The notes under the pieces: generated by a model | What the model was told of the DNA's origin: nothing | The model's input: the letters and a program-made list of their open reading frames with translations, nothing else | Databases searched by the model: none | In this document: piece after piece, positions 1 to 53,497 of the stretch | Layout: each line of letters opens with the position of its first letter | How positions within the stretch are numbered: position 1 is the stretch's first letter | Virus record (IMG/VR): IMGVR_UViG_3300032295_001119 | Span: 1 to 53,497 of that record | Reading direction: 5' to 3' (one strand) | Length of the DNA: 53,497 nucleotides | Source of the DNA: a virus | Taxonomy: Duplodnaviria; Caudoviricetes | Position numbers and translations under genes: made by a program

Positions 1-2006
1 GAGAAACCACTTACACCTGTTGTGCCTGATGCACCTGATTCACCTGAGAATCCACTTATACCTGATCCACTAAAGCCACTTATACCTGAGCCACTAAAGC
101 CACTTATACCTGAGCCACTAAAACCACTTACACCGGTCGTACCCGAGAAACCACTTACACCTGTTGTGCCTGATGCACCTGATTCACCTGAGAATCCACT
201 TATACCTGATTCACCTGAGAATCCACTTATACCTGATCCACTAAATCCACTTATACCTGAGCCACTGAATCCACTGATACCTGAGCCACTGAATCCACTG
301 ATACCTGATGTACCACTAACACCACTAGTACCTGATGTTCCTGAGAAACCACTTACACCTGTCGTACCTGATGTACCACTGAATCCACTTATACCTGAGC
401 CACTGAATCCACTTATACCTGAGCCACTGAATCCACTTATACCTGAGAAACCACTTACACCTGTCGTACCTGAAGTACCACTAACACCACTAGTACCTGA
501 TGTTCCTGAGAAACCACTTACACCTGTCGTACCTGATGTACCACTGAATCCACTTATACCTGAGCCACTGAAGCCTGATCTTCCAGAAGTGCCGCTAAAT
601 CCACTGATACCTGTTGTTCCACTAATACCTGATGTACCACTAAATCCACTAGTACCAGACCAACCTGATCTACCACTTGTACCTGAGAAACCACTGAAGC
701 CACTTATACCGATTGTACCACTGAAGCCACTAAAACCTGAAGTTCCTGATATACCTGATCCACTAAATCCACTTACACCAGATACACCACTTAAACCTAG
801 TTGTCCGGAGAAACCACTGATACCACTCCAACCACTTACACCTGAGCCACTGAAGCCTGATATACCTGAATGTCCCGAAATACCACTAAGACCTGTAGTA
901 CCTGAGAAACCTGATCTACCACTTGTACCTGATGTTCCTGATGTACCACTGAAGCCACTAGTACCAGACCAACCTGATCTACCACTTGTGCCTGAGAAAC
1001 CACTAACACCCGTTATACCACTAATACCTGATGTGCCTGATGTACCACTGAAGCCACTTATACCTGAAGTTCCTGATATACCTGATCCACTAAATCCACT
1101 TACACCAGATACACCACTTAAACCTAGTTGTCCGGAGAAACCACTGATACCACTCCAACCACTTATACCGGATCCACTAAAACCTGATCTACCTGATACA
1201 CCTGAAATACCACTAAGACCTGTAGTACCTGACCAACCTGATCTACCACTTGTACCTGATGTTCCTGATGTACCAATAATACCACTTGTACCCGAGAAGC
1301 CACTTACACCTGTTGTTCCACTTGTACCAGTAAATCCACTGATACCTGTTGTACCTGAAGTTCCTGATGTACCACTGATACCACTTGTACCTGAGAAGCC
1401 ACTTATACCTGATCCACTAAAACCACTTATACCGGATACACCACTTAAACCTATTTGTCCTGAAGTACCACTAGTACCTGAGAAACCACTTATACCTGAG
1501 CCGCTAAAACCTGATTTACCTGATACACCTGAAATACCACTAAGACCTGAAGTACCTGAGAAACCTGATCTACCACTTGTGCCTGATGTACCTGAGAATC
1601 CACTTTCACCATTTCCACCACCAGATACAGTTGTCCAACTAAGAACATTAGAACCATTAGTAGTAAGAACTTGACCGTTAGAGCCACCTGATATAGTTAC
1701 ATTACCCACTGGACCTAAGTTTGTATTACCGGATACTGTTAAAGAGGTTAGAGTACCGACACTGGTAATGTTTGGTTGAGATGCATTAGAAACTGATCCT
1801 GCAGAACCGGCGGTATTCGCTAAGTTTGCTTTTGCGGCATATGCATATCCATTACCAGCTTGAGTAAGAATAGCATTTGCTATGTTTGCAATTGTTGCTT
1901 TTTTTGTAGTAGGTGTGCCTGACATATCAACTACAGGAGTCAATGAAGATCCTGGAATTGTCGTACCCATTGGACTAAGTGATGTTATTTTTATTGTATC
2001 AGTCAT
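1..2006 (-). CDS. Gly-X-Ser repeat (collagen/polyglycine-II-like) virion fibre protein, runs off window start (>660 aa)
   Basis: Minus frame from ATG at 2006 reads [10 protein letters not shown]...[13 protein letters not shown]...[17 protein letters not shown] and stays open to the window edge. Not in the ORF track. Confidence 0.88.
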
Positions 2007-2022
2007 TTTATGTTTCCGTTAA

Positions 2023-3117
2023 TTATGCGAAGACAACGCCGTTATTCCCTATGCAATACCATTTACCACTACTGTACTGCATTGTGCAACTGTCACCAAT
2101 CGTGTCAAAAGTCATAGTACCGGTTCCACTTGTTTTCCATCCTGCGTTTGTGACAGTTATCACCATGTCTCCACCGTCTACTACCATCGAAAACGTTTTA
2201 ACTAATCCATCAGTTCCTGCCGCCAGTGTTGCAGTACTTGCCCCTGATGTTTCAAACAATGTAGTCGTAACTCCTAAATTGGCTGCACCACCACTTACTA
2301 TTTCTTCAACTCCACTTAACAGTAATCTGCCAGTAATTGCTACGTTAGCAGGAATCTCTACGGTAATAGTACCAGCATTAACAATAGGACTTCCTGTTAC
2401 AGTCAAACTTGAACTAGTAACGCCTACGCTGGTAACAGTACCAGCGCCGGTTGCAGTAGAAATAGTGACGTTACCATTGCTTCCGCTTAATGAGATACCT
2501 GATCCTGCACTTAAACGTGTAACACCGGTATTTAAAATGGTCATTGTTCCACTAGTAGTTACAGGGCTGCCTGTTACTTGAATACCAAAGCCCGGAGTAA
2601 CGCCTACACTAGTTACAGTACCAACACTGGCTGCGTTTGCGATACTAGTTACTCGTCCGTAATTATCAACAGTGACTGTAGGATAGGTATAAGTTCCGGC
2701 TGACACACCAGTCGTTGCCAAATCAAGAGTAATAGTTCCTGAACTGACAATTGGTGAACCTGATACTGTTAATCTACTAACAGATGCAGACGCTACACCT
2801 ACACTAGTTACACCTGATCCATTTCCGTTTGCTCCGGTACTAGAAATAGTAACGTTACCGTTTGCTTGGTTTACTGTTACTCCTGTACCTGCAATTATAT
2901 TCAGTACACCGGTGTTAGTTATATCAACTGTACCTAATGTACTGTTTGCTGTTACAGCAATTCCTAAATTTCCAGTATACGTATTGTACGGACTAGAGTT
3001 TCCGAACAGTGTTGCGAAATTTGTTTTTACTTTATTGAAGGCGGTATATAACGAATCACTGCCAATTGACTCGTTTTGAACCCCTATATTGATGACTTGT
3101 AAGCCTGAGATTGCCAT
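2023..3117 (-). CDS. Virion structural/fibre protein with T4 gp9/gp10-like N-terminus
   Basis: N-term INIG..ESIGSDSLYTAFNKVKTNF resembles baseplate gp9/gp10 N-termini; GVTSVGV Gly/Thr repeats. Confidence 0.65.
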   Translation of the reverse strand: MAISGLQVINIGVQNESIGSDSLYTAFNKVKTNFATLFGNSSPYNTYTGNLGIAVTANSTLGTVDITNTGVLNIIAGTGVTVNQANGNVTISSTGANGNGSGVTSVGVASASVSRLTVSGSPIVSSGTITLDLATTGVSAGTYTYPTVTVDNYGRVTSIANAASVGTVTSVGVTPGFGIQVTGSPVTTSGTMTILNTGVTRLSAGSGISLSGSNGNVTISTATGAGTVTSVGVTSSSLTVTGSPIVNAGTITVEIPANVAITGRLLLSGVEEIVSGGAANLGVTTTLFETSGASTATLAAGTDGLVKTFSMVVDGGDMVITVTNAGWKTSGTGTMTFDTIGDSCTMQYSSGKWYCIGNNGVVFA

Positions 3118-3140
3118 TTCATATCCTTATAGTGTATTTA

Positions 3141-3461
3141 TCACACACCAAAGGAACTTCCACACCCACAGGTGCTAGAAGCTTGTGGATTAGTAATAGC
3201 AAATCGTGAGCCGTTTAAGTCATCTTTGAAGTCAACTACAGCACCTTGAAGGTATTGTATGCTCATACTGTCAACTAGGACACTTGAGGAACCTGCAGGA
3301 ATTTCAAAGTCATCCTCGTTTTGCTCCTCGTCTATAGTAAATCCATAGCTAAATCCTGCACATCCCCCGCCCTGAACGTACATTCTTAGCCTAGACTTAG
3401 GATCTTCCTCAGCTAAAACTTCTTTAATTTTCTCTTGTGCGGCTTGTGTTAATGTAATCAT
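3141..3461 (-). CDS. erpA: A-type Fe-S cluster carrier (ErpA/IscA/HesB)
   Basis: GGGCAGFSYGF and C-terminal TCGCGSSF motifs. Confidence 0.88.
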   Translation of the reverse strand: MITLTQAAQEKIKEVLAEEDPKSRLRMYVQGGGCAGFSYGFTIDEEQNEDDFEIPAGSSSVLVDSMSIQYLQGAVVDFKDDLNGSRFAITNPQASSTCGCGSSFGV

Positions 3462-4000
3462 AAATGTTTTCCCCATCGTGTGTTAATATGTGACCAGTTC
3501 ATTATCTTCCAAGTATTCTCTAAATACTGTTTTTTGTCTGTCTGGTAATCTAGTGCCCAGGCGTGTTCCCACCAATCAACTAATACAAGAATATCATCAC
3601 GAACCTCGTGATTTACAATAGTCCTTATATTACCGTCGTAGGTGAGGTAGATCCAACCTGACCCTTGGATCTTCATTGCTTCTTCTTTGAATTGTTCTTT
3701 AAAGTCTTTCCACCAACCGTACTTACGTTTGATTAAGTTAAGTACAGGACCGTTGGGTGTACCACTTTCATGTGGTTTTTGAAACTGGCTAAAGTATATA
3801 TCATGCAGAAACCATCCTGCATAGTTAAAATCGTCATCGCCTTCGTTATTGTTATAACGTTTAGCGTATCCTTTAGCCAATCCATCATAGTGATACTCGA
3901 TTGTATCTTTACTGAGTACTGGATTTAGGTCTGTATAGGAGTATGGTAACTTTGCTGTTACTAACTTTTTTCTTCGGGATTCTGATAAGAACTCAAACAT
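3458..4000 (-). CDS. Fe/Mn superoxide dismutase (divergent)
   Basis: LPY..L.P, EYHY, H in WFLHDIYF, GSGW, DWWEHAW. Confidence 0.85.
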   Translation of the reverse strand: MFEFLSESRRKKLVTAKLPYSYTDLNPVLSKDTIEYHYDGLAKGYAKRYNNNEGDDDFNYAGWFLHDIYFSQFQKPHESGTPNGPVLNLIKRKYGWWKDFKEQFKEEAMKIQGSGWIYLTYDGNIRTIVNHEVRDDILVLVDWWEHAWALDYQTDKKQYLENTWKIMNWSHINTRWGKHL

Positions 4001-4734
4001 AGAGTATTTATCAGGTGGTCATGTATCAATTCAGCAAATAATTCATGTGAATCTACACCCGGATGTCCTAAATCTCTAGCTTTGTCTATGACAGGACCGA
4101 TTATAGTATTATCATCAAATGGTAATACTTTATGAATTCCAAAATATACAATAGGGACTTTAATCATTGCTTGAACTGTTAGGTGAGCTAACATTTTTTT
4201 AGCTTCAAGAAAGTTTAAGTCTAAACCTAAATTGATGAAATCACTGTAATCTTTATTGTTTTCCCATAAACCTCGAGGATGCAAATTATCTGATGTTGTC
4301 CCTGTTAGTGTTCTAGTTATATCGGGCCATTGAATTATAACTGCTTTAGGCAATTTAGGAACTACAGAAAACCATATCGTTAAGTTATGTAACACTACAT
4401 CTATACCAGTAGCTCCTAAACCTAGATTGTAGTAATCACAATTTAATTTTTCTGCCAATACATGTGGATATATTTTATCTTCTTCTAATCCTATACCCTC
4501 AGTATGACTACACCCAGTACACAATATGTAATTGTCTAGATTTATTTCTTCTATTTCTTTAGAACGATGCCCTAGAGAGTTTAATTTATAAAAAATTTTA
4601 GAAGTTCTATATCTCCAATCCAATGGCATGTCAGGCAATCTTTTTGTCAAATTTTCATAATTATCACCCGAAGACCATTCACTAACCGTGTTAGGATGAT
4701 GATTACCTATAAAACCGTGTTTGTGAAATCTCAT
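3961..4734 (-). CDS. SGNH/GDSL-like protein
   Basis: GCSHTEG and DLGHPG motifs. Confidence 0.5.
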
Positions 4735-4946
4735 TTTCTGCGAACAATTCTACCTTTACTCAGGTCGTAGGGGCTGAACTCTATTTCTACTTTGTCGCCG
4801 AGTAGAATTTTAATGTCATGCTTACGCATTTTACCTGAGATATAACCTGTTACAGTTTGTCCTGCATCCAGTGTCACTCTAAAGACGGCATTAGGTAATA
4901 CATCAATTACCTTACCGTCCATTCTAATACCTTCTTCTTTAGCCAT
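4731..4946 (-). CDS. infA: Translation initiation factor IF-1
   Basis: MAKEEGI..GKV..LPNA.F.V.L...ISGKMR...[17 protein letters not shown]. Confidence 0.95.
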
Positions 4947-4968
4947 ATATTTTTGCCGTTAAGCTCCT

Positions 4969-5253
4969 TTAAGTGTAATGTGCTAGTGGTTGGGCTTTGA
5001 GTTTAACCCACATAAACTTCTTCATTAATTCTTCATTTTTAGTAATGTAATAAAACAATCTAGATTCTTCTCGTCTTAGTTGGACTCCACCATTAGGACC
5101 TTGAATCCAAACTCTAGAACTGTATGAACAGCAACGGCTGATTTTTGTACGGTATTCTCTACGATCAGGAATGATATAGATGCCGGGCGCAAATTCCCAG
5201 TAATCGTTTTGAGGATTACCCTCAACTTCACAATAAAAAATACTATTAGCCAC
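4969..5253 (-). CDS. Hypothetical protein
   Basis: ORF fits tight minus-strand gene packing. Confidence 0.6.
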   Translation of the reverse strand: MANSIFYCEVEGNPQNDYWEFAPGIYIIPDRREYRTKISRCCSYSSRVWIQGPNGGVQLRREESRLFYYITKNEELMKKFMWVKLKAQPLAHYT

Positions 5254-5632
5254 GGCGCATCCTAGAAATCTCTACAGCCTGCTCGTCAGAGAAAATAGGC
5301 ACAGCATTTGATTTGTGCATAGTGCCGATACCCTTGATTTTAGTGCCGGTATATTGTGGTGTTTGCTTAACTGTAATTGCACCTAGAACGGTATCAGCTT
5401 TACTTGCAATGTGTTGCGTTTCACGACCTACAGGAATAGGAAGTTTGTACGACCAAGAACGGTCTTTGGGTACTGGTACTTTGGGTGACATGCTAGCCCA
5501 TTTAGCTTGATTGCGTTCCCATTCTTCTGCTAATTCACGTGCCTTACGTGCTTCCTCTGCATTGCGAAACTTTACTTTACCTTTGCGTTTGCCGCCCATA
5601 GATAGTGCAGGGTGTGCGAGGTGCATTGTCAT
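5246..5632 (-). CDS. Hypothetical phage protein (HKSNAVP motif)
   Basis: ORF downstream of a sigma70 promoter. Confidence 0.7.
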   Translation of the reverse strand: MTMHLAHPALSMGGKRKGKVKFRNAEEARKARELAEEWERNQAKWASMSPKVPVPKDRSWSYKLPIPVGRETQHIASKADTVLGAITVKQTPQYTGTKIKGIGTMHKSNAVPIFSDEQAVEISRMRRG

Positions 5633-5666
5633 GATTGTGTATTGGTCATAGTTACGAACATATTGA

Positions 5667-5695
5667 AGTATAGCAGATTATGGAATTATTGTCAA
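5667..5695 (-). promoter_or_regulatory. sigma70 promoter
   Basis: TTGACA-N17-TATACT. Confidence 0.8.
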
Positions 5696-5699
5696 ATGT

Positions 5700-6158
5700 T
5701 TACTTTTGTAGTATAGCCCACATTTTCTCTTTTTCTAGGATTTCTTTTTCTAGTTCAAGGTATGCTTGGCGTAAACCACGTAAGTTTTCCCAACGTTCTT
5801 CTAGTTCAGGATTAGGATGAAGAATAGCCAATCGTTCATCAATCTTGTCTAGCCTATCACTTAATTTGACACCTTGAACAGTTAGTTCACCTGTGATGTC
5901 AGCATCACCATTAACTTGTAACGTTTTGCCTTGTAAGTTTGGGTCTGCTGAAACAGTAGCCCATGACGCCGAACCGGTGCCATTTGTCGTATAAACTTGG
6001 TAGGCCGCTCCTGTGTTACTAAAGACATATCCAGGACTGGTTCCCCAATCTATATCTAGTCCACTACTAGTTGCACCGGTAGTAGTAAGATAATCATCTA
6101 CATCTATAGTGATGGTATCAGTTGACCAATCAGCAGACACTGACATATTATTGCTCAT
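5700..6158 (-). CDS. Hypothetical protein
   Basis: ORF, ATGA-coupled to upstream gene. Confidence 0.7.
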   Translation of the reverse strand: MSNNMSVSADWSTDTITIDVDDYLTTTGATSSGLDIDWGTSPGYVFSNTGAAYQVYTTNGTGSASWATVSADPNLQGKTLQVNGDADITGELTVQGVKLSDRLDKIDERLAILHPNPELEERWENLRGLRQAYLELEKEILEKEKMWAILQK

Positions 6159-6340
6159 AGTTTTCTCACATAAATTTTGCCGTCTTGGCCAATGTCAAAC
6201 TTAATTTCATCGCCTTCTTTCCAACCCAACTGTGCTAATACTTGCGGAGGTATGGGTATGATAAGATCACCTGTATCCGGATCTTCCTGAGTGATGACCT
6301 CATAACGTATGTTTGTTTGTGCTGGGTTCTTTTTAGGCAT
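6155..6340 (-). CDS. AbrB/MazE-like DNA-binding protein
   Basis: LIIPIP..VL.QLGWKEGDEI. Confidence 0.7.
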   Translation of the reverse strand: MPKKNPAQTNIRYEVITQEDPDTGDLIIPIPPQVLAQLGWKEGDEIKFDIGQDGKIYVRKL

Positions 6341-6347
6341 ACACTAT

Positions 6348-6908
6348 TTACTTGTTCAAGTAAGGTGCGTAAATCTTTTCTAACGCTTGTATTGTTTTTT
6401 GCACTGCGTTTGAATCTTCGGTTTCGTCTTCGTGTTTAACAACAATACCACCTGCGTCACTAAACTTTTGGCAGTAGGGGCCAAAGTCATCAACTAATAC
6501 GTTTTGTATTCCATTAGTGACAGCATACTTTTGCTTACCGCTAGTAAAAATTGCATTTCCACTAGTACCCGGATTGTATTGGTCTAACCAATCCTTCTTT
6601 GCTTTTTTGCTAGCATCAGCATATGGACCTCTTAGAGGAGCAGACAATACAGTAAAGGGAATCTTGTTAGTGTGTAGCCATTTAATAATTTCTTGTCCAC
6701 CTGCCAATGGCTTCAAGTTCCTAAAAAAGTCATAGACTTGTTCAGAAGTGCTGTTAGCCAATTGTTCAATTTCACCTTCTTTGTTTTGGATAGCTTTCCA
6801 ATGATTGACACCGTGCTTTTCTGCCCAAGCACCAAAGAAATCGGCTTGCACCCCATCCATATCCAGGTACAGATGGGGCATTGTTTTTTCTAGTTCGTCT
6901 ATTTTCAT
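6348..6908 (-). CDS. HAD-family 5'(3')-deoxyribonucleotidase-like
   Basis: LYLDMDGV.ADF, LSAP, LVDD. Confidence 0.8.
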   Translation of the reverse strand: MKIDELEKTMPHLYLDMDGVQADFFGAWAEKHGVNHWKAIQNKEGEIEQLANSTSEQVYDFFRNLKPLAGGQEIIKWLHTNKIPFTVLSAPLRGPYADASKKAKKDWLDQYNPGTSGNAIFTSGKQKYAVTNGIQNVLVDDFGPYCQKFSDAGGIVVKHEDETEDSNAVQKTIQALEKIYAPYLNK

Positions 6909-6917
6909 TCAATCATT

Positions 6918-7538
6918 TTACTTGTTTGCAAGAGGATTGTCAATAGCTTTTTGGATCTTGTTGTCCACTTCACGCTTTAATTGGTCTACCTCTTTTGAAG
7001 TTTCACGTTTTAATACTTCCACTTCTCTGGATATCTCTCTACGTGCGTCAGACATTTCCTTACGTATAGTGTTAGCTTCACTACGTGCCTTTTCCAAATC
7101 TTCACGAACTGCTTTACGCATATCACGCATTTCTTGTTCAGTTTCACGTTGGGCTGCCTTAACACTACGTTCTACTTGTTCCGTTACCGATTCATTACGG
7201 CGTAAGTCGTTTTTCAAGTCTGTTTTAATATCACGTGTGTAGTCGCTAGTTTTGGCACTGTTTTCTTCAATCACTGCCAAACGCTTATCGAACCCACTAA
7301 GATCAGGTGCAGAGTATTCTGCAATCTTTTTCTTCATGCCTATGTAGTCTTTATAGACTTCAAACGCACCATATAAGCTACCCAATGTAGAACTTACAAT
7401 CGCGGCTGCAACCATAAGTTTAGCTGGTGTGAATTCGTAGCCACCGATACTGATAACAGTATCTTTACTGGCATACTTTTTCATTGCCGCTTCTGCTTCG
7501 TCAATTTTTGCGTTAACGTTTTTAATTTCTTCTGTCAT
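6918..7538 (-). CDS. Membrane-anchored coiled-coil protein
   Basis: Hydrophobic segment then heptad-rich region; AGGAG RBS. Confidence 0.7.
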   Translation of the reverse strand: MTEEIKNVNAKIDEAEAAMKKYASKDTVISIGGYEFTPAKLMVAAAIVSSTLGSLYGAFEVYKDYIGMKKKIAEYSAPDLSGFDKRLAVIEENSAKTSDYTRDIKTDLKNDLRRNESVTEQVERSVKAAQRETEQEMRDMRKAVREDLEKARSEANTIRKEMSDARREISREVEVLKRETSKEVDQLKREVDNKIQKAIDNPLANK

Positions 7539-7552
7539 TTTCATCTCCTTCT

Positions 7553-8047
7553 TTATCTTCCACACTGAAATTCTTTACAATACTGAATAAATTCCATTGT
7601 TCCCCATATAAGCCCAATGACAACTACCACAATTAAAAATGAACCGAATACTATTTCAACCATTTCTTGGTTTTGTTGTCGTTGTCTTATTGCGGCTTCT
7701 TTGTCTCGTCTTGCTTGATGTGCTGCCTCTATATCCATAGACTGTGCTCTAGATTTTATCTTGTTCCAAACATCAATTTTTCCTGTTTGCATAAACAATA
7801 GCTGTAGCTGTTTTTCAAATTCCTCTGCTTGATGTATAGCCATTTCGATTTCTACTGCCGCTGCCATACTAGATTTTTTACCGCTGTTTTTTGCTTGAAC
7901 AACTGCCTTAGTAGCGGTGCTTTTTGCATCAAAGTATTTGCCCAATACCGGACCCAGTGATGAAACATCATCTACTGTTTTTGATACTTTTTTTATCAAT
8001 GCAACAGCAGATTGTATTCCGGCAAGTGCGGTTATAGGATCAATCAT
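7553..8047 (-). CDS. Membrane protein
   Basis: C-terminal hydrophobic helix. Confidence 0.7.
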   Translation of the reverse strand: MIDPITALAGIQSAVALIKKVSKTVDDVSSLGPVLGKYFDAKSTATKAVVQAKNSGKKSSMAAAVEIEMAIHQAEEFEKQLQLLFMQTGKIDVWNKIKSRAQSMDIEAAHQARRDKEAAIRQRQQNQEMVEIVFGSFLIVVVVIGLIWGTMEFIQYCKEFQCGR

Positions 8048-8058
8048 ACCATCTTCCT

Positions 8059-8184
8059 TTAAAATAATGAATTCTTTTTCTTCTTGTCAGATTTTTCAAA
8101 CAAGAGGTTTATAGCCTTAATTCCGGTGTATGTAAGAATTATACATACAGACACGATTAAGCATGTTACTAAATCTAACATCAT
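8059..8184 (-). CDS. Small membrane peptide (41 aa)
   Basis: MMLDLVTCLIVSVCIILTYTGIKAINLLF... fills the intergenic gap. Confidence 0.45.
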   Translation of the reverse strand: MMLDLVTCLIVSVCIILTYTGIKAINLLFEKSDKKKKNSLF

Positions 8185-8186
8185 AC

Positions 8187-10598
8187 TCATCTTCCTAATT
8201 TATATTGTTGATCGACCAATTCTTGATGCAGTCTATCGCTGCCTCGTTGTAAGCCTCTCAACAATGATGCATTGTCAACGTTTCGTTGATTTTTATAGAT
8301 ATCTTCTACTTTATAAAAAGATGCGTCTTTTAATGTCATCTGTGCATATGCATCATATCCTTTTGGCTGTGTTGCAATGCTTGCAATATCAACCCCACCC
8401 GCAGCCTCATTTGGCTGAACATTGCGTTTGACCATACCATCTTGCGTAGGTTCCATACCCATCAATGCCATGAATGGTTGTTCATTAATATAATCGTTTA
8501 ATGTGCTTCGGGTGCCCATTTTAAATGTGTCTGTCTTTGGAATCTCAACTTCTGTTATTGATACCACTTCTTGTTTTCTGCTAGTATCAAAGTTAAAATT
8601 ACTAGGCTCTGTCAATGAATAGTTAACTGTTGGTTGTGTTACTGTAATCGGAGCCTGATACATTTGTGCAGGTTGTTGCTGAACTTGTTGCGGTGATTGT
8701 AATAACTGAACGACATCCTGCTGTTGTTGAACTATTGATACTTGAGTTGAATTGTTTGTATTAACTCTAATTACATCTAACCCTGGTACAACTGAGGATG
8801 AACCTGTAGTATTGACAGTAGAATCTGTTGATGGAGTATACGGCTTTAATGCACTCACTGATACAACACTAGTTTGTGTATTTGACTGTAGTGAAAACCC
8901 ACCGCTAGCAGCCTGCGTAGATGCCATTGAACTAGTAGTTGAACTAGTAGTAGTTGTTGTAGTAGAACTCGTACTACTTGCAATACTGTTAGCTTGTGCT
9001 GTACCGGCAACTGATTCGGCCATTTGAACTGCTTGTGCTGTCGCTGTAGCAGCCGCTTCGTTTGCTTGTTGAACTGTTGCCCTTTCTGTAGCATTTACTT
9101 TAGCCTGTACACTAGCAACAACACTCATTGCTAATGCTGAAGGGCCACTTGAACTAGATGTTTGAACTTCACCCGGCTTAGGTTGTGGATTGTTAGCAGT
9201 AGGAGCCGCACTAGTCACTGGTGCGCCCGGTGGAGGTGCAGATGCTGTTGCAGGAGGAGGCTGTTGTGATTGTGATTGTGAACCACTAGAATCAGGTGGG
9301 GGAGGACTACCTGGGGGCGGTGGAGATCCTGGTGGAGGTGGAGGTGGAGGTGGAGGAGCCGACGCAGTTTCTACACTTGCTGGATTATTGGGATCATATG
9401 GTGCAGTTGAACTAGTAGATGTTGATGCTGATGCTGATATTTGTTTGACAATAGCTGCCGCATACCCCTTACAATCAGGGCTATATAATGGATTAGATGT
9501 GCAAGGATCAGCAGTATAAATCATAGTAGCCCATGCACCTTCAATTGAAGATCCTGTGCCCGATGCTGAACCTGTTATTCTTGCTGTGCCCAATACTGAT
9601 TGATTCAAGCTAGTTGGCAACAAAAATTTCTCACTTACTGATCCTAACGTATTATCACCTGAGAAACTGTAATTTTGCTGATGTACTATTTGATTGTTTT
9701 TGTTTGTCAGTGACACACTAGCATTAGCATATGCAGGTGTGTTCATCATCCAACTACATGACCCATCTTGATTCCAAGCAGTACATCCAAAAAAGCTTGC
9801 ACCTACTCTCCAGTTGAATCCATAGTTAAATCCATGTACCATTGCACCTATACCTGCATTTTCTAATGCAGTGTTGATAGCAAAAGCTTGATTTAAAACT
9901 GAGCCTCCTTTGGTTGAATCCAATAAATTGTTAGTGTTAAGGACGCTATTAAATCCAGCACATGTTGAACTGTATGCAGGATTAGTAGCACATGGATCAG
10001 TTTTATATAATATTGATACGTCATTTACATGTACTCTAGGTCCGTAGTATCCGGCCCAAAAGTTTTGATCTTTTCCAGTAAAACTGACAGTTAATTTATC
10101 AACTGCCGATAGTTGATACTGATTAGTAAACAATTGTGTTCCTGAAAAGTTTTGAAATGCATTACCGGTATTTGTTTGACTGTAGTTATAATTGTAACTC
10201 TCTAAAACATTACCACTAGCACCAGTCAATGATACGTTACCTGTCAATGTACCTCTATTGCCGCCACCATTACTTAAATCATTATTGATATCCCAAGAGT
10301 ACTTGTAACCAAACAATTGAATACCAGTACCTGCATTAGACAATGCAGTATTAATAGCTATACTCTGACTCACTGTGTTTTGCACAAATCCAAAGATTAT
10401 GTTTCCAGTACTGGGATTGTAGGCTGGCGTGGTGCCCCCGCTAGTACCACCCGCCGCACCTGTGATGGTATTCTCCCATGGTAGTCCCCCTCCCAAATTG
10501 AGAAGGTTGCCAGTACTTTCTAATGTCTGACTATTAGAATAACTTGTGGACAAGAACGCCAAGCAAAGCGCCAATGCCAACTTTCTTATAAGTGTCAT
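8187..10598 (-). CDS. Large exported protein with duplicated domain and Pro/Ser/Gln-rich linker
   Basis: Signal-peptide-like N-term; two AINTAL..AG / DPC..NP.YS..C repeats; poly-Pro tract. Confidence 0.8.
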   Translation of the reverse strand: MTLIRKLALALCLAFLSTSYSNSQTLESTGNLLNLGGGLPWENTITGAAGGTSGGTTPAYNPSTGNIIFGFVQNTVSQSIAINTALSNAGTGIQLFGYKYSWDINNDLSNGGGNRGTLTGNVSLTGASGNVLESYNYNYSQTNTGNAFQNFSGTQLFTNQYQLSAVDKLTVSFTGKDQNFWAGYYGPRVHVNDVSILYKTDPCATNPAYSSTCAGFNSVLNTNNLLDSTKGGSVLNQAFAINTALENAGIGAMVHGFNYGFNWRVGASFFGCTAWNQDGSCSWMMNTPAYANASVSLTNKNNQIVHQQNYSFSGDNTLGSVSEKFLLPTSLNQSVLGTARITGSASGTGSSIEGAWATMIYTADPCTSNPLYSPDCKGYAAAIVKQISASASTSTSSTAPYDPNNPASVETASAPPPPPPPPPGSPPPPGSPPPPDSSGSQSQSQQPPPATASAPPPGAPVTSAAPTANNPQPKPGEVQTSSSSGPSALAMSVVASVQAKVNATERATVQQANEAAATATAQAVQMAESVAGTAQANSIASSTSSTTTTTTSSTTSSMASTQAASGGFSLQSNTQTSVVSVSALKPYTPSTDSTVNTTGSSSVVPGLDVIRVNTNNSTQVSIVQQQQDVVQLLQSPQQVQQQPAQMYQAPITVTQPTVNYSLTEPSNFNFDTSRKQEVVSITEVEIPKTDTFKMGTRSTLNDYINEQPFMALMGMEPTQDGMVKRNVQPNEAAGGVDIASIATQPKGYDAYAQMTLKDASFYKVEDIYKNQRNVDNASLLRGLQRGSDRLHQELVDQQYKLGR

Positions 10599-11871
10599 CC
10601 ATTTTCCCTTCATCTACTTTAGGCAGCTTTTCTGGATTAGCTTCCCAAGCTGCCTTAGCCTGTTCGCCAATCTTACCTTCGAACGGGCAAGGTGTGCCTG
10701 CAGCCATCATAGCATCAAATACACGACGGTCTTGACACATAGTAGCAACAGCCGCAACTTTCATACCCATATCGTATAGAGTTTTAGATAATTTTAGGCG
10801 TTCACAATTCATATCACGAACTGTTCCGCCACCTGACACACCAAATACCTGAGTTTGCACGGAACCTGAACTACCAGTAGAACACAAGTCAGCATTACCA
10901 CCACTCATCATTGCAGGTGCTACAGCAGTTGGTGGAGGTTGAATTACTTTCTGAGTGATAGTTGATTCGTTAATGTTACGATTCGTCATTTCACCACTTT
11001 GAATGTTCTGATTTACATTAGTAGCAGTACTAGTATTTTGATTGACGTTTGTATTAGCAGTAGTAGCAGTAGATGTATTAACGTTGTTATTGTTATTTGT
11101 CATGCTACCACTTTGAATGTTTTGGTTCACATTGTTGCTAGTACTAACGTTGTTGTTGTTATTTGTATTGACCGCAGTGCTAGTTGAAACATTGTTATTT
11201 TGATTGACGTTGTTACTAGTTGTTTGATTGACATTATTGTTGTTATACGTCATTGTACCACTGTTAATGTTGTTGTTAGTATTGACATTGGTATTAGCTG
11301 ACGTTGTAGCGTTGTTATTATTATACGTCATTGTACCACTGTTAACGTTGTTATTAGTGTTGGTACTAGTGCTAGTTGATGCATTAACGTTATTGTTGTT
11401 GTACGTCATTGTCCCACTGTTAACGTTATTATTTTGGTTAACGTTAGTGTTTGTAGCAGTACTAGCACTGACGTTATTGTTATTATACGTCATTGTGCCT
11501 GAGTTGACGTTATTGTTGTTATACGTCATCGTACCGCTGTTGACGTTATTGTTATTCATAGTCTGTGTACCACTGTTAATGTTGTTATTAGTATTGACTG
11601 AGGTAGCTGTGCTAGTAGAAACGTTGTTGTTTGTGTTGGCGCTTGTACTGTTTACAGTACTTGTACTAGTAGAATTGCTATTACTAGTGTTATTATTGTT
11701 ACTGTTTACCGTACTTGTACTAGTGCTTGTGCTATTAGTATCAACAAGTGAGGTTGAGGAATAACCACCTGTAATTGAGGTAGTTTGGTTAATCAATGCG
11801 GGTGGTGCAGTTTGAGCGGATACGCCCAGGCTGGTAGCTATGGCCAATGCCAAAATTGTCTTTTTCATCAT
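10534..11871 (-). CDS. Exported Asn-rich repeat protein with Cys-rich C-terminal domain
   Basis: Signal peptide; NNNNVNSGTMTY repeats; C-terminal hydrophobic segment. Confidence 0.82.
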   Translation of the reverse strand: MMKKTILALAIATSLGVSAQTAPPALINQTTSITGGYSSTSLVDTNSTSTSTSTVNSNNNNTSNSNSTSTSTVNSTSANTNNNVSTSTATSVNTNNNINSGTQTMNNNNVNSGTMTYNNNNVNSGTMTYNNNNVSASTATNTNVNQNNNVNSGTMTYNNNNVNASTSTSTNTNNNVNSGTMTYNNNNATTSANTNVNTNNNINSGTMTYNNNNVNQTTSNNVNQNNNVSTSTAVNTNNNNNVSTSNNVNQNIQSGSMTNNNNNVNTSTATTANTNVNQNTSTATNVNQNIQSGEMTNRNINESTITQKVIQPPPTAVAPAMMSGGNADLCSTGSSGSVQTQVFGVSGGGTVRDMNCERLKLSKTLYDMGMKVAAVATMCQDRRVFDAMMAAGTPCPFEGKIGEQAKAAWEANPEKLPKVDEGKMDDTYKKVGIGALLGVLVHKLF

Positions 11872-11988
11872 CTTTATCCTTTATTATTGTTATTATCTGA
11901 AAGATGGAACCATTGTGGATTCATTGATATTTATCAAGAAAAGTGATAAATATAGTACAACTAATAATAACTATAAGGAGAAGTTGTC

Positions 11989-12531
11989 ATGGCCGAAGAA
12001 AAGAAACCACTATCACGTAGCGAACGTGAAGCAAGAATTAAAGACAAGGCCGGTTGGGTTATCACAGTTATAGCCGCTTTATTAGCAGTAAACACCTATA
12101 TCGCTAGTGGAAACTCTAGTAAAGTATTGAACAACACTATCAAGGCCAATGATACTTGGGCTTTTTATCAGGCTAAATCCATTAAGCAGACACTAGCGGA
12201 ACAAAGTTATGATGATGCTATGGAAAGGAAACAGTTTGAAAAGGCTGAAAAATTAAAGGCTAAAATAAACCGTTATGAATCTGAACCCGAGACAGGGGAA
12301 GGTAAGAAAGAATTAATGGTCAAGGCTCGTGCGTTAGAAGCAGAGCGTGACAGTGTTCGCAAGTCAGGCCCTTGGATGACCTTTAGCGGTATGGCTTACC
12401 AGTTAGGTATTGTGTTATTGTCTGCATCTATCTTAGCAGTAAGTATGCCTCTGTTTTGGGGAAGCATTGCAGTTAGCGGTGTAGGTGCATTCTTAATGAG
12501 CCAAGGCATTTGGCTCTGGCTACCATTCTAA
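11989..12531 (+). CDS. DUF4337-like membrane protein
   Basis: WAFYQAKSIK motif, three TM segments, AGGAG RBS. Confidence 0.7.
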   Translation: MAEEKKPLSRSEREARIKDKAGWVITVIAALLAVNTYIASGNSSKVLNNTIKANDTWAFYQAKSIKQTLAEQSYDDAMERKQFEKAEKLKAKINRYESEPETGEGKKELMVKARALEAERDSVRKSGPWMTFSGMAYQLGIVLLSASILAVSMPLFWGSIAVSGVGAFLMSQGIWLWLPF

Positions 12532-12782
12532 TTTCGCTTAGGTATATAGTCTACGTTAGGGATTGGGGTATAGTCTTTGTTGATGGGGTTGCAAATATCT
12601 TCCCCGTACTTCAACACGATGTATCCCAATTCACTGTCATCTGTCTTGTGTGACAAACCAATCATAATATGAAATTTCCAAGATATCTTAGTCTTGATTA
12701 GTTTACTGATGACTGGATCTTTTAAGATATCGTCAAAGTTATTAGACTCACGTTTGAAGGTATAGTACTTCATTTGTTCCAC
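12528..12782 (-). CDS. Hypothetical protein
   Basis: ORF in packed operon. Confidence 0.55.
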   Translation of the reverse strand: MEQMKYYTFKRESNNFDDILKDPVISKLIKTKISWKFHIMIGLSHKTDDSELGYIVLKYGEDICNPINKDYTPIPNVDYIPKRN

Positions 12783-12970
12783 ATTGAAAATGCCACGTAA
12801 TCTCTTTCAGTATCAAAAAGAAACACATAGCTAGACCATTGATCGTCAGGGTCTTCCATAAATCTCCACTCACCAGTGCAATTACGTTCACACCATTCAA
12901 TGATTGGCTTTAACTGTCCATAAGATAAAGCTATCTTAATCTTGTATGCTGTTGGAATATTGATGGACAT
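12770..12970 (-). CDS. Hypothetical protein
   Basis: ORF in packed operon. Confidence 0.6.
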   Translation of the reverse strand: MSINIPTAYKIKIALSYGQLKPIIEWCERNCTGEWRFMEDPDDQWSSYVFLFDTERDYVAFSMWNK

Positions 12971-13403
12971 TTACATCGCCCTGTTTTAGAAAGTTGAGGC
13001 CATCATCATTGCGATATGCATCACGATAATAGACACTCTTTATGCCTGACTGATAAATCAGTTTAGCACAGTCAATGCAAGGAGCATGAGTGCAGAAAAG
13101 AGTAGCACCGTCACTACTTTCGGTTGAACGTGCAACCTTAGCAATTGCGTTTGATTCAGCATGTAACACTTCTGGTTTAGTTTTTAATTCGTAACAACCT
13201 TCATCATCTACATGCCATCCGTCAATCTTGTAAATCTTTTCTTCACAATCGTTATCCCAACCGCTAGGCATACCATTATAGCCGGTTGCAAGAATTTGAT
13301 TCTGTCTTACAATAACTGCACCTACTTGTAAACGTTTGGCATAAGACAACTCAGCAGTTGTCTCTGCAATCTTCATATAGTAGTCAATGAACTTTGGTTT
13401 CAT
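12936..13403 (-). CDS. dCMP deaminase
   Basis: TGYNG, HAESNAI, PCIDC. Confidence 0.92.
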
Positions 13404-13726
13404 TCTTCTAACAAGTCAATTTTGTTTGGCTTATCTTTCCAATCTTCGGCATCGCTTGGTGCGTCTTTCTTCTTAGTAATGTTTGGCCACTTCTTTGCCA
13501 ATCGTTCATTTATATCAATCCAAAAATCAAGTTTCTCTACATCTTTGGCTGTATCCTCAACAATAGCGTTAACAGGACACTCGGGGATACACACACCACA
13601 GTCAATGCATTCGTCAGGATTAATTGCTAGAAAGTTAGGACCTTCGTAGAAGCAATCAACAGGACAAACTACTACGCAATCGGTGTGCTTACATTTAATA
13701 CAATTCTCTGTTACAACGTGTGTCAT
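13400..13726 (-). CDS. fdxA: 7Fe ferredoxin (FdxA type)
   Basis: [18 protein letters not shown]...[12 protein letters not shown]. Confidence 0.92.
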
Positions 13727-13956
13727 TTTATATATGTTTCCTCAATTAGTTCTTTTGCTAAATCTTCATCTATCAGTCTGCTAATAACAGAATCTTTAAC
13801 ATGAAATCTTTCGCAAAAAGCTTTTCCATACTTTAGACCTCTGATCTGGTCAAAAATATACTCTCTCTGAAAGACTTCATATTCTTGTTTACTTATCTGT
13901 GCTGTCGGTAGTGTATCTAAAAGAGACACCATATGGCTAAATGAATTCAATCCCAA
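13723..13956 (-). CDS. Hypothetical protein
   Basis: ORF in packed operon. Confidence 0.55.
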
Positions 13957-14486
13957 AGACTCCTATAATATTTACCAAACAATTCAAAACCTTCTTGCAT
14001 ACGCTCCTCATGTAGTCGATGACCTACATGGTCATACCAATGTTCTTCGGGATTCTTATCAACCATTTGATAAGTAGCTTCCATTTTACCAGTGACTGGA
14101 TTTGGATATAGTTTGTCTGTCTTAACCCAATCGAACTTAGCATCACCATGATGATATAAGGAATCGTAATCGTCTTTAACTAGTTGTTCAAACGACCAGA
14201 TCATTTTATCTAATATTACGTTCCAACGTTCACATGCTATTTCGAATGCCTCGTTATGTGATTCCTTATAGAAATCAAAACTTGTTTGTTCATTCCAATC
14301 TTCACCACCAATATCGTTTACTAGTTCACTAGGCACACCGTGCTTTTCTTCTTTGAGTTGAAGTAATGCAGGCAGGATAATGTGAGCCAATGTATGATCT
14401 AACGACCATGTATCGAATCGGTCAATCTCTACGTTGATTTTTCTTTCTGCATTACCCTTTGGGTATTTGTGAATGTTAACTTTCAT
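13947..14486 (-). CDS. Hypothetical phage protein
   Basis: ORF in packed operon. Confidence 0.7.
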   Translation of the reverse strand: MKVNIHKYPKGNAERKINVEIDRFDTWSLDHTLAHIILPALLQLKEEKHGVPSELVNDIGGEDWNEQTSFDFYKESHNEAFEIACERWNVILDKMIWSFEQLVKDDYDSLYHHGDAKFDWVKTDKLYPNPVTGKMEATYQMVDKNPEEHWYDHVGHRLHEERMQEGFELFGKYYRSLWD

Positions 14487-14859
14487 GTGTATTAGCTAGG
14501 ATATTGTGTCTTACTTTACCATCTACAAATGCAAACACATCATCTGTTGTTTGATCTAGTACAGCGGCATATTTGATATTCTTGTATTCTTTAGCTAACT
14601 TAGCCAATTCATCTATTGATGTTGCTTGACATACAAACGCATTTGCATCCCTATCATAGAGGTACAATACATCATTCGTGCGTTCAATAAACAACTGATT
14701 TACTTTAGATTTTGTGAGTTCATCATCTTCAAATTCAGATACGTCTATGCCTTCTCTTTTTGCTTCTCTAATTAAGATATCTTTTAAACGCCATGACAAG
14801 ATAGCCTGACCCAATTGATATCCGACGAACAACCCAAAGATAAAGAGGATGATTTCCAT
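14476..14859 (-). CDS. Hypothetical protein with N-terminal TM
   Basis: TAAATA motif 5 nt before ATG. Confidence 0.65.
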   Translation of the reverse strand: MEIILFIFGLFVGYQLGQAILSWRLKDILIREAKREGIDVSEFEDDELTKSKVNQLFIERTNDVLYLYDRDANAFVCQATSIDELAKLAKEYKNIKYAAVLDQTTDDVFAFVDGKVRHNILANTHES

Positions 14860-14867
14860 GATACTAT

Positions 14868-15149
14868 TTATTTGATAGGGATATTAGACCATTGCTTGAG
14901 TTTTTCAAACTTTGCTTTTTTTGCTACTGCCAACCCTGCATTTGTCACGCCAACTTTTTGCTTAACAAGCAATTCAACCATAGCAAGTAAGTCACCTAAT
15001 TCTTCTTCTAACACTTGAATGTTTGTTTTCTCTTTACCTGGTTTGATTTGATCGGGACCAAATCGCATAATCTTTGATACTTCTTTTGCTACTTCGGCAC
15101 ATTCTTCTGATAGAATCAGAATAATTTCTCTTGTTGTTTCATTCATCAT
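14868..15149 (-). CDS. MazG-like nucleotide pyrophosphohydrolase
   Basis: EECAEV...EEELGDLL. Confidence 0.75.
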   Translation of the reverse strand: MMNETTREIILILSEECAEVAKEVSKIMRFGPDQIKPGKEKTNIQVLEEELGDLLAMVELLVKQKVGVTNAGLAVAKKAKFEKLKQWSNIPIK

Positions 15150-15667
15150 TAATCCTTTTTGATACTTGCGGCTTTGGGTGCAACATACTTTTCATGATAG
15201 TCTTTCCAATCAGTCAAGTAATGTTCGTTCTTAACCCAACGATGCTTGCCTTTTTTTGCTTCAACTAAGAAGCCCCATTCACGTTGCTGTCGGCCCATAA
15301 AGAAAAGTGTAGTGACTGGTCGTTCTGCATCAAGTTCAAGGTAATGCATTTCATGTGCTTTACGCTTAATTATCGAACCAGGACCACACCACTTACTGAG
15401 TTCACCGATCTTCTTTCCATTAGAATCAATCAACGGAACATGTTCATAATAACCACCCTTAATAACAATAGTCATGTAAGGCCAAGGGTGGTCATGAAAA
15501 ATAGGATCGTCACTTCGCACAATCTTATGAAGGGTGACATTGAAGGGGAACCAGTTACGATCTTTTAAGAAAAGATAATAACGATGCATATAGTCGGCGC
15601 CTGTTCTGCGATCAGGAATCAAACGATAGCGACCCATCATGTTCATAAGTTTGTGCAAGAATCCCAT
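15149..15667 (-). CDS. Cupin-like phage protein
   Basis: HDHPW...GGYYE...H. Confidence 0.6.
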   Translation of the reverse strand: MGFLHKLMNMMGRYRLIPDRRTGADYMHRYYLFLKDRNWFPFNVTLHKIVRSDDPIFHDHPWPYMTIVIKGGYYEHVPLIDSNGKKIGELSKWCGPGSIIKRKAHEMHYLELDAERPVTTLFFMGRQQREWGFLVEAKKGKHRWVKNEHYLTDWKDYHEKYVAPKAASIKKD

Positions 15668-15668
15668 G

Positions 15669-15893
15669 TTAATCTTTCAGTTTGTCAACAACATTAACGC
15701 ACATATCCATCCAATATGCTACGTCACCCATATCAGGACCAAACATTGCCCCATATGATAATTGTACATCTTCATCCAATAAAAGTCTACTGTTTTGGTT
15801 ATCCATAACAGTTAAATGGCCCGTATTTTTTTCGGTCCGTTCTACCTTGCATTCATATATTTCATCTAACATTGATTGCCACACTGTGTCCAT
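15669..15893 (-). CDS. Hypothetical protein
   Basis: ORF. Confidence 0.6.
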   Translation of the reverse strand: MDTVWQSMLDEIYECKVERTEKNTGHLTVMDNQNSRLLLDEDVQLSYGAMFGPDMGDVAYWMDMCVNVVDKLKD

Positions 15894-15905
15894 TTTTAAT
15901 CTCAC

Positions 15906-15936
15906 AAATAAAAAGACGGGCTTAAGGTGCCCGTCT
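15906..15936 (-). terminator. Intrinsic terminator
   Basis: AGACGGGC-loop-GCCCGTCT followed by T-run. Confidence 0.7.
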
Positions 15937-15969
15937 GACCTGTTTGCTTGTCTCTCCCGAGACTAGACT

Positions 15970-16227
15970 TTATTCACCCTGTGCGGCTAAGGCGCGATAG
16001 CCTGCGGCAACAACTGCACGGCTAGGGCGACCCAAGCGATACTTGGTGAATGTATCACCACGCTTGTTTGTACGCTTGTTAGCGTAAATCGCATAGCCCT
16101 GGAAGCGCAAAGCACTAACGCTAGCAGTAGGGTTAGCAATATCAAAACGATAGTTGATTTGCTTTGCGGTGAGTTCTTCACCATTACGAAGTGCCTCTAA
16201 TAGGCGGGTTTGTTTAGTTTCAGTCAT
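15970..16227 (-). CDS. Winged helix-turn-helix protein
   Basis: LL.AL..GE.LTA.QI...F.IANP.A.VS.LR..GY.I. Confidence 0.6.
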   Translation of the reverse strand: MTETKQTRLLEALRNGEELTAKQINYRFDIANPTASVSALRFQGYAIYANKRTNKRGDTFTKYRLGRPSRAVVAAGYRALAAQGE

Positions 16228-16333
16228 AATTTTCCTCTTAAAGATTCGCTGTGTTAACAACGTATAATGATTATAGATGATTATGAGTAGTAATGCAACA
16301 GTATTGGTAACCTAGTTTCCCAATACTGTTGAT

Positions 16334-17182
16334 TTAAACTTCCAAATACTGGAGTTCAAAAAGATCAGCAGAATCCTCATAACCAATATAACCACGAGGA
16401 TTACATACGATTCGGGTACTACCAATCATGTAGTCAAACTTGTGATGTGTATGACCATGTGTCCACAATTTGATTTGGGGATGATCCATAATGAATTCGC
16501 TCAAGTCACTAGCATACGCACCGTTCATCAATGTGTCGTTTTGATAACGAGGATGAACAGATAATTTGCTCGGTGCCATGTGGCCAACTACCACAAACTT
16601 TTCATTAAACTGACCCTCAATTATAGTGCGGATATACTCCACGCTACGACGGTGTCTAGCCGCTGTATGAGCAGGACGTAGCTTAGAATAACCATGACCA
16701 TCATGTCGGATGATACGGTAGTCGTTCATCATGTCAGCAACGGCATGTAATGTAAGTGGGTCGCCTTTATTCATGTCAGTCCACAATGTAGAACCAATGA
16801 AGGTAACGTCATTGATAGTACGCATGTCATCTTCCATGAAGTAGACATTTGGATACTTACTACATTCATCACGCAGGTCTTGTAAGCTACCGATGAACTT
16901 GCCATGATAGAATTCGTGATTACCTGCAACGTAAACTACGTGAGGAAATTGAAAACTACAACGCTTTATGAAGTCCCGAAAGCGGAGTGCAGTTTGTTGC
17001 CTGCGACCTAAGTCAGCAAGAGCACCTGATGTGTATGGATCGTAGTCTATATGAGGATGGTCGTGAAGGTCTTGGGCGATAAGAATGTCACCGGATAGGA
17101 TCAGTACATCGGCACCTTCATCATTAGTGAGGTTGATGTCGCCGAATTCCAAATGTAAGTCTGAGCAGAGTGCTATTTTCAT
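16334..17182 (-). CDS. Calcineurin-like metallophosphoesterase
   Basis: SDLH, GDI, GNHE, HGHTH. Confidence 0.9.
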   Translation of the reverse strand: MKIALCSDLHLEFGDINLTNDEGADVLILSGDILIAQDLHDHPHIDYDPYTSGALADLGRRQQTALRFRDFIKRCSFQFPHVVYVAGNHEFYHGKFIGSLQDLRDECSKYPNVYFMEDDMRTINDVTFIGSTLWTDMNKGDPLTLHAVADMMNDYRIIRHDGHGYSKLRPAHTAARHRRSVEYIRTIIEGQFNEKFVVVGHMAPSKLSVHPRYQNDTLMNGAYASDLSEFIMDHPQIKLWTHGHTHHKFDYMIGSTRIVCNPRGYIGYEDSADLFELQYLEV

Positions 17183-17188
17183 ATTAGT

Positions 17189-17217
17189 ATTATATCATAT
17201 CCGTATTTATTTGTCAA
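17189..17217 (-). promoter_or_regulatory. sigma70 promoter, leaderless start
   Basis: TTGACA-N17-TATAAT-N6-ATG. Confidence 0.8.
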
Positions 17218-18337
17218 GATTTCTTTTGGTTTTTTGTAAACTAGAGAGTAATACATTATAGTTATGTTCACAAATTGATTTGCACTGTTCCATTTTATCC
17301 TGTAATTCATTCAAGGGCATTTTGCACAGTTTCTCTATCTCATTAACTGCCATCAACATTCGTGTTGCATCATTTTCTTCATTGTCATAACTTTCATCTA
17401 TTATGCCATGAAATGTTTGATATCCTAAACTTTTGATAGTTTCTAAAAACTTTGGTCTAGCCAATATTATGAAAGGATGTTTATAACACATAGGCCTAAA
17501 CGTCTTTTCAGTTATACATATACCATTGTCATGTTCATAAAAATATGTTTCAGTGACTACAGAAAAATGTGTAGAGTTGTAGAATGGTAATGTATAATCT
17601 CTGAATCCCCATATCTTTCCGTAATCTTCTACATCATCTAAATCAACAATTAGGTTTGGTAAATTCATTATCTCGCTTCTACTACCTTCTAACAGTGATG
17701 TTACTATTGAATTCGAATCATTAAGAGTCACGATCCAATCAAATGTTCTGCTCCAATTTTCTCTTTCGTTTGAAATAAGGCTTACATAACCACTATCTAA
17801 AATACCCTTTGCATGTAACAATCCTACCAATGTAGGTCTATGTGGTCTCCATCTGCGATTAAGACATATAAACTTTTTCTCAGTTACTGTATCAGGTCTT
17901 GTATTGTTTTTCCAATGTAATGCAGTTGTGTATTCTGCAATCAATGGTAAAAAACTTTTAATAGGTTTTAGGTTGTATTGTTTGGCACAGTCAAGTATAG
18001 TTTCATTGATAGAAAAACTCTCACTAAACACTATTACGTTTTGTTCTGATACTTTTCTTTTAATTACAATGTTTTCATAGATTACAGGTATAATGTTATG
18101 CATACCTTCAAATGAGTTAACAATAGCCAATCGGGCTTTACCCATCTGTAACCAATTTAATGTGCTAGTGGGTATTACCTTATCTAAAACGGTGTCAGTC
18201 AATGAATGAATATCACCGACTTCAAGATACCAATAAAGAATCTCGGTATCAAAATCAAATAGATCAACGTGCCGAGATATGGTGTTATATTTAATGTTCC
18301 CTTGAATGATTTGCGGGAACTTTTTATTTAATAGCAT
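17207..18337 (-). CDS. AT-rich glycosyltransferase-like protein (TEKT family paralog 1)
   Basis: LNRR..HR, VVTET, ITEKTFRP, HPF, IDESYD shared with 37426 and 44657; GT function is inference. Confidence 0.5.
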   Translation of the reverse strand: MLLNKKFPQIIQGNIKYNTISRHVDLFDFDTEILYWYLEVGDIHSLTDTVLDKVIPTSTLNWLQMGKARLAIVNSFEGMHNIIPVIYENIVIKRKVSEQNVIVFSESFSINETILDCAKQYNLKPIKSFLPLIAEYTTALHWKNNTRPDTVTEKKFICLNRRWRPHRPTLVGLLHAKGILDSGYVSLISNERENWSRTFDWIVTLNDSNSIVTSLLEGSRSEIMNLPNLIVDLDDVEDYGKIWGFRDYTLPFYNSTHFSVVTETYFYEHDNGICITEKTFRPMCYKHPFIILARPKFLETIKSLGYQTFHGIIDESYDNEENDATRMLMAVNEIEKLCKMPLNELQDKMEQCKSICEHNYNVLLSSLQKTKRNLDK

Positions 18338-18521
18338 CTTTCCTTAATTCTCTACACCGTAGTCTCATCTCCGGCGTGAAATCGGGACTAATCTCTGCCA
18401 GAGAACAGTTGATTACCTTTTCCTTTGATGGAGGAAAGTAATGTAGTGTGGTGCGGCTAATCAAAAATCCTAAGACTAAACACACTACTATGATTAATAT
18501 TTCTCTATGCACTGGTTTCAT
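18324..18521 (-). CDS. Small membrane protein
   Basis: N-terminal TM. Confidence 0.55.
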   Translation of the reverse strand: MKPVHREILIIVVCLVLGFLISRTTLHYFPPSKEKVINCSLAEISPDFTPEMRLRCRELRKDAIK

Positions 18522-19066
18522 TTAGTATGTTCCTCACAAGTGGTTCTAATCCAACCTTTGCCACCAGTCTGACCTGGCTTACCGCATGTCTCGCAGGTAA
18601 CACCTGACATGGATTCAGCCATACGAACTACACCATCAGTATAGTCGTCACCGCCACTGGTATAGAATCTAAGTGTACCAAACTTTTCTTTGATCTGGTC
18701 AGCCGTTAATTGTTCAACAGGATCGGACACTTTGCGACCTTCGCCTGTTAGTGCTTTGTCAATCTGTTCTTGTTGCCAACCAGTCATGTCATCGGGATGT
18801 TTGATAAACAGTGCATCATATAGATCATCCATGTCACCGTTCTTTGCTTTTTCTACAGCAAGGTTGTACTTGATATCCTTCTCACGTTGTTGATTCTTCC
18901 AATCAATATGGCTTTGAATCAATGAGCAAGCGTGGTTAATAATCTGAAACCAACCATCATTGATTTCAAATCCCCAAGACATGCAGGACTCCATTGGAGT
19001 CGCATTACGATTAACAAAAATTTTGGGATATTTCTCGCATAGATATGCGTCTTTTTCTGGACTCAT
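18518..19066 (-). CDS. Phage protein, QIKEKFGTLRFY family with C-terminal Cys motif
   Basis: KEKFG.LRFY, CETCG...C..H. Confidence 0.7.
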   Translation of the reverse strand: MSPEKDAYLCEKYPKIFVNRNATPMESCMSWGFEINDGWFQIINHACSLIQSHIDWKNQQREKDIKYNLAVEKAKNGDMDDLYDALFIKHPDDMTGWQQEQIDKALTGEGRKVSDPVEQLTADQIKEKFGTLRFYTSGGDDYTDGVVRMAESMSGVTCETCGKPGQTGGKGWIRTTCEEHTK

Positions 19067-19449
19067 TTTACAACACTCAATTCACTCACGTGCTTACATT
19101 GTTTACGAAATTGAAACCCGGTACAAGTACAAGACCAACCTTGACTGTTACGAGTTACAACATATTTATTTCCCTTGCTACCGGGGACTTCCCATGTTTT
19201 AACGTCAGTGCTAATTTCTTTGAAAGAACCGTTGAGGATTTTAAGATCCTCAACAAAGTCCATTGTAATGACACGAATGGGCCAATCATTATCACCACTC
19301 ATACAAAATTGACGATCATTCAGCCACTTGTACGGAGGAAGAACCTTACCTTCATGTTCACGAAAAGCAGGTCGGGGAGGAATCATACGAGGTCCTTGAC
19401 TATAACTAGTACGAACCTTAACGACACTACCTACAGTTGGAACACGCAT
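19063..19449 (-). CDS. SWIM zinc-finger protein
   Basis: CTC.GF...QCKH. Confidence 0.7.
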   Translation of the reverse strand: MRVPTVGSVVKVRTSYSQGPRMIPPRPAFREHEGKVLPPYKWLNDRQFCMSGDNDWPIRVITMDFVEDLKILNGSFKEISTDVKTWEVPGSKGNKYVVTRNSQGWSCTCTGFQFRKQCKHVSELSVVK

Positions 19450-19464
19450 GAAACACTCCTTTTA

Positions 19465-19692
19465 TCAACCTACAGCTTTTACGGTGATGATAGATTCCCG
19501 AAGAATACCTTCTCCGAAAACAGTTGCCCCACCTTCATCATTTTCAATGGATAGTGTTTTCATTGTGTTGAAACCACCGATCATCTCTCGCATTACTTTA
19601 TCTGTCGAGGCAGCGTCAGAGTTTGCGGCAAGAGTAATCTTACCATCGAATGAACCAATTGAATTGGTAACTTTAATTTCCAAATGTGCCAT
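19465..19692 (-). CDS. Hypothetical protein
   Basis: AGGAG RBS; TTGACG-N17-TATAAT at 19715-19743. Confidence 0.65.
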   Translation of the reverse strand: MAHLEIKVTNSIGSFDGKITLAANSDAASTDKVMREMIGGFNTMKTLSIENDEGGATVFGEGILRESIITVKAVG

Positions 19693-19732
19693 ATAAATCT
19701 CCTTTTAGCAAGACATTATATAGCACATTTGT

Positions 19733-20140
19733 TCAGGCGTCAACTGTTTCGGCTTCTTTAGCGAAAGCTTCATCCAATGTGATCCAAACGCCAGCTGTAG
19801 CATAGTAACGAACAAACCAAGTTGCTGTGCCGTTGACGTTGCGCAGGATGTAGTCGTATTCCTCTTGTTGTGAGCAGTCAAAATATTCGTCTGTGTTCTT
19901 GTACTTGTTGACGCACAGGTCTTCACCGCGCTGGGTGTATGCTTCGTCAGCAGTTTCGCCAAACGTCTCCCGCAGGCTAGAGAACCCACCCAAGCTCACA
20001 AGTGCTTTGACTTCAAAAGGATCCATGTAGTGATTCTGCAGGATCTTGCCGTTGTTGCTCAAGTAACCGTCCCAATGACAGTATACCTGCTCAACTGTGC
20101 CGTCTGCGAACTCAAGTGCGATTGTAGAACGTGTACCCAT
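19733..20140 (-). CDS. Phage protein (YCHWDGY family)
   Basis: MGTRS.I...YCHWDGY; AGGAG RBS. Confidence 0.75.
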   Translation of the reverse strand: MGTRSTIALEFADGTVEQVYCHWDGYLSNNGKILQNHYMDPFEVKALVSLGGFSSLRETFGETADEAYTQRGEDLCVNKYKNTDEYFDCSQQEEYDYILRNVNGTATWFVRYYATAGVWITLDEAFAKEAETVDA

Positions 20141-20144
20141 TTGT

Positions 20145-20433
20145 AACTCCTGTTGTTTGACTGTTTAAGATTCTATTATATACCCAAACCGATTTATTGT
20201 CAAGCCTCGCCGCGATACTCAACGGTGTCGATCAGGTCGTCAGGGTGAAAATCACGAAAAAGTTCTACCGCATATGATTCATCTTCGGCACGATAAGTTC
20301 TAGAATCCATGTTACCAGAATTCAGATCCTGGTAAAACACTTCAAAGATAAAGATGGTTGCTTCGCTCATTTCCAACTCCTGTTGTTTGACTGTCTAAGA
20401 TTCTATTATATACCCAAACCGATTTATTGTCAA
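20145..20433 (-). repeat. 59-bp direct repeat of promoter+RBS cassette (20145-20203, 20375-20433)
   Basis: One mismatch; each copy contains TTGACA-N17-TATAAT and the GGAG RBS. Confidence 0.9.
20200..20370 (-). CDS. Small acidic protein (56 aa), absent from ORF track
   Basis: MSEATIFIFEVFYQD... with own promoter and RBS. Confidence 0.7.
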   Translation of the reverse strand: MSEATIFIFEVFYQDLNSGNMDSRTYRAEDESYAVELFRDFHPDDLIDTVEYRGEA

Positions 20434-20456
20434 CCTTTGGACAAAAGTTCCTTTCT

Positions 20457-21854
20457 TTATTTGTTGCTATTAGCACGAACAGTAGCAAAATCAATTTCCT
20501 TGACTAGCTTACCATCACGGTAAACTTCCTCAAGAACTTCAGTCCAAGGACCAATTGCTTTATCGTACCAACCTTTGGGTTCATCTACACTAGTGACAAA
20601 CTCACCGCCTGACTTCCAAAGAGTAACACGACCTTTTTTGGACACTTTGCCTGAATCAGTGATTGGGTCTTTGAAAACATCAACCCATTCGCCGTTGACT
20701 TGTGCCGAACTACATTTCATGGCGAACTTCTGTGTGTCACGGTCAAGTTGTTGCAACAATGCACCACCCATACCGAATGCAAGGTTATCGGCACTCCAAC
20801 CATTCAAGTCAACTACAACACCGAGAATGCTACGGACACTCAATTGGTTGATACCATCACCCCAAAGCAAACGAACATTGTTCAATACTTTGTAACCTTT
20901 ACTGTTTGTAGTGTAGCCGAAGCCTTCACCTAAGATACGCATCATCTTTGGCAACACTTCAACTGGATCACCACTGTCTGGACGAATAACAACTGTAGCA
21001 CCACTGTCAATCACTTGTTGTTTCAACTCAGTGCCCCACATGCGGCATGCTTCGTAAATGTCGTAGCTGTCAGAGACAACTGCCAACAATGCACCTGGTA
21101 CACCAAACTGCTTGACCATGTTGTTGTAGGCTTTTACTTCACCTGCACGACCCCAAGAAGTAATTGTACTGTGCTCGGCAGCAGGTATTGAGAAACCAGC
21201 AATTCCAGCATTGTAATACTCACGAGCAAACAGCACACCCGAAATAGTGTCTGTTCCCATAAAGTTGACAAGATGGGCGGCCGATCCGATGCCAGCACTC
21301 TCCAGGCTACTAACACCCCGAGCGCCGAAATCATGCAACTTAAAATCAATAGTAGTGGGGTCACCTGACTTCTCCAAATATTCAGTGATGATGTTTTTAA
21401 CCATTTTGCTTTGGGTAGCGACAGTAGTAGGATACCAGATTGCGCGGAGCAATGCAGTCTCAAGCCAAGTAGTCAGCCAATAGCATTTCGGGTCAGTATT
21501 TTCAATTGTTGCAAGTACATTTTTGACAGGGACCATTGTTCCTTCGGGCACTGCTCTAATAACAACGGGGAGGTATCCATTATGGTTGTCAAGAATGTAC
21601 TGCCATCCTGCTCTGTTGAAGGGCTCACCGTGTGCGGTAAGTAACTCATCAGCAATTTCGATGTCTGCTTGAGTGATTGGTTCGAGAAGGTATTCTTTGA
21701 TAAAAGCCTGTAGTCCGAAGAATACAGTTCTATCGTAACGCCCACCTCGGCTTTCAATGTACGAATAAACACCTGTAGTGCCTGCTGGGTATTGTTTGAA
21801 CATCGACACTTTGTAGCTGTCAGTGTTGAGAATAATGTTTTTTGCGAGTTTCAT
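20457..21854 (-). CDS. nadV: Nicotinamide phosphoribosyltransferase
   Basis: TDSYK, LHDFGARG, AAEHS, VSDSYD, IRPDSG, GDG. Confidence 0.95.
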   Translation of the reverse strand: MKLAKNIILNTDSYKVSMFKQYPAGTTGVYSYIESRGGRYDRTVFFGLQAFIKEYLLEPITQADIEIADELLTAHGEPFNRAGWQYILDNHNGYLPVVIRAVPEGTMVPVKNVLATIENTDPKCYWLTTWLETALLRAIWYPTTVATQSKMVKNIITEYLEKSGDPTTIDFKLHDFGARGVSSLESAGIGSAAHLVNFMGTDTISGVLFAREYYNAGIAGFSIPAAEHSTITSWGRAGEVKAYNNMVKQFGVPGALLAVVSDSYDIYEACRMWGTELKQQVIDSGATVVIRPDSGDPVEVLPKMMRILGEGFGYTTNSKGYKVLNNVRLLWGDGINQLSVRSILGVVVDLNGWSADNLAFGMGGALLQQLDRDTQKFAMKCSSAQVNGEWVDVFKDPITDSGKVSKKGRVTLWKSGGEFVTSVDEPKGWYDKAIGPWTEVLEEVYRDGKLVKEIDFATVRANSNK

Positions 21855-21907
21855 AATAAAGTTCCTTTATTTAAATTGCCTTGCGTCTATCGCTAGGACT
21901 TGTTTAC

Positions 21908-21936
21908 AGTATAACATTAACCTATTTTAATGTCAA
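21908..21936 (-). promoter_or_regulatory. sigma70 promoter of nadV
   Basis: TTGACA-N17-TATACT. Confidence 0.8.
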
Positions 21937-22442
21937 CTGAATTCGACCAAAGTGACATTGCCACCTTCAGCCGAAACCCTTTCGGCGAACATCTCAATCA
22001 TCGGAATGATGATATCTTTGTCGCCACCTGCTAGCCCCATACCAATGTATGGTAAGCCAAATCTTTTACCTGGATATACAAATGCCAATTTTTCTAAAAT
22101 CAATTGAAAGGCAACGTACTCAAACACATCCGTACCTTTACTCATATCATACTGTGTGTAGGCATTGATAATAAGAAACGTTCCCTGGTCATACTCTGTC
22201 CAGTTGCCTAATTTCATAACTTCACCTGCTTCAGTAAGGCTATCGATTTCCGCACACAATGGATAGCGTTCACGGATCTCACGGGCAATACCACCGCCCA
22301 TTGTATTGAAACAATTACAGCCTTGCACTATAATGTCAAACTCACCTGCTTCTGCTAGGTCAATTAGATTACCTTTAACATGCTTCAACGCAGTCTTGGG
22401 AAAGTCAATTGGATTGTCTGTGTTCGTTACATGATATGTCAT
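21933..22442 (-). CDS. Macrodomain (ADP-ribose binding/hydrolase)
   Basis: GNLI, GCNC..MGGGIA, PYIGMGLAGG. Confidence 0.85.
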   Translation of the reverse strand: MTYHVTNTDNPIDFPKTALKHVKGNLIDLAEAGEFDIIVQGCNCFNTMGGGIAREIRERYPLCAEIDSLTEAGEVMKLGNWTEYDQGTFLIINAYTQYDMSKGTDVFEYVAFQLILEKLAFVYPGKRFGLPYIGMGLAGGDKDIIIPMIEMFAERVSAEGGNVTLVEFS

Positions 22443-22642
22443 TTTTCATCTCCCAGAGTTACGTCTGGAATCACTTCTGATTTTGCAGGTCGTCCTGGTT
22501 TCTTTGCGCCCCAAGGATTTGAATAAGGAGCACCTTCTGCTCTACCGCTTTGTCGGTAAGCGCCTTTTTGAATAACCCCACCATTGGCTAGAAAGTCGGC
22601 TATTGCTTTGTCCGTTCCTGTTACTATTGTTTCTTTTGTCAT
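22439..22642 (-). CDS. Hypothetical protein
   Basis: ORF in operon. Confidence 0.6.
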   Translation of the reverse strand: MTKETIVTGTDKAIADFLANGGVIQKGAYRQSGRAEGAPYSNPWGAKKPGRPAKSEVIPDVTLGDEK

Positions 22643-22643
22643 G

Positions 22644-23666
22644 TTAAGCTCCTAAAAAGTGTTGCAAAATTTCATAGTGATCCTCGAAACATTCTTCCGA
22701 TTTTACATCACTGATTGGTACCCAACGTGCTTTCTCAGCATCGTCATTTCCTTTTACTTTTGGCAGTTCGCCATCGGGCAATTCAATATGAAATGCATGA
22801 GTAATGATACGACCGCGCGGACTACGACCAATCGCATCAAAGACCTTGCTACGTTTGATGCTACCACGCAATACGGGCGCGGGTACTTTAATCATTGTTT
22901 CTTCACGTAATTCACGGATAGCCGCATCCTCTACTGACTTGTCAGTAGTTGCATTGACATAACCGCCGGGTAGTGCCCACAGACCTTTACCAGGCTCTGC
23001 TCTACGTTTAATCATTAGTACATGACCTGATTGAATGACTACACTATCAGCAGTACTAAAGATTGGGGGATAAGGAAGTGAGGCATATTGCTTTTTGTAG
23101 TTGGCAACAAACTCACGTTCACGAATAATTTGTTCGTACTCAGGTGTAGTGCGAAACTGTTCCAAGAAATCAAATGTAGTTTCAGGAACCACACCTTGAA
23201 TGAATTTCATGTTAACGTCACGCTTGAAATACAAGTCCCGAATGTCAACTGCACTCAAAAATTCAATGAGTCCTACATTCTCATATCCCCATTGAGGGAA
23301 CATATCGAGGTAGAAACTTGAATCATCTTTCTTGTGACCGATGATGCCAACACCGTCACCGCCAAGAACACGATATTTACTCACGATTCCTTGAACACGG
23401 ACAGCCCATGCTTGGTCGTTGTAAATTGTGTCAATGTTTTCTTCAACATATACCTGCATGTTAAGACCGCGGGTAGCGTTCTTAATCATTACTGCACGTT
23501 CGGCACTTGTGAAAGGGTTCTTATAAGTTCGGGGCTGTTTGCCAGAACCTGTGATAATGACCAATTGGTCAGTCAATGCTGTGGCGCGTTTGATAATCTC
23601 AAGGTGAGCATTGTGTAGTGGTTGAAAGCGTCCAATGAGGACAAGTGTGTCATACTTTTTTGACAT
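22644..23666 (-). CDS. nadM: Bifunctional NMN adenylyltransferase / ADP-ribose Nudix hydrolase
   Basis: GRFQPLHNAH and Nudix box GG...EDAAIRELREET. Confidence 0.93.
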   Translation of the reverse strand: MSKKYDTLVLIGRFQPLHNAHLEIIKRATALTDQLVIITGSGKQPRTYKNPFTSAERAVMIKNATRGLNMQVYVEENIDTIYNDQAWAVRVQGIVSKYRVLGGDGVGIIGHKKDDSSFYLDMFPQWGYENVGLIEFLSAVDIRDLYFKRDVNMKFIQGVVPETTFDFLEQFRTTPEYEQIIREREFVANYKKQYASLPYPPIFSTADSVVIQSGHVLMIKRRAEPGKGLWALPGGYVNATTDKSVEDAAIRELREETMIKVPAPVLRGSIKRSKVFDAIGRSPRGRIITHAFHIELPDGELPKVKGNDDAEKARWVPISDVKSEECFEDHYEILQHFLGA

Positions 23667-23758
23667 TCTAAACTCCTTAGAATAATTGTCTATGAACCGT
23701 CTATCAGTTCACATCTTTATTTATACATAGTATAGCATAAATGCTATTTTTTAGCAAG

Positions 23759-23786
23759 AAAAAAGAGCACCGAAGTGCCCTTTTTT
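23759..23786. terminator. Intrinsic terminator (possibly bidirectional)
   Basis: A-run GCAC-CGAA-GTGC T-run. Confidence 0.65.
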
Positions 23787-24858
23787 AATAACCTACTGGA
23801 CCTGTCTTTGGATTAGGCCATGCACCACTTTGTGCATTAAAAGTAGTTCCTGGTGGAGGACTTACTTTACCATCACTGTGTCGAGTCCAACCTGCCGGTG
23901 TACTCACATACTGATAGCGAGGATCGTAACCATCTTCGCTATGCATCTGACCCTTATCATAACCTTGCTCATAGTTAGTTTGATCGGTTGTAGTCCAGTA
24001 GTCACCTGTATCATACTCTTGACCAGTAAAACCATCAGTGTAGCCTTTGTAGAAAGCAGTAGAGCCAGTCTTGGATTCTACTTTCGGTGCCACATAAGTG
24101 TTGTTGGTTGCGTTAGATTGAACAGGCTTACTGAAAGCATTATCAATCTTGTCACCTTCGTTGCCGATTTCTCCGACAACTTCATAACGACATGCACGAC
24201 CCTTAGCATTGTTGTAGTCGCTAGGGATAGAGACCACATCAGCAGGATTAATCTTAACAATCACAACACGGCTGTCGTAACCATTACCAAAGTGAGGCAG
24301 ATAGTCTTGACTACAGAAGTGCAAACCAGTAGAACAAGTTTGGTCCTTGTTGTCGTCAACTTCATTGCGTTCCATTTCAACAACTTTACCAGGACTGTTG
24401 TCCATAGTGCCACTGTGAATGTCCAAATAGTCATTACGCACTTTCTTGTAAGCCAAGAAATGACCATCAGGAGTAATTGGCAAACTGTTCTTTTCCAAGA
24501 AACCGTAGAGTTCATCAACTGCACGTTTGCTTGGGTTAGTCATCAAGTTCTCCATGAAGTTGACCAGAGGCTCGATGGGAAACTCATCTTGCAACATAGC
24601 AATCATGCGAGTAGCCAGACCATTGTTCATGGGCTTGCCCTTCCAGAACAAAGTATCACCTTGAACACTCACGTTGCCTTTGCCATAGTTGAGAACAACT
24701 TGCTTAGGCTCAACCAAATCCTGAACCTTGTCCCAATCACCTGCCTTGATAGCATCAACTACCTTTTGATAGGTAATGTGAGACTTGGCAATAGTATGGG
24801 GCTTGTTGCCGATAACGACAGTTACGTTACTGCCTTGAAGAATAAACGGAAAACTCAT
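23785..24858 (-). CDS. rIIB: rIIB-like protein
   Basis: ITPDGHFLAYK.V...VEM.R..V.D....CS.GLH...P.DVVSIP.DY...K.R.C.Y.V; follows rIIA. Confidence 0.85.
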   Translation of the reverse strand: MSFPFILQGSNVTVVIGNKPHTIAKSHITYQKVVDAIKAGDWDKVQDLVEPKQVVLNYGKGNVSVQGDTLFWKGKPMNNGLATRMIAMLQDEFPIEPLVNFMENLMTNPSKRAVDELYGFLEKNSLPITPDGHFLAYKKVRNDYLDIHSGTMDNSPGKVVEMERNEVDDNKDQTCSTGLHFCSQDYLPHFGNGYDSRVVIVKINPADVVSIPSDYNNAKGRACRYEVVGEIGNEGDKIDNAFSKPVQSNATNNTYVAPKVESKTGSTAFYKGYTDGFTGQEYDTGDYWTTTDQTNYEQGYDKGQMHSEDGYDPRYQYVSTPAGWTRHSDGKVSPPPGTTFNAQSGAWPNPKTGPVGY

Positions 24859-24859
24859 T

Positions 24860-27022
24860 TTAAACACCTTTTGAAGAATCAATCAGATTAATATACTCAC
24901 CAACATTCATACCCTCTACGTTGTAACGGCTGATGCTTTTTAATAGAGGGTAGCGAACATAAATCGCTTCTGCCTCAGCCTTGTACTTATCAATCAGTGC
25001 AGTCGGATCGATTTTTGCTTGCGCTTCAACCTTGTACTGACGGCACAGATATTCCAAACTATGACGCTTGTTAGTGTTTTCTTCGGTCTTAACGTCCTTG
25101 AAAACATTGAACAACTTGACATATGGGCTGTGAGGATTAATCACAAACTTAACTGCATTATACTGATAAAGGTCTTTCCAGTCAATAGACTCTTTGACCA
25201 AACCCATGATATCCTTTTGACCCAACTGAGACAATTTGTCCTTAACGTGGTCATCGAGATTGATCCAGTTCTTTTGAGTTTGGATAAACTCAATGTCAGC
25301 CTTACGAACACCGTAGATAGTACCAATGAACAGACCAGCCTTGTTCAAGTGACTATGCAGATCCTTAACATCGGACATCACGCCCAAGTTCTGATAACCA
25401 CTCAAAGGCAAGTAGTAGTAAGTTTGCTTACTGTCAAACGAATCAGCCTTACCAGCATCACGCCATACCATAGGAGTCTGACGGCTCCAGCGACCACGTT
25501 GAGCACCTTCAGTCAAGTGCATAATGGTTACGTTCTTACCGATACCACCTGCACGTTCCTTCTCAAGTAGGTTGCTTGCCATGAAACGTTGTGCTTCGGG
25601 AGGACTAGACAATTCCTTAAAGAAAGCCTTAGTGTTAACAGATTTGTTCTTGTCAACCGCCTCGATCACATACACATTGGAATTGTGCTGTTCAAACTTA
25701 CTATTCTTCCAGTGATGCTTTGCACGTTCCAACGCACCAATCTTAGTGTCATTGGTAACAAAATACGTATCAGAGCTAACACGAATCTGCCATTCATCAT
25801 GGTAAACAGTACTACCATTTACATTGGTGTAAGTATGTGCCGCCTTTACACTAGAGCAGGTTGCATAACTACGGCTCTTGCTAAATGCACGAATCGAAAT
25901 GTTATACTTGTCTGCCAAATCCTTGACAGGGAAGTTAAACTGTTTCATTGCATTCCAACGATTCACACCTGGATCATACAAAGGAAACTTAGTATCAGCC
26001 GCATACTTAACGACAGCACCTTTGAACAAAGCACCTTCTTCATAACGCTTTTCCAAGTAGATAGCACGTTCCCACAAGTTAGTAATCTTGTCAGCCTCAG
26101 TAGCAATGTGAATTGCCAACTGTGTGTTCAATTGTTCCAACTTGGCCTTGATAGCGTTAATAGTCTGAGGGATGTATGACAGACCCTCACGTGAAGCTTG
26201 GAAGTCAAGTTCACCAATACCAAACTCCATCACCAGACCACATTGCAACAGACCTTGCAGAGGACCGATTGCTTGCTGTGCGTTAGGCACATCGATGGGG
26301 TACTTGATGTTACCCATGATAGCATAGCTACGATAACCTTCAGCATGATAATGCACACCAGGAGTGATGTTTGTTTCCTTGTACTCAGGGTCCTTGAATT
26401 TGAAATCAGCAGAACCTGAAATTACTGGACGCAGTTTGAAGTACTCATACACGTAGCGAGCCTCTTGACGGAACTTGTCAAAGTCGTAACGATCTTCCAC
26501 AGCAAAGCGAACCTCGACACCACTAGGGTCAGTGGTTTCTTCTTCCATCATCAATGCGATAGACGGAACACCTTGCTCATTAATGAAAGCCGTGTAGATA
26601 CCCTTGCGGCCATCCTTGACTGCGGTTACAGTGAAGTTATCAGTATAACTAAAAGGAGACTTAGAGCCGAGACCCAAAGCGCCGATGAAGGCATTGCTAT
26701 CAGTCTTAGTAGATTCAAAGTATGTTGTGTAAATGCTTGTAACTTGGTCATGAGAAAGTCCTGTACCGTAATCACGGATAGAGAAGAATGGTTCCAATGC
26801 ATTGGGTAGATGCACATCAAAGGGTGTGTCTTGCTTACCTGCGGCAGTGTGGCTGTCAACTGCATTACAAGACAGTTCACGGACGATTGCTCGGATCTTG
26901 TTAGCATACAGACCTGAGGACAGAATGTTGAAAGCCTTAGCAGAATTACGAATACGGAATTCGCCAACCTCGCCCACATTGGACAAGATTGCTTCGTTTT
27001 GGACTGCGCTGTGAAGTTTCAT
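24860..27022 (-). CDS. rIIA: rIIA-like protein (GHKL ATPase N-domain)
   Basis: LSSGLY.NK..A.VREL.CNA.D, RDYGTG, STK, IG.LGLGSKSPF. Confidence 0.88.
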   Translation of the reverse strand: MKLHSAVQNEAILSNVGEVGEFRIRNSAKAFNILSSGLYANKIRAIVRELSCNAVDSHTAAGKQDTPFDVHLPNALEPFFSIRDYGTGLSHDQVTSIYTTYFESTKTDSNAFIGALGLGSKSPFSYTDNFTVTAVKDGRKGIYTAFINEQGVPSIALMMEEETTDPSGVEVRFAVEDRYDFDKFRQEARYVYEYFKLRPVISGSADFKFKDPEYKETNITPGVHYHAEGYRSYAIMGNIKYPIDVPNAQQAIGPLQGLLQCGLVMEFGIGELDFQASREGLSYIPQTINAIKAKLEQLNTQLAIHIATEADKITNLWERAIYLEKRYEEGALFKGAVVKYAADTKFPLYDPGVNRWNAMKQFNFPVKDLADKYNISIRAFSKSRSYATCSSVKAAHTYTNVNGSTVYHDEWQIRVSSDTYFVTNDTKIGALERAKHHWKNSKFEQHNSNVYVIEAVDKNKSVNTKAFFKELSSPPEAQRFMASNLLEKERAGGIGKNVTIMHLTEGAQRGRWSRQTPMVWRDAGKADSFDSKQTYYYLPLSGYQNLGVMSDVKDLHSHLNKAGLFIGTIYGVRKADIEFIQTQKNWINLDDHVKDKLSQLGQKDIMGLVKESIDWKDLYQYNAVKFVINPHSPYVKLFNVFKDVKTEENTNKRHSLEYLCRQYKVEAQAKIDPTALIDKYKAEAEAIYVRYPLLKSISRYNVEGMNVGEYINLIDSSKGV

Positions 27023-27054
27023 TTTAGTGCCTGTGTTTCAGTGTCAATACAAGT

Positions 27055-27083
27055 ATTGTATCAGAGTTTGGATTTATTGTCAA
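27055..27083 (-). promoter_or_regulatory. sigma70 promoter of rIIA
   Basis: TTGACA-N17-TACAAT. Confidence 0.8.
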
Positions 27084-27295
27084 ATATAGAAGGGAGTGTC
27101 AAAGCCAAGGGCGTCATAAACACACTCACGGACTGCGGTGTCAGTAGCCTCACCGAAGTCTTCGGGAAAACGGTCAGCCAAACTACGGAGTTCAGCATAA
27201 ACTTGGGGCCAATCCATTTTGAGTACTTTAGCACTACGCACGATTGCGTCAACTGCATCATCACCAAACTCTGTGTACATTGCGTATTTGGACAT
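27080..27295 (-). CDS. Hypothetical protein
   Basis: Promoter at 27328-27356, AAGGA RBS. Confidence 0.7.
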   Translation of the reverse strand: MSKYAMYTEFGDDAVDAIVRSAKVLKMDWPQVYAELRSLADRFPEDFGEATDTAVRECVYDALGFDTPFYI

Positions 27296-27352
27296 TTTGT
27301 TTCCTTTAGTTAACTGTCTATGTAATGATTATATACCCAAACTCATTTATTG

Positions 27353-27583
27353 TCAACCTTTTTTGTTCAATTCTTTCAATGTTTCCTGATGCTCGGCCTT
27401 GCTCAGTTCCAACTCATAGACCATATGAATCAGGTAGAGTAACGCTATCACACAGACTCCGATGCCAATGTAATGCAAGGGCACAGCCATCAACAGGACG
27501 CTAGTTACGCTACCGGCGAGTACAGCCACACCGACCAGTTTGGCCACGTTAAGCAGGGCAGTTTGTTTAATAGAGAGTTTCAT
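27353..27583 (-). CDS. Small two-TM membrane protein
   Basis: Start MKLSIKQ after AAGGA. Confidence 0.65.
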   Translation of the reverse strand: MKLSIKQTALLNVAKLVGVAVLAGSVTSVLLMAVPLHYIGIGVCVIALLYLIHMVYELELSKAEHQETLKELNKKG

Positions 27584-27713
27584 TTTGAATTTCCTTGTTA
27601 AAAATTGCTTCGGTGAAGATAGTGCCACCGTATGCACTTTGAAAAGTGAGGGCTACTGCCTCAATATAGAACTGATATATGCGACCAGTTGGGGTAATCA
27701 GTGTGTACTTCAT
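27567..27713 (-). CDS. Small protein (48 aa), absent from ORF track
   Basis: MKYTLITPTGRIYQFY...; AAGGA RBS; promoter 27741-27769. Confidence 0.6.
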   Translation of the reverse strand: MKYTLITPTGRIYQFYIEAVALTFQSAYGGTIFTEAIFNKEIQNETLY

Positions 27714-27772
27714 ATCCAGTTCCTTATTGTCAATACAAGTATTGTATCAGGAAATGGATTTATTGTCAACCT

Positions 27773-28171
27773 TTACCAGAAGTGAGGTTCCACTGTAGGC
27801 TTATCCTTAAGAATCATAACGATTTCATCCTTCTCCGGATATACTAGATTCAAAAGTTCTAACTTTTCACGGCGTTGGCTATCTGACATTTGTATCCAGT
27901 TTTTTACTACTTCCTCGTTACCCCAAAGGATACCACGGCTCATAGTAGAACGAATCCAGGCTGTCAGTTTCTTCAACATGACAACCGTGTTAGCCGGGTG
28001 ACTATGTGTCATAGCAAGGAACATGTCGTTAGCTAACAATGCAGAATAAAAACTACCTGGTTCAAAACCATGAACCATGTAATTATAAATTGGGTCTAGA
28101 CATTCTTTGTCTACTTCCCAATCACTTGCACCACGTAGGATATGATTCCTGCTGTACTTTGAGATTTCCAT
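27773..28171 (-). CDS. Hypothetical protein
   Basis: ORF. Confidence 0.65.
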   Translation of the reverse strand: MEISKYSRNHILRGASDWEVDKECLDPIYNYMVHGFEPGSFYSALLANDMFLAMTHSHPANTVVMLKKLTAWIRSTMSRGILWGNEEVVKNWIQMSDSQRREKLELLNLVYPEKDEIVMILKDKPTVEPHFW

Positions 28172-28172
28172 A

Positions 28173-28421
28173 TCAACCGTGTTTTAGTATGTGGAATGTT
28201 AGATCAGGTCCACCGACAAGACAACATTGGCTTGTATACTTTAGCATACCTTCTTCTCGCCAACGTCCTGCACCAATCGGAACCACACGAACCTGTTTGG
28301 GTGTAATTTTAATTACCTTACCTACATACAGGGTATTGTGATGCGAAAATGCTACGTGGTCATCAGTTTTTACCTCACGTCCAAGAAGGTCTTTGTGTTC
28401 TTCGGCAGGCATACAATTCAT
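28173..28421 (-). CDS. Hypothetical protein
   Basis: ORF. Confidence 0.65.
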   Translation of the reverse strand: MNCMPAEEHKDLLGREVKTDDHVAFSHHNTLYVGKVIKITPKQVRVVPIGAGRWREEGMLKYTSQCCLVGGPDLTFHILKHG

Positions 28422-28588
28422 TTATCTTCCCACGAATCAAAGTCATTGCGGTGTTTTGGTCGGCGATGATACTGACCCTTCTTAGGTTTTTCAACCTTGT
28501 GTTTGAAGGGTAGGTCATCATCAAACAATGCCTTGTGGGCCCGATGTTTGGGTTGCTGAATCTTGAAGGAGATGATATCTTTTTTCAT
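28418..28588 (-). CDS. ArfA-like alternative ribosome rescue factor
   Basis: ALFDDDLPFKHKVEKPKKGQYHRRPKH aligns by eye with the ArfA core [28 protein letters not shown]; promoter 28598-28626. Confidence 0.65.
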   Translation of the reverse strand: MKKDIISFKIQQPKHRAHKALFDDDLPFKHKVEKPKKGQYHRRPKHRNDFDSWEDK

Positions 28589-28622
28589 GATGCATATAGT
28601 ATAGCACAACGACCATTTATTG

Positions 28623-28940
28623 TCAACTAATGGTCAATTCGATACGCTTGATGTTTTTGATAGTGAAGCTACGCCACTCACCTTTTTCCAAGTCAAAGAC
28701 ACGCAATGCCTTTGTACTGTCGGATTGCTTACGAGGCTTAGCATCTTCCTTGATAACAGCAGGAGGTAGCTTACTTGCTTCCAATGTACACTTCATTACA
28801 CGTTCAGTGCCATCTACCTTAGTGAACGTGATTTTAGCCTCTGTGGTTGGTAAGATACCTTTCAACCAATTGAAAATTTGTTTTTCCAACTTGTCATCAA
28901 TCTCAGCAGGAATAGAGGGTGCGGTAAATTCAGTTGTCAT
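28623..28940 (-). CDS. WYL_2/DUF2693-like SH3-fold protein
   Basis: FTKVDGTER.M.CTL...VFDLEK.EWRSF. Confidence 0.7.
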   Translation of the reverse strand: MTTEFTAPSIPAEIDDKLEKQIFNWLKGILPTTEAKITFTKVDGTERVMKCTLEASKLPPAVIKEDAKPRKQSDSTKALRVFDLEKGEWRSFTIKNIKRIELTIS

Positions 28941-28941
28941 T

Positions 28942-29244
28942 TTATTCTTTCCAAGGTGTGAAAAATGTTTCGATCTTTTTATCTTTAGACCAACTTTTAG
29001 TGTAATCATTATCAATGTCACACAAAGCCAATGCTTCTTTCTTTGATACTACACGATGGCTAACGATTGTTTCACCAAGGTGTTCTTGTGAAAATTCTTC
29101 TGCCTCATTCATAGTTACAGTGTCTAGTGCCCACAATGCTTTATCTTTTTCATAGTTGTCAGTACCAACTGGCACTTCAACTACATAACGCATACGAAAC
29201 ATAGAAACAGTTTCAACAAGAACCAATTGAGTTTTTTTACTCAT
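28942..29244 (-). CDS. Hypothetical phage protein
   Basis: ORF. Confidence 0.7.
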   Translation of the reverse strand: MSKKTQLVLVETVSMFRMRYVVEVPVGTDNYEKDKALWALDTVTMNEAEEFSQEHLGETIVSHRVVSKKEALALCDIDNDYTKSWSKDKKIETFFTPWKE

Positions 29245-29528
29245 GTTATCATCCTAATTAATCCAACAGTGTCAATAGTAGTCAGCAATAGATAGTTAGC
29301 CAACATGCCAAAAGATTTCCTAGTCCAACTAGCCCAAGCATACATAGCACAGCCAATGATCCAAATGGGATAAAGAGCAAGAAGCGGAGGGTTGGGGACT
29401 GTGAGTGCCATAGTAATACTGCAACCAATGCTAGTAGCCCAAGCAAGCAACTCAATAATAAAGCGAACTCGGTGAGATTTAAAGTCATCACGTATCCATT
29501 CTAATGTTCCTATTAATATTGAAATCAT
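29241..29528 (-). CDS. Membrane protein
   Basis: Three hydrophobic segments. Confidence 0.7.
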   Translation of the reverse strand: MISILIGTLEWIRDDFKSHRVRFIIELLAWATSIGCSITMALTVPNPPLLALYPIWIIGCAMYAWASWTRKSFGMLANYLLLTTIDTVGLIRMIT

Positions 29529-29875
29529 GGACGCTCAGTACAAGTCCGCTCTCGGTATACTCTACCATAAGTGGATTGAATTTCTCGCCACTCAGTACAT
29601 TCCACTACAGGAGGAGGTGTAGTAACAATGACTTCACGTGGACGATTCATTTGGTCAATGATGATAGCTGTACCAACACCACCGATGATAGCAGGAACAA
29701 CCCAATCGTTATTGTAGTAATGACGATGCGGATGCGGTCTAACTGGTCGTAACGGATAGTGATAGTGGTGATGTTGTTGAATATGTTGAGCATTTGGTCG
29801 ATGGTTATGCTGGGCTTGTGCTGGCAACACAATTGCCAAAAATGCAAAACCAACAATAGCGTAAATTTTATTCAT
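29525..29875 (-). CDS. Exported His-rich protein
   Basis: Signal peptide MNKIYAIVGFAFLAIVLPAQA. Confidence 0.65.
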   Translation of the reverse strand: MNKIYAIVGFAFLAIVLPAQAQHNHRPNAQHIQQHHHYHYPLRPVRPHPHRHYYNNDWVVPAIIGGVGTAIIIDQMNRPREVIVTTPPPVVECTEWREIQSTYGRVYRERTCTERP

Positions 29876-30392
29876 TTGTGATTCCTTTATGATTGTCGAT
29901 TGCTTGTTGCAAAACAATCTCTACCATCTTATTTATAGTGATATCACGCTTGTGTGCTTCCATTGCCAACTTTAGAATTACGTCATCATCCAAATCTACC
30001 GGGACGACAATACGTTTGTCAAACGGGAGGTTATTGAATATTGCATGAGCCTTTTCTAGGAAATCTTCTGCAAGTTCCAATTCAATGTAATTGACACTAT
30101 CCCAAGCTTCAAAAGGCTCGATACCTCTTTCTTTGCATTCATCAATATAACCTTGACGATGATCGGGATTGATCCAACGATAGGGGCCTGGAAGATTGTC
30201 ATCACCATCTTTTTTTGCATCAATATCGGCTATGTAGACAGTTTGTGTCATAGCATCAAACACTAATGATCCATGTGCAAACTCAGATTCAAAATCCAAG
30301 TATCGTGCGTTGAGACCAAATGATTTCCAGCCGTATTCACTACCACCGGAAATTCGATGGCTAAAGCATTCGTTAAATTTACTCAGGTGCAT
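29868..30392 (-). CDS. Hypothetical protein
   Basis: Promoter 30419-30447. Confidence 0.7.
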   Translation of the reverse strand: MHLSKFNECFSHRISGGSEYGWKSFGLNARYLDFESEFAHGSLVFDAMTQTVYIADIDAKKDGDDNLPGPYRWINPDHRQGYIDECKERGIEPFEAWDSVNYIELELAEDFLEKAHAIFNNLPFDKRIVVPVDLDDDVILKLAMEAHKRDITINKMVEIVLQQAIDNHKGITNE

Positions 30393-30470
30393 GATAATTC
30401 CTATATTTTAGATGTTACATTGTACTTCAATATCTATTGAATGTCAATAGAATTGGGAAGGATTGAATGT

Positions 30471-30680
30471 TCATTCTTCAACTCCAAAATGTTTTTGTAT
30501 GTCTGCAATACACCTACGGACTTCCATGTCCTCACGGTTCAAATCACCCATGAACCGTTTTTGTAGAACGGAGATAGTTTCCTTCACAATCAACTCGGCA
30601 AATTTTTCAGGACTAAATCGCAAGTCAAACTGATATTCAACCATTGACTGTTTCATTAATTCTTTAATTCGTTCGTTCAT
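30471..30680 (-). CDS. MNERI-family small protein
   Basis: MNERIKEL...FAELIV. Confidence 0.65.
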   Translation of the reverse strand: MNERIKELMKQSMVEYQFDLRFSPEKFAELIVKETISVLQKRFMGDLNREDMEVRRCIADIQKHFGVEE

Positions 30681-30907
30681 TCTACAAGCCCTACACTTTT
30701 CTTAATTTCGTAGCGGGCAATCTTTTCATCAAAGTACATATGAATACCTTCCATGTAAGGACTTTCTACCACAATCTCACCTATCTCTGTAGCAAGGGCT
30801 TGTGTAAATTTAAGCAAAATAGAGTAAGTATCTTCGGATTGATTCAATGGATCACGATCCAAAATTTCTACTGTACTATCAATTAATTTTTCAATTCGTT
30901 CGTTCAT
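30677..30907 (-). CDS. MNERI-family small protein
   Basis: Tandem paralog-like N-terminus. Confidence 0.6.
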   Translation of the reverse strand: MNERIEKLIDSTVEILDRDPLNQSEDTYSILLKFTQALATEIGEIVVESPYMEGIHMYFDEKIARYEIKKSVGLVE

Positions 30908-31113
30908 ACTAGTTCCTTGTTTGCTTTTTTAGCACGGATTTGTTGAGTCAGTGTAGGTACTTCATACTTAGTATCCCAGCCCCAACCTTTAGCATTGTCC
31001 TCGGGTTCTTTTTCATACAGTTTGTAAGCCTTGCGAGCCATTTGGGCTGTCTTGAATTCAATCTCAGTGACTGAACCATCTTTGTATTCAATGTAAAAGA
31101 ATGCACCTGACAT
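30904..31113 (-). CDS. Hypothetical protein
   Basis: Promoter 31146-31174, GGAG RBS. Confidence 0.65.
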   Translation of the reverse strand: MSGAFFYIEYKDGSVTEIEFKTAQMARKAYKLYEKEPEDNAKGWGWDTKYEVPTLTQQIRAKKANKELV

Positions 31114-31170
31114 GTTTGCTCCGTTGTTTGACTGTCTAAGCCTCTATTATATGCCCAAACCGATTATTTG

Positions 31171-31512
31171 TCAACCTTTGATACCGAATGTATTCAGTGC
31201 AGGTTGCAGGGTGTTAATCAATAGTGTCTCACGCTCATGTGCAGGACGCTTGCCACGCACAACTTCAACAGTACCGAATACAAAACGCTCGGCACCACGC
31301 TCACGCAATGCACAAGACAGACCCCAGTTTTTGTTTTCAGCAAGGGCACGTTGCATGTGCTTTTGCATACGACGGCGTAGTGTGCGAAAAACATTACCTT
31401 TGAAAGACAGTGCGGTCAAACCAATGTAGTACTCAAGTGTTACAACATCTTGGATGTAGTAAATTACTTGGTTACGATCAGTTCTGCGTTTGCGGGTGAT
31501 TTTCGAGTTCAT
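31171..31512 (-). CDS. GIY-YIG-like nuclease domain protein
   Basis: VIY.I......YYIG...R...H...E....LN; leaderless after promoter 31519-31547. Confidence 0.6.
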   Translation of the reverse strand: MNSKITRKRRTDRNQVIYYIQDVVTLEYYIGLTALSFKGNVFRTLRRRMQKHMQRALAENKNWGLSCALRERGAERFVFGTVEVVRGKRPAHERETLLINTLQPALNTFGIKG

Positions 31513-31550
31513 AAGTGTATTATATACCCAAACCCATTTATTGTCAACCT

Positions 31551-31775
31551 TTAGAATGCACGATACAACCCTAGCATACAGATTCCTGCGGAAACTACGT
31601 TGACAACTACCTGAGCATTGTTGCGAACCCTGTAAGCCCATGTAAGGAAAAACAATGTTCCGAAACTGAATGCTATAATATTATAGGGATCCATGTTTCC
31701 CATAGCGTTCAGAGTGTGACCCAAAACGATGAAAAATACCCCTACCCATTGAATGATGTCATTTGTTTTATTCAT
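31551..31775 (-). CDS. Small membrane protein
   Basis: Three TM segments; leaderless after promoter 31782-31810. Confidence 0.7.
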   Translation of the reverse strand: MNKTNDIIQWVGVFFIVLGHTLNAMGNMDPYNIIAFSFGTLFFLTWAYRVRNNAQVVVNVVSAGICMLGLYRAF

Positions 31776-31979
31776 AAATGAATTATACGCCCAAACCCAT
31801 TTATTGTCAACCTTTGGGCATTTCGCTAGGGTTGATACAGTATCCGCTCTGAAATAAAGTATCGGTCCTAGCGTCCCTGACTGTCAAAAATGAGTACTTT
31901 AGTTAGCCAAATTGTAGTACTAAAGTACTAAAAAATTGAGCATTTATTGTCAAGTCTTATCCATCCTATAAATATGTCA

Positions 31980-32876
31980 ATGAATGATACTATAACATGG
32001 GCCGGTGGTGATGGGTTTGCAAAACGAATATTAAGTCCCGATACCAAAGAGTTTCTATCTGAATTAACCGATAATGATTTTGAGCCTAATAGAAATGTCG
32101 ATGCGATATTCTACGACCATTTAAAAAATAGACAAACTAAAACCATAGACTTATTATATAGCGGTGGGTTAGATAGTGAAATAGTATTAATGTCGTGTAT
32201 TAGAAACAAAATACCTGTTAATGCTATTACTCTGATAGTAAAGGTTAAAGGTGCGATATTGAATGTAGTTGATTTATATTACTCTGAAAAGTTTTGCCGT
32301 GAAAACAATATCAAACAACACTTCTTTCATTTAGATGCCGAAGATATATTTCACAATGATGCTTATTTAGATTATCTATTACCATATCACATAACAGAAC
32401 CTCATTTAGCAAGTCATTTTTGGTTACTAGAACGTTGTCATAACTTTCCAGTAATAGGTGGAGATTGGCCTTGGGTCCATGCACATAAAGAACATAAAGT
32501 GTTATCACCTACTAGAATAGATTTTTGCGGGTATGAAAGATATATGGATGACAAAGGTATAACTGGTATTGGTAATATGATAGGTCACAGTTTAGAATCC
32601 TGTTGTTACTTTATTCAAAAGCATATTAACAGTTATGAAATAGGTAATGACAAATTTCATACTGTTCCGTTTTTAAAACACAAAATGTATGATACTACTG
32701 AGCCTAGAATCAAAAGCTATGGTTGGGAAACATGTCCTGAACAATTACTAAACTTAAAAAACTATAGAATAAAATTACTTAGTAAAATAGGACTCATAAA
32801 AAACAAAATCAAGTGGGGTAATAAGATAGGCGATATCTTACAAACTAACACTAATGAGAATTCAAGCTTTACTTAA
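31980..32876 (+). CDS. PP-loop (N-type ATP pyrophosphatase-like) protein
   Basis: LYSGGLDSE; TATAAATA just upstream. Confidence 0.6.
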   Translation: MNDTITWAGGDGFAKRILSPDTKEFLSELTDNDFEPNRNVDAIFYDHLKNRQTKTIDLLYSGGLDSEIVLMSCIRNKIPVNAITLIVKVKGAILNVVDLYYSEKFCRENNIKQHFFHLDAEDIFHNDAYLDYLLPYHITEPHLASHFWLLERCHNFPVIGGDWPWVHAHKEHKVLSPTRIDFCGYERYMDDKGITGIGNMIGHSLESCCYFIQKHINSYEIGNDKFHTVPFLKHKMYDTTEPRIKSYGWETCPEQLLNLKNYRIKLLSKIGLIKNKIKWGNKIGDILQTNTNENSSFT

Positions 32877-33287
32877 AACTTCGTTTAGCATTTGTTTTTC
32901 TTTTTCTGCAACATCTATTTCCCAAGGTAGCTTACTCCATTCTTCTATACTAGGTGTTTTGGGAGCGTGATATACTTTCTTGTTCCACATAAAAGAACCA
33001 TCACGCCTTCCTGATAGTTTACCAGTATATGTTTGATTCAAATGCAGTAACTCATGAATTAATGGCACTATAACTTCTTTTACTGATAATCCATCATGTA
33101 ATCTGATTCTGTTTTTGAATCTATTATCTAGTAACGTTTCTCCGTATATAGAACCAGGTAATGTTCTAAACTCTACTTCTATTTTTTCAGGCAGTTCAAC
33201 TAACGTAGACATAATGCGGAATACATTATCTACGACTAACTCACGGTTTCTATCATATTTGTCACTTGAGTATATAAACTTAATCAT
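32862..33287 (-). CDS. Zincin-like metallopeptidase
   Basis: HELLH..Q, PWE. Confidence 0.65.
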   Translation of the reverse strand: MIKFIYSSDKYDRNRELVVDNVFRIMSTLVELPEKIEVEFRTLPGSIYGETLLDNRFKNRIRLHDGLSVKEVIVPLIHELLHLNQTYTGKLSGRRDGSFMWNKKVYHAPKTPSIEEWSKLPWEIDVAEKEKQMLNEVLSKA

Positions 33288-33303
33288 AGTTATATTTAGC
33301 CAC

Positions 33304-33330
33304 AAAAAAAGGGGCCGAAGCCCCTTTTTT
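33304..33330. terminator. Bidirectional intrinsic terminator
   Basis: A7-GGGGC-CGAA-GCCCC-T6. Confidence 0.8.
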
Positions 33331-33928
33331 AACCTGGTCCATAGACCTCTTCACGGCTTTTCATACCAACAGTGCCGCCTTCTGCTATGATTCGTTTTAC
33401 AACATCCTCAAAGAGAATTGGTCTAAAGTCAGTTTGCTCAACACATACACAATGATACCGAGGATCGATGACCTCATCAAATTGTGTTGTGTTACCCCAA
33501 CGAACTTTTTGTGTGACACGGTGTGCATGAAGATGTCCGTGAATGTTAGTGCCGAACCTACCGAGGTTACTTTCATGCATAGGGATGTGACTGAGGATAC
33601 AACCATTCATCACATGATATGCACGGATATCTCTAAAGTGTTCGGTGTAATCCTCAAGCTTAAAGATATCGTGGTTCCCCTTGATAAGAACTTTATCACC
33701 GTTCAACCGGTGCATGATTTTCAATGCTTTGCGATTGATAACAACATCACCCAAGTGATAAACCTTATCACCGGGTTTTACTGTCTCATTCCAACGCTTG
33801 ACCATCTCCTCATCCATTTCCTCAGGAGTATCCCAAGGGCGTAACTTTGTGACACCATCAGGTCCTGTAAACTTACAAACACCAAGATGTCCAAAGTGCG
33901 TATCACTAGTTAAAAACACACTAGGCAT
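33329..33928 (-). CDS. Metallophosphoesterase
   Basis: SDTHFGH, LGD, GNHD, HGHLH. Confidence 0.9.
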   Translation of the reverse strand: MPSVFLTSDTHFGHLGVCKFTGPDGVTKLRPWDTPEEMDEEMVKRWNETVKPGDKVYHLGDVVINRKALKIMHRLNGDKVLIKGNHDIFKLEDYTEHFRDIRAYHVMNGCILSHIPMHESNLGRFGTNIHGHLHAHRVTQKVRWGNTTQFDEVIDPRYHCVCVEQTDFRPILFEDVVKRIIAEGGTVGMKSREEVYGPG

Positions 33929-33929
33929 A

Positions 33930-34397
33930 TTATTCTCCTATTACTCTAATTTCAGCAAACCCTTCGTCAGTCGTAGGCATAACAAAACCTTCAATCATTG
34001 ACTTCATCACATGATCGGGGATAATCTTGCCTGGACGACTTGACAACCTCTTATCTAACTCAACCTGATCAGGAGTATTGAACACTACAGCAATATGCTC
34101 ATAGTCCGGTAACATGTTAAACTTTCTTCTCCGAGTAATCTCAGTAGTAGATGTTTGGTCCCAGATAATGTCCATACCCTTATCACGTGCTAACTCAACA
34201 TGTTGAGCCATCAACTTCACTGCATGTGGCATATAATCCTGAAAGATTTCAGTGTAGGTCTTTCCTACTCGTTCTGCTTCCATTTCTACCCACATGTCAG
34301 TAGACACAATAGCGCAATCCTTAGCCCAGTCTTGAGACTTTATCCAAGTACTCTTTCCCGAGCCCGGTACTCCTACTAGTTGATAGCACACAGGCAT
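33930..34397 (-). CDS. P-loop kinase, polynucleotide-kinase/AAA_33-like
   Basis: GVPGSGKST, STD, DQT...R, R...R lid. Confidence 0.8.
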   Translation of the reverse strand: MPVCYQLVGVPGSGKSTWIKSQDWAKDCAIVSTDMWVEMEAERVGKTYTEIFQDYMPHAVKLMAQHVELARDKGMDIIWDQTSTTEITRRRKFNMLPDYEHIAVVFNTPDQVELDKRLSSRPGKIIPDHVMKSMIEGFVMPTTDEGFAEIRVIGE

Positions 34398-34615
34398 TAT
34401 ACTCTTTCCTTCTTCACGCGGCCAATGCGACTAGCCTTGTTCCAATCGTATGCAACTCCATCTGGGCACTTGCCATCTACAATCGAATCGACACCGAATC
34501 GACCACAAACTTCAAATCCGTCACCCTTGATAGTAACGAATTCGTTCAACAACTTAGCATGTTCCATTGCGGAATCTAAGTCTAAAAATTCTAAATCATT
34601 TATTTTATACATCAT
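34397..34615 (-). CDS. Hypothetical protein
   Basis: Leaderless after TTGACA-N17-TATAAT (34622-34650). Confidence 0.65.
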   Translation of the reverse strand: MMYKINDLEFLDLDSAMEHAKLLNEFVTIKGDGFEVCGRFGVDSIVDGKCPDGVAYDWNKASRIGRVKKERV

Positions 34616-34658
34616 TTTATTATTATACTACAGTATCCATTTATTGTCAACATATGGT

Positions 34659-34682
34659 AATAGGGGGCCTAAGCCCCCTATT
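34659..34682 (-). terminator. Hairpin terminator after DUF2828 gene
   Basis: AATAGGGGGC-TTAG-GCCCCCTATT. Confidence 0.6.
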
Positions 34683-34696
34683 CCTCGTTTACTGCA

Positions 34697-36112
34697 TTAG
34701 CAGTTGTAACGATAGTTCATGATGGTCTTCATCATCATACCTTCTGGAGTGAACTCAGAAGGATCTGCACCAAGCAGACTTGCCATGATGCTTGGGCTAA
34801 AGCCAGAGACTAAAGCCGCACCAGACTTGTCACTCTTGACCGGAACGTTATCACTTGCGTTTAAGTTCCAGAAGACCACACTAGGCACTTCGTAACCTGC
34901 ATCACGGAACTTACGTTCAATCATCTGCATAGCAGAATCATCGTGATTCACACATGCATTGAATTGCATGTCTGAAAGGATCAACACCATCTTAGGCATG
35001 TCAGATTGAGGAACGTTGTTCTTCACTGCCACAGCCAAGACCTTGTCAAAAGCCTTGTGCAAGTTAGTATCCATAGCCCACTTAGAGGTAATCATTTGAT
35101 TAACCTTCTGAACGATATCACCCTTAAGGGTCAACAGTTCAGGTGTGCCACTGAAAGTCAAGAATGTGTCCTTGAACGCACCCTTGTTCTTGTCAGCTAG
35201 ATACAGACCTAGCGAGACAGCAACATCCAAGCAACTAACGCTTGTGTTCTTACCTGCTGGGCAAGTCATAGAACCACTAACGTCTACCATTGGTAGAATG
35301 TTTGCGTCATTCATATAGTTAGGAAGAGCATCCCACTGTGCAGTCAAGTGATCCAACTCAGTCTTACCTAGAGTTGCACGACCGTACGGGTTGATGATGT
35401 CCTTCAAAACTTCGTGAGGGAACACTGCCGAAGCATTGACCTTAACGGTCTTGTCACCACTCACTAGCTTCTGCACGTATTCAGCGAATGTTACAGAATG
35501 ACGGTTGAACGCCTTCTTGTAGATTCGTGCTGCCTGTGAAGGCACATGCGAGAAGTTGATGTTGTCCCAATCTTGGGCACACATCTGTGTTTCAACTACC
35601 TTAGTAAGAGCAACAAGGCTCTTACGGTATTGCTTCGGAGTCATACCGAAGAACTCGCGGATTTCACGTGCGACTTCACCCTTACGAGGAGTCCACTTTG
35701 CCGCAAGGCCATTCTTTGCACGAAGGGCATCGCCCAACATTGTGTAAGCCTTAGCCTTCAAGTCCGGAGTCTTGAACACTAGCAAGTCGTCATAACGACC
35801 TACTTCTGGCACCTTTGTCATCAAACGTGCCGCCGATTCAGGATCGGTCTTTTCCAAGTGAGTCAAAATGTCACGGAACAATTGACGTTCACCTGCACCA
35901 CCGCGGGCATCACGTGCCCACAATGCGATACGTAGTGCTAGATCCTTATTTTGAACCATAGCCGCAGTAAACTTAGGAACGATGTCCTTGCCACGGCTAG
36001 CACCGATGTTGTAGAACAAGTCCACCAATGCGTTAGCAGTGGACTTACGAGCCTTCATACCGTTTTCAGTACGAGCTTCTTGATTTGCGATTGCGTTTAC
36101 AAATGCGTTCAT
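34697..36112 (-). CDS. DUF2828-type helical + vWA protein (Ro60/TROVE-like architecture)
   Basis: RD.RGG.GER, G..DDL, AKW.PR, MIDAS DVSGSM, SDMQF, VFWNL, SGFS. Confidence 0.8.
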   Translation of the reverse strand: MNAFVNAIANQEARTENGMKARKSTANALVDLFYNIGASRGKDIVPKFTAAMVQNKDLALRIALWARDARGGAGERQLFRDILTHLEKTDPESAARLMTKVPEVGRYDDLLVFKTPDLKAKAYTMLGDALRAKNGLAAKWTPRKGEVAREIREFFGMTPKQYRKSLVALTKVVETQMCAQDWDNINFSHVPSQAARIYKKAFNRHSVTFAEYVQKLVSGDKTVKVNASAVFPHEVLKDIINPYGRATLGKTELDHLTAQWDALPNYMNDANILPMVDVSGSMTCPAGKNTSVSCLDVAVSLGLYLADKNKGAFKDTFLTFSGTPELLTLKGDIVQKVNQMITSKWAMDTNLHKAFDKVLAVAVKNNVPQSDMPKMVLILSDMQFNACVNHDDSAMQMIERKFRDAGYEVPSVVFWNLNASDNVPVKSDKSGAALVSGFSPSIMASLLGADPSEFTPEGMMMKTIMNYRYNC

Positions 36113-36128
36113 TTTCTTTTCCTTTGTC

Positions 36129-36185
36129 AGAATGTGTTTTATTTTCAGATATTGGTTGAAATTTAAAAGTTGCTGTTAACATTCT
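36129..36185 (-). ncRNA. ACAGCAA-family ncRNA A (57 nt)
   Basis: AGAATGT-TAACAGCAA...ACATTCT terminal helix. Confidence 0.6.
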
Positions 36186-36196
36186 ATGTCTCTAGC

Positions 36197-36452
36197 AGGA
36201 TGAGCGTAACTGGTGTTTTTATTTTCTGGTCAGCCTTTCCCCTGTATATCGGTTCAGTTACCTTGACCCTATCAACAATTCATGTTGACTATCTAGTAAT
36301 TGTGTCTGCTACTAGCAACATACAAAGTCTTTCCAATGTGTCGTCTATTCCTTCAATGTCTAGTTTCTTAGAACAGTATTTCTACTGTGTCCTGCAACCA
36401 TCTTCTATAGCAGTTAGTTCAGATTTAATGTTTAATTTGCTGTAATCATCCT
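36197..36452 (-). ncRNA. ACAGCAA-family ncRNA B (256 nt, structured)
   Basis: AGGATGA-TTACAGCAA...TCATCCT; internal hairpins incl. CAGTA-GAAA-TACTG. Confidence 0.7.
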
Positions 36453-36463
36453 AGAATACAAAC

Positions 36464-36629
36464 AGGTTAGTTGTTGACTGCTTTTATTAAACTCAGGCCA
36501 TCACTCTGAGCTTGTTAGTCTTGCTTCAATGAACACCTTCAACGCTACACAGTTTTACCTGCTTTGCTCCAATGATTCACCACAGTGTCTAACGATTCAT
36601 AGTATTATGAATATTGCTGTACCTAACCT
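36464..36629 (-). ncRNA. ACAGCAA-family ncRNA C (166 nt)
   Basis: AGGTTAG-GTACAGCAA...CTAACCT. Confidence 0.7.
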
Positions 36630-36649
36630 TTTAATCATTCAATACATGT

Positions 36650-36678
36650 ATTGTACATGTATTTTGAATTAATATCAA
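36650..36678 (-). promoter_or_regulatory. sigma70 promoter for ncRNA C-B-A + DUF2828 unit
   Basis: TTGATA-N17-TACAAT. Confidence 0.6.
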
Positions 36679-36911
36679 TACTCTTTGGGTATCTTCTTTG
36701 TTGCGATTCGTTTTAAGTAGTCTCTACCGACTAAACCTTTTTCGATTTCTTGTAGCGCGGTCACGGTTGGACCTGCTTTAGTAACGAGTTTTGGGTGATG
36801 GCCTCGTTTTAGTTCTCTGACTCTAGCTGATGCAATCAAAACTAAATCGAATCGATTGCCTACCATGCTAACGGCATCTTCGCTTGTATACCGGGCTCTG
36901 CTTTCTGTCAT
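36675..36911 (-). CDS. rpoZ: RNA polymerase omega subunit
   Basis: AR.T.ED....GNRFDLVL.AS.R.R.L......K....V.AL.EI..G. Confidence 0.88.
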   Translation of the reverse strand: MTESRARYTSEDAVSMVGNRFDLVLIASARVRELKRGHHPKLVTKAGPTVTALQEIEKGLVGRDYLKRIATKKIPKEY

Positions 36912-36936
36912 TATTTTCTTTCAGTTGTTGTTAAAC

Positions 36937-37001
<65 letters not shown>

Positions 37002-37011
<10 letters not shown>

Positions 37012-37145
37012 AATTTTCGTTTCAACATGATGTAGTAGTATTTAATACCACGCCATGTTGGAAACAAATTAATTTCAATGATAGGAGTAACTTCTTTAGC
37101 TATGTGCCCGTAAGCACGATTCAATGTATCTTCGCTCTTACTCAT
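37002..37145 (-). CDS. Small protein between tRNAs
   Basis: AGGAG RBS, MSKSEDTL... Confidence 0.5.
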
Positions 37146-37162
37146 AGTTACTCCTGTGTGTT

Positions 37163-37237
37163 TGGTACCTGGACACGGTTTCGAACCGCGGACCCTCTCC
37201 GTGTAAAGGAGACGCTCTACCCCTGAGCTATCCAGGC
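37163..37237 (-). tRNA. tRNA-Val(TAC)
   Basis: Cloverleaf, CCA. Confidence 0.92.
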
Positions 37238-37249
37238 AATACATTCTAT

Positions 37250-37429
37250 TTAGCCGCCTTGCTCACTGTCTTTAATTTCAGACACTTTAGCAATACGTGC
37301 AAATTCTTCATCCTCTTGAAGATGTTCTTCTTCAATGCGTTTATCTTTTCTAAAAATTCTATCAAAGTTTTCGGCAAACTCATTTTGAGTTACGCTAAAC
37401 GGTCTAGGGTTACTACCTTTTCCACTCAT
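37250..37429 (-). CDS. Small phage protein (59 aa, MSGKGSNPRP)
   Basis: ATGA-coupled; absent from ORF track. Confidence 0.6.
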   Translation of the reverse strand: MSGKGSNPRPFSVTQNEFAENFDRIFRKDKRIEEEHLQEDEEFARIAKVSEIKDSEQGG

Positions 37430-38544
37430 TTGTTAATCCTTGCTTTTACTTTGTCGTGTAAAGAATCGTATGGAAAGTTAAATATCAACTTTCTGTTATA
37501 CTTTCTAATATCAATATCACTATTAGCCAATTTAGTTAGACTATCTAATGGAATTTTCTTTAGTTGTTTGACAACTTTGAGATATTCTCTAAGTCTTTCA
37601 TCGTCATTATATATCGAATCGTAACTATAGTCAATCCATTCTGGGAACCTGAATCCATAATATGTTTTCAAGTGTTCTACAAAACCTACTGCACTAAATG
37701 GCAATATGAAATGACCTTTCAATAAAGGCACGAATGTTTTTTCAGTGAGCGAACATATTTGATTTTGGTGATTGTTGGCACCACCTACTGTTTCAACGTA
37801 TACAGAGACTACACTGTCCTCATAATATTTATTAGCGATAGGAATGAATCCTGCACCGTCATTTGAGTAACATGAAACCAGATGAACTTCTTCTGATTCT
37901 AACAGTATATTTCTTTGAAAGTCACTGAAATAACAATCATCGTCTGATGTGATTTTTCTGAGTTCCATTCTCGCATGTTCTTTGTATTCACCGGTGTTAA
38001 AGCGAACATTATTTGGAACAAGAAATTTTTTAGTAGGAGTTAGTTGTTTGATAGTTTTTAACTCAAACGACTTATTAGTACAAGTCATAGTCCATAACCT
38101 ACTATTCTGTAAATCATAGTCAGCGTAGTTTGAAAAATATGCCTTAGCTACATTGAGGTAGAAATCATAAAATATGTGATTAGGATGGTCATTTCTGTAA
38201 TTGACAGTAACTTGATACACATGGTCAGAAACTTCTTTAAAAGGATTCACATCCATGTCAGTCACTTTAGGACCTTGTGTTTCTGATACATGGGTGTGTA
38301 TCATGACCAATATACACTTATCTTTTGCTACTTCTTTTAAGTACTGTACTTGTTGATCTAATGATGCAGTCATGTAAGTGGGAGCACCAAGCTCAAATGG
38401 AGCTTTGATTATAGGTATCACATCAGCATCACGTATATCATCAACAAATTCCCATTGATTTTGTTCTATATGAAACGGTAAATCGTTATGACGAACAAAC
38501 CCCATGAGTATGTCTGCTGGCGACTTAGTTATAAAAATTTTCAT
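37426..38544 (-). CDS. Glycosyltransferase-like protein (TEKT family paralog 2)
   Basis: VET...LTEKTF.P...H...YGF...IDYSYD. Confidence 0.5.
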   Translation of the reverse strand: MKIFITKSPADILMGFVRHNDLPFHIEQNQWEFVDDIRDADVIPIIKAPFELGAPTYMTASLDQQVQYLKEVAKDKCILVMIHTHVSETQGPKVTDMDVNPFKEVSDHVYQVTVNYRNDHPNHIFYDFYLNVAKAYFSNYADYDLQNSRLWTMTCTNKSFELKTIKQLTPTKKFLVPNNVRFNTGEYKEHARMELRKITSDDDCYFSDFQRNILLESEEVHLVSCYSNDGAGFIPIANKYYEDSVVSVYVETVGGANNHQNQICSLTEKTFVPLLKGHFILPFSAVGFVEHLKTYYGFRFPEWIDYSYDSIYNDDERLREYLKVVKQLKKIPLDSLTKLANSDIDIRKYNRKLIFNFPYDSLHDKVKARINK

Positions 38545-38578
38545 CAGCTATTTATAATACACTGAATAGGTTGTATTC

Positions 38579-39355
38579 TTAAATAATTTTTTTGTGCTTC
38601 AACCACGGCAAAATTATCTCATTTGTAAATTCATCATGTTGTCTACCACTAGGATGATCACCTTCATGTATATCAGCAGTACCATATACACTACCGTTTT
38701 TAACCCAATTACCCATACTCTTTACAGGTAAGAAATTTGAAAAGTCAATCATATCATAAAGATGTTTAACTTCCTTATGCTCTCTCCAAGGATTTTTAGT
38801 CAATACATAATCTTGATATGTACTGAAAAAATATCTTATATTAAGACGCTCTAAGAACCATTGAACTCTTAGCATGTGTTCAAATGTACTTATGGTAGCT
38901 CCTATATCATCGTAGAAATATTTGTAATATAATCTAGCCTCTTCGTTAATCACTGGAGACTTTATGCTAGCCCAATGATGATTGAGTATGACCCAATTCT
39001 TCGTAGAGCCTTCAACAAAACCAGTTGGATTTTCCATCCATTGATTATCAACTCCATCGATATTGAATTGAAGTAATGAAGGATCCGTACATCTAAAATC
39101 AACACGATTGGGGCCTGACCACATAATGCCTACTAGTATATCTTCTGGCTTGTATTTCTTCAAAGCTTCAGATACAAAGTACATTACTTTTCTACTAACA
39201 AGACCGTTGCCTTGACTACCTAATCCACCGCTCTTATGTTCAACATAGGAATGATTCTTATATAGTTCATCACGCAAATACATAGGCCACGTGTTAATAA
39301 CTCCACTTGTTGTTTCAGTAAAACTGCATCCTGATGTTATTAGTATTTTAGACAT
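38579..39355 (-). CDS. SGNH/GDSL-like protein
   Basis: GCSFT, DHPS. Confidence 0.5.
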   Translation of the reverse strand: MSKILITSGCSFTETTSGVINTWPMYLRDELYKNHSYVEHKSGGLGSQGNGLVSRKVMYFVSEALKKYKPEDILVGIMWSGPNRVDFRCTDPSLLQFNIDGVDNQWMENPTGFVEGSTKNWVILNHHWASIKSPVINEEARLYYKYFYDDIGATISTFEHMLRVQWFLERLNIRYFFSTYQDYVLTKNPWREHKEVKHLYDMIDFSNFLPVKSMGNWVKNGSVYGTADIHEGDHPSGRQHDEFTNEIILPWLKHKKII

Positions 39356-39367
39356 GTTTTAATATTT

Positions 39368-39444
39368 TGGTCGGAGTACAAGGATTCGAACCTTGGACCC
39401 CCTGGTCCCAAACCAGGTGCGCTACCAGACTGCGCTACACTCCG
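39368..39444 (-). tRNA. tRNA-Pro(TGG)
   Basis: Cloverleaf, CCA. Confidence 0.93.
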
Positions 39445-39446
39445 AA

Positions 39447-39596
39447 TTAACTTGGTATCATTTTTGGCATGTAAGGTACAGCGCGGGGTCCGTGACGTTG
39501 TTGTAATAACATACGAGCCTCTTGTGCATCGTTTGCTCCAACTCGGTCAGTGAACTCTTTACCGTTTACTCTTATAGTTGCTTCAAATAATTTCAT
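39447..39596 (-). CDS. Small protein (49 aa)
   Basis: MKLFEATIRVNGKEF... fills inter-tRNA gap. Confidence 0.55.
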   Translation of the reverse strand: MKLFEATIRVNGKEFTDRVGANDAQEARMLLQQRHGPRAVPYMPKMIPS

Positions 39597-39602
39597 ATTG
39601 TT

Positions 39603-39676
39603 TGGATGCGGGTGACAGATTCGAACTGCCGATGCACCTGGCTTATGAGACCGGTGTGGTGACCACCCTACCCGCG
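39603..39676 (-). tRNA. tRNA-fMet-like (CAT), atypical
   Basis: C1:A72 mismatch, CTCATAA loop, shrunken D-arm. Confidence 0.7.
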
Positions 39677-39679
39677 TAA

Positions 39680-40339
39680 TTATTTATATCCTGATGTTAT
39701 AGCGTCACTTTTCCACAAATGACTCACATCATCAGGCATTTTGTATTCATTTCTGTATTGCAATATAGTAATATCATCATAGTGATCTTTACCATTCCAA
39801 GGTGCACCCAATGCCAATGTAACTTTACATTCATCTGATGTGTTAGTCATCCCATGGGGGAAACCACCGTCCATCACGAATGCATGTTCTATATCTGGTG
39901 CAGACACCTTTCCTTTATCAGTAATCCAATACAGTGTACTAGTATTACCTTGCAAAACAATTCTTATCTTATGTTGTAATGTGTTTAACTCATGCGGGCT
40001 ACAATCAATGTGTTCATTGTTTGAACTACCCGGTTTTGTTACCAACGCCATTACTCTAGCTCTACAGCCTATCCAGGGAAAAAGATAATCTTCAAACCAA
40101 TCAACGATTACTGTAGGAGTGTGACTAACCCAACGAAAGTCACCTGGTTGATTATTACTAGTGCCGTCTACACCTAGTCCGCCTTTAGTGTTTAAAGGAA
40201 ACATTTGTGTATGTCGATAATTATCCCAAAAGCTTAACTTACTATCAAGTGCTAAAATTTCTTTAGCGGCTTTTTTCTTGTCTAGTATGGGAATACCATC
40301 TATTCTAGCAAACAACAAATTATCAGCTGGTTTATTCAT
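39680..40339 (-). CDS. Cupin/2OG-Fe(II) hydroxylase-like protein
   Basis: HID...PHG. Confidence 0.55.
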   Translation of the reverse strand: MNKPADNLLFARIDGIPILDKKKAAKEILALDSKLSFWDNYRHTQMFPLNTKGGLGVDGTSNNQPGDFRWVSHTPTVIVDWFEDYLFPWIGCRARVMALVTKPGSSNNEHIDCSPHELNTLQHKIRIVLQGNTSTLYWITDKGKVSAPDIEHAFVMDGGFPHGMTNTSDECKVTLALGAPWNGKDHYDDITILQYRNEYKMPDDVSHLWKSDAITSGYK

Positions 40340-40352
40340 GTTGTAGTTATCT

Positions 40353-40428
40353 TGGTGGAGGTGACAGGGATCGAACCTGCGACCTATTGCTTGCAAAGCA
40401 ACCGCTCTCCCAACTGAGCTACACCCCC
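40353..40428 (-). tRNA. tRNA-Ala(TGC)
   Basis: Cloverleaf, G3:U70. Confidence 0.93.
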
Positions 40429-40479
40429 AATTTTACATACTACTTATCTCATTGTACTCCGTATGTAAGGGAGATTTCT

Positions 40480-40556
40480 TGGTGCCCCAGAGGAGACTCG
40501 AACTCCTAAAATTTGGCTTCTAAGACCAACACGTATACCAATTCCGTCACCAGGGC
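40480..40556 (-). tRNA. tRNA-Leu(TAG), short variable loop
   Basis: Cloverleaf, CCA. Confidence 0.85.
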
Positions 40557-40566
40557 ATAAATTTAT

Positions 40567-41853
40567 TTAGTATCTGTATGTTTCTGCTTTGTAAGGACCT
40601 TCTACTGAAACTCCTATGTACTTAGCTTGTTCATCAGTCAATGTCGTTAGTATAGCACCTATTTTATTTAAATGCAACCTTGCAACCTTCTCATCCAAGT
40701 GTTTTGGTAAAACGTACATTTGACCAACTTCATATTTTTGAGAATTTGTCCAAAGTTCAATCTGTGCAATTACTTGATTAGTAAAACTGTTGCTCATTAC
40801 AAAGCTTGGATGACCTGTAGCACAACCTAAGTTGACTAAACGACCTTTTGCAAGAATGATAATCTTGCGACCATTACTCAATTTTACATGATCTACTTGT
40901 GGTTTGATTTCTGTCCACTCACAATCGCTCAATCCTGCAATATCAATCTCACTATCAAAGTGACCGATGTTACAAACGATTGAATTTTCTTTCATCTGTA
41001 GCATATGGTTTACTTTGATAACATTAACGTTACCGGTAGCAGTAACGAAAATATCAGCTTCTCTACATGCTTGATCCATTGACACAACACGGAAGCCTTC
41101 CATTGCGGCTTGTAATGCACAGATAGGATCTGTCTCAGTGACCCAAACTTGGGCACTCAAAGCACGTAATGCTTGTGCAGAACCTTTACCAACATCACCG
41201 AAGCCACAAACAACTGCAACTTTACCTGCAATCATTACGTCAGTAGCACGTTTGATACTATCAACTAGACTTTCACGGCAACCATATAGGTTGTCAAATT
41301 TAGTCTTAGTGACTGAATCATTAACATTGATGGCACGTAACTTGAATTTACCTTGCTCAATTGCTTCTTTGATACGATGAATACCTGTAGTTGTTTCTTC
41401 ACTGACACCAGTGATTCCAGCTAACAACTCAGGCTCTTTTTCATGTACATACCATGTCAAATCATGACCATCGTCAAGTAACATATTAGGAGTCCAACCA
41501 TTTGGACCACGTACTGTTTGCTCAATGCACCACCAGTATTCATCTTCTGTTTCGCCTTTCCAAGCAAAGACAGGAATACCTAGATCGGCAATTGCCGCCG
41601 CGGCATGATCTTGTGTGCTGTAGATATTACAGCTAGACCAACGAACGTCGGCTCCTAAATCAACTAATGTTTTGATTAGAACCGCTGTTTGTATCGTCAT
41701 GTGCAAACTGCCTGCAATTCTTGCACCTTTGAGTGGCTTCTGTGACAAATATTCATCACGTATTGCCATCAAGCCGGGCATTTCACCTTCAGCAATTTCA
41801 ATCTCTTTGTGGCCCCATTGAGCCAGTGTAATATCTTTAATTTTATAGTCCAT
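40567..41853 (-). CDS. ahcY: S-adenosylhomocysteine hydrolase
   Basis: [46 protein letters not shown]. Confidence 0.97.
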
Positions 41854-41870
41854 GTGTGCTTTCTTGTAAG

Positions 41871-41944
41871 TGGAGCGGGGTAGGAGAATCGAACTCCTCG
41901 CATTAGCTTGGAAGGCTAAGGTATTACCACTATACGAACCCCGC
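41871..41944 (-). tRNA. tRNA-Gly(TCC)
   Basis: Cloverleaf, CCA. Confidence 0.92.
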
Positions 41945-41956
41945 ATAAATATACTT

Positions 41957-42121
41957 ATGCACACTTACGATGCTATCACAAAAACCGGATTGTATATCCA
42001 TCTTTCTATGATGGAAGAACAATCATTTTACATACTTGTTCAAGACCTTGACAATTTCACATTAACTATGAAATTCTTCAATGACCCGAACACTGCTAGA
42101 GAATTCATCAAATCATTATGA
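41957..42121 (+). CDS. Small protein
   Basis: TAAATA-N5-ATG. Confidence 0.5.
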
Positions 42122-42278
42122 CAGTACCACTCAATACCTTCATAGGTTTGTACGAATTGGCTAAAAAAAGACCACCGTATCAGCCAACTAGTAGTTGGGG
42201 ACCAGGTACATACAAGCCAGATGAGTTACTGAAATCAACGAAAGAATTCATAGCTGATGAATTATTGCATCCTAAAAA

Positions 42279-42354
42279 TGGTAGATGTGAGTGGATTCGA
42301 ACCACCGACCTGCTCCGTATGAAGGAGATGCACTAGCCGCTGTGCTACACATCC
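42279..42354 (-). tRNA. tRNA(CAT), Met or Ile2
   Basis: Cloverleaf, loop TTCATAC. Confidence 0.85.
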
Positions 42355-42355
42355 A

Positions 42356-42538
42356 TTAAGCTTTTGTATCTACTGATTGACCCTTATCGTTGTAAGTGTC
42401 AAGTGTACCTTTATATGTATATGTAATACATTCATAATAGGTCTGTAATGTCTTTGGATCTTGTACTTGCGTGTATTGTCTAACTACAATGTCATTGCGA
42501 ACAAAGTCTACTACTCGTTGTATAGATTGAATTTCCAT
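42356..42538 (-). CDS. Small protein
   Basis: TAAATA-N4-ATG MEIQSIQ... Confidence 0.55.
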   Translation of the reverse strand: MEIQSIQRVVDFVRNDIVVRQYTQVQDPKTLQTYYECITYTYKGTLDTYNDKGQSVDTKA

Positions 42539-42552
42539 CAAGTATTTATTGA

Positions 42553-42629
42553 TACCATATAGAAACACACTAGGCTACTTACCGATTTATCTCGGAATTC
42601 TTTTTCGCAAAATGTGTTTTTATATGGTA
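42553..42629 (-). repeat. Long-stem element H1
   Basis: 17-bp inverted repeat, 1 mismatch, overlapping tRNA-Lys ACCA. Confidence 0.8.
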
Positions 42630-42699
42630 GGGGCACAGAGAATCGAACTCTGATTAATAGGTTAAAAGCCTACTACTTTAGCCGTTAAGTTATACCCCC
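42625..42699 (-). tRNA. tRNA-Lys(TTT)
   Basis: Cloverleaf, CCA. Confidence 0.9.
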
Positions 42700-42702
42700 A
42701 TA

Positions 42703-42777
42703 TGGTCCCTCCACTCAGAATTGAACTGAGTCTTGTCGGATTAAGAGTCCGCTATGCTACCGTAACATCTTGAAGGG
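42703..42777 (-). tRNA. tRNA-Lys(CTT)
   Basis: Cloverleaf, CCA. Confidence 0.85.
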
Positions 42778-42895
42778 ATGAGATCGTACTAGATTTTTCT
42801 TTTACGTGCCATCCTAGAACCATACGGGGGTTTAGAATGACACTATCGTTTGCCTGAACGTTTCATGTCAAATTTCCTTTTTGTTAAGAGTTGAT

Positions 42896-42924
42896 AGTAT
42901 ATGCTAAACAGGATTATTTGTCAA
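42896..42924 (-). promoter_or_regulatory. sigma70 promoter
   Basis: TTGACA-N17-TATACT. Confidence 0.75.
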
Positions 42925-42939
42925 GCCTATACAAAAATT

Positions 42940-43143
42940 AGTTGTCTAGCTACTCACACCACATGAGCCCTAAACTGAGCAGTTACTCTGTCCATGATAT
43001 TTTCTTCTTCTGGAAAGGCTATCAATCCTCACCCTAGGCAGTTTTCAGTATCCCCCAACAGGGACTGTAAGGTCAGGTCCTAGTGTACCCCCTGGTCTAT
43101 CGTTACAGGGACGCACTTTCATAACGTGAAAGTGTAAGCCGGG
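42940..43143 (-). ncRNA. Candidate structured ncRNA (~200 nt)
   Basis: ORF-free, GC-richer than flanks, several hairpins. Confidence 0.45.
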
Positions 43144-43632
43144 TTAGTCGGGTTTCAAGAAGAAATAGTTGTCTTTTGGAACCCAAATAAGAGAATCTGA
43201 TAAAAAATCATCTTCATTGATGATTTTAGTAGAATACATGCCACTATCCACAATTTGCGGATGGGAATATACGTCATAAAATTTTCTTAGTAAGTTAAAA
43301 TTTATCCCCGGTTTATTATGCAAACATACTTGCCAGGCTGCCCCTCCAGTTAACACGTTAGAATTATCAGGTAGATAATTCCTTAATTCTTCTAAATTGT
43401 TCACATATTGATGTTGTGGATAAACTGATTCAAACAGCGCATGTGTTCTATACTTTTCAGAATCACAGTTATTGTTTACATATCCAGAACAAAAAAATAT
43501 TTGCTGGAATTCTTTCTTAACTACAAAAGCTAGCAATCTTGCATAAAATTGCATAGTGGTTTTTGGTTTGGTGGATTTTATCCAATTTTCTCCCCAGCAA
43601 TCTATAAGAATCAACGCATCAAATTTTATCAT
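43144..43632 (-). CDS. Isochorismatase/cysteine-hydrolase-like protein
   Basis: ALILIDCW, GGAAWQVC. Confidence 0.45.
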   Translation of the reverse strand: MIKFDALILIDCWGENWIKSTKPKTTMQFYARLLAFVVKKEFQQIFFCSGYVNNNCDSEKYRTHALFESVYPQHQYVNNLEELRNYLPDNSNVLTGGAAWQVCLHNKPGINFNLLRKFYDVYSHPQIVDSGMYSTKIINEDDFLSDSLIWVPKDNYFFLKPD

Positions 43633-43645
43633 AATGTATTTATAA

Positions 43646-43722
43646 TGGTACCCCAACCTTGATTCGAACAAGGGACCCTCGCCTTATCAAGACGATGCTC
43701 TAACCAACTGAGCTATTGAGGC
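43646..43722 (-). tRNA. tRNA-Ile(GAT)
   Basis: Cloverleaf, CCA. Confidence 0.92.
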
Positions 43723-43724
43723 AA

Positions 43725-44477
43725 TTATTTTTTGATTCGATCAACAATCCATGCACCTATATCAATTTCATTTGGTAGTTCACCAAATCGATAATTTGCA
43801 GGACTGTTATGATGATTGTTGTGCCATCCAGCACCCAATGCAATATAAGATATCAATGGAACATTTCTTGAGTTATCTTTTGTGTCATACGTTCTATATC
43901 CAAAGTTTGGACTATGGAAACAATAGTTACTCAAGTTATCTGCTAGTGACACTAAAAAGAATGCACCTACGCAGAAAAAGAACAGAAAGAAGTGTATATC
44001 TATCAATGCTAATATCAATCCTAATGACCAATAAAGTTTGTAGTAATGGTCATGTGTTAGTCTGATAATTTTATCTTTATACAATTTTCTAGGGGCAATA
44101 AATCCTTGTGTACTAAAATCACCTTTGATTTGCCAACCCCAAGAACTTCTCCAAAAACCATGCATTGGAGAATGTATATCTGCAAGTGTATCAGAATTTC
44201 TGTGATGGTGTAGATGCAATGCTGTCCAAAATATAACAGATCCTTGCCCTGTCATACTTCCTAACAACAAAAACATATAATGCCAAAATTTAGAAACTTC
44301 AAAACTCTGATGAGTAAAGTATCGATGAAACCCTACAGTACCACCAAAGATACACAACAAATATCCTAAAAGCATATACAAAACATATAACCAACTGAAA
44401 TCTGTAATCAGAAGGAATGTCGCAACACCCAACAATATAAATTGCGGTAGCATAAGTTTATAAAAATGATGACTCAT
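43725..44477 (-). CDS. Membrane fatty-acid desaturase (delta-9 type)
   Basis: His boxes HRYFTH, HLHHH, HNNHH. Confidence 0.9.
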   Translation of the reverse strand: MSHHFYKLMLPQFILLGVATFLLITDFSWLYVLYMLLGYLLCIFGGTVGFHRYFTHQSFEVSKFWHYMFLLLGSMTGQGSVIFWTALHLHHHRNSDTLADIHSPMHGFWRSSWGWQIKGDFSTQGFIAPRKLYKDKIIRLTHDHYYKLYWSLGLILALIDIHFFLFFFCVGAFFLVSLADNLSNYCFHSPNFGYRTYDTKDNSRNVPLISYIALGAGWHNNHHNSPANYRFGELPNEIDIGAWIVDRIKK

Positions 44478-44500
44478 ACGTTTATTTAGTTATATGTTAC

Positions 44501-44562
44501 AGGATGCATTTTTACGGTTTTGATTAGAAGTCAAATGTATAAATGTTTGCAGTTAGCATCCT
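44501..44562 (-). ncRNA. ACWGCAA-family ncRNA D carrying Arg(UCU) anticodon arm
   Basis: AGGATGC-TAACTGCAA...TTTGA-CTTCTAA-TCAAA...GCATCCT. Confidence 0.75.
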
Positions 44563-44567
44563 TGTTC

Positions 44568-44657
44568 TGGCGGAAGCGGTGAGATTCGAACTCACGGGAC
44601 GCTTTCACGTCCGGCGGTTTTCAAGACCGCTGCCATAGACCACTCGGCCACACTTCC
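44568..44657 (-). tRNA. tRNA-Ser(TGA)
   Basis: Cloverleaf with long variable arm. Confidence 0.93.
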
Positions 44658-45748
44658 TAATTCAACGGGACTATATAATCCCTTGCATCTTTTTTGTTCA
44701 TGAATACATTGTAGTTGTATTCACAAATTTTGTTTAATTCTATAGACAAGATGTGCCATTCAGTATCACTTAAATTGCACAACCTTTCTACTTCATTGAC
44801 AATCATTACCATTCGTTTATATGGATCATACTCTTTATCATATGATTCGTCAAAGAATGGATTGAATGTCTTGTATCCAATTTCTTTTAATAACTCTAAA
44901 CTGTTCGGTGAAGTTATTAACAGAAATGGGTGCTTGTGTATGATAGGCTTGAATGTTTTTTCACTAAAGAACCTATTACCATTGTTGTTGAAAAAGTATG
45001 TCTCGCTCACAACACTAAAATATGAAGATTCATAAAATGATATCATGGATTCAGTAGGGTAATTATGCATCACTGTTTTATCAGTTGTATCTAAAACCAA
45101 AGGTTCTAAACTTTCTAATCTATCAATGTAATTCTCTGATATCTGATTATCGAAGTGATGCCAAATCTCACGCCAAGATATATCAGTCTGAAAACTGACA
45201 TACCCTTTATCTAACAAATTTCTAATCTCGGATAAACCCACAAACAAAAATCTATGTACTCTATCAACCTCATTACGTCGGTTCAGATTCAAAAATCTTT
45301 TTAATTTAGGTTTAGTATGATCCACACACACATTGTATCTACGGGTATGTTGCTCGAAATAGTTATACCAAAATGTTTTTATAGGTTTTCTGTTCAGTGT
45401 TTCAGCAACTTCATTTACCGTTGTTACCGCATCCCTTGATGCAATTACTAATGCAATGTTTTCTTCAGAAATATTTAACTCAAGTATGATATCGGTGTAG
45501 ATAGAGTGTATCACCTCAGGAAAAGATTCAAACTCCATAGCTAGCAAAAGCTTAATGTTTCCCTTAACTATGTTGTCGAATATTTGTTGAGGAATGTGAT
45601 TAACTACATGTTTAGTAGCATCATACGAACTTATTCCAATATACCAATACAAATCAGTAGAAGGAATATCATATTCTTTTACAAGATTGTTTGCCAACTC
45701 TCCATTGAGGAGTAATCGCTTTCTTAATTGTTGATTGAGTATAGGCAT
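44657..45748 (-). CDS. Glycosyltransferase-like protein (TEKT family paralog 3)
   Basis: LNRR..HR, VVSET, SEKTFKP, HPF, FDESYD. Confidence 0.5.
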   Translation of the reverse strand: MPILNQQLRKRLLLNGELANNLVKEYDIPSTDLYWYIGISSYDATKHVVNHIPQQIFDNIVKGNIKLLLAMEFESFPEVIHSIYTDIILELNISEENIALVIASRDAVTTVNEVAETLNRKPIKTFWYNYFEQHTRRYNVCVDHTKPKLKRFLNLNRRNEVDRVHRFLFVGLSEIRNLLDKGYVSFQTDISWREIWHHFDNQISENYIDRLESLEPLVLDTTDKTVMHNYPTESMISFYESSYFSVVSETYFFNNNGNRFFSEKTFKPIIHKHPFLLITSPNSLELLKEIGYKTFNPFFDESYDKEYDPYKRMVMIVNEVERLCNLSDTEWHILSIELNKICEYNYNVFMNKKDARDYIVPLN

Positions 45749-45768
45749 ATTTTATTTAAGCCTAAATT

Positions 45769-45856
45769 TGGCGGATAGTATAGGATTCGAACCTATGCGC
45801 CCATTTCTGAACGACAGTTTAGCAAACTGCTGCCTTAACCACTCGGCCAACTATCC
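45769..45856 (-). tRNA. tRNA-Ser(GCT)
   Basis: Cloverleaf with long variable arm. Confidence 0.92.
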
Positions 45857-45865
45857 ATAAAATTT

Positions 45866-45942
45866 TGGTGCTCCCAACTGGACTCGAACCAGTAACCGAT
45901 CGATTATGAGTCGATTGCACTAACCAATTGTGCTATAGGAGC
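45866..45942 (-). tRNA. tRNA(CAT), Met or Ile2
   Basis: Cloverleaf, loop CTCATAA. Confidence 0.9.
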
Positions 45943-45944
45943 TA

Positions 45945-46034
45945 TACCATATAAAAACACACTTAAACAGTCCTTCAACGCTAGACGCTATCTCCCCAAC
46001 TAGAGGGCGGAGCTGTGTGTGTTTTTATATGGTA
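45945..46034 (-). repeat. Long-stem element H2
   Basis: Perfect 18-bp inverted repeat TACCATATAAAAACACAC overlapping tRNA-Leu ACCA. Confidence 0.85.
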
Positions 46035-46113
46035 CCCGAGACCGGACTCGAACCGGTACGCAATTACGCGGCAGATTTTAAGTCTGCTGTGTCTACCATT
46101 CCACCACTCGGGC
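46030..46113 (-). tRNA. tRNA-Leu(TAA)
   Basis: Cloverleaf with variable arm. Confidence 0.92.
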
Positions 46114-46127
46114 AAAAATCTGCAATT

Positions 46128-46177
46128 AATTTTTAAAGAACAGATGCTATTATATAGCACCTGCAATTTATTGTCAA
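46128..46177 (-). promoter_or_regulatory. sigma70 promoter plus boxA-like element
   Basis: TTGACA-N17-TATAAT then TGTTCTTTAAAAA. Confidence 0.75.
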
Positions 46178-46181
46178 TGAA

Positions 46182-46378
46182 TTTGTAAGTCGTTGCGTCC
46201 CTCATATCGCAACCATTTTCCCATGTAATTAAGCCGGCTGGGTCAAGATCCGTCACTTGGGCTTTGTCCAGTCGGCACACCATATGCCTGTAGTGAGGAC
46301 TCGAACCTCCAACCTTCTACTGTTTTGGTAGTTCGAACATACCTAGACAGCGTGACTCCACTTGCTGACACTTACAAA
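46182..46378 (-). ncRNA. Structured ncRNA with T-loop, CAGCAA-variant family member
   Basis: TTTGTAAGT-GTCAGCAA...ACTTACAAA helix; GAGG-TTCGAGT-CCTC T-arm. Confidence 0.6.
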
Positions 46379-46381
46379 ACT

Positions 46382-46458
46382 TGGCGCACCGTAGGGGACT
46401 TGAACCCCTGGCCTCATGCGTGACAGGCATGCGATCTAACCAACTGATCTAACGGTGC
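46382..46458 (-). tRNA. tRNA-Asp(GTC)
   Basis: Cloverleaf, CCA. Confidence 0.92.
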
Positions 46459-46465
46459 ATATTCT

Positions 46466-46552
46466 TGGTGGAGACGACTGGAGTCGAACCAGTAGTGCCT
46501 TTCGGGCGGCGGATTTACAGTCCACTGGGGTTACCAATTTTCCTACATCTCC
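46466..46552 (-). tRNA. tRNA-Tyr(GTA)
   Basis: Cloverleaf with variable arm. Confidence 0.9.
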
Positions 46553-46558
46553 AAGATT

Positions 46559-46633
46559 TGGAAGAGCCACGGGGAATCGAACCCCGCTTCTCAGGATGAA
46601 AACCTGATGTCCTAACCGATAGACGATGGCTCC
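46559..46633 (-). tRNA. tRNA-Glu(TTC)
   Basis: Cloverleaf, CCA. Confidence 0.9.
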
Positions 46634-46634
46634 A

Positions 46635-46740
46635 TCTATATGAAAACACACTAGTGAAATCGCACTACCCCAGTTTCACGCTGAGTTACCAGTAGCTACA
46701 GAGGCATTGTCCTCCTGCGAATAATGTGTTTACATATAGA
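46635..46740 (-). repeat. Long-stem element H3
   Basis: 16-bp inverted repeat TCTATATG(T/A)AAACACA, 1 mismatch. Confidence 0.75.
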
Positions 46741-46771
46741 GCCCTGAACTTAACAGGGATATATGAATTCT

Positions 46772-46854
46772 AAATTTTAAAGAACCTTGTTAAAAAGTCA
46801 GATGACTTTCTCAACTCATGCTATGATTGTATCATAGTCATGATTTATTGTCAA
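46772..46854 (-). promoter_or_regulatory. sigma70 promoter, hairpin and boxA-like element
   Basis: TTGACA-N17-TACAAT ... AAAGTCA-TC-TGACTTT ... GGTTCTTTAAAA. Confidence 0.7.
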
Positions 46855-46873
46855 CCTTTCGTTGACTTTTTCT

Positions 46874-46947
46874 TGGCATCCCGCGAGAGATTCGAACTCC
46901 CACCAAGGGTTTTGGAGACCCGTATGCTGCCGTTACACTAGCGAGAT
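46874..46947 (-). tRNA. tRNA-Trp(CCA)
   Basis: Cloverleaf; overlaps 3' end of upstream CDS. Confidence 0.88.
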
Positions 46948-47478
46948 ATTTAATTCTTTAAGTTTATTTATATAGTGTTCTTCACCTTGACTGACAGTTG
47001 AACGCCAATCAACTAATGAATCTTCATTGGCACCATCACTGACAAACTTATAACATAAAAATTCAGTATTGGTTTTCCTACATACCTTTGCAATAGCATA
47101 TGCTTCCATATCTACTACATCAGCAGGTATCAATAAATTACTATCTGTAACAAAGTTGTCACCTGTACTACAAGTTAGTCCATCACCATTATCAATGATG
47201 ATGGTATCTTCAAATGGTGTTTGACCTGGTTGACTGCCTAACTCACAACACATCATATCACGTTGAACAAATTTAGTCACTTGATGAAATCCTGACTTAA
47301 CAGTGACTCCACCTGCAGTGCCAAAGTTGATAACACGTTTAGGATTGTACTTAGCGATGAGTTCAGCCGCAGTCATTGCGGCATTGACTTTACCGACACC
47401 TGTATAGAATACATTCATGCTATATGACATATTAGGTGCTTCATCTTTCAAAGCAATCAATATCAAATCATTATACAT
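46933..47478 (-). CDS. MTA/SAH nucleosidase-like (PNP/UDP family)
   Basis: GVGKVNAA, NFGTAGG, TGD.F, DMEAYA, K.VSD. Confidence 0.85.
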   Translation of the reverse strand: MYNDLILIALKDEAPNMSYSMNVFYTGVGKVNAAMTAAELIAKYNPKRVINFGTAGGVTVKSGFHQVTKFVQRDMMCCELGSQPGQTPFEDTIIIDNGDGLTCSTGDNFVTDSNLLIPADVVDMEAYAIAKVCRKTNTEFLCYKFVSDGANEDSLVDWRSTVSQGEEHYINKLKELNISLV

Positions 47479-47493
47479 CAAATGTCCTATGTT

Positions 47494-47570
47494 TGGCGTG
47501 ACTAGAGGGATTCGAACCCCCGACCGTTTGCTTAGAAGGCAAATGCTCTATCCTACTGAGCTATAGTCAC
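47494..47570 (-). tRNA. tRNA-Arg(TCT)
   Basis: Cloverleaf; anticodon arm TTTGC-CTTCTAA-GCAAA. Confidence 0.93.
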
Positions 47571-47616
47571 ATTATTTTGTTATTATAACAAGGGTTTGAT
47601 TTCTAGTCAAATTATT

Positions 47617-47691
47617 TGGCTCCCCAGCGTGGGCTCGAACCACGGACCAATTGATTAACAGTCAACTACTCTACCACTGAGCTACAAGGGA
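47617..47691 (-). tRNA. tRNA-Asn(GTT)
   Basis: Cloverleaf, CCA. Confidence 0.92.
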
Positions 47692-47698
47692 ATATATT

Positions 47699-47773
47699 TG
47701 GTGCCGACTATCGGATTCGAACTGATGACCTATCGCTTACAAGGCGATTGCACTACCACTGTGCTAAGTCGGC
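47699..47773 (-). tRNA. tRNA-Thr(TGT)
   Basis: Cloverleaf, CCA. Confidence 0.9.
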
Positions 47774-47790
47774 GTATACTTTAACAATAT

Positions 47791-48471
47791 TTATATGTGT
47801 ATATTAGTATTCGACAATTTTAATTGTTCGCACACAACGTTAAAAATTAGTTGATGTCCTAATCTATTAACATGTGCTCCGTCCGGGTAAAAAAATTGTC
47901 TGGATTCTTTATCTGAACCCAAATTATCATTTATTTTTTTTATTTCTATTAATTCATCAAAATCCAAAAAGTTCTTTGAAAGGAAAGGTATCCAATCGCT
48001 AAACCATAAGGTGTGTTTAAAATTTGGTAAGCATAATTCAATCACACTAGGTATCAGTGCATGTAGATTTTCAAATCTACTTATATTACTGTGTAACTTG
48101 TAACAACCACCAATACAATAAATTTTAACACCTAAATTGTTTAGTTTCGTGTATATCATATCCATTCTAGCCTTAGCAAATAATTGCATCTGCTCGATTG
48201 ATGTAATATTTTTGAAATTATCATATGGTCGAAGATCACGTAGCGGATCAGTCTGAAACCATATTATGTAATCGGGAACTGGTTTAGTTTGCAAACTATC
48301 TTCTAGTAAACTAGATGATACCTTGTTAGAACAACCAGGTTTTGAAATATTTTTTACTTCATGTCCTGATTGCTCTAAAAAGTACTGCAAGCCAGAGTGC
48401 TTTACTTCATAAGGATTATGTCCCCATTCTCCGCATCCCCAACTATCACCTGCTATTAAAAATATTGCCAT
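47791..48471 (-). CDS. SGNH/GDSL-like protein
   Basis: GDSWG, G.SN, DGAH.N. Confidence 0.55.
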   Translation of the reverse strand: MAIFLIAGDSWGCGEWGHNPYEVKHSGLQYFLEQSGHEVKNISKPGCSNKVSSSLLEDSLQTKPVPDYIIWFQTDPLRDLRPYDNFKNITSIEQMQLFAKARMDMIYTKLNNLGVKIYCIGGCYKLHSNISRFENLHALIPSVIELCLPNFKHTLWFSDWIPFLSKNFLDFDELIEIKKINDNLGSDKESRQFFYPDGAHVNRLGHQLIFNVVCEQLKLSNTNIHI

Positions 48472-48472
48472 T

Positions 48473-49033
48473 CTAAGAAAGCAAAATTCTACTATGCTTA
48501 GGAACACCTGATAGCAAGTATTCCATTTGATCTGCAAGGATCGTGCGGTTTTGCAGAATCATGTTTTCATAATGGTTAGGTTCATAAGGAACATACAACA
48601 GTTCCATACGTGCTTCCTTCAATGTCTTGTGACCCTTCTTAGAGTTACAGTCCTTACATGATGTAACAACGTTCATCCAAGTGTTTTCACCACCGTGATA
48701 ACGAGGAAGAATGTGGTCACGACTCAAGCTAGTATGGTTAGGGAAATGACCACCACAGTATGCACACACATATCGGTCACGACCGAACAGTGTACGGTTG
48801 CTCAATGCAACATGACTATGCTTATGAGGGTTAAATCCATGACCCTTGATAGCAATGATAGAAGGAGTTTCTAGGTAACTTTCAGTGCCGTCCTTTTGAA
48901 CGCCACCACGATACTTAGCCACAATATCGCCCATTGACCATGCGACTGAATTAGTCGCTTGATATGAAATTGCGTCATCGTATGAGATCCACTGCCGGGG
49001 AACTCCTGAAATGTCTAGTGCTAGAACAGCCAT
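48473..49033 (-). CDS. HNH endonuclease
   Basis: RD...CAYCG...DHILP...GG..TW.N....C..CN..K. Confidence 0.88.
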   Translation of the reverse strand: MAVLALDISGVPRQWISYDDAISYQATNSVAWSMGDIVAKYRGGVQKDGTESYLETPSIIAIKGHGFNPHKHSHVALSNRTLFGRDRYVCAYCGGHFPNHTSLSRDHILPRYHGGENTWMNVVTSCKDCNSKKGHKTLKEARMELLYVPYEPNHYENMILQNRTILADQMEYLLSGVPKHSRILLS

Positions 49034-49078
49034 GTTAAACTCCTTTGCTTCACTGTCTACATTTATTTAATGCCTTGT

Positions 49079-49155
49079 TGGAGGGACATGAGGGATTTGA
49101 ACCCCCGACCATTGGTTTCGAAGACCAAGACTCTTCCGAACTGAGTTAATGTCCC
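49079..49155 (-). tRNA. tRNA-Arg(TCG)
   Basis: Cloverleaf; promoter 49164-49192 directly upstream. Confidence 0.88.
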
Positions 49156-49197
49156 GTAATTGTATTATATGACAAACACCATTATTTGTCAAACGTT

Positions 49198-49273
49198 TGG
49201 TAGCGACAGCCGGACTCGAACCAGCCACACACGGATTTTCAATCCGTTGCTCTACCTGATGAGCTATGTCGCC
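49198..49273 (-). tRNA. tRNA-Phe(GAA)
   Basis: Cloverleaf, CCA. Confidence 0.9.
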
Positions 49274-49277
49274 ATTG

Positions 49278-50753
49278 TTATTTTTTTAATAAAGTGAATA
49301 ACTTTGTTTTGTATTCTTGAATAAATTTAGGTATCGCATGTGTTGATAACAGATCATACCTAAAATCTTTAAATGCAGTTTCTCTTACGTCATCCAATTT
49401 GTATCCATGATTCACTAGTTCAAACAAATCATGACCCGAAACTTTAAAATACGGCATGTCTCTAGATGAACTATTGCACTGCACTGCGATGCGACTAGCT
49501 ATAGCAGAATTTAAATGTTCATTTTTCCAGACATTATACCCTGATTCATTTTTCGTAACTGTATATCCATACTTTTCGTAATTGAGATCGATATCACTCA
49601 AAAAACTAATGTCTTGGTTGATGTAAAGGGCTCTTGTAACCCAACTGTGTAACGCTAGTTCTCCTCTAGCTAACTGAGTAGTTGTTTGAATTAAGCTAGA
49701 AACAGGTTCATCAGGTAATCCAATAATGAAGCTTCCGTGCATACTTATTTCTGGGTATGTTTTTCGTATTTTTGTTATAGTGGCTGTCTGCTTTTCTCTA
49801 TTATAGCCTTTACCTATTATTTTACCTGTCTTTTCGTTCATTGTCTCTATACCAAAATAGACACATCTGATTCCTATTTCATACATCGTATGAATCATTT
49901 CAGGACGAACACATATCAAATCTAATCTTGAATAGCACCAAAAGTATGGTTTAAAAGGTAACCTCTTTACCATGTCAGCAATAGTATTAAGTTTTTCTTC
50001 ACTGTCATTGAACGTATCGTCTACGATTATGTAGTGAGTGACTCCAAACTTTTCATAATTTTCTAACAACTCTTGATACAAGATATCAGATTCTTTTATG
50101 TAGTCTAGTTTGTTTTTTCCATTCAATGGGAACGAGCAAAACTTACATTTAAAAATACATCCTCTACCTATCTCTATGGGAAGAACTTTATGGTTAACTA
50201 CATCTGTCTCTTCCCAAATCATTTTATCTAAACTGAAATCATAACCAGATGCGGTTCTATCATCAATGATAGTAATTCCATATAAATTTTTCATTGCATT
50301 GTTTAAAGGATCACCTTTGGTTAAATGATTCAATAGATTTACAATGCTTATTTCACTGTATCCCAACACTACATAATTTATGTTTTTGTTGTCATACATA
50401 TTGGACGTTTTACTTCCACCAACTGCAAACTTTATGTTCTTATTTTTACTACGTATGTAGGATATCACTTCATCTTCAAATTCCTTACCTTGTGGCAAGA
50501 TAAAATTTGTTCGTGCGTATCCTACAGTTTTTAAAAAAGTAGTGCTGAATCCAAGCAACTTAGTTTGATCGGACACTGTTAAATCAATCAAGTCCTTAAT
50601 CTCATTAAGTGAAAAAGTTGATACGTGATTGACTACTAAAGCTTTGTACCCATTCTTTCGCAAAACACACGCAACCTTGAAGGCTCCCAGTGGGGCAGAA
50701 ATCTGAATAGTATCAGAATCATTGTTGTCTGTGAAAATTATAGCGTCATACAT
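49278..50753 (-). CDS. Radical SAM protein with B12-binding-like N-domain
   Basis: RGCIFKCKFC, DDTFND, GIET, FIIGLP.E. Confidence 0.85.
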   Translation of the reverse strand: MYDAIIFTDNNDSDTIQISAPLGAFKVACVLRKNGYKALVVNHVSTFSLNEIKDLIDLTVSDQTKLLGFSTTFLKTVGYARTNFILPQGKEFEDEVISYIRSKNKNIKFAVGGSKTSNMYDNKNINYVVLGYSEISIVNLLNHLTKGDPLNNAMKNLYGITIIDDRTASGYDFSLDKMIWEETDVVNHKVLPIEIGRGCIFKCKFCSFPLNGKNKLDYIKESDILYQELLENYEKFGVTHYIIVDDTFNDSEEKLNTIADMVKRLPFKPYFWCYSRLDLICVRPEMIHTMYEIGIRCVYFGIETMNEKTGKIIGKGYNREKQTATITKIRKTYPEISMHGSFIIGLPDEPVSSLIQTTTQLARGELALHSWVTRALYINQDISFLSDIDLNYEKYGYTVTKNESGYNVWKNEHLNSAIASRIAVQCNSSSRDMPYFKVSGHDLFELVNHGYKLDDVRETAFKDFRYDLLSTHAIPKFIQEYKTKLFTLLKK

Positions 50754-50766
50754 CGATATATTTATA

Positions 50767-50940
50767 TCACTTAGGTTCAGCTATTTTCTTTAGTGATTCT
50801 TTCTTCATAAGACAATCACGTTGCGTTCCTAAACGAAAGACTCGCAAGTATTCAACACCATCAATCACCTGAATGTCTTTGGCGTTCTTGCAATAAAATT
50901 TCTCCCTATTGCGGAGATTCTCAAAGTAAATTGTTTTCAT
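50767..50940 (-). CDS. Small protein (57 aa)
   Basis: AAGGA RBS, MKTIYFENLRNREKFYC... Confidence 0.6.
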   Translation of the reverse strand: MKTIYFENLRNREKFYCKNAKDIQVIDGVEYLRVFRLGTQRDCLMKKESLKKIAEPK

Positions 50941-50953
50941 TTTATTTCCTTGT

Positions 50954-51039
50954 TGGTGCTCCGAGTGAGATTCGAACTCACACCTCTTGGGTCACAGCGT
51001 TCTCAACACTGCCGGTCTGCCAATTCCCTGCACCGGAGC
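50954..51039 (-). tRNA. tRNA-Leu(GAG)
   Basis: Cloverleaf with variable arm. Confidence 0.85.
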
Positions 51040-51045
51040 TTATAT

Positions 51046-51133
51046 TGGAGGAAAGCTAGAGAATCGAACTCTAACCTATTACTAGATCCATCTGTTTTCG
51101 AAACAGTGCCAATCCCAGACTAGTTAACTTTCC
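51046..51133 (-). tRNA. tRNA-Ser(CGA), atypical D-arm, U73
   Basis: Long variable arm, loop TTCGAAA. Confidence 0.75.
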
Positions 51134-51146
51134 TGACTGTTAGTTA

Positions 51147-51653
51147 TCAAATAACAAACGGAATGTCATGCACTGTTCGTACACTAATACAATATCTTTC
51201 AGAATCAGTGTTGTTTATTATCCTATGTGGAATTTTTGTATTGACCCACATCATATTACATTCTGTCTTTTCTATAACTGCTTCTTCTAAGACTTTGTAC
51301 ATTTTTTGTCCGGTTGGCGTAGTGAAATCATACTCAAGTTTATCCAAATCAAACCACTCCATGTATCCGTTATTTGTTACAACAAAATTGAATGCATGGT
51401 ATGAATTATCTACATGTAATAGTGTAGTATAATTTGGTGCTAATCTAAAAACTTCAACGATATGCCAATACTTAGCAAATCTAACAAGACCTTCTTCTGA
51501 TAGAAGGCGATGTTTAGGAACTTTAAGAATAGAATGTGTATCTAAACTACCAAAACGAGGATAAGTTTTTTCTGCCTCATGTATTCTTTCCAAAATATTG
51601 TCTTTAATATAGGTATTATAAATTTCAGGTAATCGAATGTAATACGTGCTCAT
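51147..51653 (-). CDS. Cupin/2OG-Fe(II)-like protein
   Basis: HVD...NT.IPH.I.N....R. Confidence 0.55.
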   Translation of the reverse strand: MSTYYIRLPEIYNTYIKDNILERIHEAEKTYPRFGSLDTHSILKVPKHRLLSEEGLVRFAKYWHIVEVFRLAPNYTTLLHVDNSYHAFNFVVTNNGYMEWFDLDKLEYDFTTPTGQKMYKVLEEAVIEKTECNMMWVNTKIPHRIINNTDSERYCISVRTVHDIPFVI

Positions 51654-51669
51654 AAATTTTATTTATACC

Positions 51670-51760
51670 TGGCAGAGAGTGAGGGATTCGAACCCTCGTG
51701 CCGTGTAACACGACCATCATCTTTCCAAGATGTGCCTTTAAACCTCTCAGGCAACTCTCT
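51670..51760 (-). tRNA. tRNA-Ser(GGA)
   Basis: Cloverleaf with variable arm. Confidence 0.88.
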
Positions 51761-51766
51761 ATTGTT

Positions 51767-51845
51767 TGGTACCCCCTCTCGGAGTCGAACCGAGAACACT
51801 CTTCCTTTTGAGAGAAGCGACTTTGCCAAATTTGTCCAAGGGGGC
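51767..51845 (-). tRNA. tRNA-Leu(CAA), short variable loop
   Basis: Cloverleaf, CCA. Confidence 0.85.
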
Positions 51846-51853
51846 ATAAATTC

Positions 51854-51928
51854 TGGTGCTCGGTACTGGGATTGAACCAATGACCTCTTCGATGTCAACG
51901 AAGCGTTCTACCACTGAACTAACCGAGC
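51854..51928 (-). tRNA. tRNA-Val(GAC)
   Basis: Cloverleaf, CCA. Confidence 0.9.
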
Positions 51929-51949
51929 GTGAACTGTATAAATAAAACG

Positions 51950-52525
51950 ATGAATGAGTATTTTTCAAAAACCACACTACCCGCACCTGCTGTTGATTGG
52001 AAATCAATATGGCCAGAGATAGTATCTAATGATGATCCCATTGACATTGGTCCTAGGTTTCGTTTGATTGATCCTAGATCAGCAACACTTTCAAATTTGT
52101 GGCCTGAGGGAGATTTTGCCAGTCGATTAAAAAATGTAGGTCTTTATCCATACATTATTAGAATTTTTAGATGGGCTCCAAATAGAAGTTTTGCTTGGCA
52201 CATTGATGGGACAAACAAACCTAGATTCTGTGCATTAAATTGGATCCTAGATGGATTTGGTCAAATCCAATGGGATAGCAAATTTAAGTGGGACGAATCT
52301 ACCGGTACTAATGTAACCTTTAAAAATAAAATCGGAAACGATAACGATCCGTTTGAAATAGACTCAGATGGACATTCATGTTTAGTCAACACGTTAATCC
52401 CACATAGAGTTGTAAATTTCAACAGCGTTCACCGAGTCAGTATCAGTGTGTTAGTTAATGAAACCTTCAGTTACGCTGAAGTATATAATAGACTTGCATC
52501 AGTTGAACTGATACAATCATTATAG
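51950..52525 (+). CDS. Cupin/2OG-Fe(II)-like protein
   Basis: WHID...NT.IPH.V.N....R; TATAAATA upstream. Confidence 0.55.
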   Translation: MNEYFSKTTLPAPAVDWKSIWPEIVSNDDPIDIGPRFRLIDPRSATLSNLWPEGDFASRLKNVGLYPYIIRIFRWAPNRSFAWHIDGTNKPRFCALNWILDGFGQIQWDSKFKWDESTGTNVTFKNKIGNDNDPFEIDSDGHSCLVNTLIPHRVVNFNSVHRVSISVLVNETFSYAEVYNRLASVELIQSL

Positions 52526-52533
52526 AATAAAAC

Positions 52534-52644
52534 AGGATACCATTCTTGACGAATGCTCTACCAGATGAGCTAATTACGCATGAAGCGTGATACTGGAATC
52601 GAACCAGTTACCTATCGTTTGGATAGTTTTGCTGTTAGTATCCT
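52534..52644 (-). ncRNA. ACAGCAA-family ncRNA E: circularly permuted tRNA mimic (YrlA Y-RNA-like)
   Basis: AGGATAC-TAACAGCAA, then T-arm, loop-closed acceptor stem, D-arm, then GTATCCT. Confidence 0.85.
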
Positions 52645-52649
52645 AAAAC

Positions 52650-52725
52650 TGGTCTCCCCAGGAGGATTCGAACCCCCACCGCCTGACCCCAAATCAGGAA
52701 CGCTACCTGGTTACGCTATAGAGAG
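52650..52725 (-). tRNA. tRNA-Pro(TGG), second copy
   Basis: Cloverleaf, loop TTTGGGG. Confidence 0.88.
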
Positions 52726-52732
52726 ATAATTC

Positions 52733-53101
52733 TTAATATGAGGAAATAGATTTCCACTTGTACTTTCTAGCACAACGAATGCTACTACTCATTGCTGCCG
52801 CACAAGGAAACTTGTGACCTTTTCTAAATGTCCACTCATTTAGTTTGAACCCTTTTAATATTCGATCACCGTTCCACCATCTACGCTCAGTTTCAATATA
52901 ACCTAGTTCTTCTAACTGGTTACGCAACTTAGTGAACTCGTCATGGTCTTTGTTACCTATACTGACAGCTTTATCGTATCCTTTAAGGATTTTGATTAGA
53001 TCATCGTGTGTAGGGTTGTTACGATCTTTGATAAAGTCGTGTTCAGTCCTGACAGTAACATCACATATAAAACTTTCATCAATAGTGAATTGTTTTAACA
53101 T
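52733..53101 (-). CDS. Hypothetical protein
   Basis: AAGGA RBS. Confidence 0.65.
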   Translation of the reverse strand: MLKQFTIDESFICDVTVRTEHDFIKDRNNPTHDDLIKILKGYDKAVSIGNKDHDEFTKLRNQLEELGYIETERRWWNGDRILKGFKLNEWTFRKGHKFPCAAAMSSSIRCARKYKWKSISSY

Positions 53102-53266
53102 TATAGTTCCTTATAGATTGGGAGCCTAGCTATCTGTCGTTACTCAGCCTTGCTAGATTGTCTCGTACACAAGAGTTTATGCTACCTATGTAATCATACT
53201 ATAGTGTCACACACCAGCATAGTGTGCTAGATTACTCGGGACTCATCGTGCCGTCTATCCCTTAAC

Positions 53267-53341
53267 TGGTACCCGGTGATGGTTACGATCCATCTACAGC
53301 TGCCTTATCAAGACAGTACCTCACCATTCGGTCTACCGGGT
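53267..53341 (-). tRNA. tRNA-Ile(GAT), atypical T-loop
   Basis: Cloverleaf; T-loop ATCGTAA. Confidence 0.75.
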
Positions 53342-53354
53342 ATAAAATTAATTT

Positions 53355-53428
53355 TGGTGCTCCATGACAGAATTGAACTGCCGTATCCGCGTTACAAAGG
53401 CGGTGTAATACCATTATACGAATAGAGC
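53355..53428 (-). tRNA. tRNA-Thr(TGT), second copy
   Basis: Cloverleaf, C:C mismatch at base of anticodon stem. Confidence 0.8.
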
Positions 53429-53432
53429 TAAT

Positions 53433-53497
53433 TGGTGGAGATGCCGGGATTCGAACCGCGGACAAGAACTTTTACAGAGTTAGAGCTATAGAGTTGC
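53433..53497 (-). ncRNA. Truncated tRNA-like RNA (GTA anticodon arm, T-arm, CCA; no normal D-arm visible)
   Basis: GCAACTC...AACT-CTGTAAA-AGTT...GGTTCGAATCC-CGGCATCTCCACCA; cut by window end. Confidence 0.55.

What the first reader, a model, noticed from the sequence alone, without database searches (positions are those of the whole stretch)
44501..44562. Mini-RNA displaying an isolated tRNA-Arg(UCU) anticodon arm: possible anticodon-nuclease decoy
Between the family helix strands lies TTTGA-CTTCTAA-TCAAA (44519-44535). The phage tRNA-Arg(TCT) at 47494-47570 has TTTGC-CTTCTAA-GCAAA, the same 7-nt loop and stem except one compensatory pair change (C-G to A-T). There is no D-arm, T-arm or CCA. 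Established: several anti-phage and toxin nucleases cut tRNA anticodon loops (PrrC, RloC, colicin D on tRNA-Arg). Inference: a decoy or substrate mimic presented on the Ro-like handle.
Basis: partly seen in the sequence, partly recalled or inferred. Interest (0 to 1): 0.82.

Follow-up and report, generated by a model that had tools for sequence, protein, structure and literature searches.

The report
Phage Ro-linked mini-RNA mimicking anticodon arm
A 62-base RNA gene in a lake phage's tRNA cluster belongs to a large, apparently undescribed family of small RNAs that share one conserved "handle", sit next to a Ro60-like protein gene, and in this copy display a look-alike of a tRNA anticodon arm, which may bait enzymes that attack or handle tRNAs.

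Summary
A 7-bp terminal helix encloses UAACUGCAAA, a weak AU helix and the hairpin UUUGA-CUUCUAA-UCAAA.

It is not a one-off. A 17-nt handle pattern hit 100 viral contigs, and 98 of 113 hits have the matching 3' strand. A covariance model found 162 copies in those loci and none in 100 bacterial or 57 unrelated viral loci. Of 72 distinct minis, 40 carry a ≥4-bp stem with a CU-NNN-AA loop (shuffles: mean 0.37). NNN varies (UUU 15, UCU 5, UGU 5, GCU 5 and others), U36 is kept in 34 of 35, and the stem covaries.

Longer members are circularly permuted whole tRNA mimics and score weakly as YrlA. A family RNA lies directly upstream of a DUF2828/DUF7788 gene in 21 of 22 relatives and in the window. 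That protein folds like Ro60.

So this is a new variant of the Y-RNA/Ro system with an isolated anticodon-arm head. The tRNA-Arg identity is incidental, because the arm matches the family's Lys-like consensus. A nuclease-decoy role is plausible (it carries the U36-A-A-U-C-A site reported for PARIS AriB) but untested. The handle also resembles Dictyostelium Class I RNAs.

The parts
44556..44562 (-). P1 5' strand, AGGAUGC (first base of the RNA as inferred)
   Evidence: 7 pairs are 100% paired in 35 homologues, and 2 pairs show compensatory changes.
44546..44555 (-). Conserved single-stranded motif UAACUGCAAA (family consensus UAACAGCAAA)
   Evidence: the motif is invariant or nearly so in the family, with TAACAGCAA in 141 of 164 elements.
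44537..44543 (-). P2 5' strand, UUUAUAC
   Evidence: helix 2 is 79% paired, and 3 of 7 pairs show changes on both sides.
44531..44535 (-). P3 5' strand, UUUGA (anticodon-stem look-alike, positions 27-31)
   Evidence: helix 3 is 92% paired, and 4 of 5 pairs are compensatory.
44524..44530 (-). 7-nt loop CUUCUAA (C32 U33 U34 C35 U36 A37 A38 in tRNA numbering)
   Evidence: C32, U33, A37 and A38 are invariant. U36 is kept in 34 of 35, and positions 34-35 vary.
44519..44523 (-). P3 3' strand, UCAAA (U39 C40 A41 ...)
   Evidence: [quoted passage not shown]
44509..44515 (-). P2 3' strand, GUAAAAA
44500..44507 (-). P1 3' strand GCAUCCU plus conserved G (CUGU tail)
   Evidence: 120 of 138 elements end in ...AUCC-UGU.
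44568..44657 (-). tRNA-Ser(UGA), whose CCA end lies 5 nt before the RNA
   Evidence: 105 of 157 family elements have a tRNA no more than 12 nt upstream.
46149..46177 (-). Consensus sigma-70-type promoter (12 of 12) likely to drive the polycistronic transcript
   Evidence: no terminator-like site lies between it and the RNA.
36128..36185 (-). Family member D (handle GAAUGU), directly upstream of the Ro-like gene
   Evidence: (42.2 bits, E 3e-9).
36197..36451 (-). Family member A, a 255-nt form with the same handle (GGAUGA...UCAUCC)
   Evidence: the same form occurs in L036, L077 and L106.
52530..52645 (-). Family member C, a long permuted tRNA-like form (weak YrlA match)
   Evidence: (RF02553 29.4 bits, cut-off 69).
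34697..36112 (-). Ro60-like protein gene (DUF2828 + DUF7788, vWA with DxSGS MIDAS)
33930..34397 (-). P-loop kinase (polynucleotide-kinase-like)
33329..33928 (-). Phosphoesterase (phrog_547)

Best explanation
The element is a small non-coding RNA of about 62 nt. It is transcribed on the minus strand as part of a polycistronic tRNA transcript and released by the enzymes that trim the flanking tRNAs. It belongs to a phage-specific family of Y-RNA-like RNAs with a constant handle and exchangeable heads. The handle is a 7-bp terminal helix, single-stranded UAACAGCAAA and a 3' CUGU. It is most likely the binding site of the phage's Ro60-like ring protein (DUF2828/DUF7788). In this member the head is a bare anticodon-arm look-alike of the kind found in tRNAs that read ANN codons (A31-C32-U33-N-N-U36-A37-A38-U39). 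The RNA therefore works by molecular mimicry. It offers an anticodon arm to a protein that recognises anticodon arms while being held on the Ro-like particle. The most likely client is a host tRNA-cutting defence nuclease, which would be trapped or titrated. A tRNA-handling enzyme recruited to the particle is the alternative. Shown here: family membership, structure by covariation, anticodon-loop signature, linkage to the Ro-like gene, and the Ro60 fold of the protein. Inferred: expression and processing, binding of the handle by the Ro-like protein, and the identity of the client.
For: The family is real. 98 of 113 pattern hits in 100 viral loci have the complementary 3' strand. R1 finds 162 matches in those loci, against 0 in 100 bacterial loci carrying the same 17-nt pattern and 0 in 57 unrelated viral loci. 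For structure, 90.5% of cells are paired and the covariation score is 0.265 against 0.089 in shuffles (0 of 500 reach it). Slid controls give 27-46% paired, and P3 has 4 of 5 compensatory pairs. For the anticodon-loop signature, 40 of 72 distinct minis have a >=4-bp stem plus a CU-NNN-AA loop (shuffle mean 0.37, maximum 4). Among the 35 aligned minis NNN is UUU 15, UCU 5, UGU 5, GCU 5, GUU 2, and GUA, AUU and GAU 1 each. 14 of 31 long forms carry such an arm in front of a T arm, a closed acceptor stem and a D arm. For Ro linkage, PF11443 is present in 21 of 32 family-bearing records, most of them fragments. A family RNA lies just upstream of the gene, on its strand, in 21 of 22 relatives and in the window. 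The AlphaFold model (pLDDT 80.7) has Ro60/TROVE chains as its 12 best listed PDB matches, over the full length (E 4e-8 to 5e-5). A DxSGS MIDAS motif is invariant. In context, 105 of 157 elements lie <=12 nt after a tRNA and 81 of 157 lie <=12 nt before one. A kinase and a phosphoesterase follow the Ro-like gene here and in at least 5 other loci. [quoted passage not shown] AriB's targets Lys(UUU), Thr(UGU) and Asn(GUU) are among the family's loop types (PMC12409363, passages). 29 of 46 phage tRNA-Lys(UUU) genes in these loci have G31-C39 instead, whereas 34 of 35 minis keep A31-U39.
Against: There is no direct evidence of expression ends, protein binding or cleavage. The RNA-library evidence is one 431-nt contig with 5 differences, and such libraries can hold DNA. 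RNAalifold predicts only the terminal helix, and the inner hairpin is thermodynamically marginal. The handle lacks the features used to define canonical Ro-binding sites. The mini gets no YrlA hit, the long form reaches 29.4 bits against a cut-off of 69, and the protein does not match Pfam TROVE. This copy lies 8.4 kb from the Ro-like gene. The host and its defence systems are unknown, and AriB data are from E. coli. U36-A37-A38 is also simply the signature of all ANN-reading tRNAs. RNA ligases are not consistently present: RtcB in 0 of 5 records, PF09414 in 1 of 5, PF09511 in 1 of 5, and none of the three in the 94%-complete 345-kb relative. A complete repair pathway is therefore not evident.
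Confidence: 0.5

Rival explanations
1. The head is a mimic for tRNA-modifying or tRNA-handling enzymes rather than for nucleases. One example is the t6A37 machinery, which acts on U36-A37 tRNAs. The RNA would either become modified or soak up or recruit such enzymes.
For: U36-A37-A38 is kept in 34 of 35 aligned minis while positions 34-35 vary. From recalled knowledge, that is the common signature of ANN-reading tRNAs that carry t6A37. YrlA RNAs are known substrates of tRNA-modifying enzymes (PMC4201824, abstract and passages).
Against: No modification data exist. Nothing in the window points to t6A genes. It does not explain why phage tRNA-Lys genes so often differ at pair 31-39 while the minis keep A-U.
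Confidence: 0.12
2. Only the handle matters. The anticodon-arm head is an inherited leftover of the long permuted tRNA-like form after deletion of the T, acceptor and D arms, and it has no client of its own.
For: Long forms with the same handle contain an anticodon-type arm in the same place in 14 of 31 cases. The heads of other minis are very diverse. RNAalifold does not call the head hairpin.
Against: 35 distinct sequences keep C32, U33, A37 and A38 invariant, keep a 7-nt loop, and keep the stem through compensatory changes at 4 of 5 pairs. A free-drifting leftover would not do that. The arm of the long forms is C31-G39, unlike the minis.
Confidence: 0.15
3. It is a cis-acting element of the tRNA transcript. 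It could be a processing or spacer signal, a weak terminator, or a 5' leader for the ORF that starts 23 nt downstream (44477).
For: It sits at a fixed spacing between tRNAs in most loci. A U-rich tract often follows the helix. Here it precedes an ORF.
Against: No terminator-like site is found, and in this copy the tail is not U-rich. 57 loci encoding relatives of the downstream ORF have no family RNA. Upstream tRNA identity is not fixed. Members also lie beside the Ro-like gene away from tRNAs. A spacer signal would not need an invariant 10-nt single strand plus an anticodon-type loop.
Confidence: 0.08
4. The bare anticodon arm binds the ribosomal decoding site at matching codons and tunes or blocks translation.
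For: The only support is the resemblance to anticodon arms. That isolated arms can occupy the 30S A site is recalled knowledge, not tested here.
Against: Nothing delivers the RNA to the ribosome. The hairpin is weak. This reading explains neither the linkage to a Ro-like protein nor the U39-C40 conservation.
Confidence: 0.03

Closest known systems
Bacterial and phage Y RNAs, YrlA type (Rfam RF02553), with Ro60/Rsr
   Same: Small RNAs encoded next to a Ro-type ring-protein gene. The 5' and 3' ends form a terminal stem. The variable module mimics tRNA. Several different RNAs occur per genome. The long form in the window is the best (sub-threshold) YrlA hit (PMC4201824 passages).
   Different: The handle sequence differs (UAACAGCAAA single strand), and no copy reached the Rfam cut-off. 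The protein is DUF2828/DUF7788 and does not match Pfam TROVE. The long forms keep an extra anticodon arm, so they are whole permuted tRNAs. The mini has only an anticodon arm, with no T, D or acceptor parts.
Thermus phage phiLo Ro60 with Yrl1/Yrl2 (PDB 9KOP, 9L5Y)
   Same: A phage-encoded Ro60-fold protein with Y-like RNAs just upstream of its gene. It is the best structural match of the window's protein (PMC12135203 passages).
   Different: Those RNAs were found through a CGAA motif, and that protein is a recognised TROVE protein. No tRNA-array embedding or anticodon-arm head is reported in the passages I saw.
Dictyostelium Class I RNAs (Rfam RF01414)
   Same: Length about 60 nt. The 5'-most base is G. 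A short stem joins the ends. It is followed by CU-ACAGCAA, with all five positions the paper calls near-invariant (U3, C6, C9, A10, A11). The 3' end is CUGU and the rest is variable. It is the best Rfam hit of the minis, at 19.6, 28.8 and 32.3 bits (PMC7919456 passages).
   Different: All scores are below the cut-off of 41.5. Only 2 minis in the 16 loci reached E <= 1. Class I RNAs are eukaryotic genes with their own promoter, and the known direct partner is an RRM protein. No anticodon-type head is described. Convergence cannot be excluded.
Phage tRNA variants that defeat tRNA-cutting defences (T5 tRNAs against PARIS AriB)
   Same: A phage RNA countermeasure centred on the anticodon arm of Lys(UUU), Thr(UGU) and Asn(GUU) tRNAs. 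Pair 31-39 and positions 39-41 are decisive (PMC12409363 passages). The related phages' own tRNA-Lys genes often differ at 31-39.
   Different: Those are full, functional tRNAs that replace cut host tRNAs by resisting cleavage. The mini cannot be charged, and it keeps the cleavable-type sequence. It could act only as bait or competitor, which is untested.

Membership tests
Y RNA / YrlA (RF02553) | Score at or above the Rfam gathering cut-off (69 bits) | tested here: not met
   No YrlA hit for 44470-44570 even at E <= 10. The long member C scores 29.4 bits, and relatives score 31-39.5 bits.
Y RNA / YrlA (RF02553) | Encoded next to a Ro60-type gene | tested here: met
   Met at family level: 21 of 22 relatives and the window have a member directly upstream of the Ro-like gene. 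This copy itself lies 8.4 kb away, in the tRNA array.
Y RNA / YrlA (RF02553) | Terminal stem formed by the 5' and 3' ends that carries the Ro-binding site | tested here: inconclusive
   The terminal stem is present and covaries. Its sequence differs from canonical Y RNAs, and binding was not testable.
Y RNA / YrlA (RF02553) | tRNA-like domain with T arm, acceptor-like stem and D arm | tested here: not met
   The mini has only an anticodon-type hairpin. Long members do have these parts: 26 of 31 have a T loop and 18 of 31 a D-arm pattern.
Y RNA / YrlA (RF02553) | Physical association with the Ro protein | not testable with these tools
   Needs co-purification or a gel-shift assay.
tRNA (RF00005) | Cloverleaf with acceptor stem, D, anticodon and T arms | tested here: not met
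   ARAGORN and Rfam report no tRNA at 44500-44562.
tRNA anticodon arm (as a module) | 5-bp stem, 7-nt loop, pyrimidine-32, U33, purine-37 | tested here: met
   UUUGA-CUUCUAA-UCAAA. The same signature occurs in 40 of 72 distinct minis, against 0.37 in shuffles.
Dictyostelium Class I RNA (RF01414) | Score at or above the Rfam cut-off (41.5 bits) | tested here: not met
   19.6 bits for the window copy, and 28.8 and 32.3 bits for two relatives.
Dictyostelium Class I RNA (RF01414) | 5' G, short terminal stem, conserved 11-nt motif next to the 5' strand, 3' CUGU, length 42-65 nt | tested here: met
   compared with the description in PMC7919456. The motif differs at position 4 (A for U) and, in this copy, at position 7.
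Dictyostelium Class I RNA (RF01414) | Dictyostelid gene with a DUSE promoter about 60 nt upstream | tested here: not met
   This is a phage gene inside a bacterial-type tRNA operon with a sigma-70-type promoter.
Ro60 / TROVE (the linked protein) | Match to Pfam TROVE PF05731 | tested here: not met
   No match in the window at E <= 1. Pfam gives DUF2828 + DUF7788.
Ro60 / TROVE (the linked protein) | HEAT-repeat ring plus vWA domain with MIDAS motif (fold) | tested here: met
   The 12 best listed Foldseek PDB matches are Ro60/TROVE chains over 515-560 columns, with TM about 0.5. D277-x-S-G-S281 is invariant in 25 sequences. The only sequence hits in the PDB are two TROVE chains, at a weak E of 0.08.

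The most novel reading that the evidence does not exclude
The handle (5' G-stem, CU-ACAGCAA, 3' CUGU, about 60 nt overall) is not merely similar to that of Dictyostelium Class I RNAs but homologous to it. On this reading both are the RNA partners of DUF2828-type Ro-like proteins. That would define a cross-domain ribonucleoprotein family in which a constant handle carries exchangeable heads. In phages the heads would be a kit of tRNA parts (anticodon arm, a UGG-loop hairpin, whole permuted tRNA) used to bait tRNA-directed immune nucleases.
Probability: 0.15. Interest if true: 0.92.

Novelty: new variant of a known kind. Interest (0 to 1): 0.8.

Why it matters
Y RNAs and Ro60 are known from animals, bacteria and a few phages, but what the tRNA-like part of bacterial Y RNAs is for remains open. 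This family has one constant handle and heads that are single tRNA parts or whole permuted tRNAs. It is linked to a so far uncharacterised Ro60-fold protein (a DUF) and to RNA end-healing enzymes. It is abundant in lake phages that carry dozens of tRNA genes.

That makes the question experimentally tractable. A 62-nt RNA with a 17-nt head can be mutated base by base and tested against defined tRNA-cutting defence nucleases.

If the bait idea holds, it adds a new class of RNA-based counter-defence beside nuclease-resistant phage tRNAs. It also assigns a function to DUF2828/DUF7788. If the resemblance to Dictyostelium Class I RNAs reflects common descent or a common partner, it would give a first mechanistic lead for those RNAs.

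Tried and rejected
- **Known phage records:** megablast of 43600-46000 against phage records found only short tRNA matches and no close relative.
- **Literature, DUF2828:** 5 papers, none on function (listing only).
- **Literature, handle motif:** searching it as a string gave 401 papers. The 15 listed were microRNA or primer matches, so I found no description of the family in print by these two searches.
- **Avesson 2011:** the paper naming the four Class I RNA-binding proteins is not held.
- **Bacterial and archaeal genomes:** Only one contig held true elements, and it has the same length as the viral record behind L062/L102 (87,321 nt), so I take it to be that phage binned into a MAG. One more was doubtful, and R1 found 0 in 100 of them. 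No host could be inferred.
- **Downstream ORF as an anchor:** 57 distant relatives, none with a family RNA.
- **Reads:** all four runs are contigs, so no ends, strands or levels can be read. Uncovered parts say nothing.
- **RNAalifold:** only P1 is called.
- **RNA ligases in five related records:** RtcB 0 of 5, PF09414 1 of 5, PF09511 1 of 5.
- **ESM Atlas:** returned only viral DUF2828 clusters, so it was no help on eukaryotic relatives.
- **Bacterial tRNA arms from the control loci:** only 7 tRNAs, too few to define a host-like consensus.
- **Chance hairpin and + strand reading:** rejected.

Full report
**What is there.**
The window is a 53.5-kb fragment of an IMG/VR virus record that CheckV rates as about 11% complete. 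It carries 31 tRNA genes, all on the minus strand between 36.9 and 53.4 kb. Read from 44562 down to 44500 the element is A-GGAUGC, UAACUGCAAA, a weak AU helix, the hairpin UUUGA-CUUCUAA-UCAAA, and GCAUCC-U-G. It starts 5 nt after the CCA of tRNA-Ser(UGA) and ends 23 nt before an ORF start.

The minus strand folds into exactly this shape (z = -2.73). The plus strand folds no better than shuffles. No tRNA is called in the element.

**The family.**
- Three further elements in the window share the outline [quoted passage not shown]. They are at 36184-36129, 36451-36197 and 52643-52534.
- The 17-nt pattern AGGATNCTAACWGCAAA hit 100 stretches of viral contigs. In 98 of 113 hits the complementary 3' strand follows within 400 nt.
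- A looser scan gave 138 elements in 87 loci: 98 of at most 75 nt, 34 of 90-140 nt and 6 longer. 133 of 138 are preceded by A, and 120 of 138 are followed by UGU.
- The same pattern in bacterial and archaeal genomes gave about the number of hits expected by chance. Essentially none had a partner strand. The exception was one contig with the same length as the viral record behind L062/L102 (87,321 nt), which I take to be that phage binned into a MAG.
- A covariance model built from 35 minis (R1) found 162 matches at E <= 0.001 in the 100 viral loci. It found none in 100 of the bacterial loci and none in 57 unrelated viral loci.
- In the window R1 scores the finding at 83.6 bits on the minus strand and 8.2 bits on the plus strand. 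The copy next to the Ro-like gene scores 42.2 bits.

**The head.**
Of 72 distinct minis, 40 have a stem of at least 4 bp closing a 7-nt CU-NNN-AA loop. Shuffled cores give a mean of 0.37 and a maximum of 4. I aligned 35 of these 40, dropping five that looked like other subtypes.

In that alignment C32, U33, A37 and A38 are invariant, and U36 is kept in 34 of 35. The closing pair is A31-U39 in 34 of 35. The middle triplet is UUU in 15, UCU in 5 (including the window), UGU in 5, GCU in 5, GUU in 2, and GUA, AUU and GAU in one each.

On my three-helix structure 90.5% of cells pair and the covariation score is 0.265 against 0.089 in shuffles (0 of 500 reach it). Slid partners give 27-46% paired. 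The head stem has compensatory changes at 4 of 5 pairs, and the terminal helix at 2 of 7 with no broken cell.

Against this, RNAalifold calls only the terminal helix, and the inner helices are thermodynamically weak.

**Not specifically tRNA-Arg.**
The window's stem UUUGA/UCAAA is the one used by the UUU-type minis. Compared with L002 or L054 the head differs by one loop base. In the related loci only 2 of 38 phage tRNA-Arg(UCU) genes have A31-U39. The match to the window's tRNA-Arg is therefore a shared loop plus a coincidentally similar stem. The arm type common to the family is A31-CU-NN-UAA-U39, the signature of tRNAs that read ANN codons.

**Other heads.**
Among 31 distinct long forms, 26 have a T loop and 18 a D-arm pattern. 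14 have an anticodon-type hairpin in front of the T arm. The order is anticodon arm, T arm, closed acceptor hairpin, D arm, so they are whole, circularly permuted tRNA mimics hung on the handle.

They are the best, sub-threshold, hits of Rfam YrlA, at 29.4 to 39.5 bits against a cut-off of 69. A second mini type has a hairpin loop ending in UGG(U).

**Link to a Ro-like protein.**
- The ORF at 36112-34697 is DUF2828 + DUF7788 and PHROG 850 "RNA-binding protein". It has thousands of metagenomic relatives.
- Pfam TROVE does not match it.
- Its AlphaFold model (pLDDT 80.7, pTM 0.79) has Ro60/TROVE chains as its 12 best listed PDB neighbours, over the full length. These are Thermus phage phiLo, Xenopus, Deinococcus and human (E 4e-8 to 5e-5, TM about 0.5).
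- A DxSGS MIDAS motif is invariant.
- PF11443 was found in 22 of 37 records searched. That is 21 of the 32 chosen for carrying a paired family RNA, although most are 10-25% fragments. It is also 1 of the 5 whose pattern hit lacked a partner, and that record turned out to have family RNAs beside the gene.
- In 21 of 22 relatives a family RNA lies on the gene's strand directly upstream of the Ro-like gene. The window does the same.
- This is the arrangement known for Ro60 and Y RNAs in bacteria and phages (PMC4201824 and PMC12135203, passages).
- A polynucleotide-kinase-like P-loop protein and a phosphoesterase follow the gene here. They lie within 1-3 kb downstream in at least five other loci.
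- RNA ligases are not consistently present.

**Biogenesis (inferred).**
105 of 157 elements have a tRNA at most 12 nt upstream, usually with 5-6 nt after CCA. 81 of 157 have one 9-12 nt downstream, and 75 have both. A perfect sigma-70-type promoter lies at 46177-46149, with no terminator-like site before the element. The RNA is therefore most likely cut out of a tRNA precursor by the tRNA end-processing enzymes.

Expression evidence is thin. In one freshwater metatranscriptome a 431-nt contig covers 44499-44563 with 5 differences. In the RNA libraries cover falls on the tRNAs and intergenic RNAs, not on the ORFs. These are contigs, however, and may come from relatives or from DNA.

**How it probably works.**
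By analogy with Y RNAs, the constant handle should bind the Ro-like ring and the variable head should engage a second factor. A bare anticodon arm can only be a look-alike for something that reads anticodon arms.

The bait reading has circumstantial support. [quoted passage not shown] AriB's targets are Lys(UUU), Thr(UGU) and Asn(GUU), and a U39 change makes the T5 tRNA resistant (PMC12409363, abstract and passages). PrrC also reads mainly the anticodon stem-loop (PMC1484252, one passage).

In the related phages 29 of 46 tRNA-Lys(UUU) genes have G31-C39, whereas the minis keep A31-U39. This fits "resistant working tRNAs plus sensitive-looking bait". It is equally a property of all ANN-reading tRNAs, and the host is unknown. 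I put 0.5 on the composite model (Ro-like-bound mimic that engages an anticodon-arm-reading factor) and about 0.3 on the nuclease-bait version specifically.

**Known relatives and novelty.**
The nearest known system is the Ro60/Y RNA particle with its tRNA-like YrlA. This family differs in handle sequence, in protein family (a DUF with Ro60 fold) and in having whole permuted tRNAs or single tRNA parts as heads. Every Rfam cut-off was missed. I found no description of the motif or of DUF2828 function in the papers searched. Supplements were closed.

The best Rfam hit of the minis is the Dictyostelium Class I RNA model, at 19.6, 28.8 and 32.3 bits against a cut-off of 41.5. The shared features are those the authors list as defining: 5' G, short terminal stem, the adjacent motif with all five near-invariant positions, 3' CUGU, and a length of about 60 nt (PMC7919456, passages). 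Whether this is homology, a shared partner or convergence cannot be decided here.

**Verdict.**
This is a real feature and a new variant of a known kind. The tRNA-Arg specificity does not, and the decoy function is a reasonable but untested inference.

Noticed in passing
L003, L008, L013, L015, L021, L059 and others (e.g. L003:2503-2559): A second mini type has the same handle but a hairpin whose loop ends in UGG(U), for example UUUUGGU, AAUUGGU and AAAUGGU. It resembles a D loop, or it could pair with a tRNA 3' NCCA end. It often occurs in the same contig as an anticodon-arm mini.
   Followed up: partly
window 36128-36185 and 36197-36451 (minus strand): Two further handle-bearing RNAs lie back to back just upstream of the Ro-like gene. 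The 255-nt one has conserved relatives (L036, L077, L106) and an unknown internal structure.
   Followed up: partly
L001-L100 (tRNA genes called by ARAGORN): Phage tRNA-Lys(UUU) genes have G31-C39 in 29 of 46 cases and A31-U39 in 15 of 46. Phage tRNA-Thr(UGU) genes often have a U31-U39 mismatch (27 of 56). These unusual anticodon stems could reflect escape from tRNA-cutting nucleases.
   Followed up: partly
window 51050-51133 (minus strand): A tRNA-like gene is missed by ARAGORN. It scores 35.2 bits on the Rfam tRNA-Sec model (cut-off 47), has a long extra arm, and lies between tRNA-Leu(GAG) and an ORF.
   Followed up: no
window 42778-43143 (minus strand), especially 43026-43122: A 366-nt gap without an ORF has very high summed depth in two freshwater RNA libraries (1397 and 5262 in bin 43002-43168). 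It has no Rfam match and may be a conserved structured RNA.
   Followed up: no
window 46114-46381 (minus strand): This intergenic stretch holds a T-arm-like element and a helix-flanked region, and it is covered in RNA libraries (depth 1004-1576 in bin 46175-46341). It contains the consensus promoter at 46177-46149.
   Followed up: no
window 53433-53497 (minus strand); L025:3296-3600: The 3' part of a tmRNA is cut off by the window end (13.1 bits). A relative encodes a complete two-piece (permuted) tmRNA (117 bits). These phages therefore carry their own tmRNA.
   Followed up: no
window 20164-49197, nine copies (e.g. 31508-31552): A repeated 36-45-nt promoter module on the minus strand reads TTGACAATAAAT...TATAAT and has conserved flanks. 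It is probably the phage's early or middle promoter class.
   Followed up: no
window 20457-21854, 22644-23666, 40567-41964, 46933-47481, 49278-50753, 36675-36911: Metabolic and other accessory genes are interspersed with the tRNAs. They are a nicotinamide phosphoribosyltransferase, a NUDIX/cytidylyltransferase fusion, an S-adenosylhomocysteine hydrolase, a nucleoside phosphorylase, a radical SAM protein and an RNA polymerase omega-like protein.
   Followed up: no
window 1-1674: A long array of 9-nt-periodic repeats lies inside open frames on both strands. It may encode a collagen-like or fibre protein.
   Followed up: no

Follow-up and report, generated by a model that had tools for sequence, protein, structure and literature searches.

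The window analysed here is the whole of a 53.5-kb viral fragment (CheckV completeness estimate, 11%), in which the 31 tRNA genes called by ARAGORN all fall on the minus strand, between 36.9 and 53.4 kb. The same strand encodes, at 34697–36112, a protein of 471 residues with DUF2828 and DUF7788 domains that falls in PHROG 850 ('RNA-binding protein'). At 52534–52644 on the minus strand lies a candidate small RNA gene of approximately 113 nt, which takes the form of a rearranged tRNA mounted on a stalk. A tRNA-Pro(UGG) gene with an encoded CCA (52650–52725, minus strand) ends 5 nt upstream of the closing helix of this element, and two terminator-like hairpins, identified by a consensus scan only, follow just downstream of it (52465–52516, minus strand). 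Judging from this arrangement, the tRNA-Pro is likely to be a co-transcribed neighbour of the element, and the hairpins may form the end of a transcript that contains both.

Read 5′ to 3′ on the minus strand, the element opens with AGGATAC (52638–52644), which pairs over 7 bp with GTATCCT (52534–52540) near its other end, where GTTT follows. Two nucleotides past the 5′ arm of this closing helix stands the handle motif ACAGCAA (52629–52635), which shares the core CAGCAA with the family described below. A local hairpin, CTATC-CAAAC-GATAG (52612–52626), occupies the position of the V arm in YrlA, a class of bacterial Y RNA. The T-arm comes next (52592–52608), with the stem strands ACTGG and CCAGT enclosing the loop TTCGATT, and leads directly into an acceptor-like stem of seven positions (52573–52591; arms 52585–52591 and 52573–52579) that is closed by the loop TTCAT. 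In the window copy, this stem forms six of its seven pairs, with one C·A mismatch, and has neither a free end nor a CCA sequence. The dinucleotide TA, which corresponds to tRNA positions 8 and 9, links the acceptor-like stem to a D-arm made up of GCTC, the loop ATCTGGTA and GAGC (52555–52572 with the linker; the arm itself spans 52570–52555). The D-loop contains GG, and a 13-base linker joins the D-arm back to the closing helix. The strand ACGA (3′-side, 52615–52618) pairs with TCGT (5′-side, 52549–52552) to form an anticodon-like stem. The sequence confirms this minus-strand reading as it was set out in a first-pass annotation. The 5-bp ACGAT/TTCGT stem proposed there is also present, but with four pairs only, and it competes with the local hairpin: the minimum-free-energy fold of the element (−31.5 kcal/mol, z −3.9; none of 200 shuffles equally stable) prefers the hairpin at 52626–52612 over the 4-bp anticodon-like stem. 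Compensatory variants of the hairpin, read from the alignment of close relatives, include CTAAC/GTTAG, ACATC/GATGT and ACAAC/GTTGT. By eye, the local hairpin and the anticodon-like stem each show compensatory changes among these close relatives, and the RNA may conceivably switch between the two conformations.

The Rfam model of YrlA aligns to the window copy across its full 114 positions, with an E-value of 1.7e-4 for a search of 401 bases and 0.023 for a search of the whole window. The first-pass annotation had assigned the element to the YrlA class and named this search as a check. The order of modules and the end-to-end alignment uphold the assignment; the score does not, being 29.4 bits against a cut-off of 69 bits, nor does the sequence, which has no GNCGAAN0-1G motif. 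As the same model also gives 12–19 bits on real tandem-tRNA junctions in the window, the YrlA score alone settles nothing. Thirteen family members across 16 loci tested scored 32.9–45.9 bits with this model. Standard tRNA finders miss the element, as had been anticipated, with no call from ARAGORN and no match to the Rfam tRNA model at E-values up to 10. Comparison of the element with phage records by blastn returned short tRNA-arm matches only, among them tRNA-Val|tRNA-Gly junctions of Rhizobium phages, and no full-length homologue.

Relatives were found through a 122-residue ORF upstream of the element, which identified 13 syntenic viral contigs. The element is retained in six of the 13, where its T stem, acceptor stem and hairpin show compensatory changes and where it comes after different tRNAs. 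A degenerate pattern consisting of ACAGCAA, the T-loop and the start of the D-arm matched at least 120 stretches of IMG/VR, with 112 distinct matches listed; among the matches listed, homologues with compensatory changes occur in approximately 100 other viral contigs. As the pattern fixes parts of the T- and D-arms, the conservation of those bases is no evidence. It demands neither the closing helix nor closure of the acceptor-like stem, so both could be tested on the 112 listed matches. An exact closing helix of at least 6 nt was found in 90 of the 112 matches listed, against a shuffle mean of 7.0 (maximum 14), and one of at least 7 nt in 78 of the 112, against 1.65. Similarly, the acceptor-like stem was closed, with at least six of seven pairs, in 95 of the 112 matches listed, against a shuffle mean of 2.2 (maximum 5); the family sequences are mutually related, and shuffle controls such as these therefore overstate significance. 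The arrangement described at the outset, with the T-arm 5′ of the D-arm and the acceptor stem closed by a loop, holds both for the window copy and family-wide.

A sequence-only MAFFT alignment of 74 members had 92.9% of its paired cells filled by complementary bases, compared with 63.6% in shuffles and 33–42% when the partners were slid. All seven pairs of the closing helix covary in this alignment; its 94.6% pairing is partly a product of selection, since the 74 seeds were picked for having the helix, and the counts from the 112 matches serve as the unselected control. The acceptor-like stem is 97.5% paired and likewise covaries at seven of seven pairs, and the T stem is 99.7% paired, with covariation at three of its five pairs. 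The anticodon-like stem is weaker overall than the other helices (71% paired), yet all five of its pairs covary and the innermost is 97% paired. The D stem does not vary among the 74 sequences. An alignment of 134 distinct sequences gave the same picture and added covariation in the D stem, although this alignment was made with the model and leans towards it, and its low end includes some tandem tRNAs. The alignments also bear out that an anticodon stem opening into the terminal helix takes the place of the anticodon loop.

The Levitt pair between position 15 of the D-loop and position 48, with which the variable loop ends, provides a further sign of tRNA-like tertiary architecture. These positions are complementary in 60 of the 74 sequences, compared with 28 in shuffles, and none of 10000 shuffles reached so high a count. 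The states G-C (31), A-T (21) and T-A (8) are all represented, the window copy being T15-A48. An anticodon-like hairpin, with U33 and a purine at 37 in a 7-nt loop, stands immediately 5′ of the anticodon-like stem in 39 of 111 distinct members (7.5 in shuffles) and is absent from the window copy. On these comparative grounds, the element is confirmed as a real structured unit, beyond what chance would produce.

A covariance model, R1, was built from the 74-sequence alignment. It gives 103.3 bits (E 5e-20) to the window copy and 33.3 bits to the strongest of the window's tandem-tRNA junctions, the former value being high partly by construction, as the window copy was one of the seeds. The degenerate pattern also matched at least 80 loci in bacterial genome contigs, each taken as an 8-kb stretch, and in the 80 loci listed R1 made 87 matches with an E-value of 1e-6 or better. 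In most of the paralogous copies that R1 found independently of the pattern, the 5′ arm of the closing helix is followed by NCAGCAA (ACAGCAA, GTCAGCAA, TGCAGCAA and TTCAGCAA), which defines CAGCAA as the core of the family handle. The 3′ strand of the handle loop is A-rich, and the helix usually begins with AG and finishes with CT.

Four more handle RNAs are found in the window, all of them without the tRNA-like module. Three, at approximately 36464–36633, 36196–36456 and 36125–36189 on the minus strand, have the ACAGCAA handle and sit in the gap of 560 bases immediately upstream of the DUF2828 gene. The sharing of this handle between the element and these three RNAs, which had been noted at first reading, is thus corroborated, and R1 matches them in part, at 12.2, 15.0 and 28.1 bits. 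The fourth, at 44497–44566, combines ACTGCAA with an anticodon-like hairpin. A scan of the whole window for helices around CAGCAA, with spans of up to 330 nt, gave 17 candidates, helices of the three RNAs upstream of the gene among them, against 7.9 in shuffles, which makes it too noisy to rely on; the five handle RNAs trusted in the window are those that were also seen by eye or matched by R1.

Pfam identifies DUF7788 (E 1e-49) and DUF2828 (E 3e-24) in the 471-residue protein and nothing else; the protein encoded at 34697–36112 has no match to the Pfam TROVE family (PF05731). As searches with phmmer against PDB sequences and with NCBIfam also gave no match for it, the link to Ro60 needed a predicted fold. 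The protein-family profile reaches phage and Xenopus Ro60 only marginally (E 0.037–0.41). An AlphaFold2 model was obtained with 31 homologues (pLDDT 81, pTM 0.74), and a Foldseek comparison with the PDB placed Ro60 structures in all of the top 13 positions, with full-length alignments and TM scores of 0.48–0.60. The best match was 9kop, the Ro60 of Thermus phage phiLo (E 4.9e-10, TM 0.60), and the others included Xenopus Ro60, Deinococcus Rsr and human Ro60. The MIDAS motif DxSxS is invariant in the 31 homologues. The model thus folds like Ro60, as a HEAT-repeat ring followed by a vWA/MIDAS domain, and the DUF2828/DUF7788 protein is proposed, by analogy with Ro60 and its Y RNAs, as the partner of the element. 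An AAA_33 P-loop protein is encoded downstream of the DUF2828 gene. Pfam searches of 17 further neighbouring ORFs gave neither an RNA ligase nor any other clear enzyme of RNA repair.

The element and the DUF2828 gene lie on the same strand, 16.4 kb apart in the window. Evidence that the two belong together comes from their co-occurrence in a pattern scan that carried no protein information. Among the matches listed, 46 viral records have the pattern, of which 37 encode a DUF2828 homologue, as do 16 of the 19 whose completeness is 90% or more; by comparison, the DUF2828/DUF7788 family occurs in 706 phage records out of 50,697. The nine of 46 listed records without a DUF2828 match are mostly fragments. 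According to a comparison of coordinates by hand, 16 of the 35 listed records that have both keep the nearest RNA and the gene on one strand and no more than about 1.3 kb apart; in the remainder the distance is 4–200 kb, several records having 15–200 kb. Correspondingly, 52 of the 80 bacterial loci listed carry a DUF2828/DUF7788 gene within the 8-kb stretch. The first-pass annotation regarded the element as the strongest tie between these RNAs and Ro60 biology; the predicted fold of the protein and the proximity of the RNA family to its gene in viral and bacterial contigs support such a tie, with the caveat that the window copy itself is not within 4 kb of the gene.

Three of the near-complete viral records listed have no DUF2828 match, and in two of these a TROVE Ro60 gene adjoins the RNAs. 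The other RNA copies in the same two records have no CAGCAA, and the single ACAGCAA found in each is therefore probably a by-product of the search pattern.

Among ten named phages sampled, handle RNAs flank the DUF2828 gene in nine, mostly without annotation. In Enterococcus phage EFGrKN, an unannotated gap just upstream of the gene contains one handle-only RNA along with two copies of the tRNA-like kind, which score 104 and 81 bits. In Mycobacterium phage Loadrie, a 70.5-bit copy sits between two handle-only RNAs just downstream of a gene annotated as 'Ro-like RNA binding protein'. Salmonella phage FelixO1 has a 48-bit copy with ACAGCAA in a tRNA array 1 kb downstream of the gene, and Synechococcus phage BUCT-ZZ01 and Cronobacter phage S13 have copies of 39–51 bits near theirs. 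At the gene, handle-only RNAs number two or three in each of Listeria phage P100, Staphylococcus phage S-CoN_Ph6, Bacillus phage Izhevsk and Campylobacter phage CP81. Vibrio phage KVP40 encodes the protein but has no clear handle RNA at its DUF2828 gene, the only match being a weak one (44.8 bits, without CAGCAA) at a distance of 11 kb. From these sequence relationships, the element is a member of a large unannotated RNA family that lies beside the gene for a predicted Ro60-like protein in many phages and bacteria.

The closest known counterpart to this architecture is YrlA. Two studies describe in YrlA the same order of modules, a closed acceptor stem, no anticodon loop, conserved elbow nucleotides and a covarying Levitt pair (PMC4201824; 10.1101/312249). 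In their account, YrlA shares its strand with a TROVE Ro60 gene no more than 4 kb away and has GNCGAAN0-1G near the 5′ end of the RNA (PMC4201824; 10.1101/312249). Chen et al. reported YrlA in 254 bacteria and 22 phages in 2014, a survey that, in its accessible text, covers TROVE-annotated genomes only (PMC4201824). The family described here resembles YrlA (RF02553) from end to end, with a terminal stem, an optional V hairpin, a T-arm, a closed acceptor-like stem, UA, a D-arm and an anticodon-like stem built from the flanks. Conserved T- and D-loop nucleotides and the covarying Levitt pair are common to both, and the window copy likewise has no CCA end and no anticodon loop. Genes for both kinds of RNA share the strand of a gene for a protein of Ro60 fold (predicted in the present case) and often lie next to it, with several paralogous RNAs per locus.

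The family handle is CAGCAA after the helix, whereas YrlA has GNCGAAN0-1G, and GNCGAA, the presumed Ro60 contact in YrlA, is absent from the 5′ strand of the window copy. The protein beside the family is DUF2828/DUF7788, whereas that of YrlA is a Pfam TROVE protein, and the family scores 29–46 bits against a gathering threshold of 69 bits in Rfam. The acceptor-like stem has a constant length of 7 bp in the family and measures 6 bp in Salmonella YrlA (10.1101/312249). A third of the family members add an anticodon-like hairpin, and the family sits in phage tRNA arrays. The window copy has the pair T15-A48, whereas the variable loop of YrlA usually ends in a pyrimidine. At 16.4 kb from a DUF2828/DUF7788 gene, this copy also lies outside the distance of 4 kb from a TROVE gene that is used to recognise YrlA, although it shares the strand. 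As the Rfam score, the motif and the distance of this copy all fall outside the YrlA definition, and the partner is not TROVE by Pfam, the element is filed outside RF02553 and is best read as a putative variant of the Y RNA/YrlA kind with a different handle.

Phage phiLo offers a second comparison. Its Ro60 forms a ternary complex with the PNPase of the host, its RNAs are named Yrl1 and Yrl2, and structures have been deposited as PDB 9kop and 9l5y (PMC12135203). Like the window, phiLo encodes a Ro60 ring (here a predicted one) with small RNAs beside its gene, and no PDB structure matches the window protein better than 9kop. In contrast to the family described here, Yrl1 and Yrl2 were chosen by a CGAA motif and are Y RNAs of the stem-bulge-stem type, and the accessible text describes no tRNA-like module for them (PMC12135203). 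The phiLo protein is annotated as TROVE, and its profile similarity to the family of the window protein is marginal (E 0.037).

With canonical tRNAs, the element shares the T-loop, the D-loop, U8-A9, an acceptor helix of 7 bp and the 15–48 pair; it differs from them in being permuted, in having the acceptor end closed by a loop and no anticodon arm, and in going uncalled by tRNA finders. Permuted tRNA genes occur in red and green algae, where the 3′ half lies upstream of the 5′ half, as in the element. The algal transcripts pass through a circular intermediate to become normal tRNAs with an anticodon. In the element, the break instead falls within the anticodon stem, from which the chain continues into a conserved handle that is linked to a protein gene. 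A full-text search of literature outside subscription journals and outside the phage list of Chen 2014 (Table S2) found no paper describing a CAGCAA-handle RNA family.

It is proposed, with good though incomplete confidence, that the element is a non-coding RNA gene of approximately 113 nt with the architecture of YrlA, in which a CAGCAA handle carries a circularly permuted tRNA mimic, and that it acts by a Y-RNA mechanism on behalf of a Ro60-like protein. The RNA would be co-transcribed with the phage tRNA array and freed by tRNA-processing enzymes; that it is probably cut from a tRNA transcript is suggested by the 5-base gap after the CCA of tRNA-Pro and by the terminator-like hairpins on its 3′ side. 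The handle would be bound by the Ro60-like ring protein (34697–36112), in the way that Ro60 binds Y RNA. The tRNA-shaped module would then serve as the effector end, recognised by a tRNA-binding enzyme or nuclease that is thereby tethered to the ring protein. In the systems studied, PNPase is the partner that Y RNA tethers to Ro60 (PMC12135203).

The window is a dense array of 31 tRNAs, and the element might be the functionless, decayed junction of two adjacent tRNA genes, the first of which has left its T-arm and 3′ acceptor half, and the next its 5′ acceptor half together with its D-arm. Tandem tRNAs do resemble it, in that real ones match the YrlA model at 12–19 bits and R1 at 33 bits or less, and the element has blastn matches at the tRNA-Val|tRNA-Gly junctions of Rhizobium phages. 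Moreover, a published model derives YrlA itself from a dimeric tRNA (10.1101/312249). In the family, however, the two acceptor halves pair with one another, covary at seven of seven pairs and close the stem in 95 of the 112 matches listed, against 2.2 in shuffles. A closing helix with CAGCAA surrounds the unit in 90 of the 112 matches listed, the element scores 103 bits with R1 against 33 or less for true junctions, and it is kept with compensatory changes both in relatives and in distant phages. The first-pass annotation had itself named decayed tRNA halves as the finding that would overturn its reading, and the covariation of both helices in relatives contradicts it. The helix counts, the covariation, the Levitt pair and the R1 scores together exclude the decay of two adjacent tRNAs, to which a negligible probability is assigned.

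The element could alternatively be the precursor of a permuted tRNA that works independently of Ro60: RNase P would cut 5′ of the acceptor-like stem, the loop would be trimmed and CCA added, leaving a nicked and possibly chargeable tRNA-like molecule. The 7-bp length of the acceptor-like stem, here and family-wide, agrees with such a fate, as does the finding that a 7-bp length determines cleavage by RNase P and the addition of CCA for the YrlA of M. smegmatis in vivo (PMC4201824), and a hairpin whose 7-nt loop is anticodon-like persists in 39 of 111 distinct members (7.5 in shuffles). However, the window copy has no anticodon-like loop, a tRNA precursor leaves the handle and the linkage to a protein gene unexplained, and handle-only RNAs without a tRNA module are common beside that gene. 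Cleavage is in any case compatible with a Y RNA role, as the RNA of M. smegmatis remains bound to Rsr; this precursor reading is considered improbable. A similarly low probability is given to the idea that the element is a cis-acting structure for processing or termination of the tRNA operon, such as a nuclease entry site that recruits RNase P or Z, with no role or partner in trans. Its start 5 nt past the encoded CCA of tRNA-Pro, the two terminator-like hairpins downstream of it and the different tRNAs that precede it in relatives would all suit a cis-acting structure. However, phages of Listeria, Staphylococcus, Bacillus and Campylobacter carry the handle away from tRNAs, in tandem sets adjoining their DUF2828 genes; the linkage to this gene is far over the baseline, and the family adjoins TROVE Ro60 genes as well.

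On the Y-RNA reading, the family offers candidate RNA partners for a protein already tied to a phage phenotype. In a knockout screen of phage Bas63, the Ro60-like gp130 was found to counter the ppl defence, and in the accessible text the authors only guessed that some of the annotated tRNAs are Y RNAs (PMC11482910). The result with gp130 suggests a part in the conflict between phage and host, and the protein tied to ppl escape in Bas63 (PMC11482910) is the one for which the handle RNAs would be candidate partners. A broader and more speculative suggestion, held at well under even probability, is that a second family of Ro60-like proteins (DUF2828/DUF7788), found mostly in phages, has its cognate Y RNAs in the CAGCAA-handle RNAs, and that the tRNA-shaped members act as tRNA decoys or adaptors through which the ring protein intercepts host defence nucleases that target tRNA, or triages and repairs the tRNAs of the phage. 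If this were true, the tRNA arrays of large phages would bring along a ribonucleoprotein of their own for quality control or counter-defence.

Y RNAs with a tRNA-like module were previously known only beside Ro60 genes annotated as TROVE. The same design with a different handle is now found beside DUF2828/DUF7788 genes, and carriers of this protein family include widely used phages, among them FelixO1, Listeria P100 and Enterococcus, Staphylococcus and mycobacterial phages. The family also exposes a systematic gap in annotation: the FelixO1 copy, for example, is conserved in 246 records, where it is mostly unannotated or lies under doubtful hypothetical ORFs.

The gap between the Rpb6/omega-like ORF and the DUF2828 gene in the window, the latter encoding the Ro60-like protein proposed as partner of the handle RNAs, is filled by three tandem minus-strand RNAs (36125–36633). 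Each carries the ACAGCAA handle, comprising a closing helix and an internal loop, without the tRNA-like module. The three are closed by the helices GGTTAG/CTAACC, AGGATGA/TCATCCT and AGAATGT/ACATTCT, and the middle RNA is approximately 260 nt in length. Immediately upstream, the 78-aa minus-strand ORF (36675–36911) matches RNA polymerase Rpb6/omega (PF01192, E = 5e-12).

Tandem tRNA-like copies, three per locus, were detected with R1, the covariance model of the tRNA-like handle RNA family, at L170 3844–4321 and L226 701–1212. Both loci lie in bacterial metagenome-assembled contigs (Oscillospiraceae and Thermoguttaceae), and in each the triplet is immediately upstream of a DUF2828-like gene.

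In Cronobacter phage S13 (NC_028773.1), RefSeq annotates a 121-nt 'tRNA-Ser' and a 113-nt 'tRNA-OTHER' at 4396–4638, immediately downstream of an 'RNA-binding protein' gene. R1 matches overlap these odd tRNAs (4443–4569, 45.7 bits; 4650–4792, 38.8 bits), and some members of the handle RNA family may therefore be mis-annotated as tRNAs. In Salmonella phage FelixO1, 'ORF94' overlaps the tRNA-like handle RNA (AF320576.1, 24576–24708) in antisense orientation; the corresponding site of other Felix-like phages is without annotation or lies beneath hypothetical proteins.

Within the tRNA array of the window, a further handle RNA (44497–44566, minus strand; R1 26.8 bits) lies straight after a tRNA-Ser. 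It has the variant motif ACTGCAA and the helix AGGATGC/GCATCCT, and encloses a hairpin with a 7-base anticodon-like loop. A noisy helix scan of the window also returned a 9-bp helix around GTCAGCAA (46182–46378, minus strand). It lies between tRNA-Leu and tRNA-Asp, has a span of 197 nt, overlaps a 100-aa ORF and may represent an additional handle RNA.

Scattered among the tRNAs of the array are minus-strand genes for an S-adenosylhomocysteine hydrolase (40567–41964), a PNP_UDP_1 phosphorylase-family protein (46933–47481) and a radical SAM protein (49278–50753), with HNH and GIY-YIG endonuclease ORFs close to them. The approximately 600 bases at 51929–52533, between the YrlA-like, tRNA-shaped element (52534–52644, minus strand) and tRNA-Val, contain no minus-strand ORF longer than 53 aa. 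All surrounding genes are on the minus strand, and the plus strand of this stretch holds a 198-aa ORF, for which a Pfam search gave no match. At the end of the window, which truncates it, lies a weak minus-strand match to the tmRNA 3′ end (53433–53497; 13.1 bits, E = 0.31); this may be a chance match or a tRNA-like 3′ domain.
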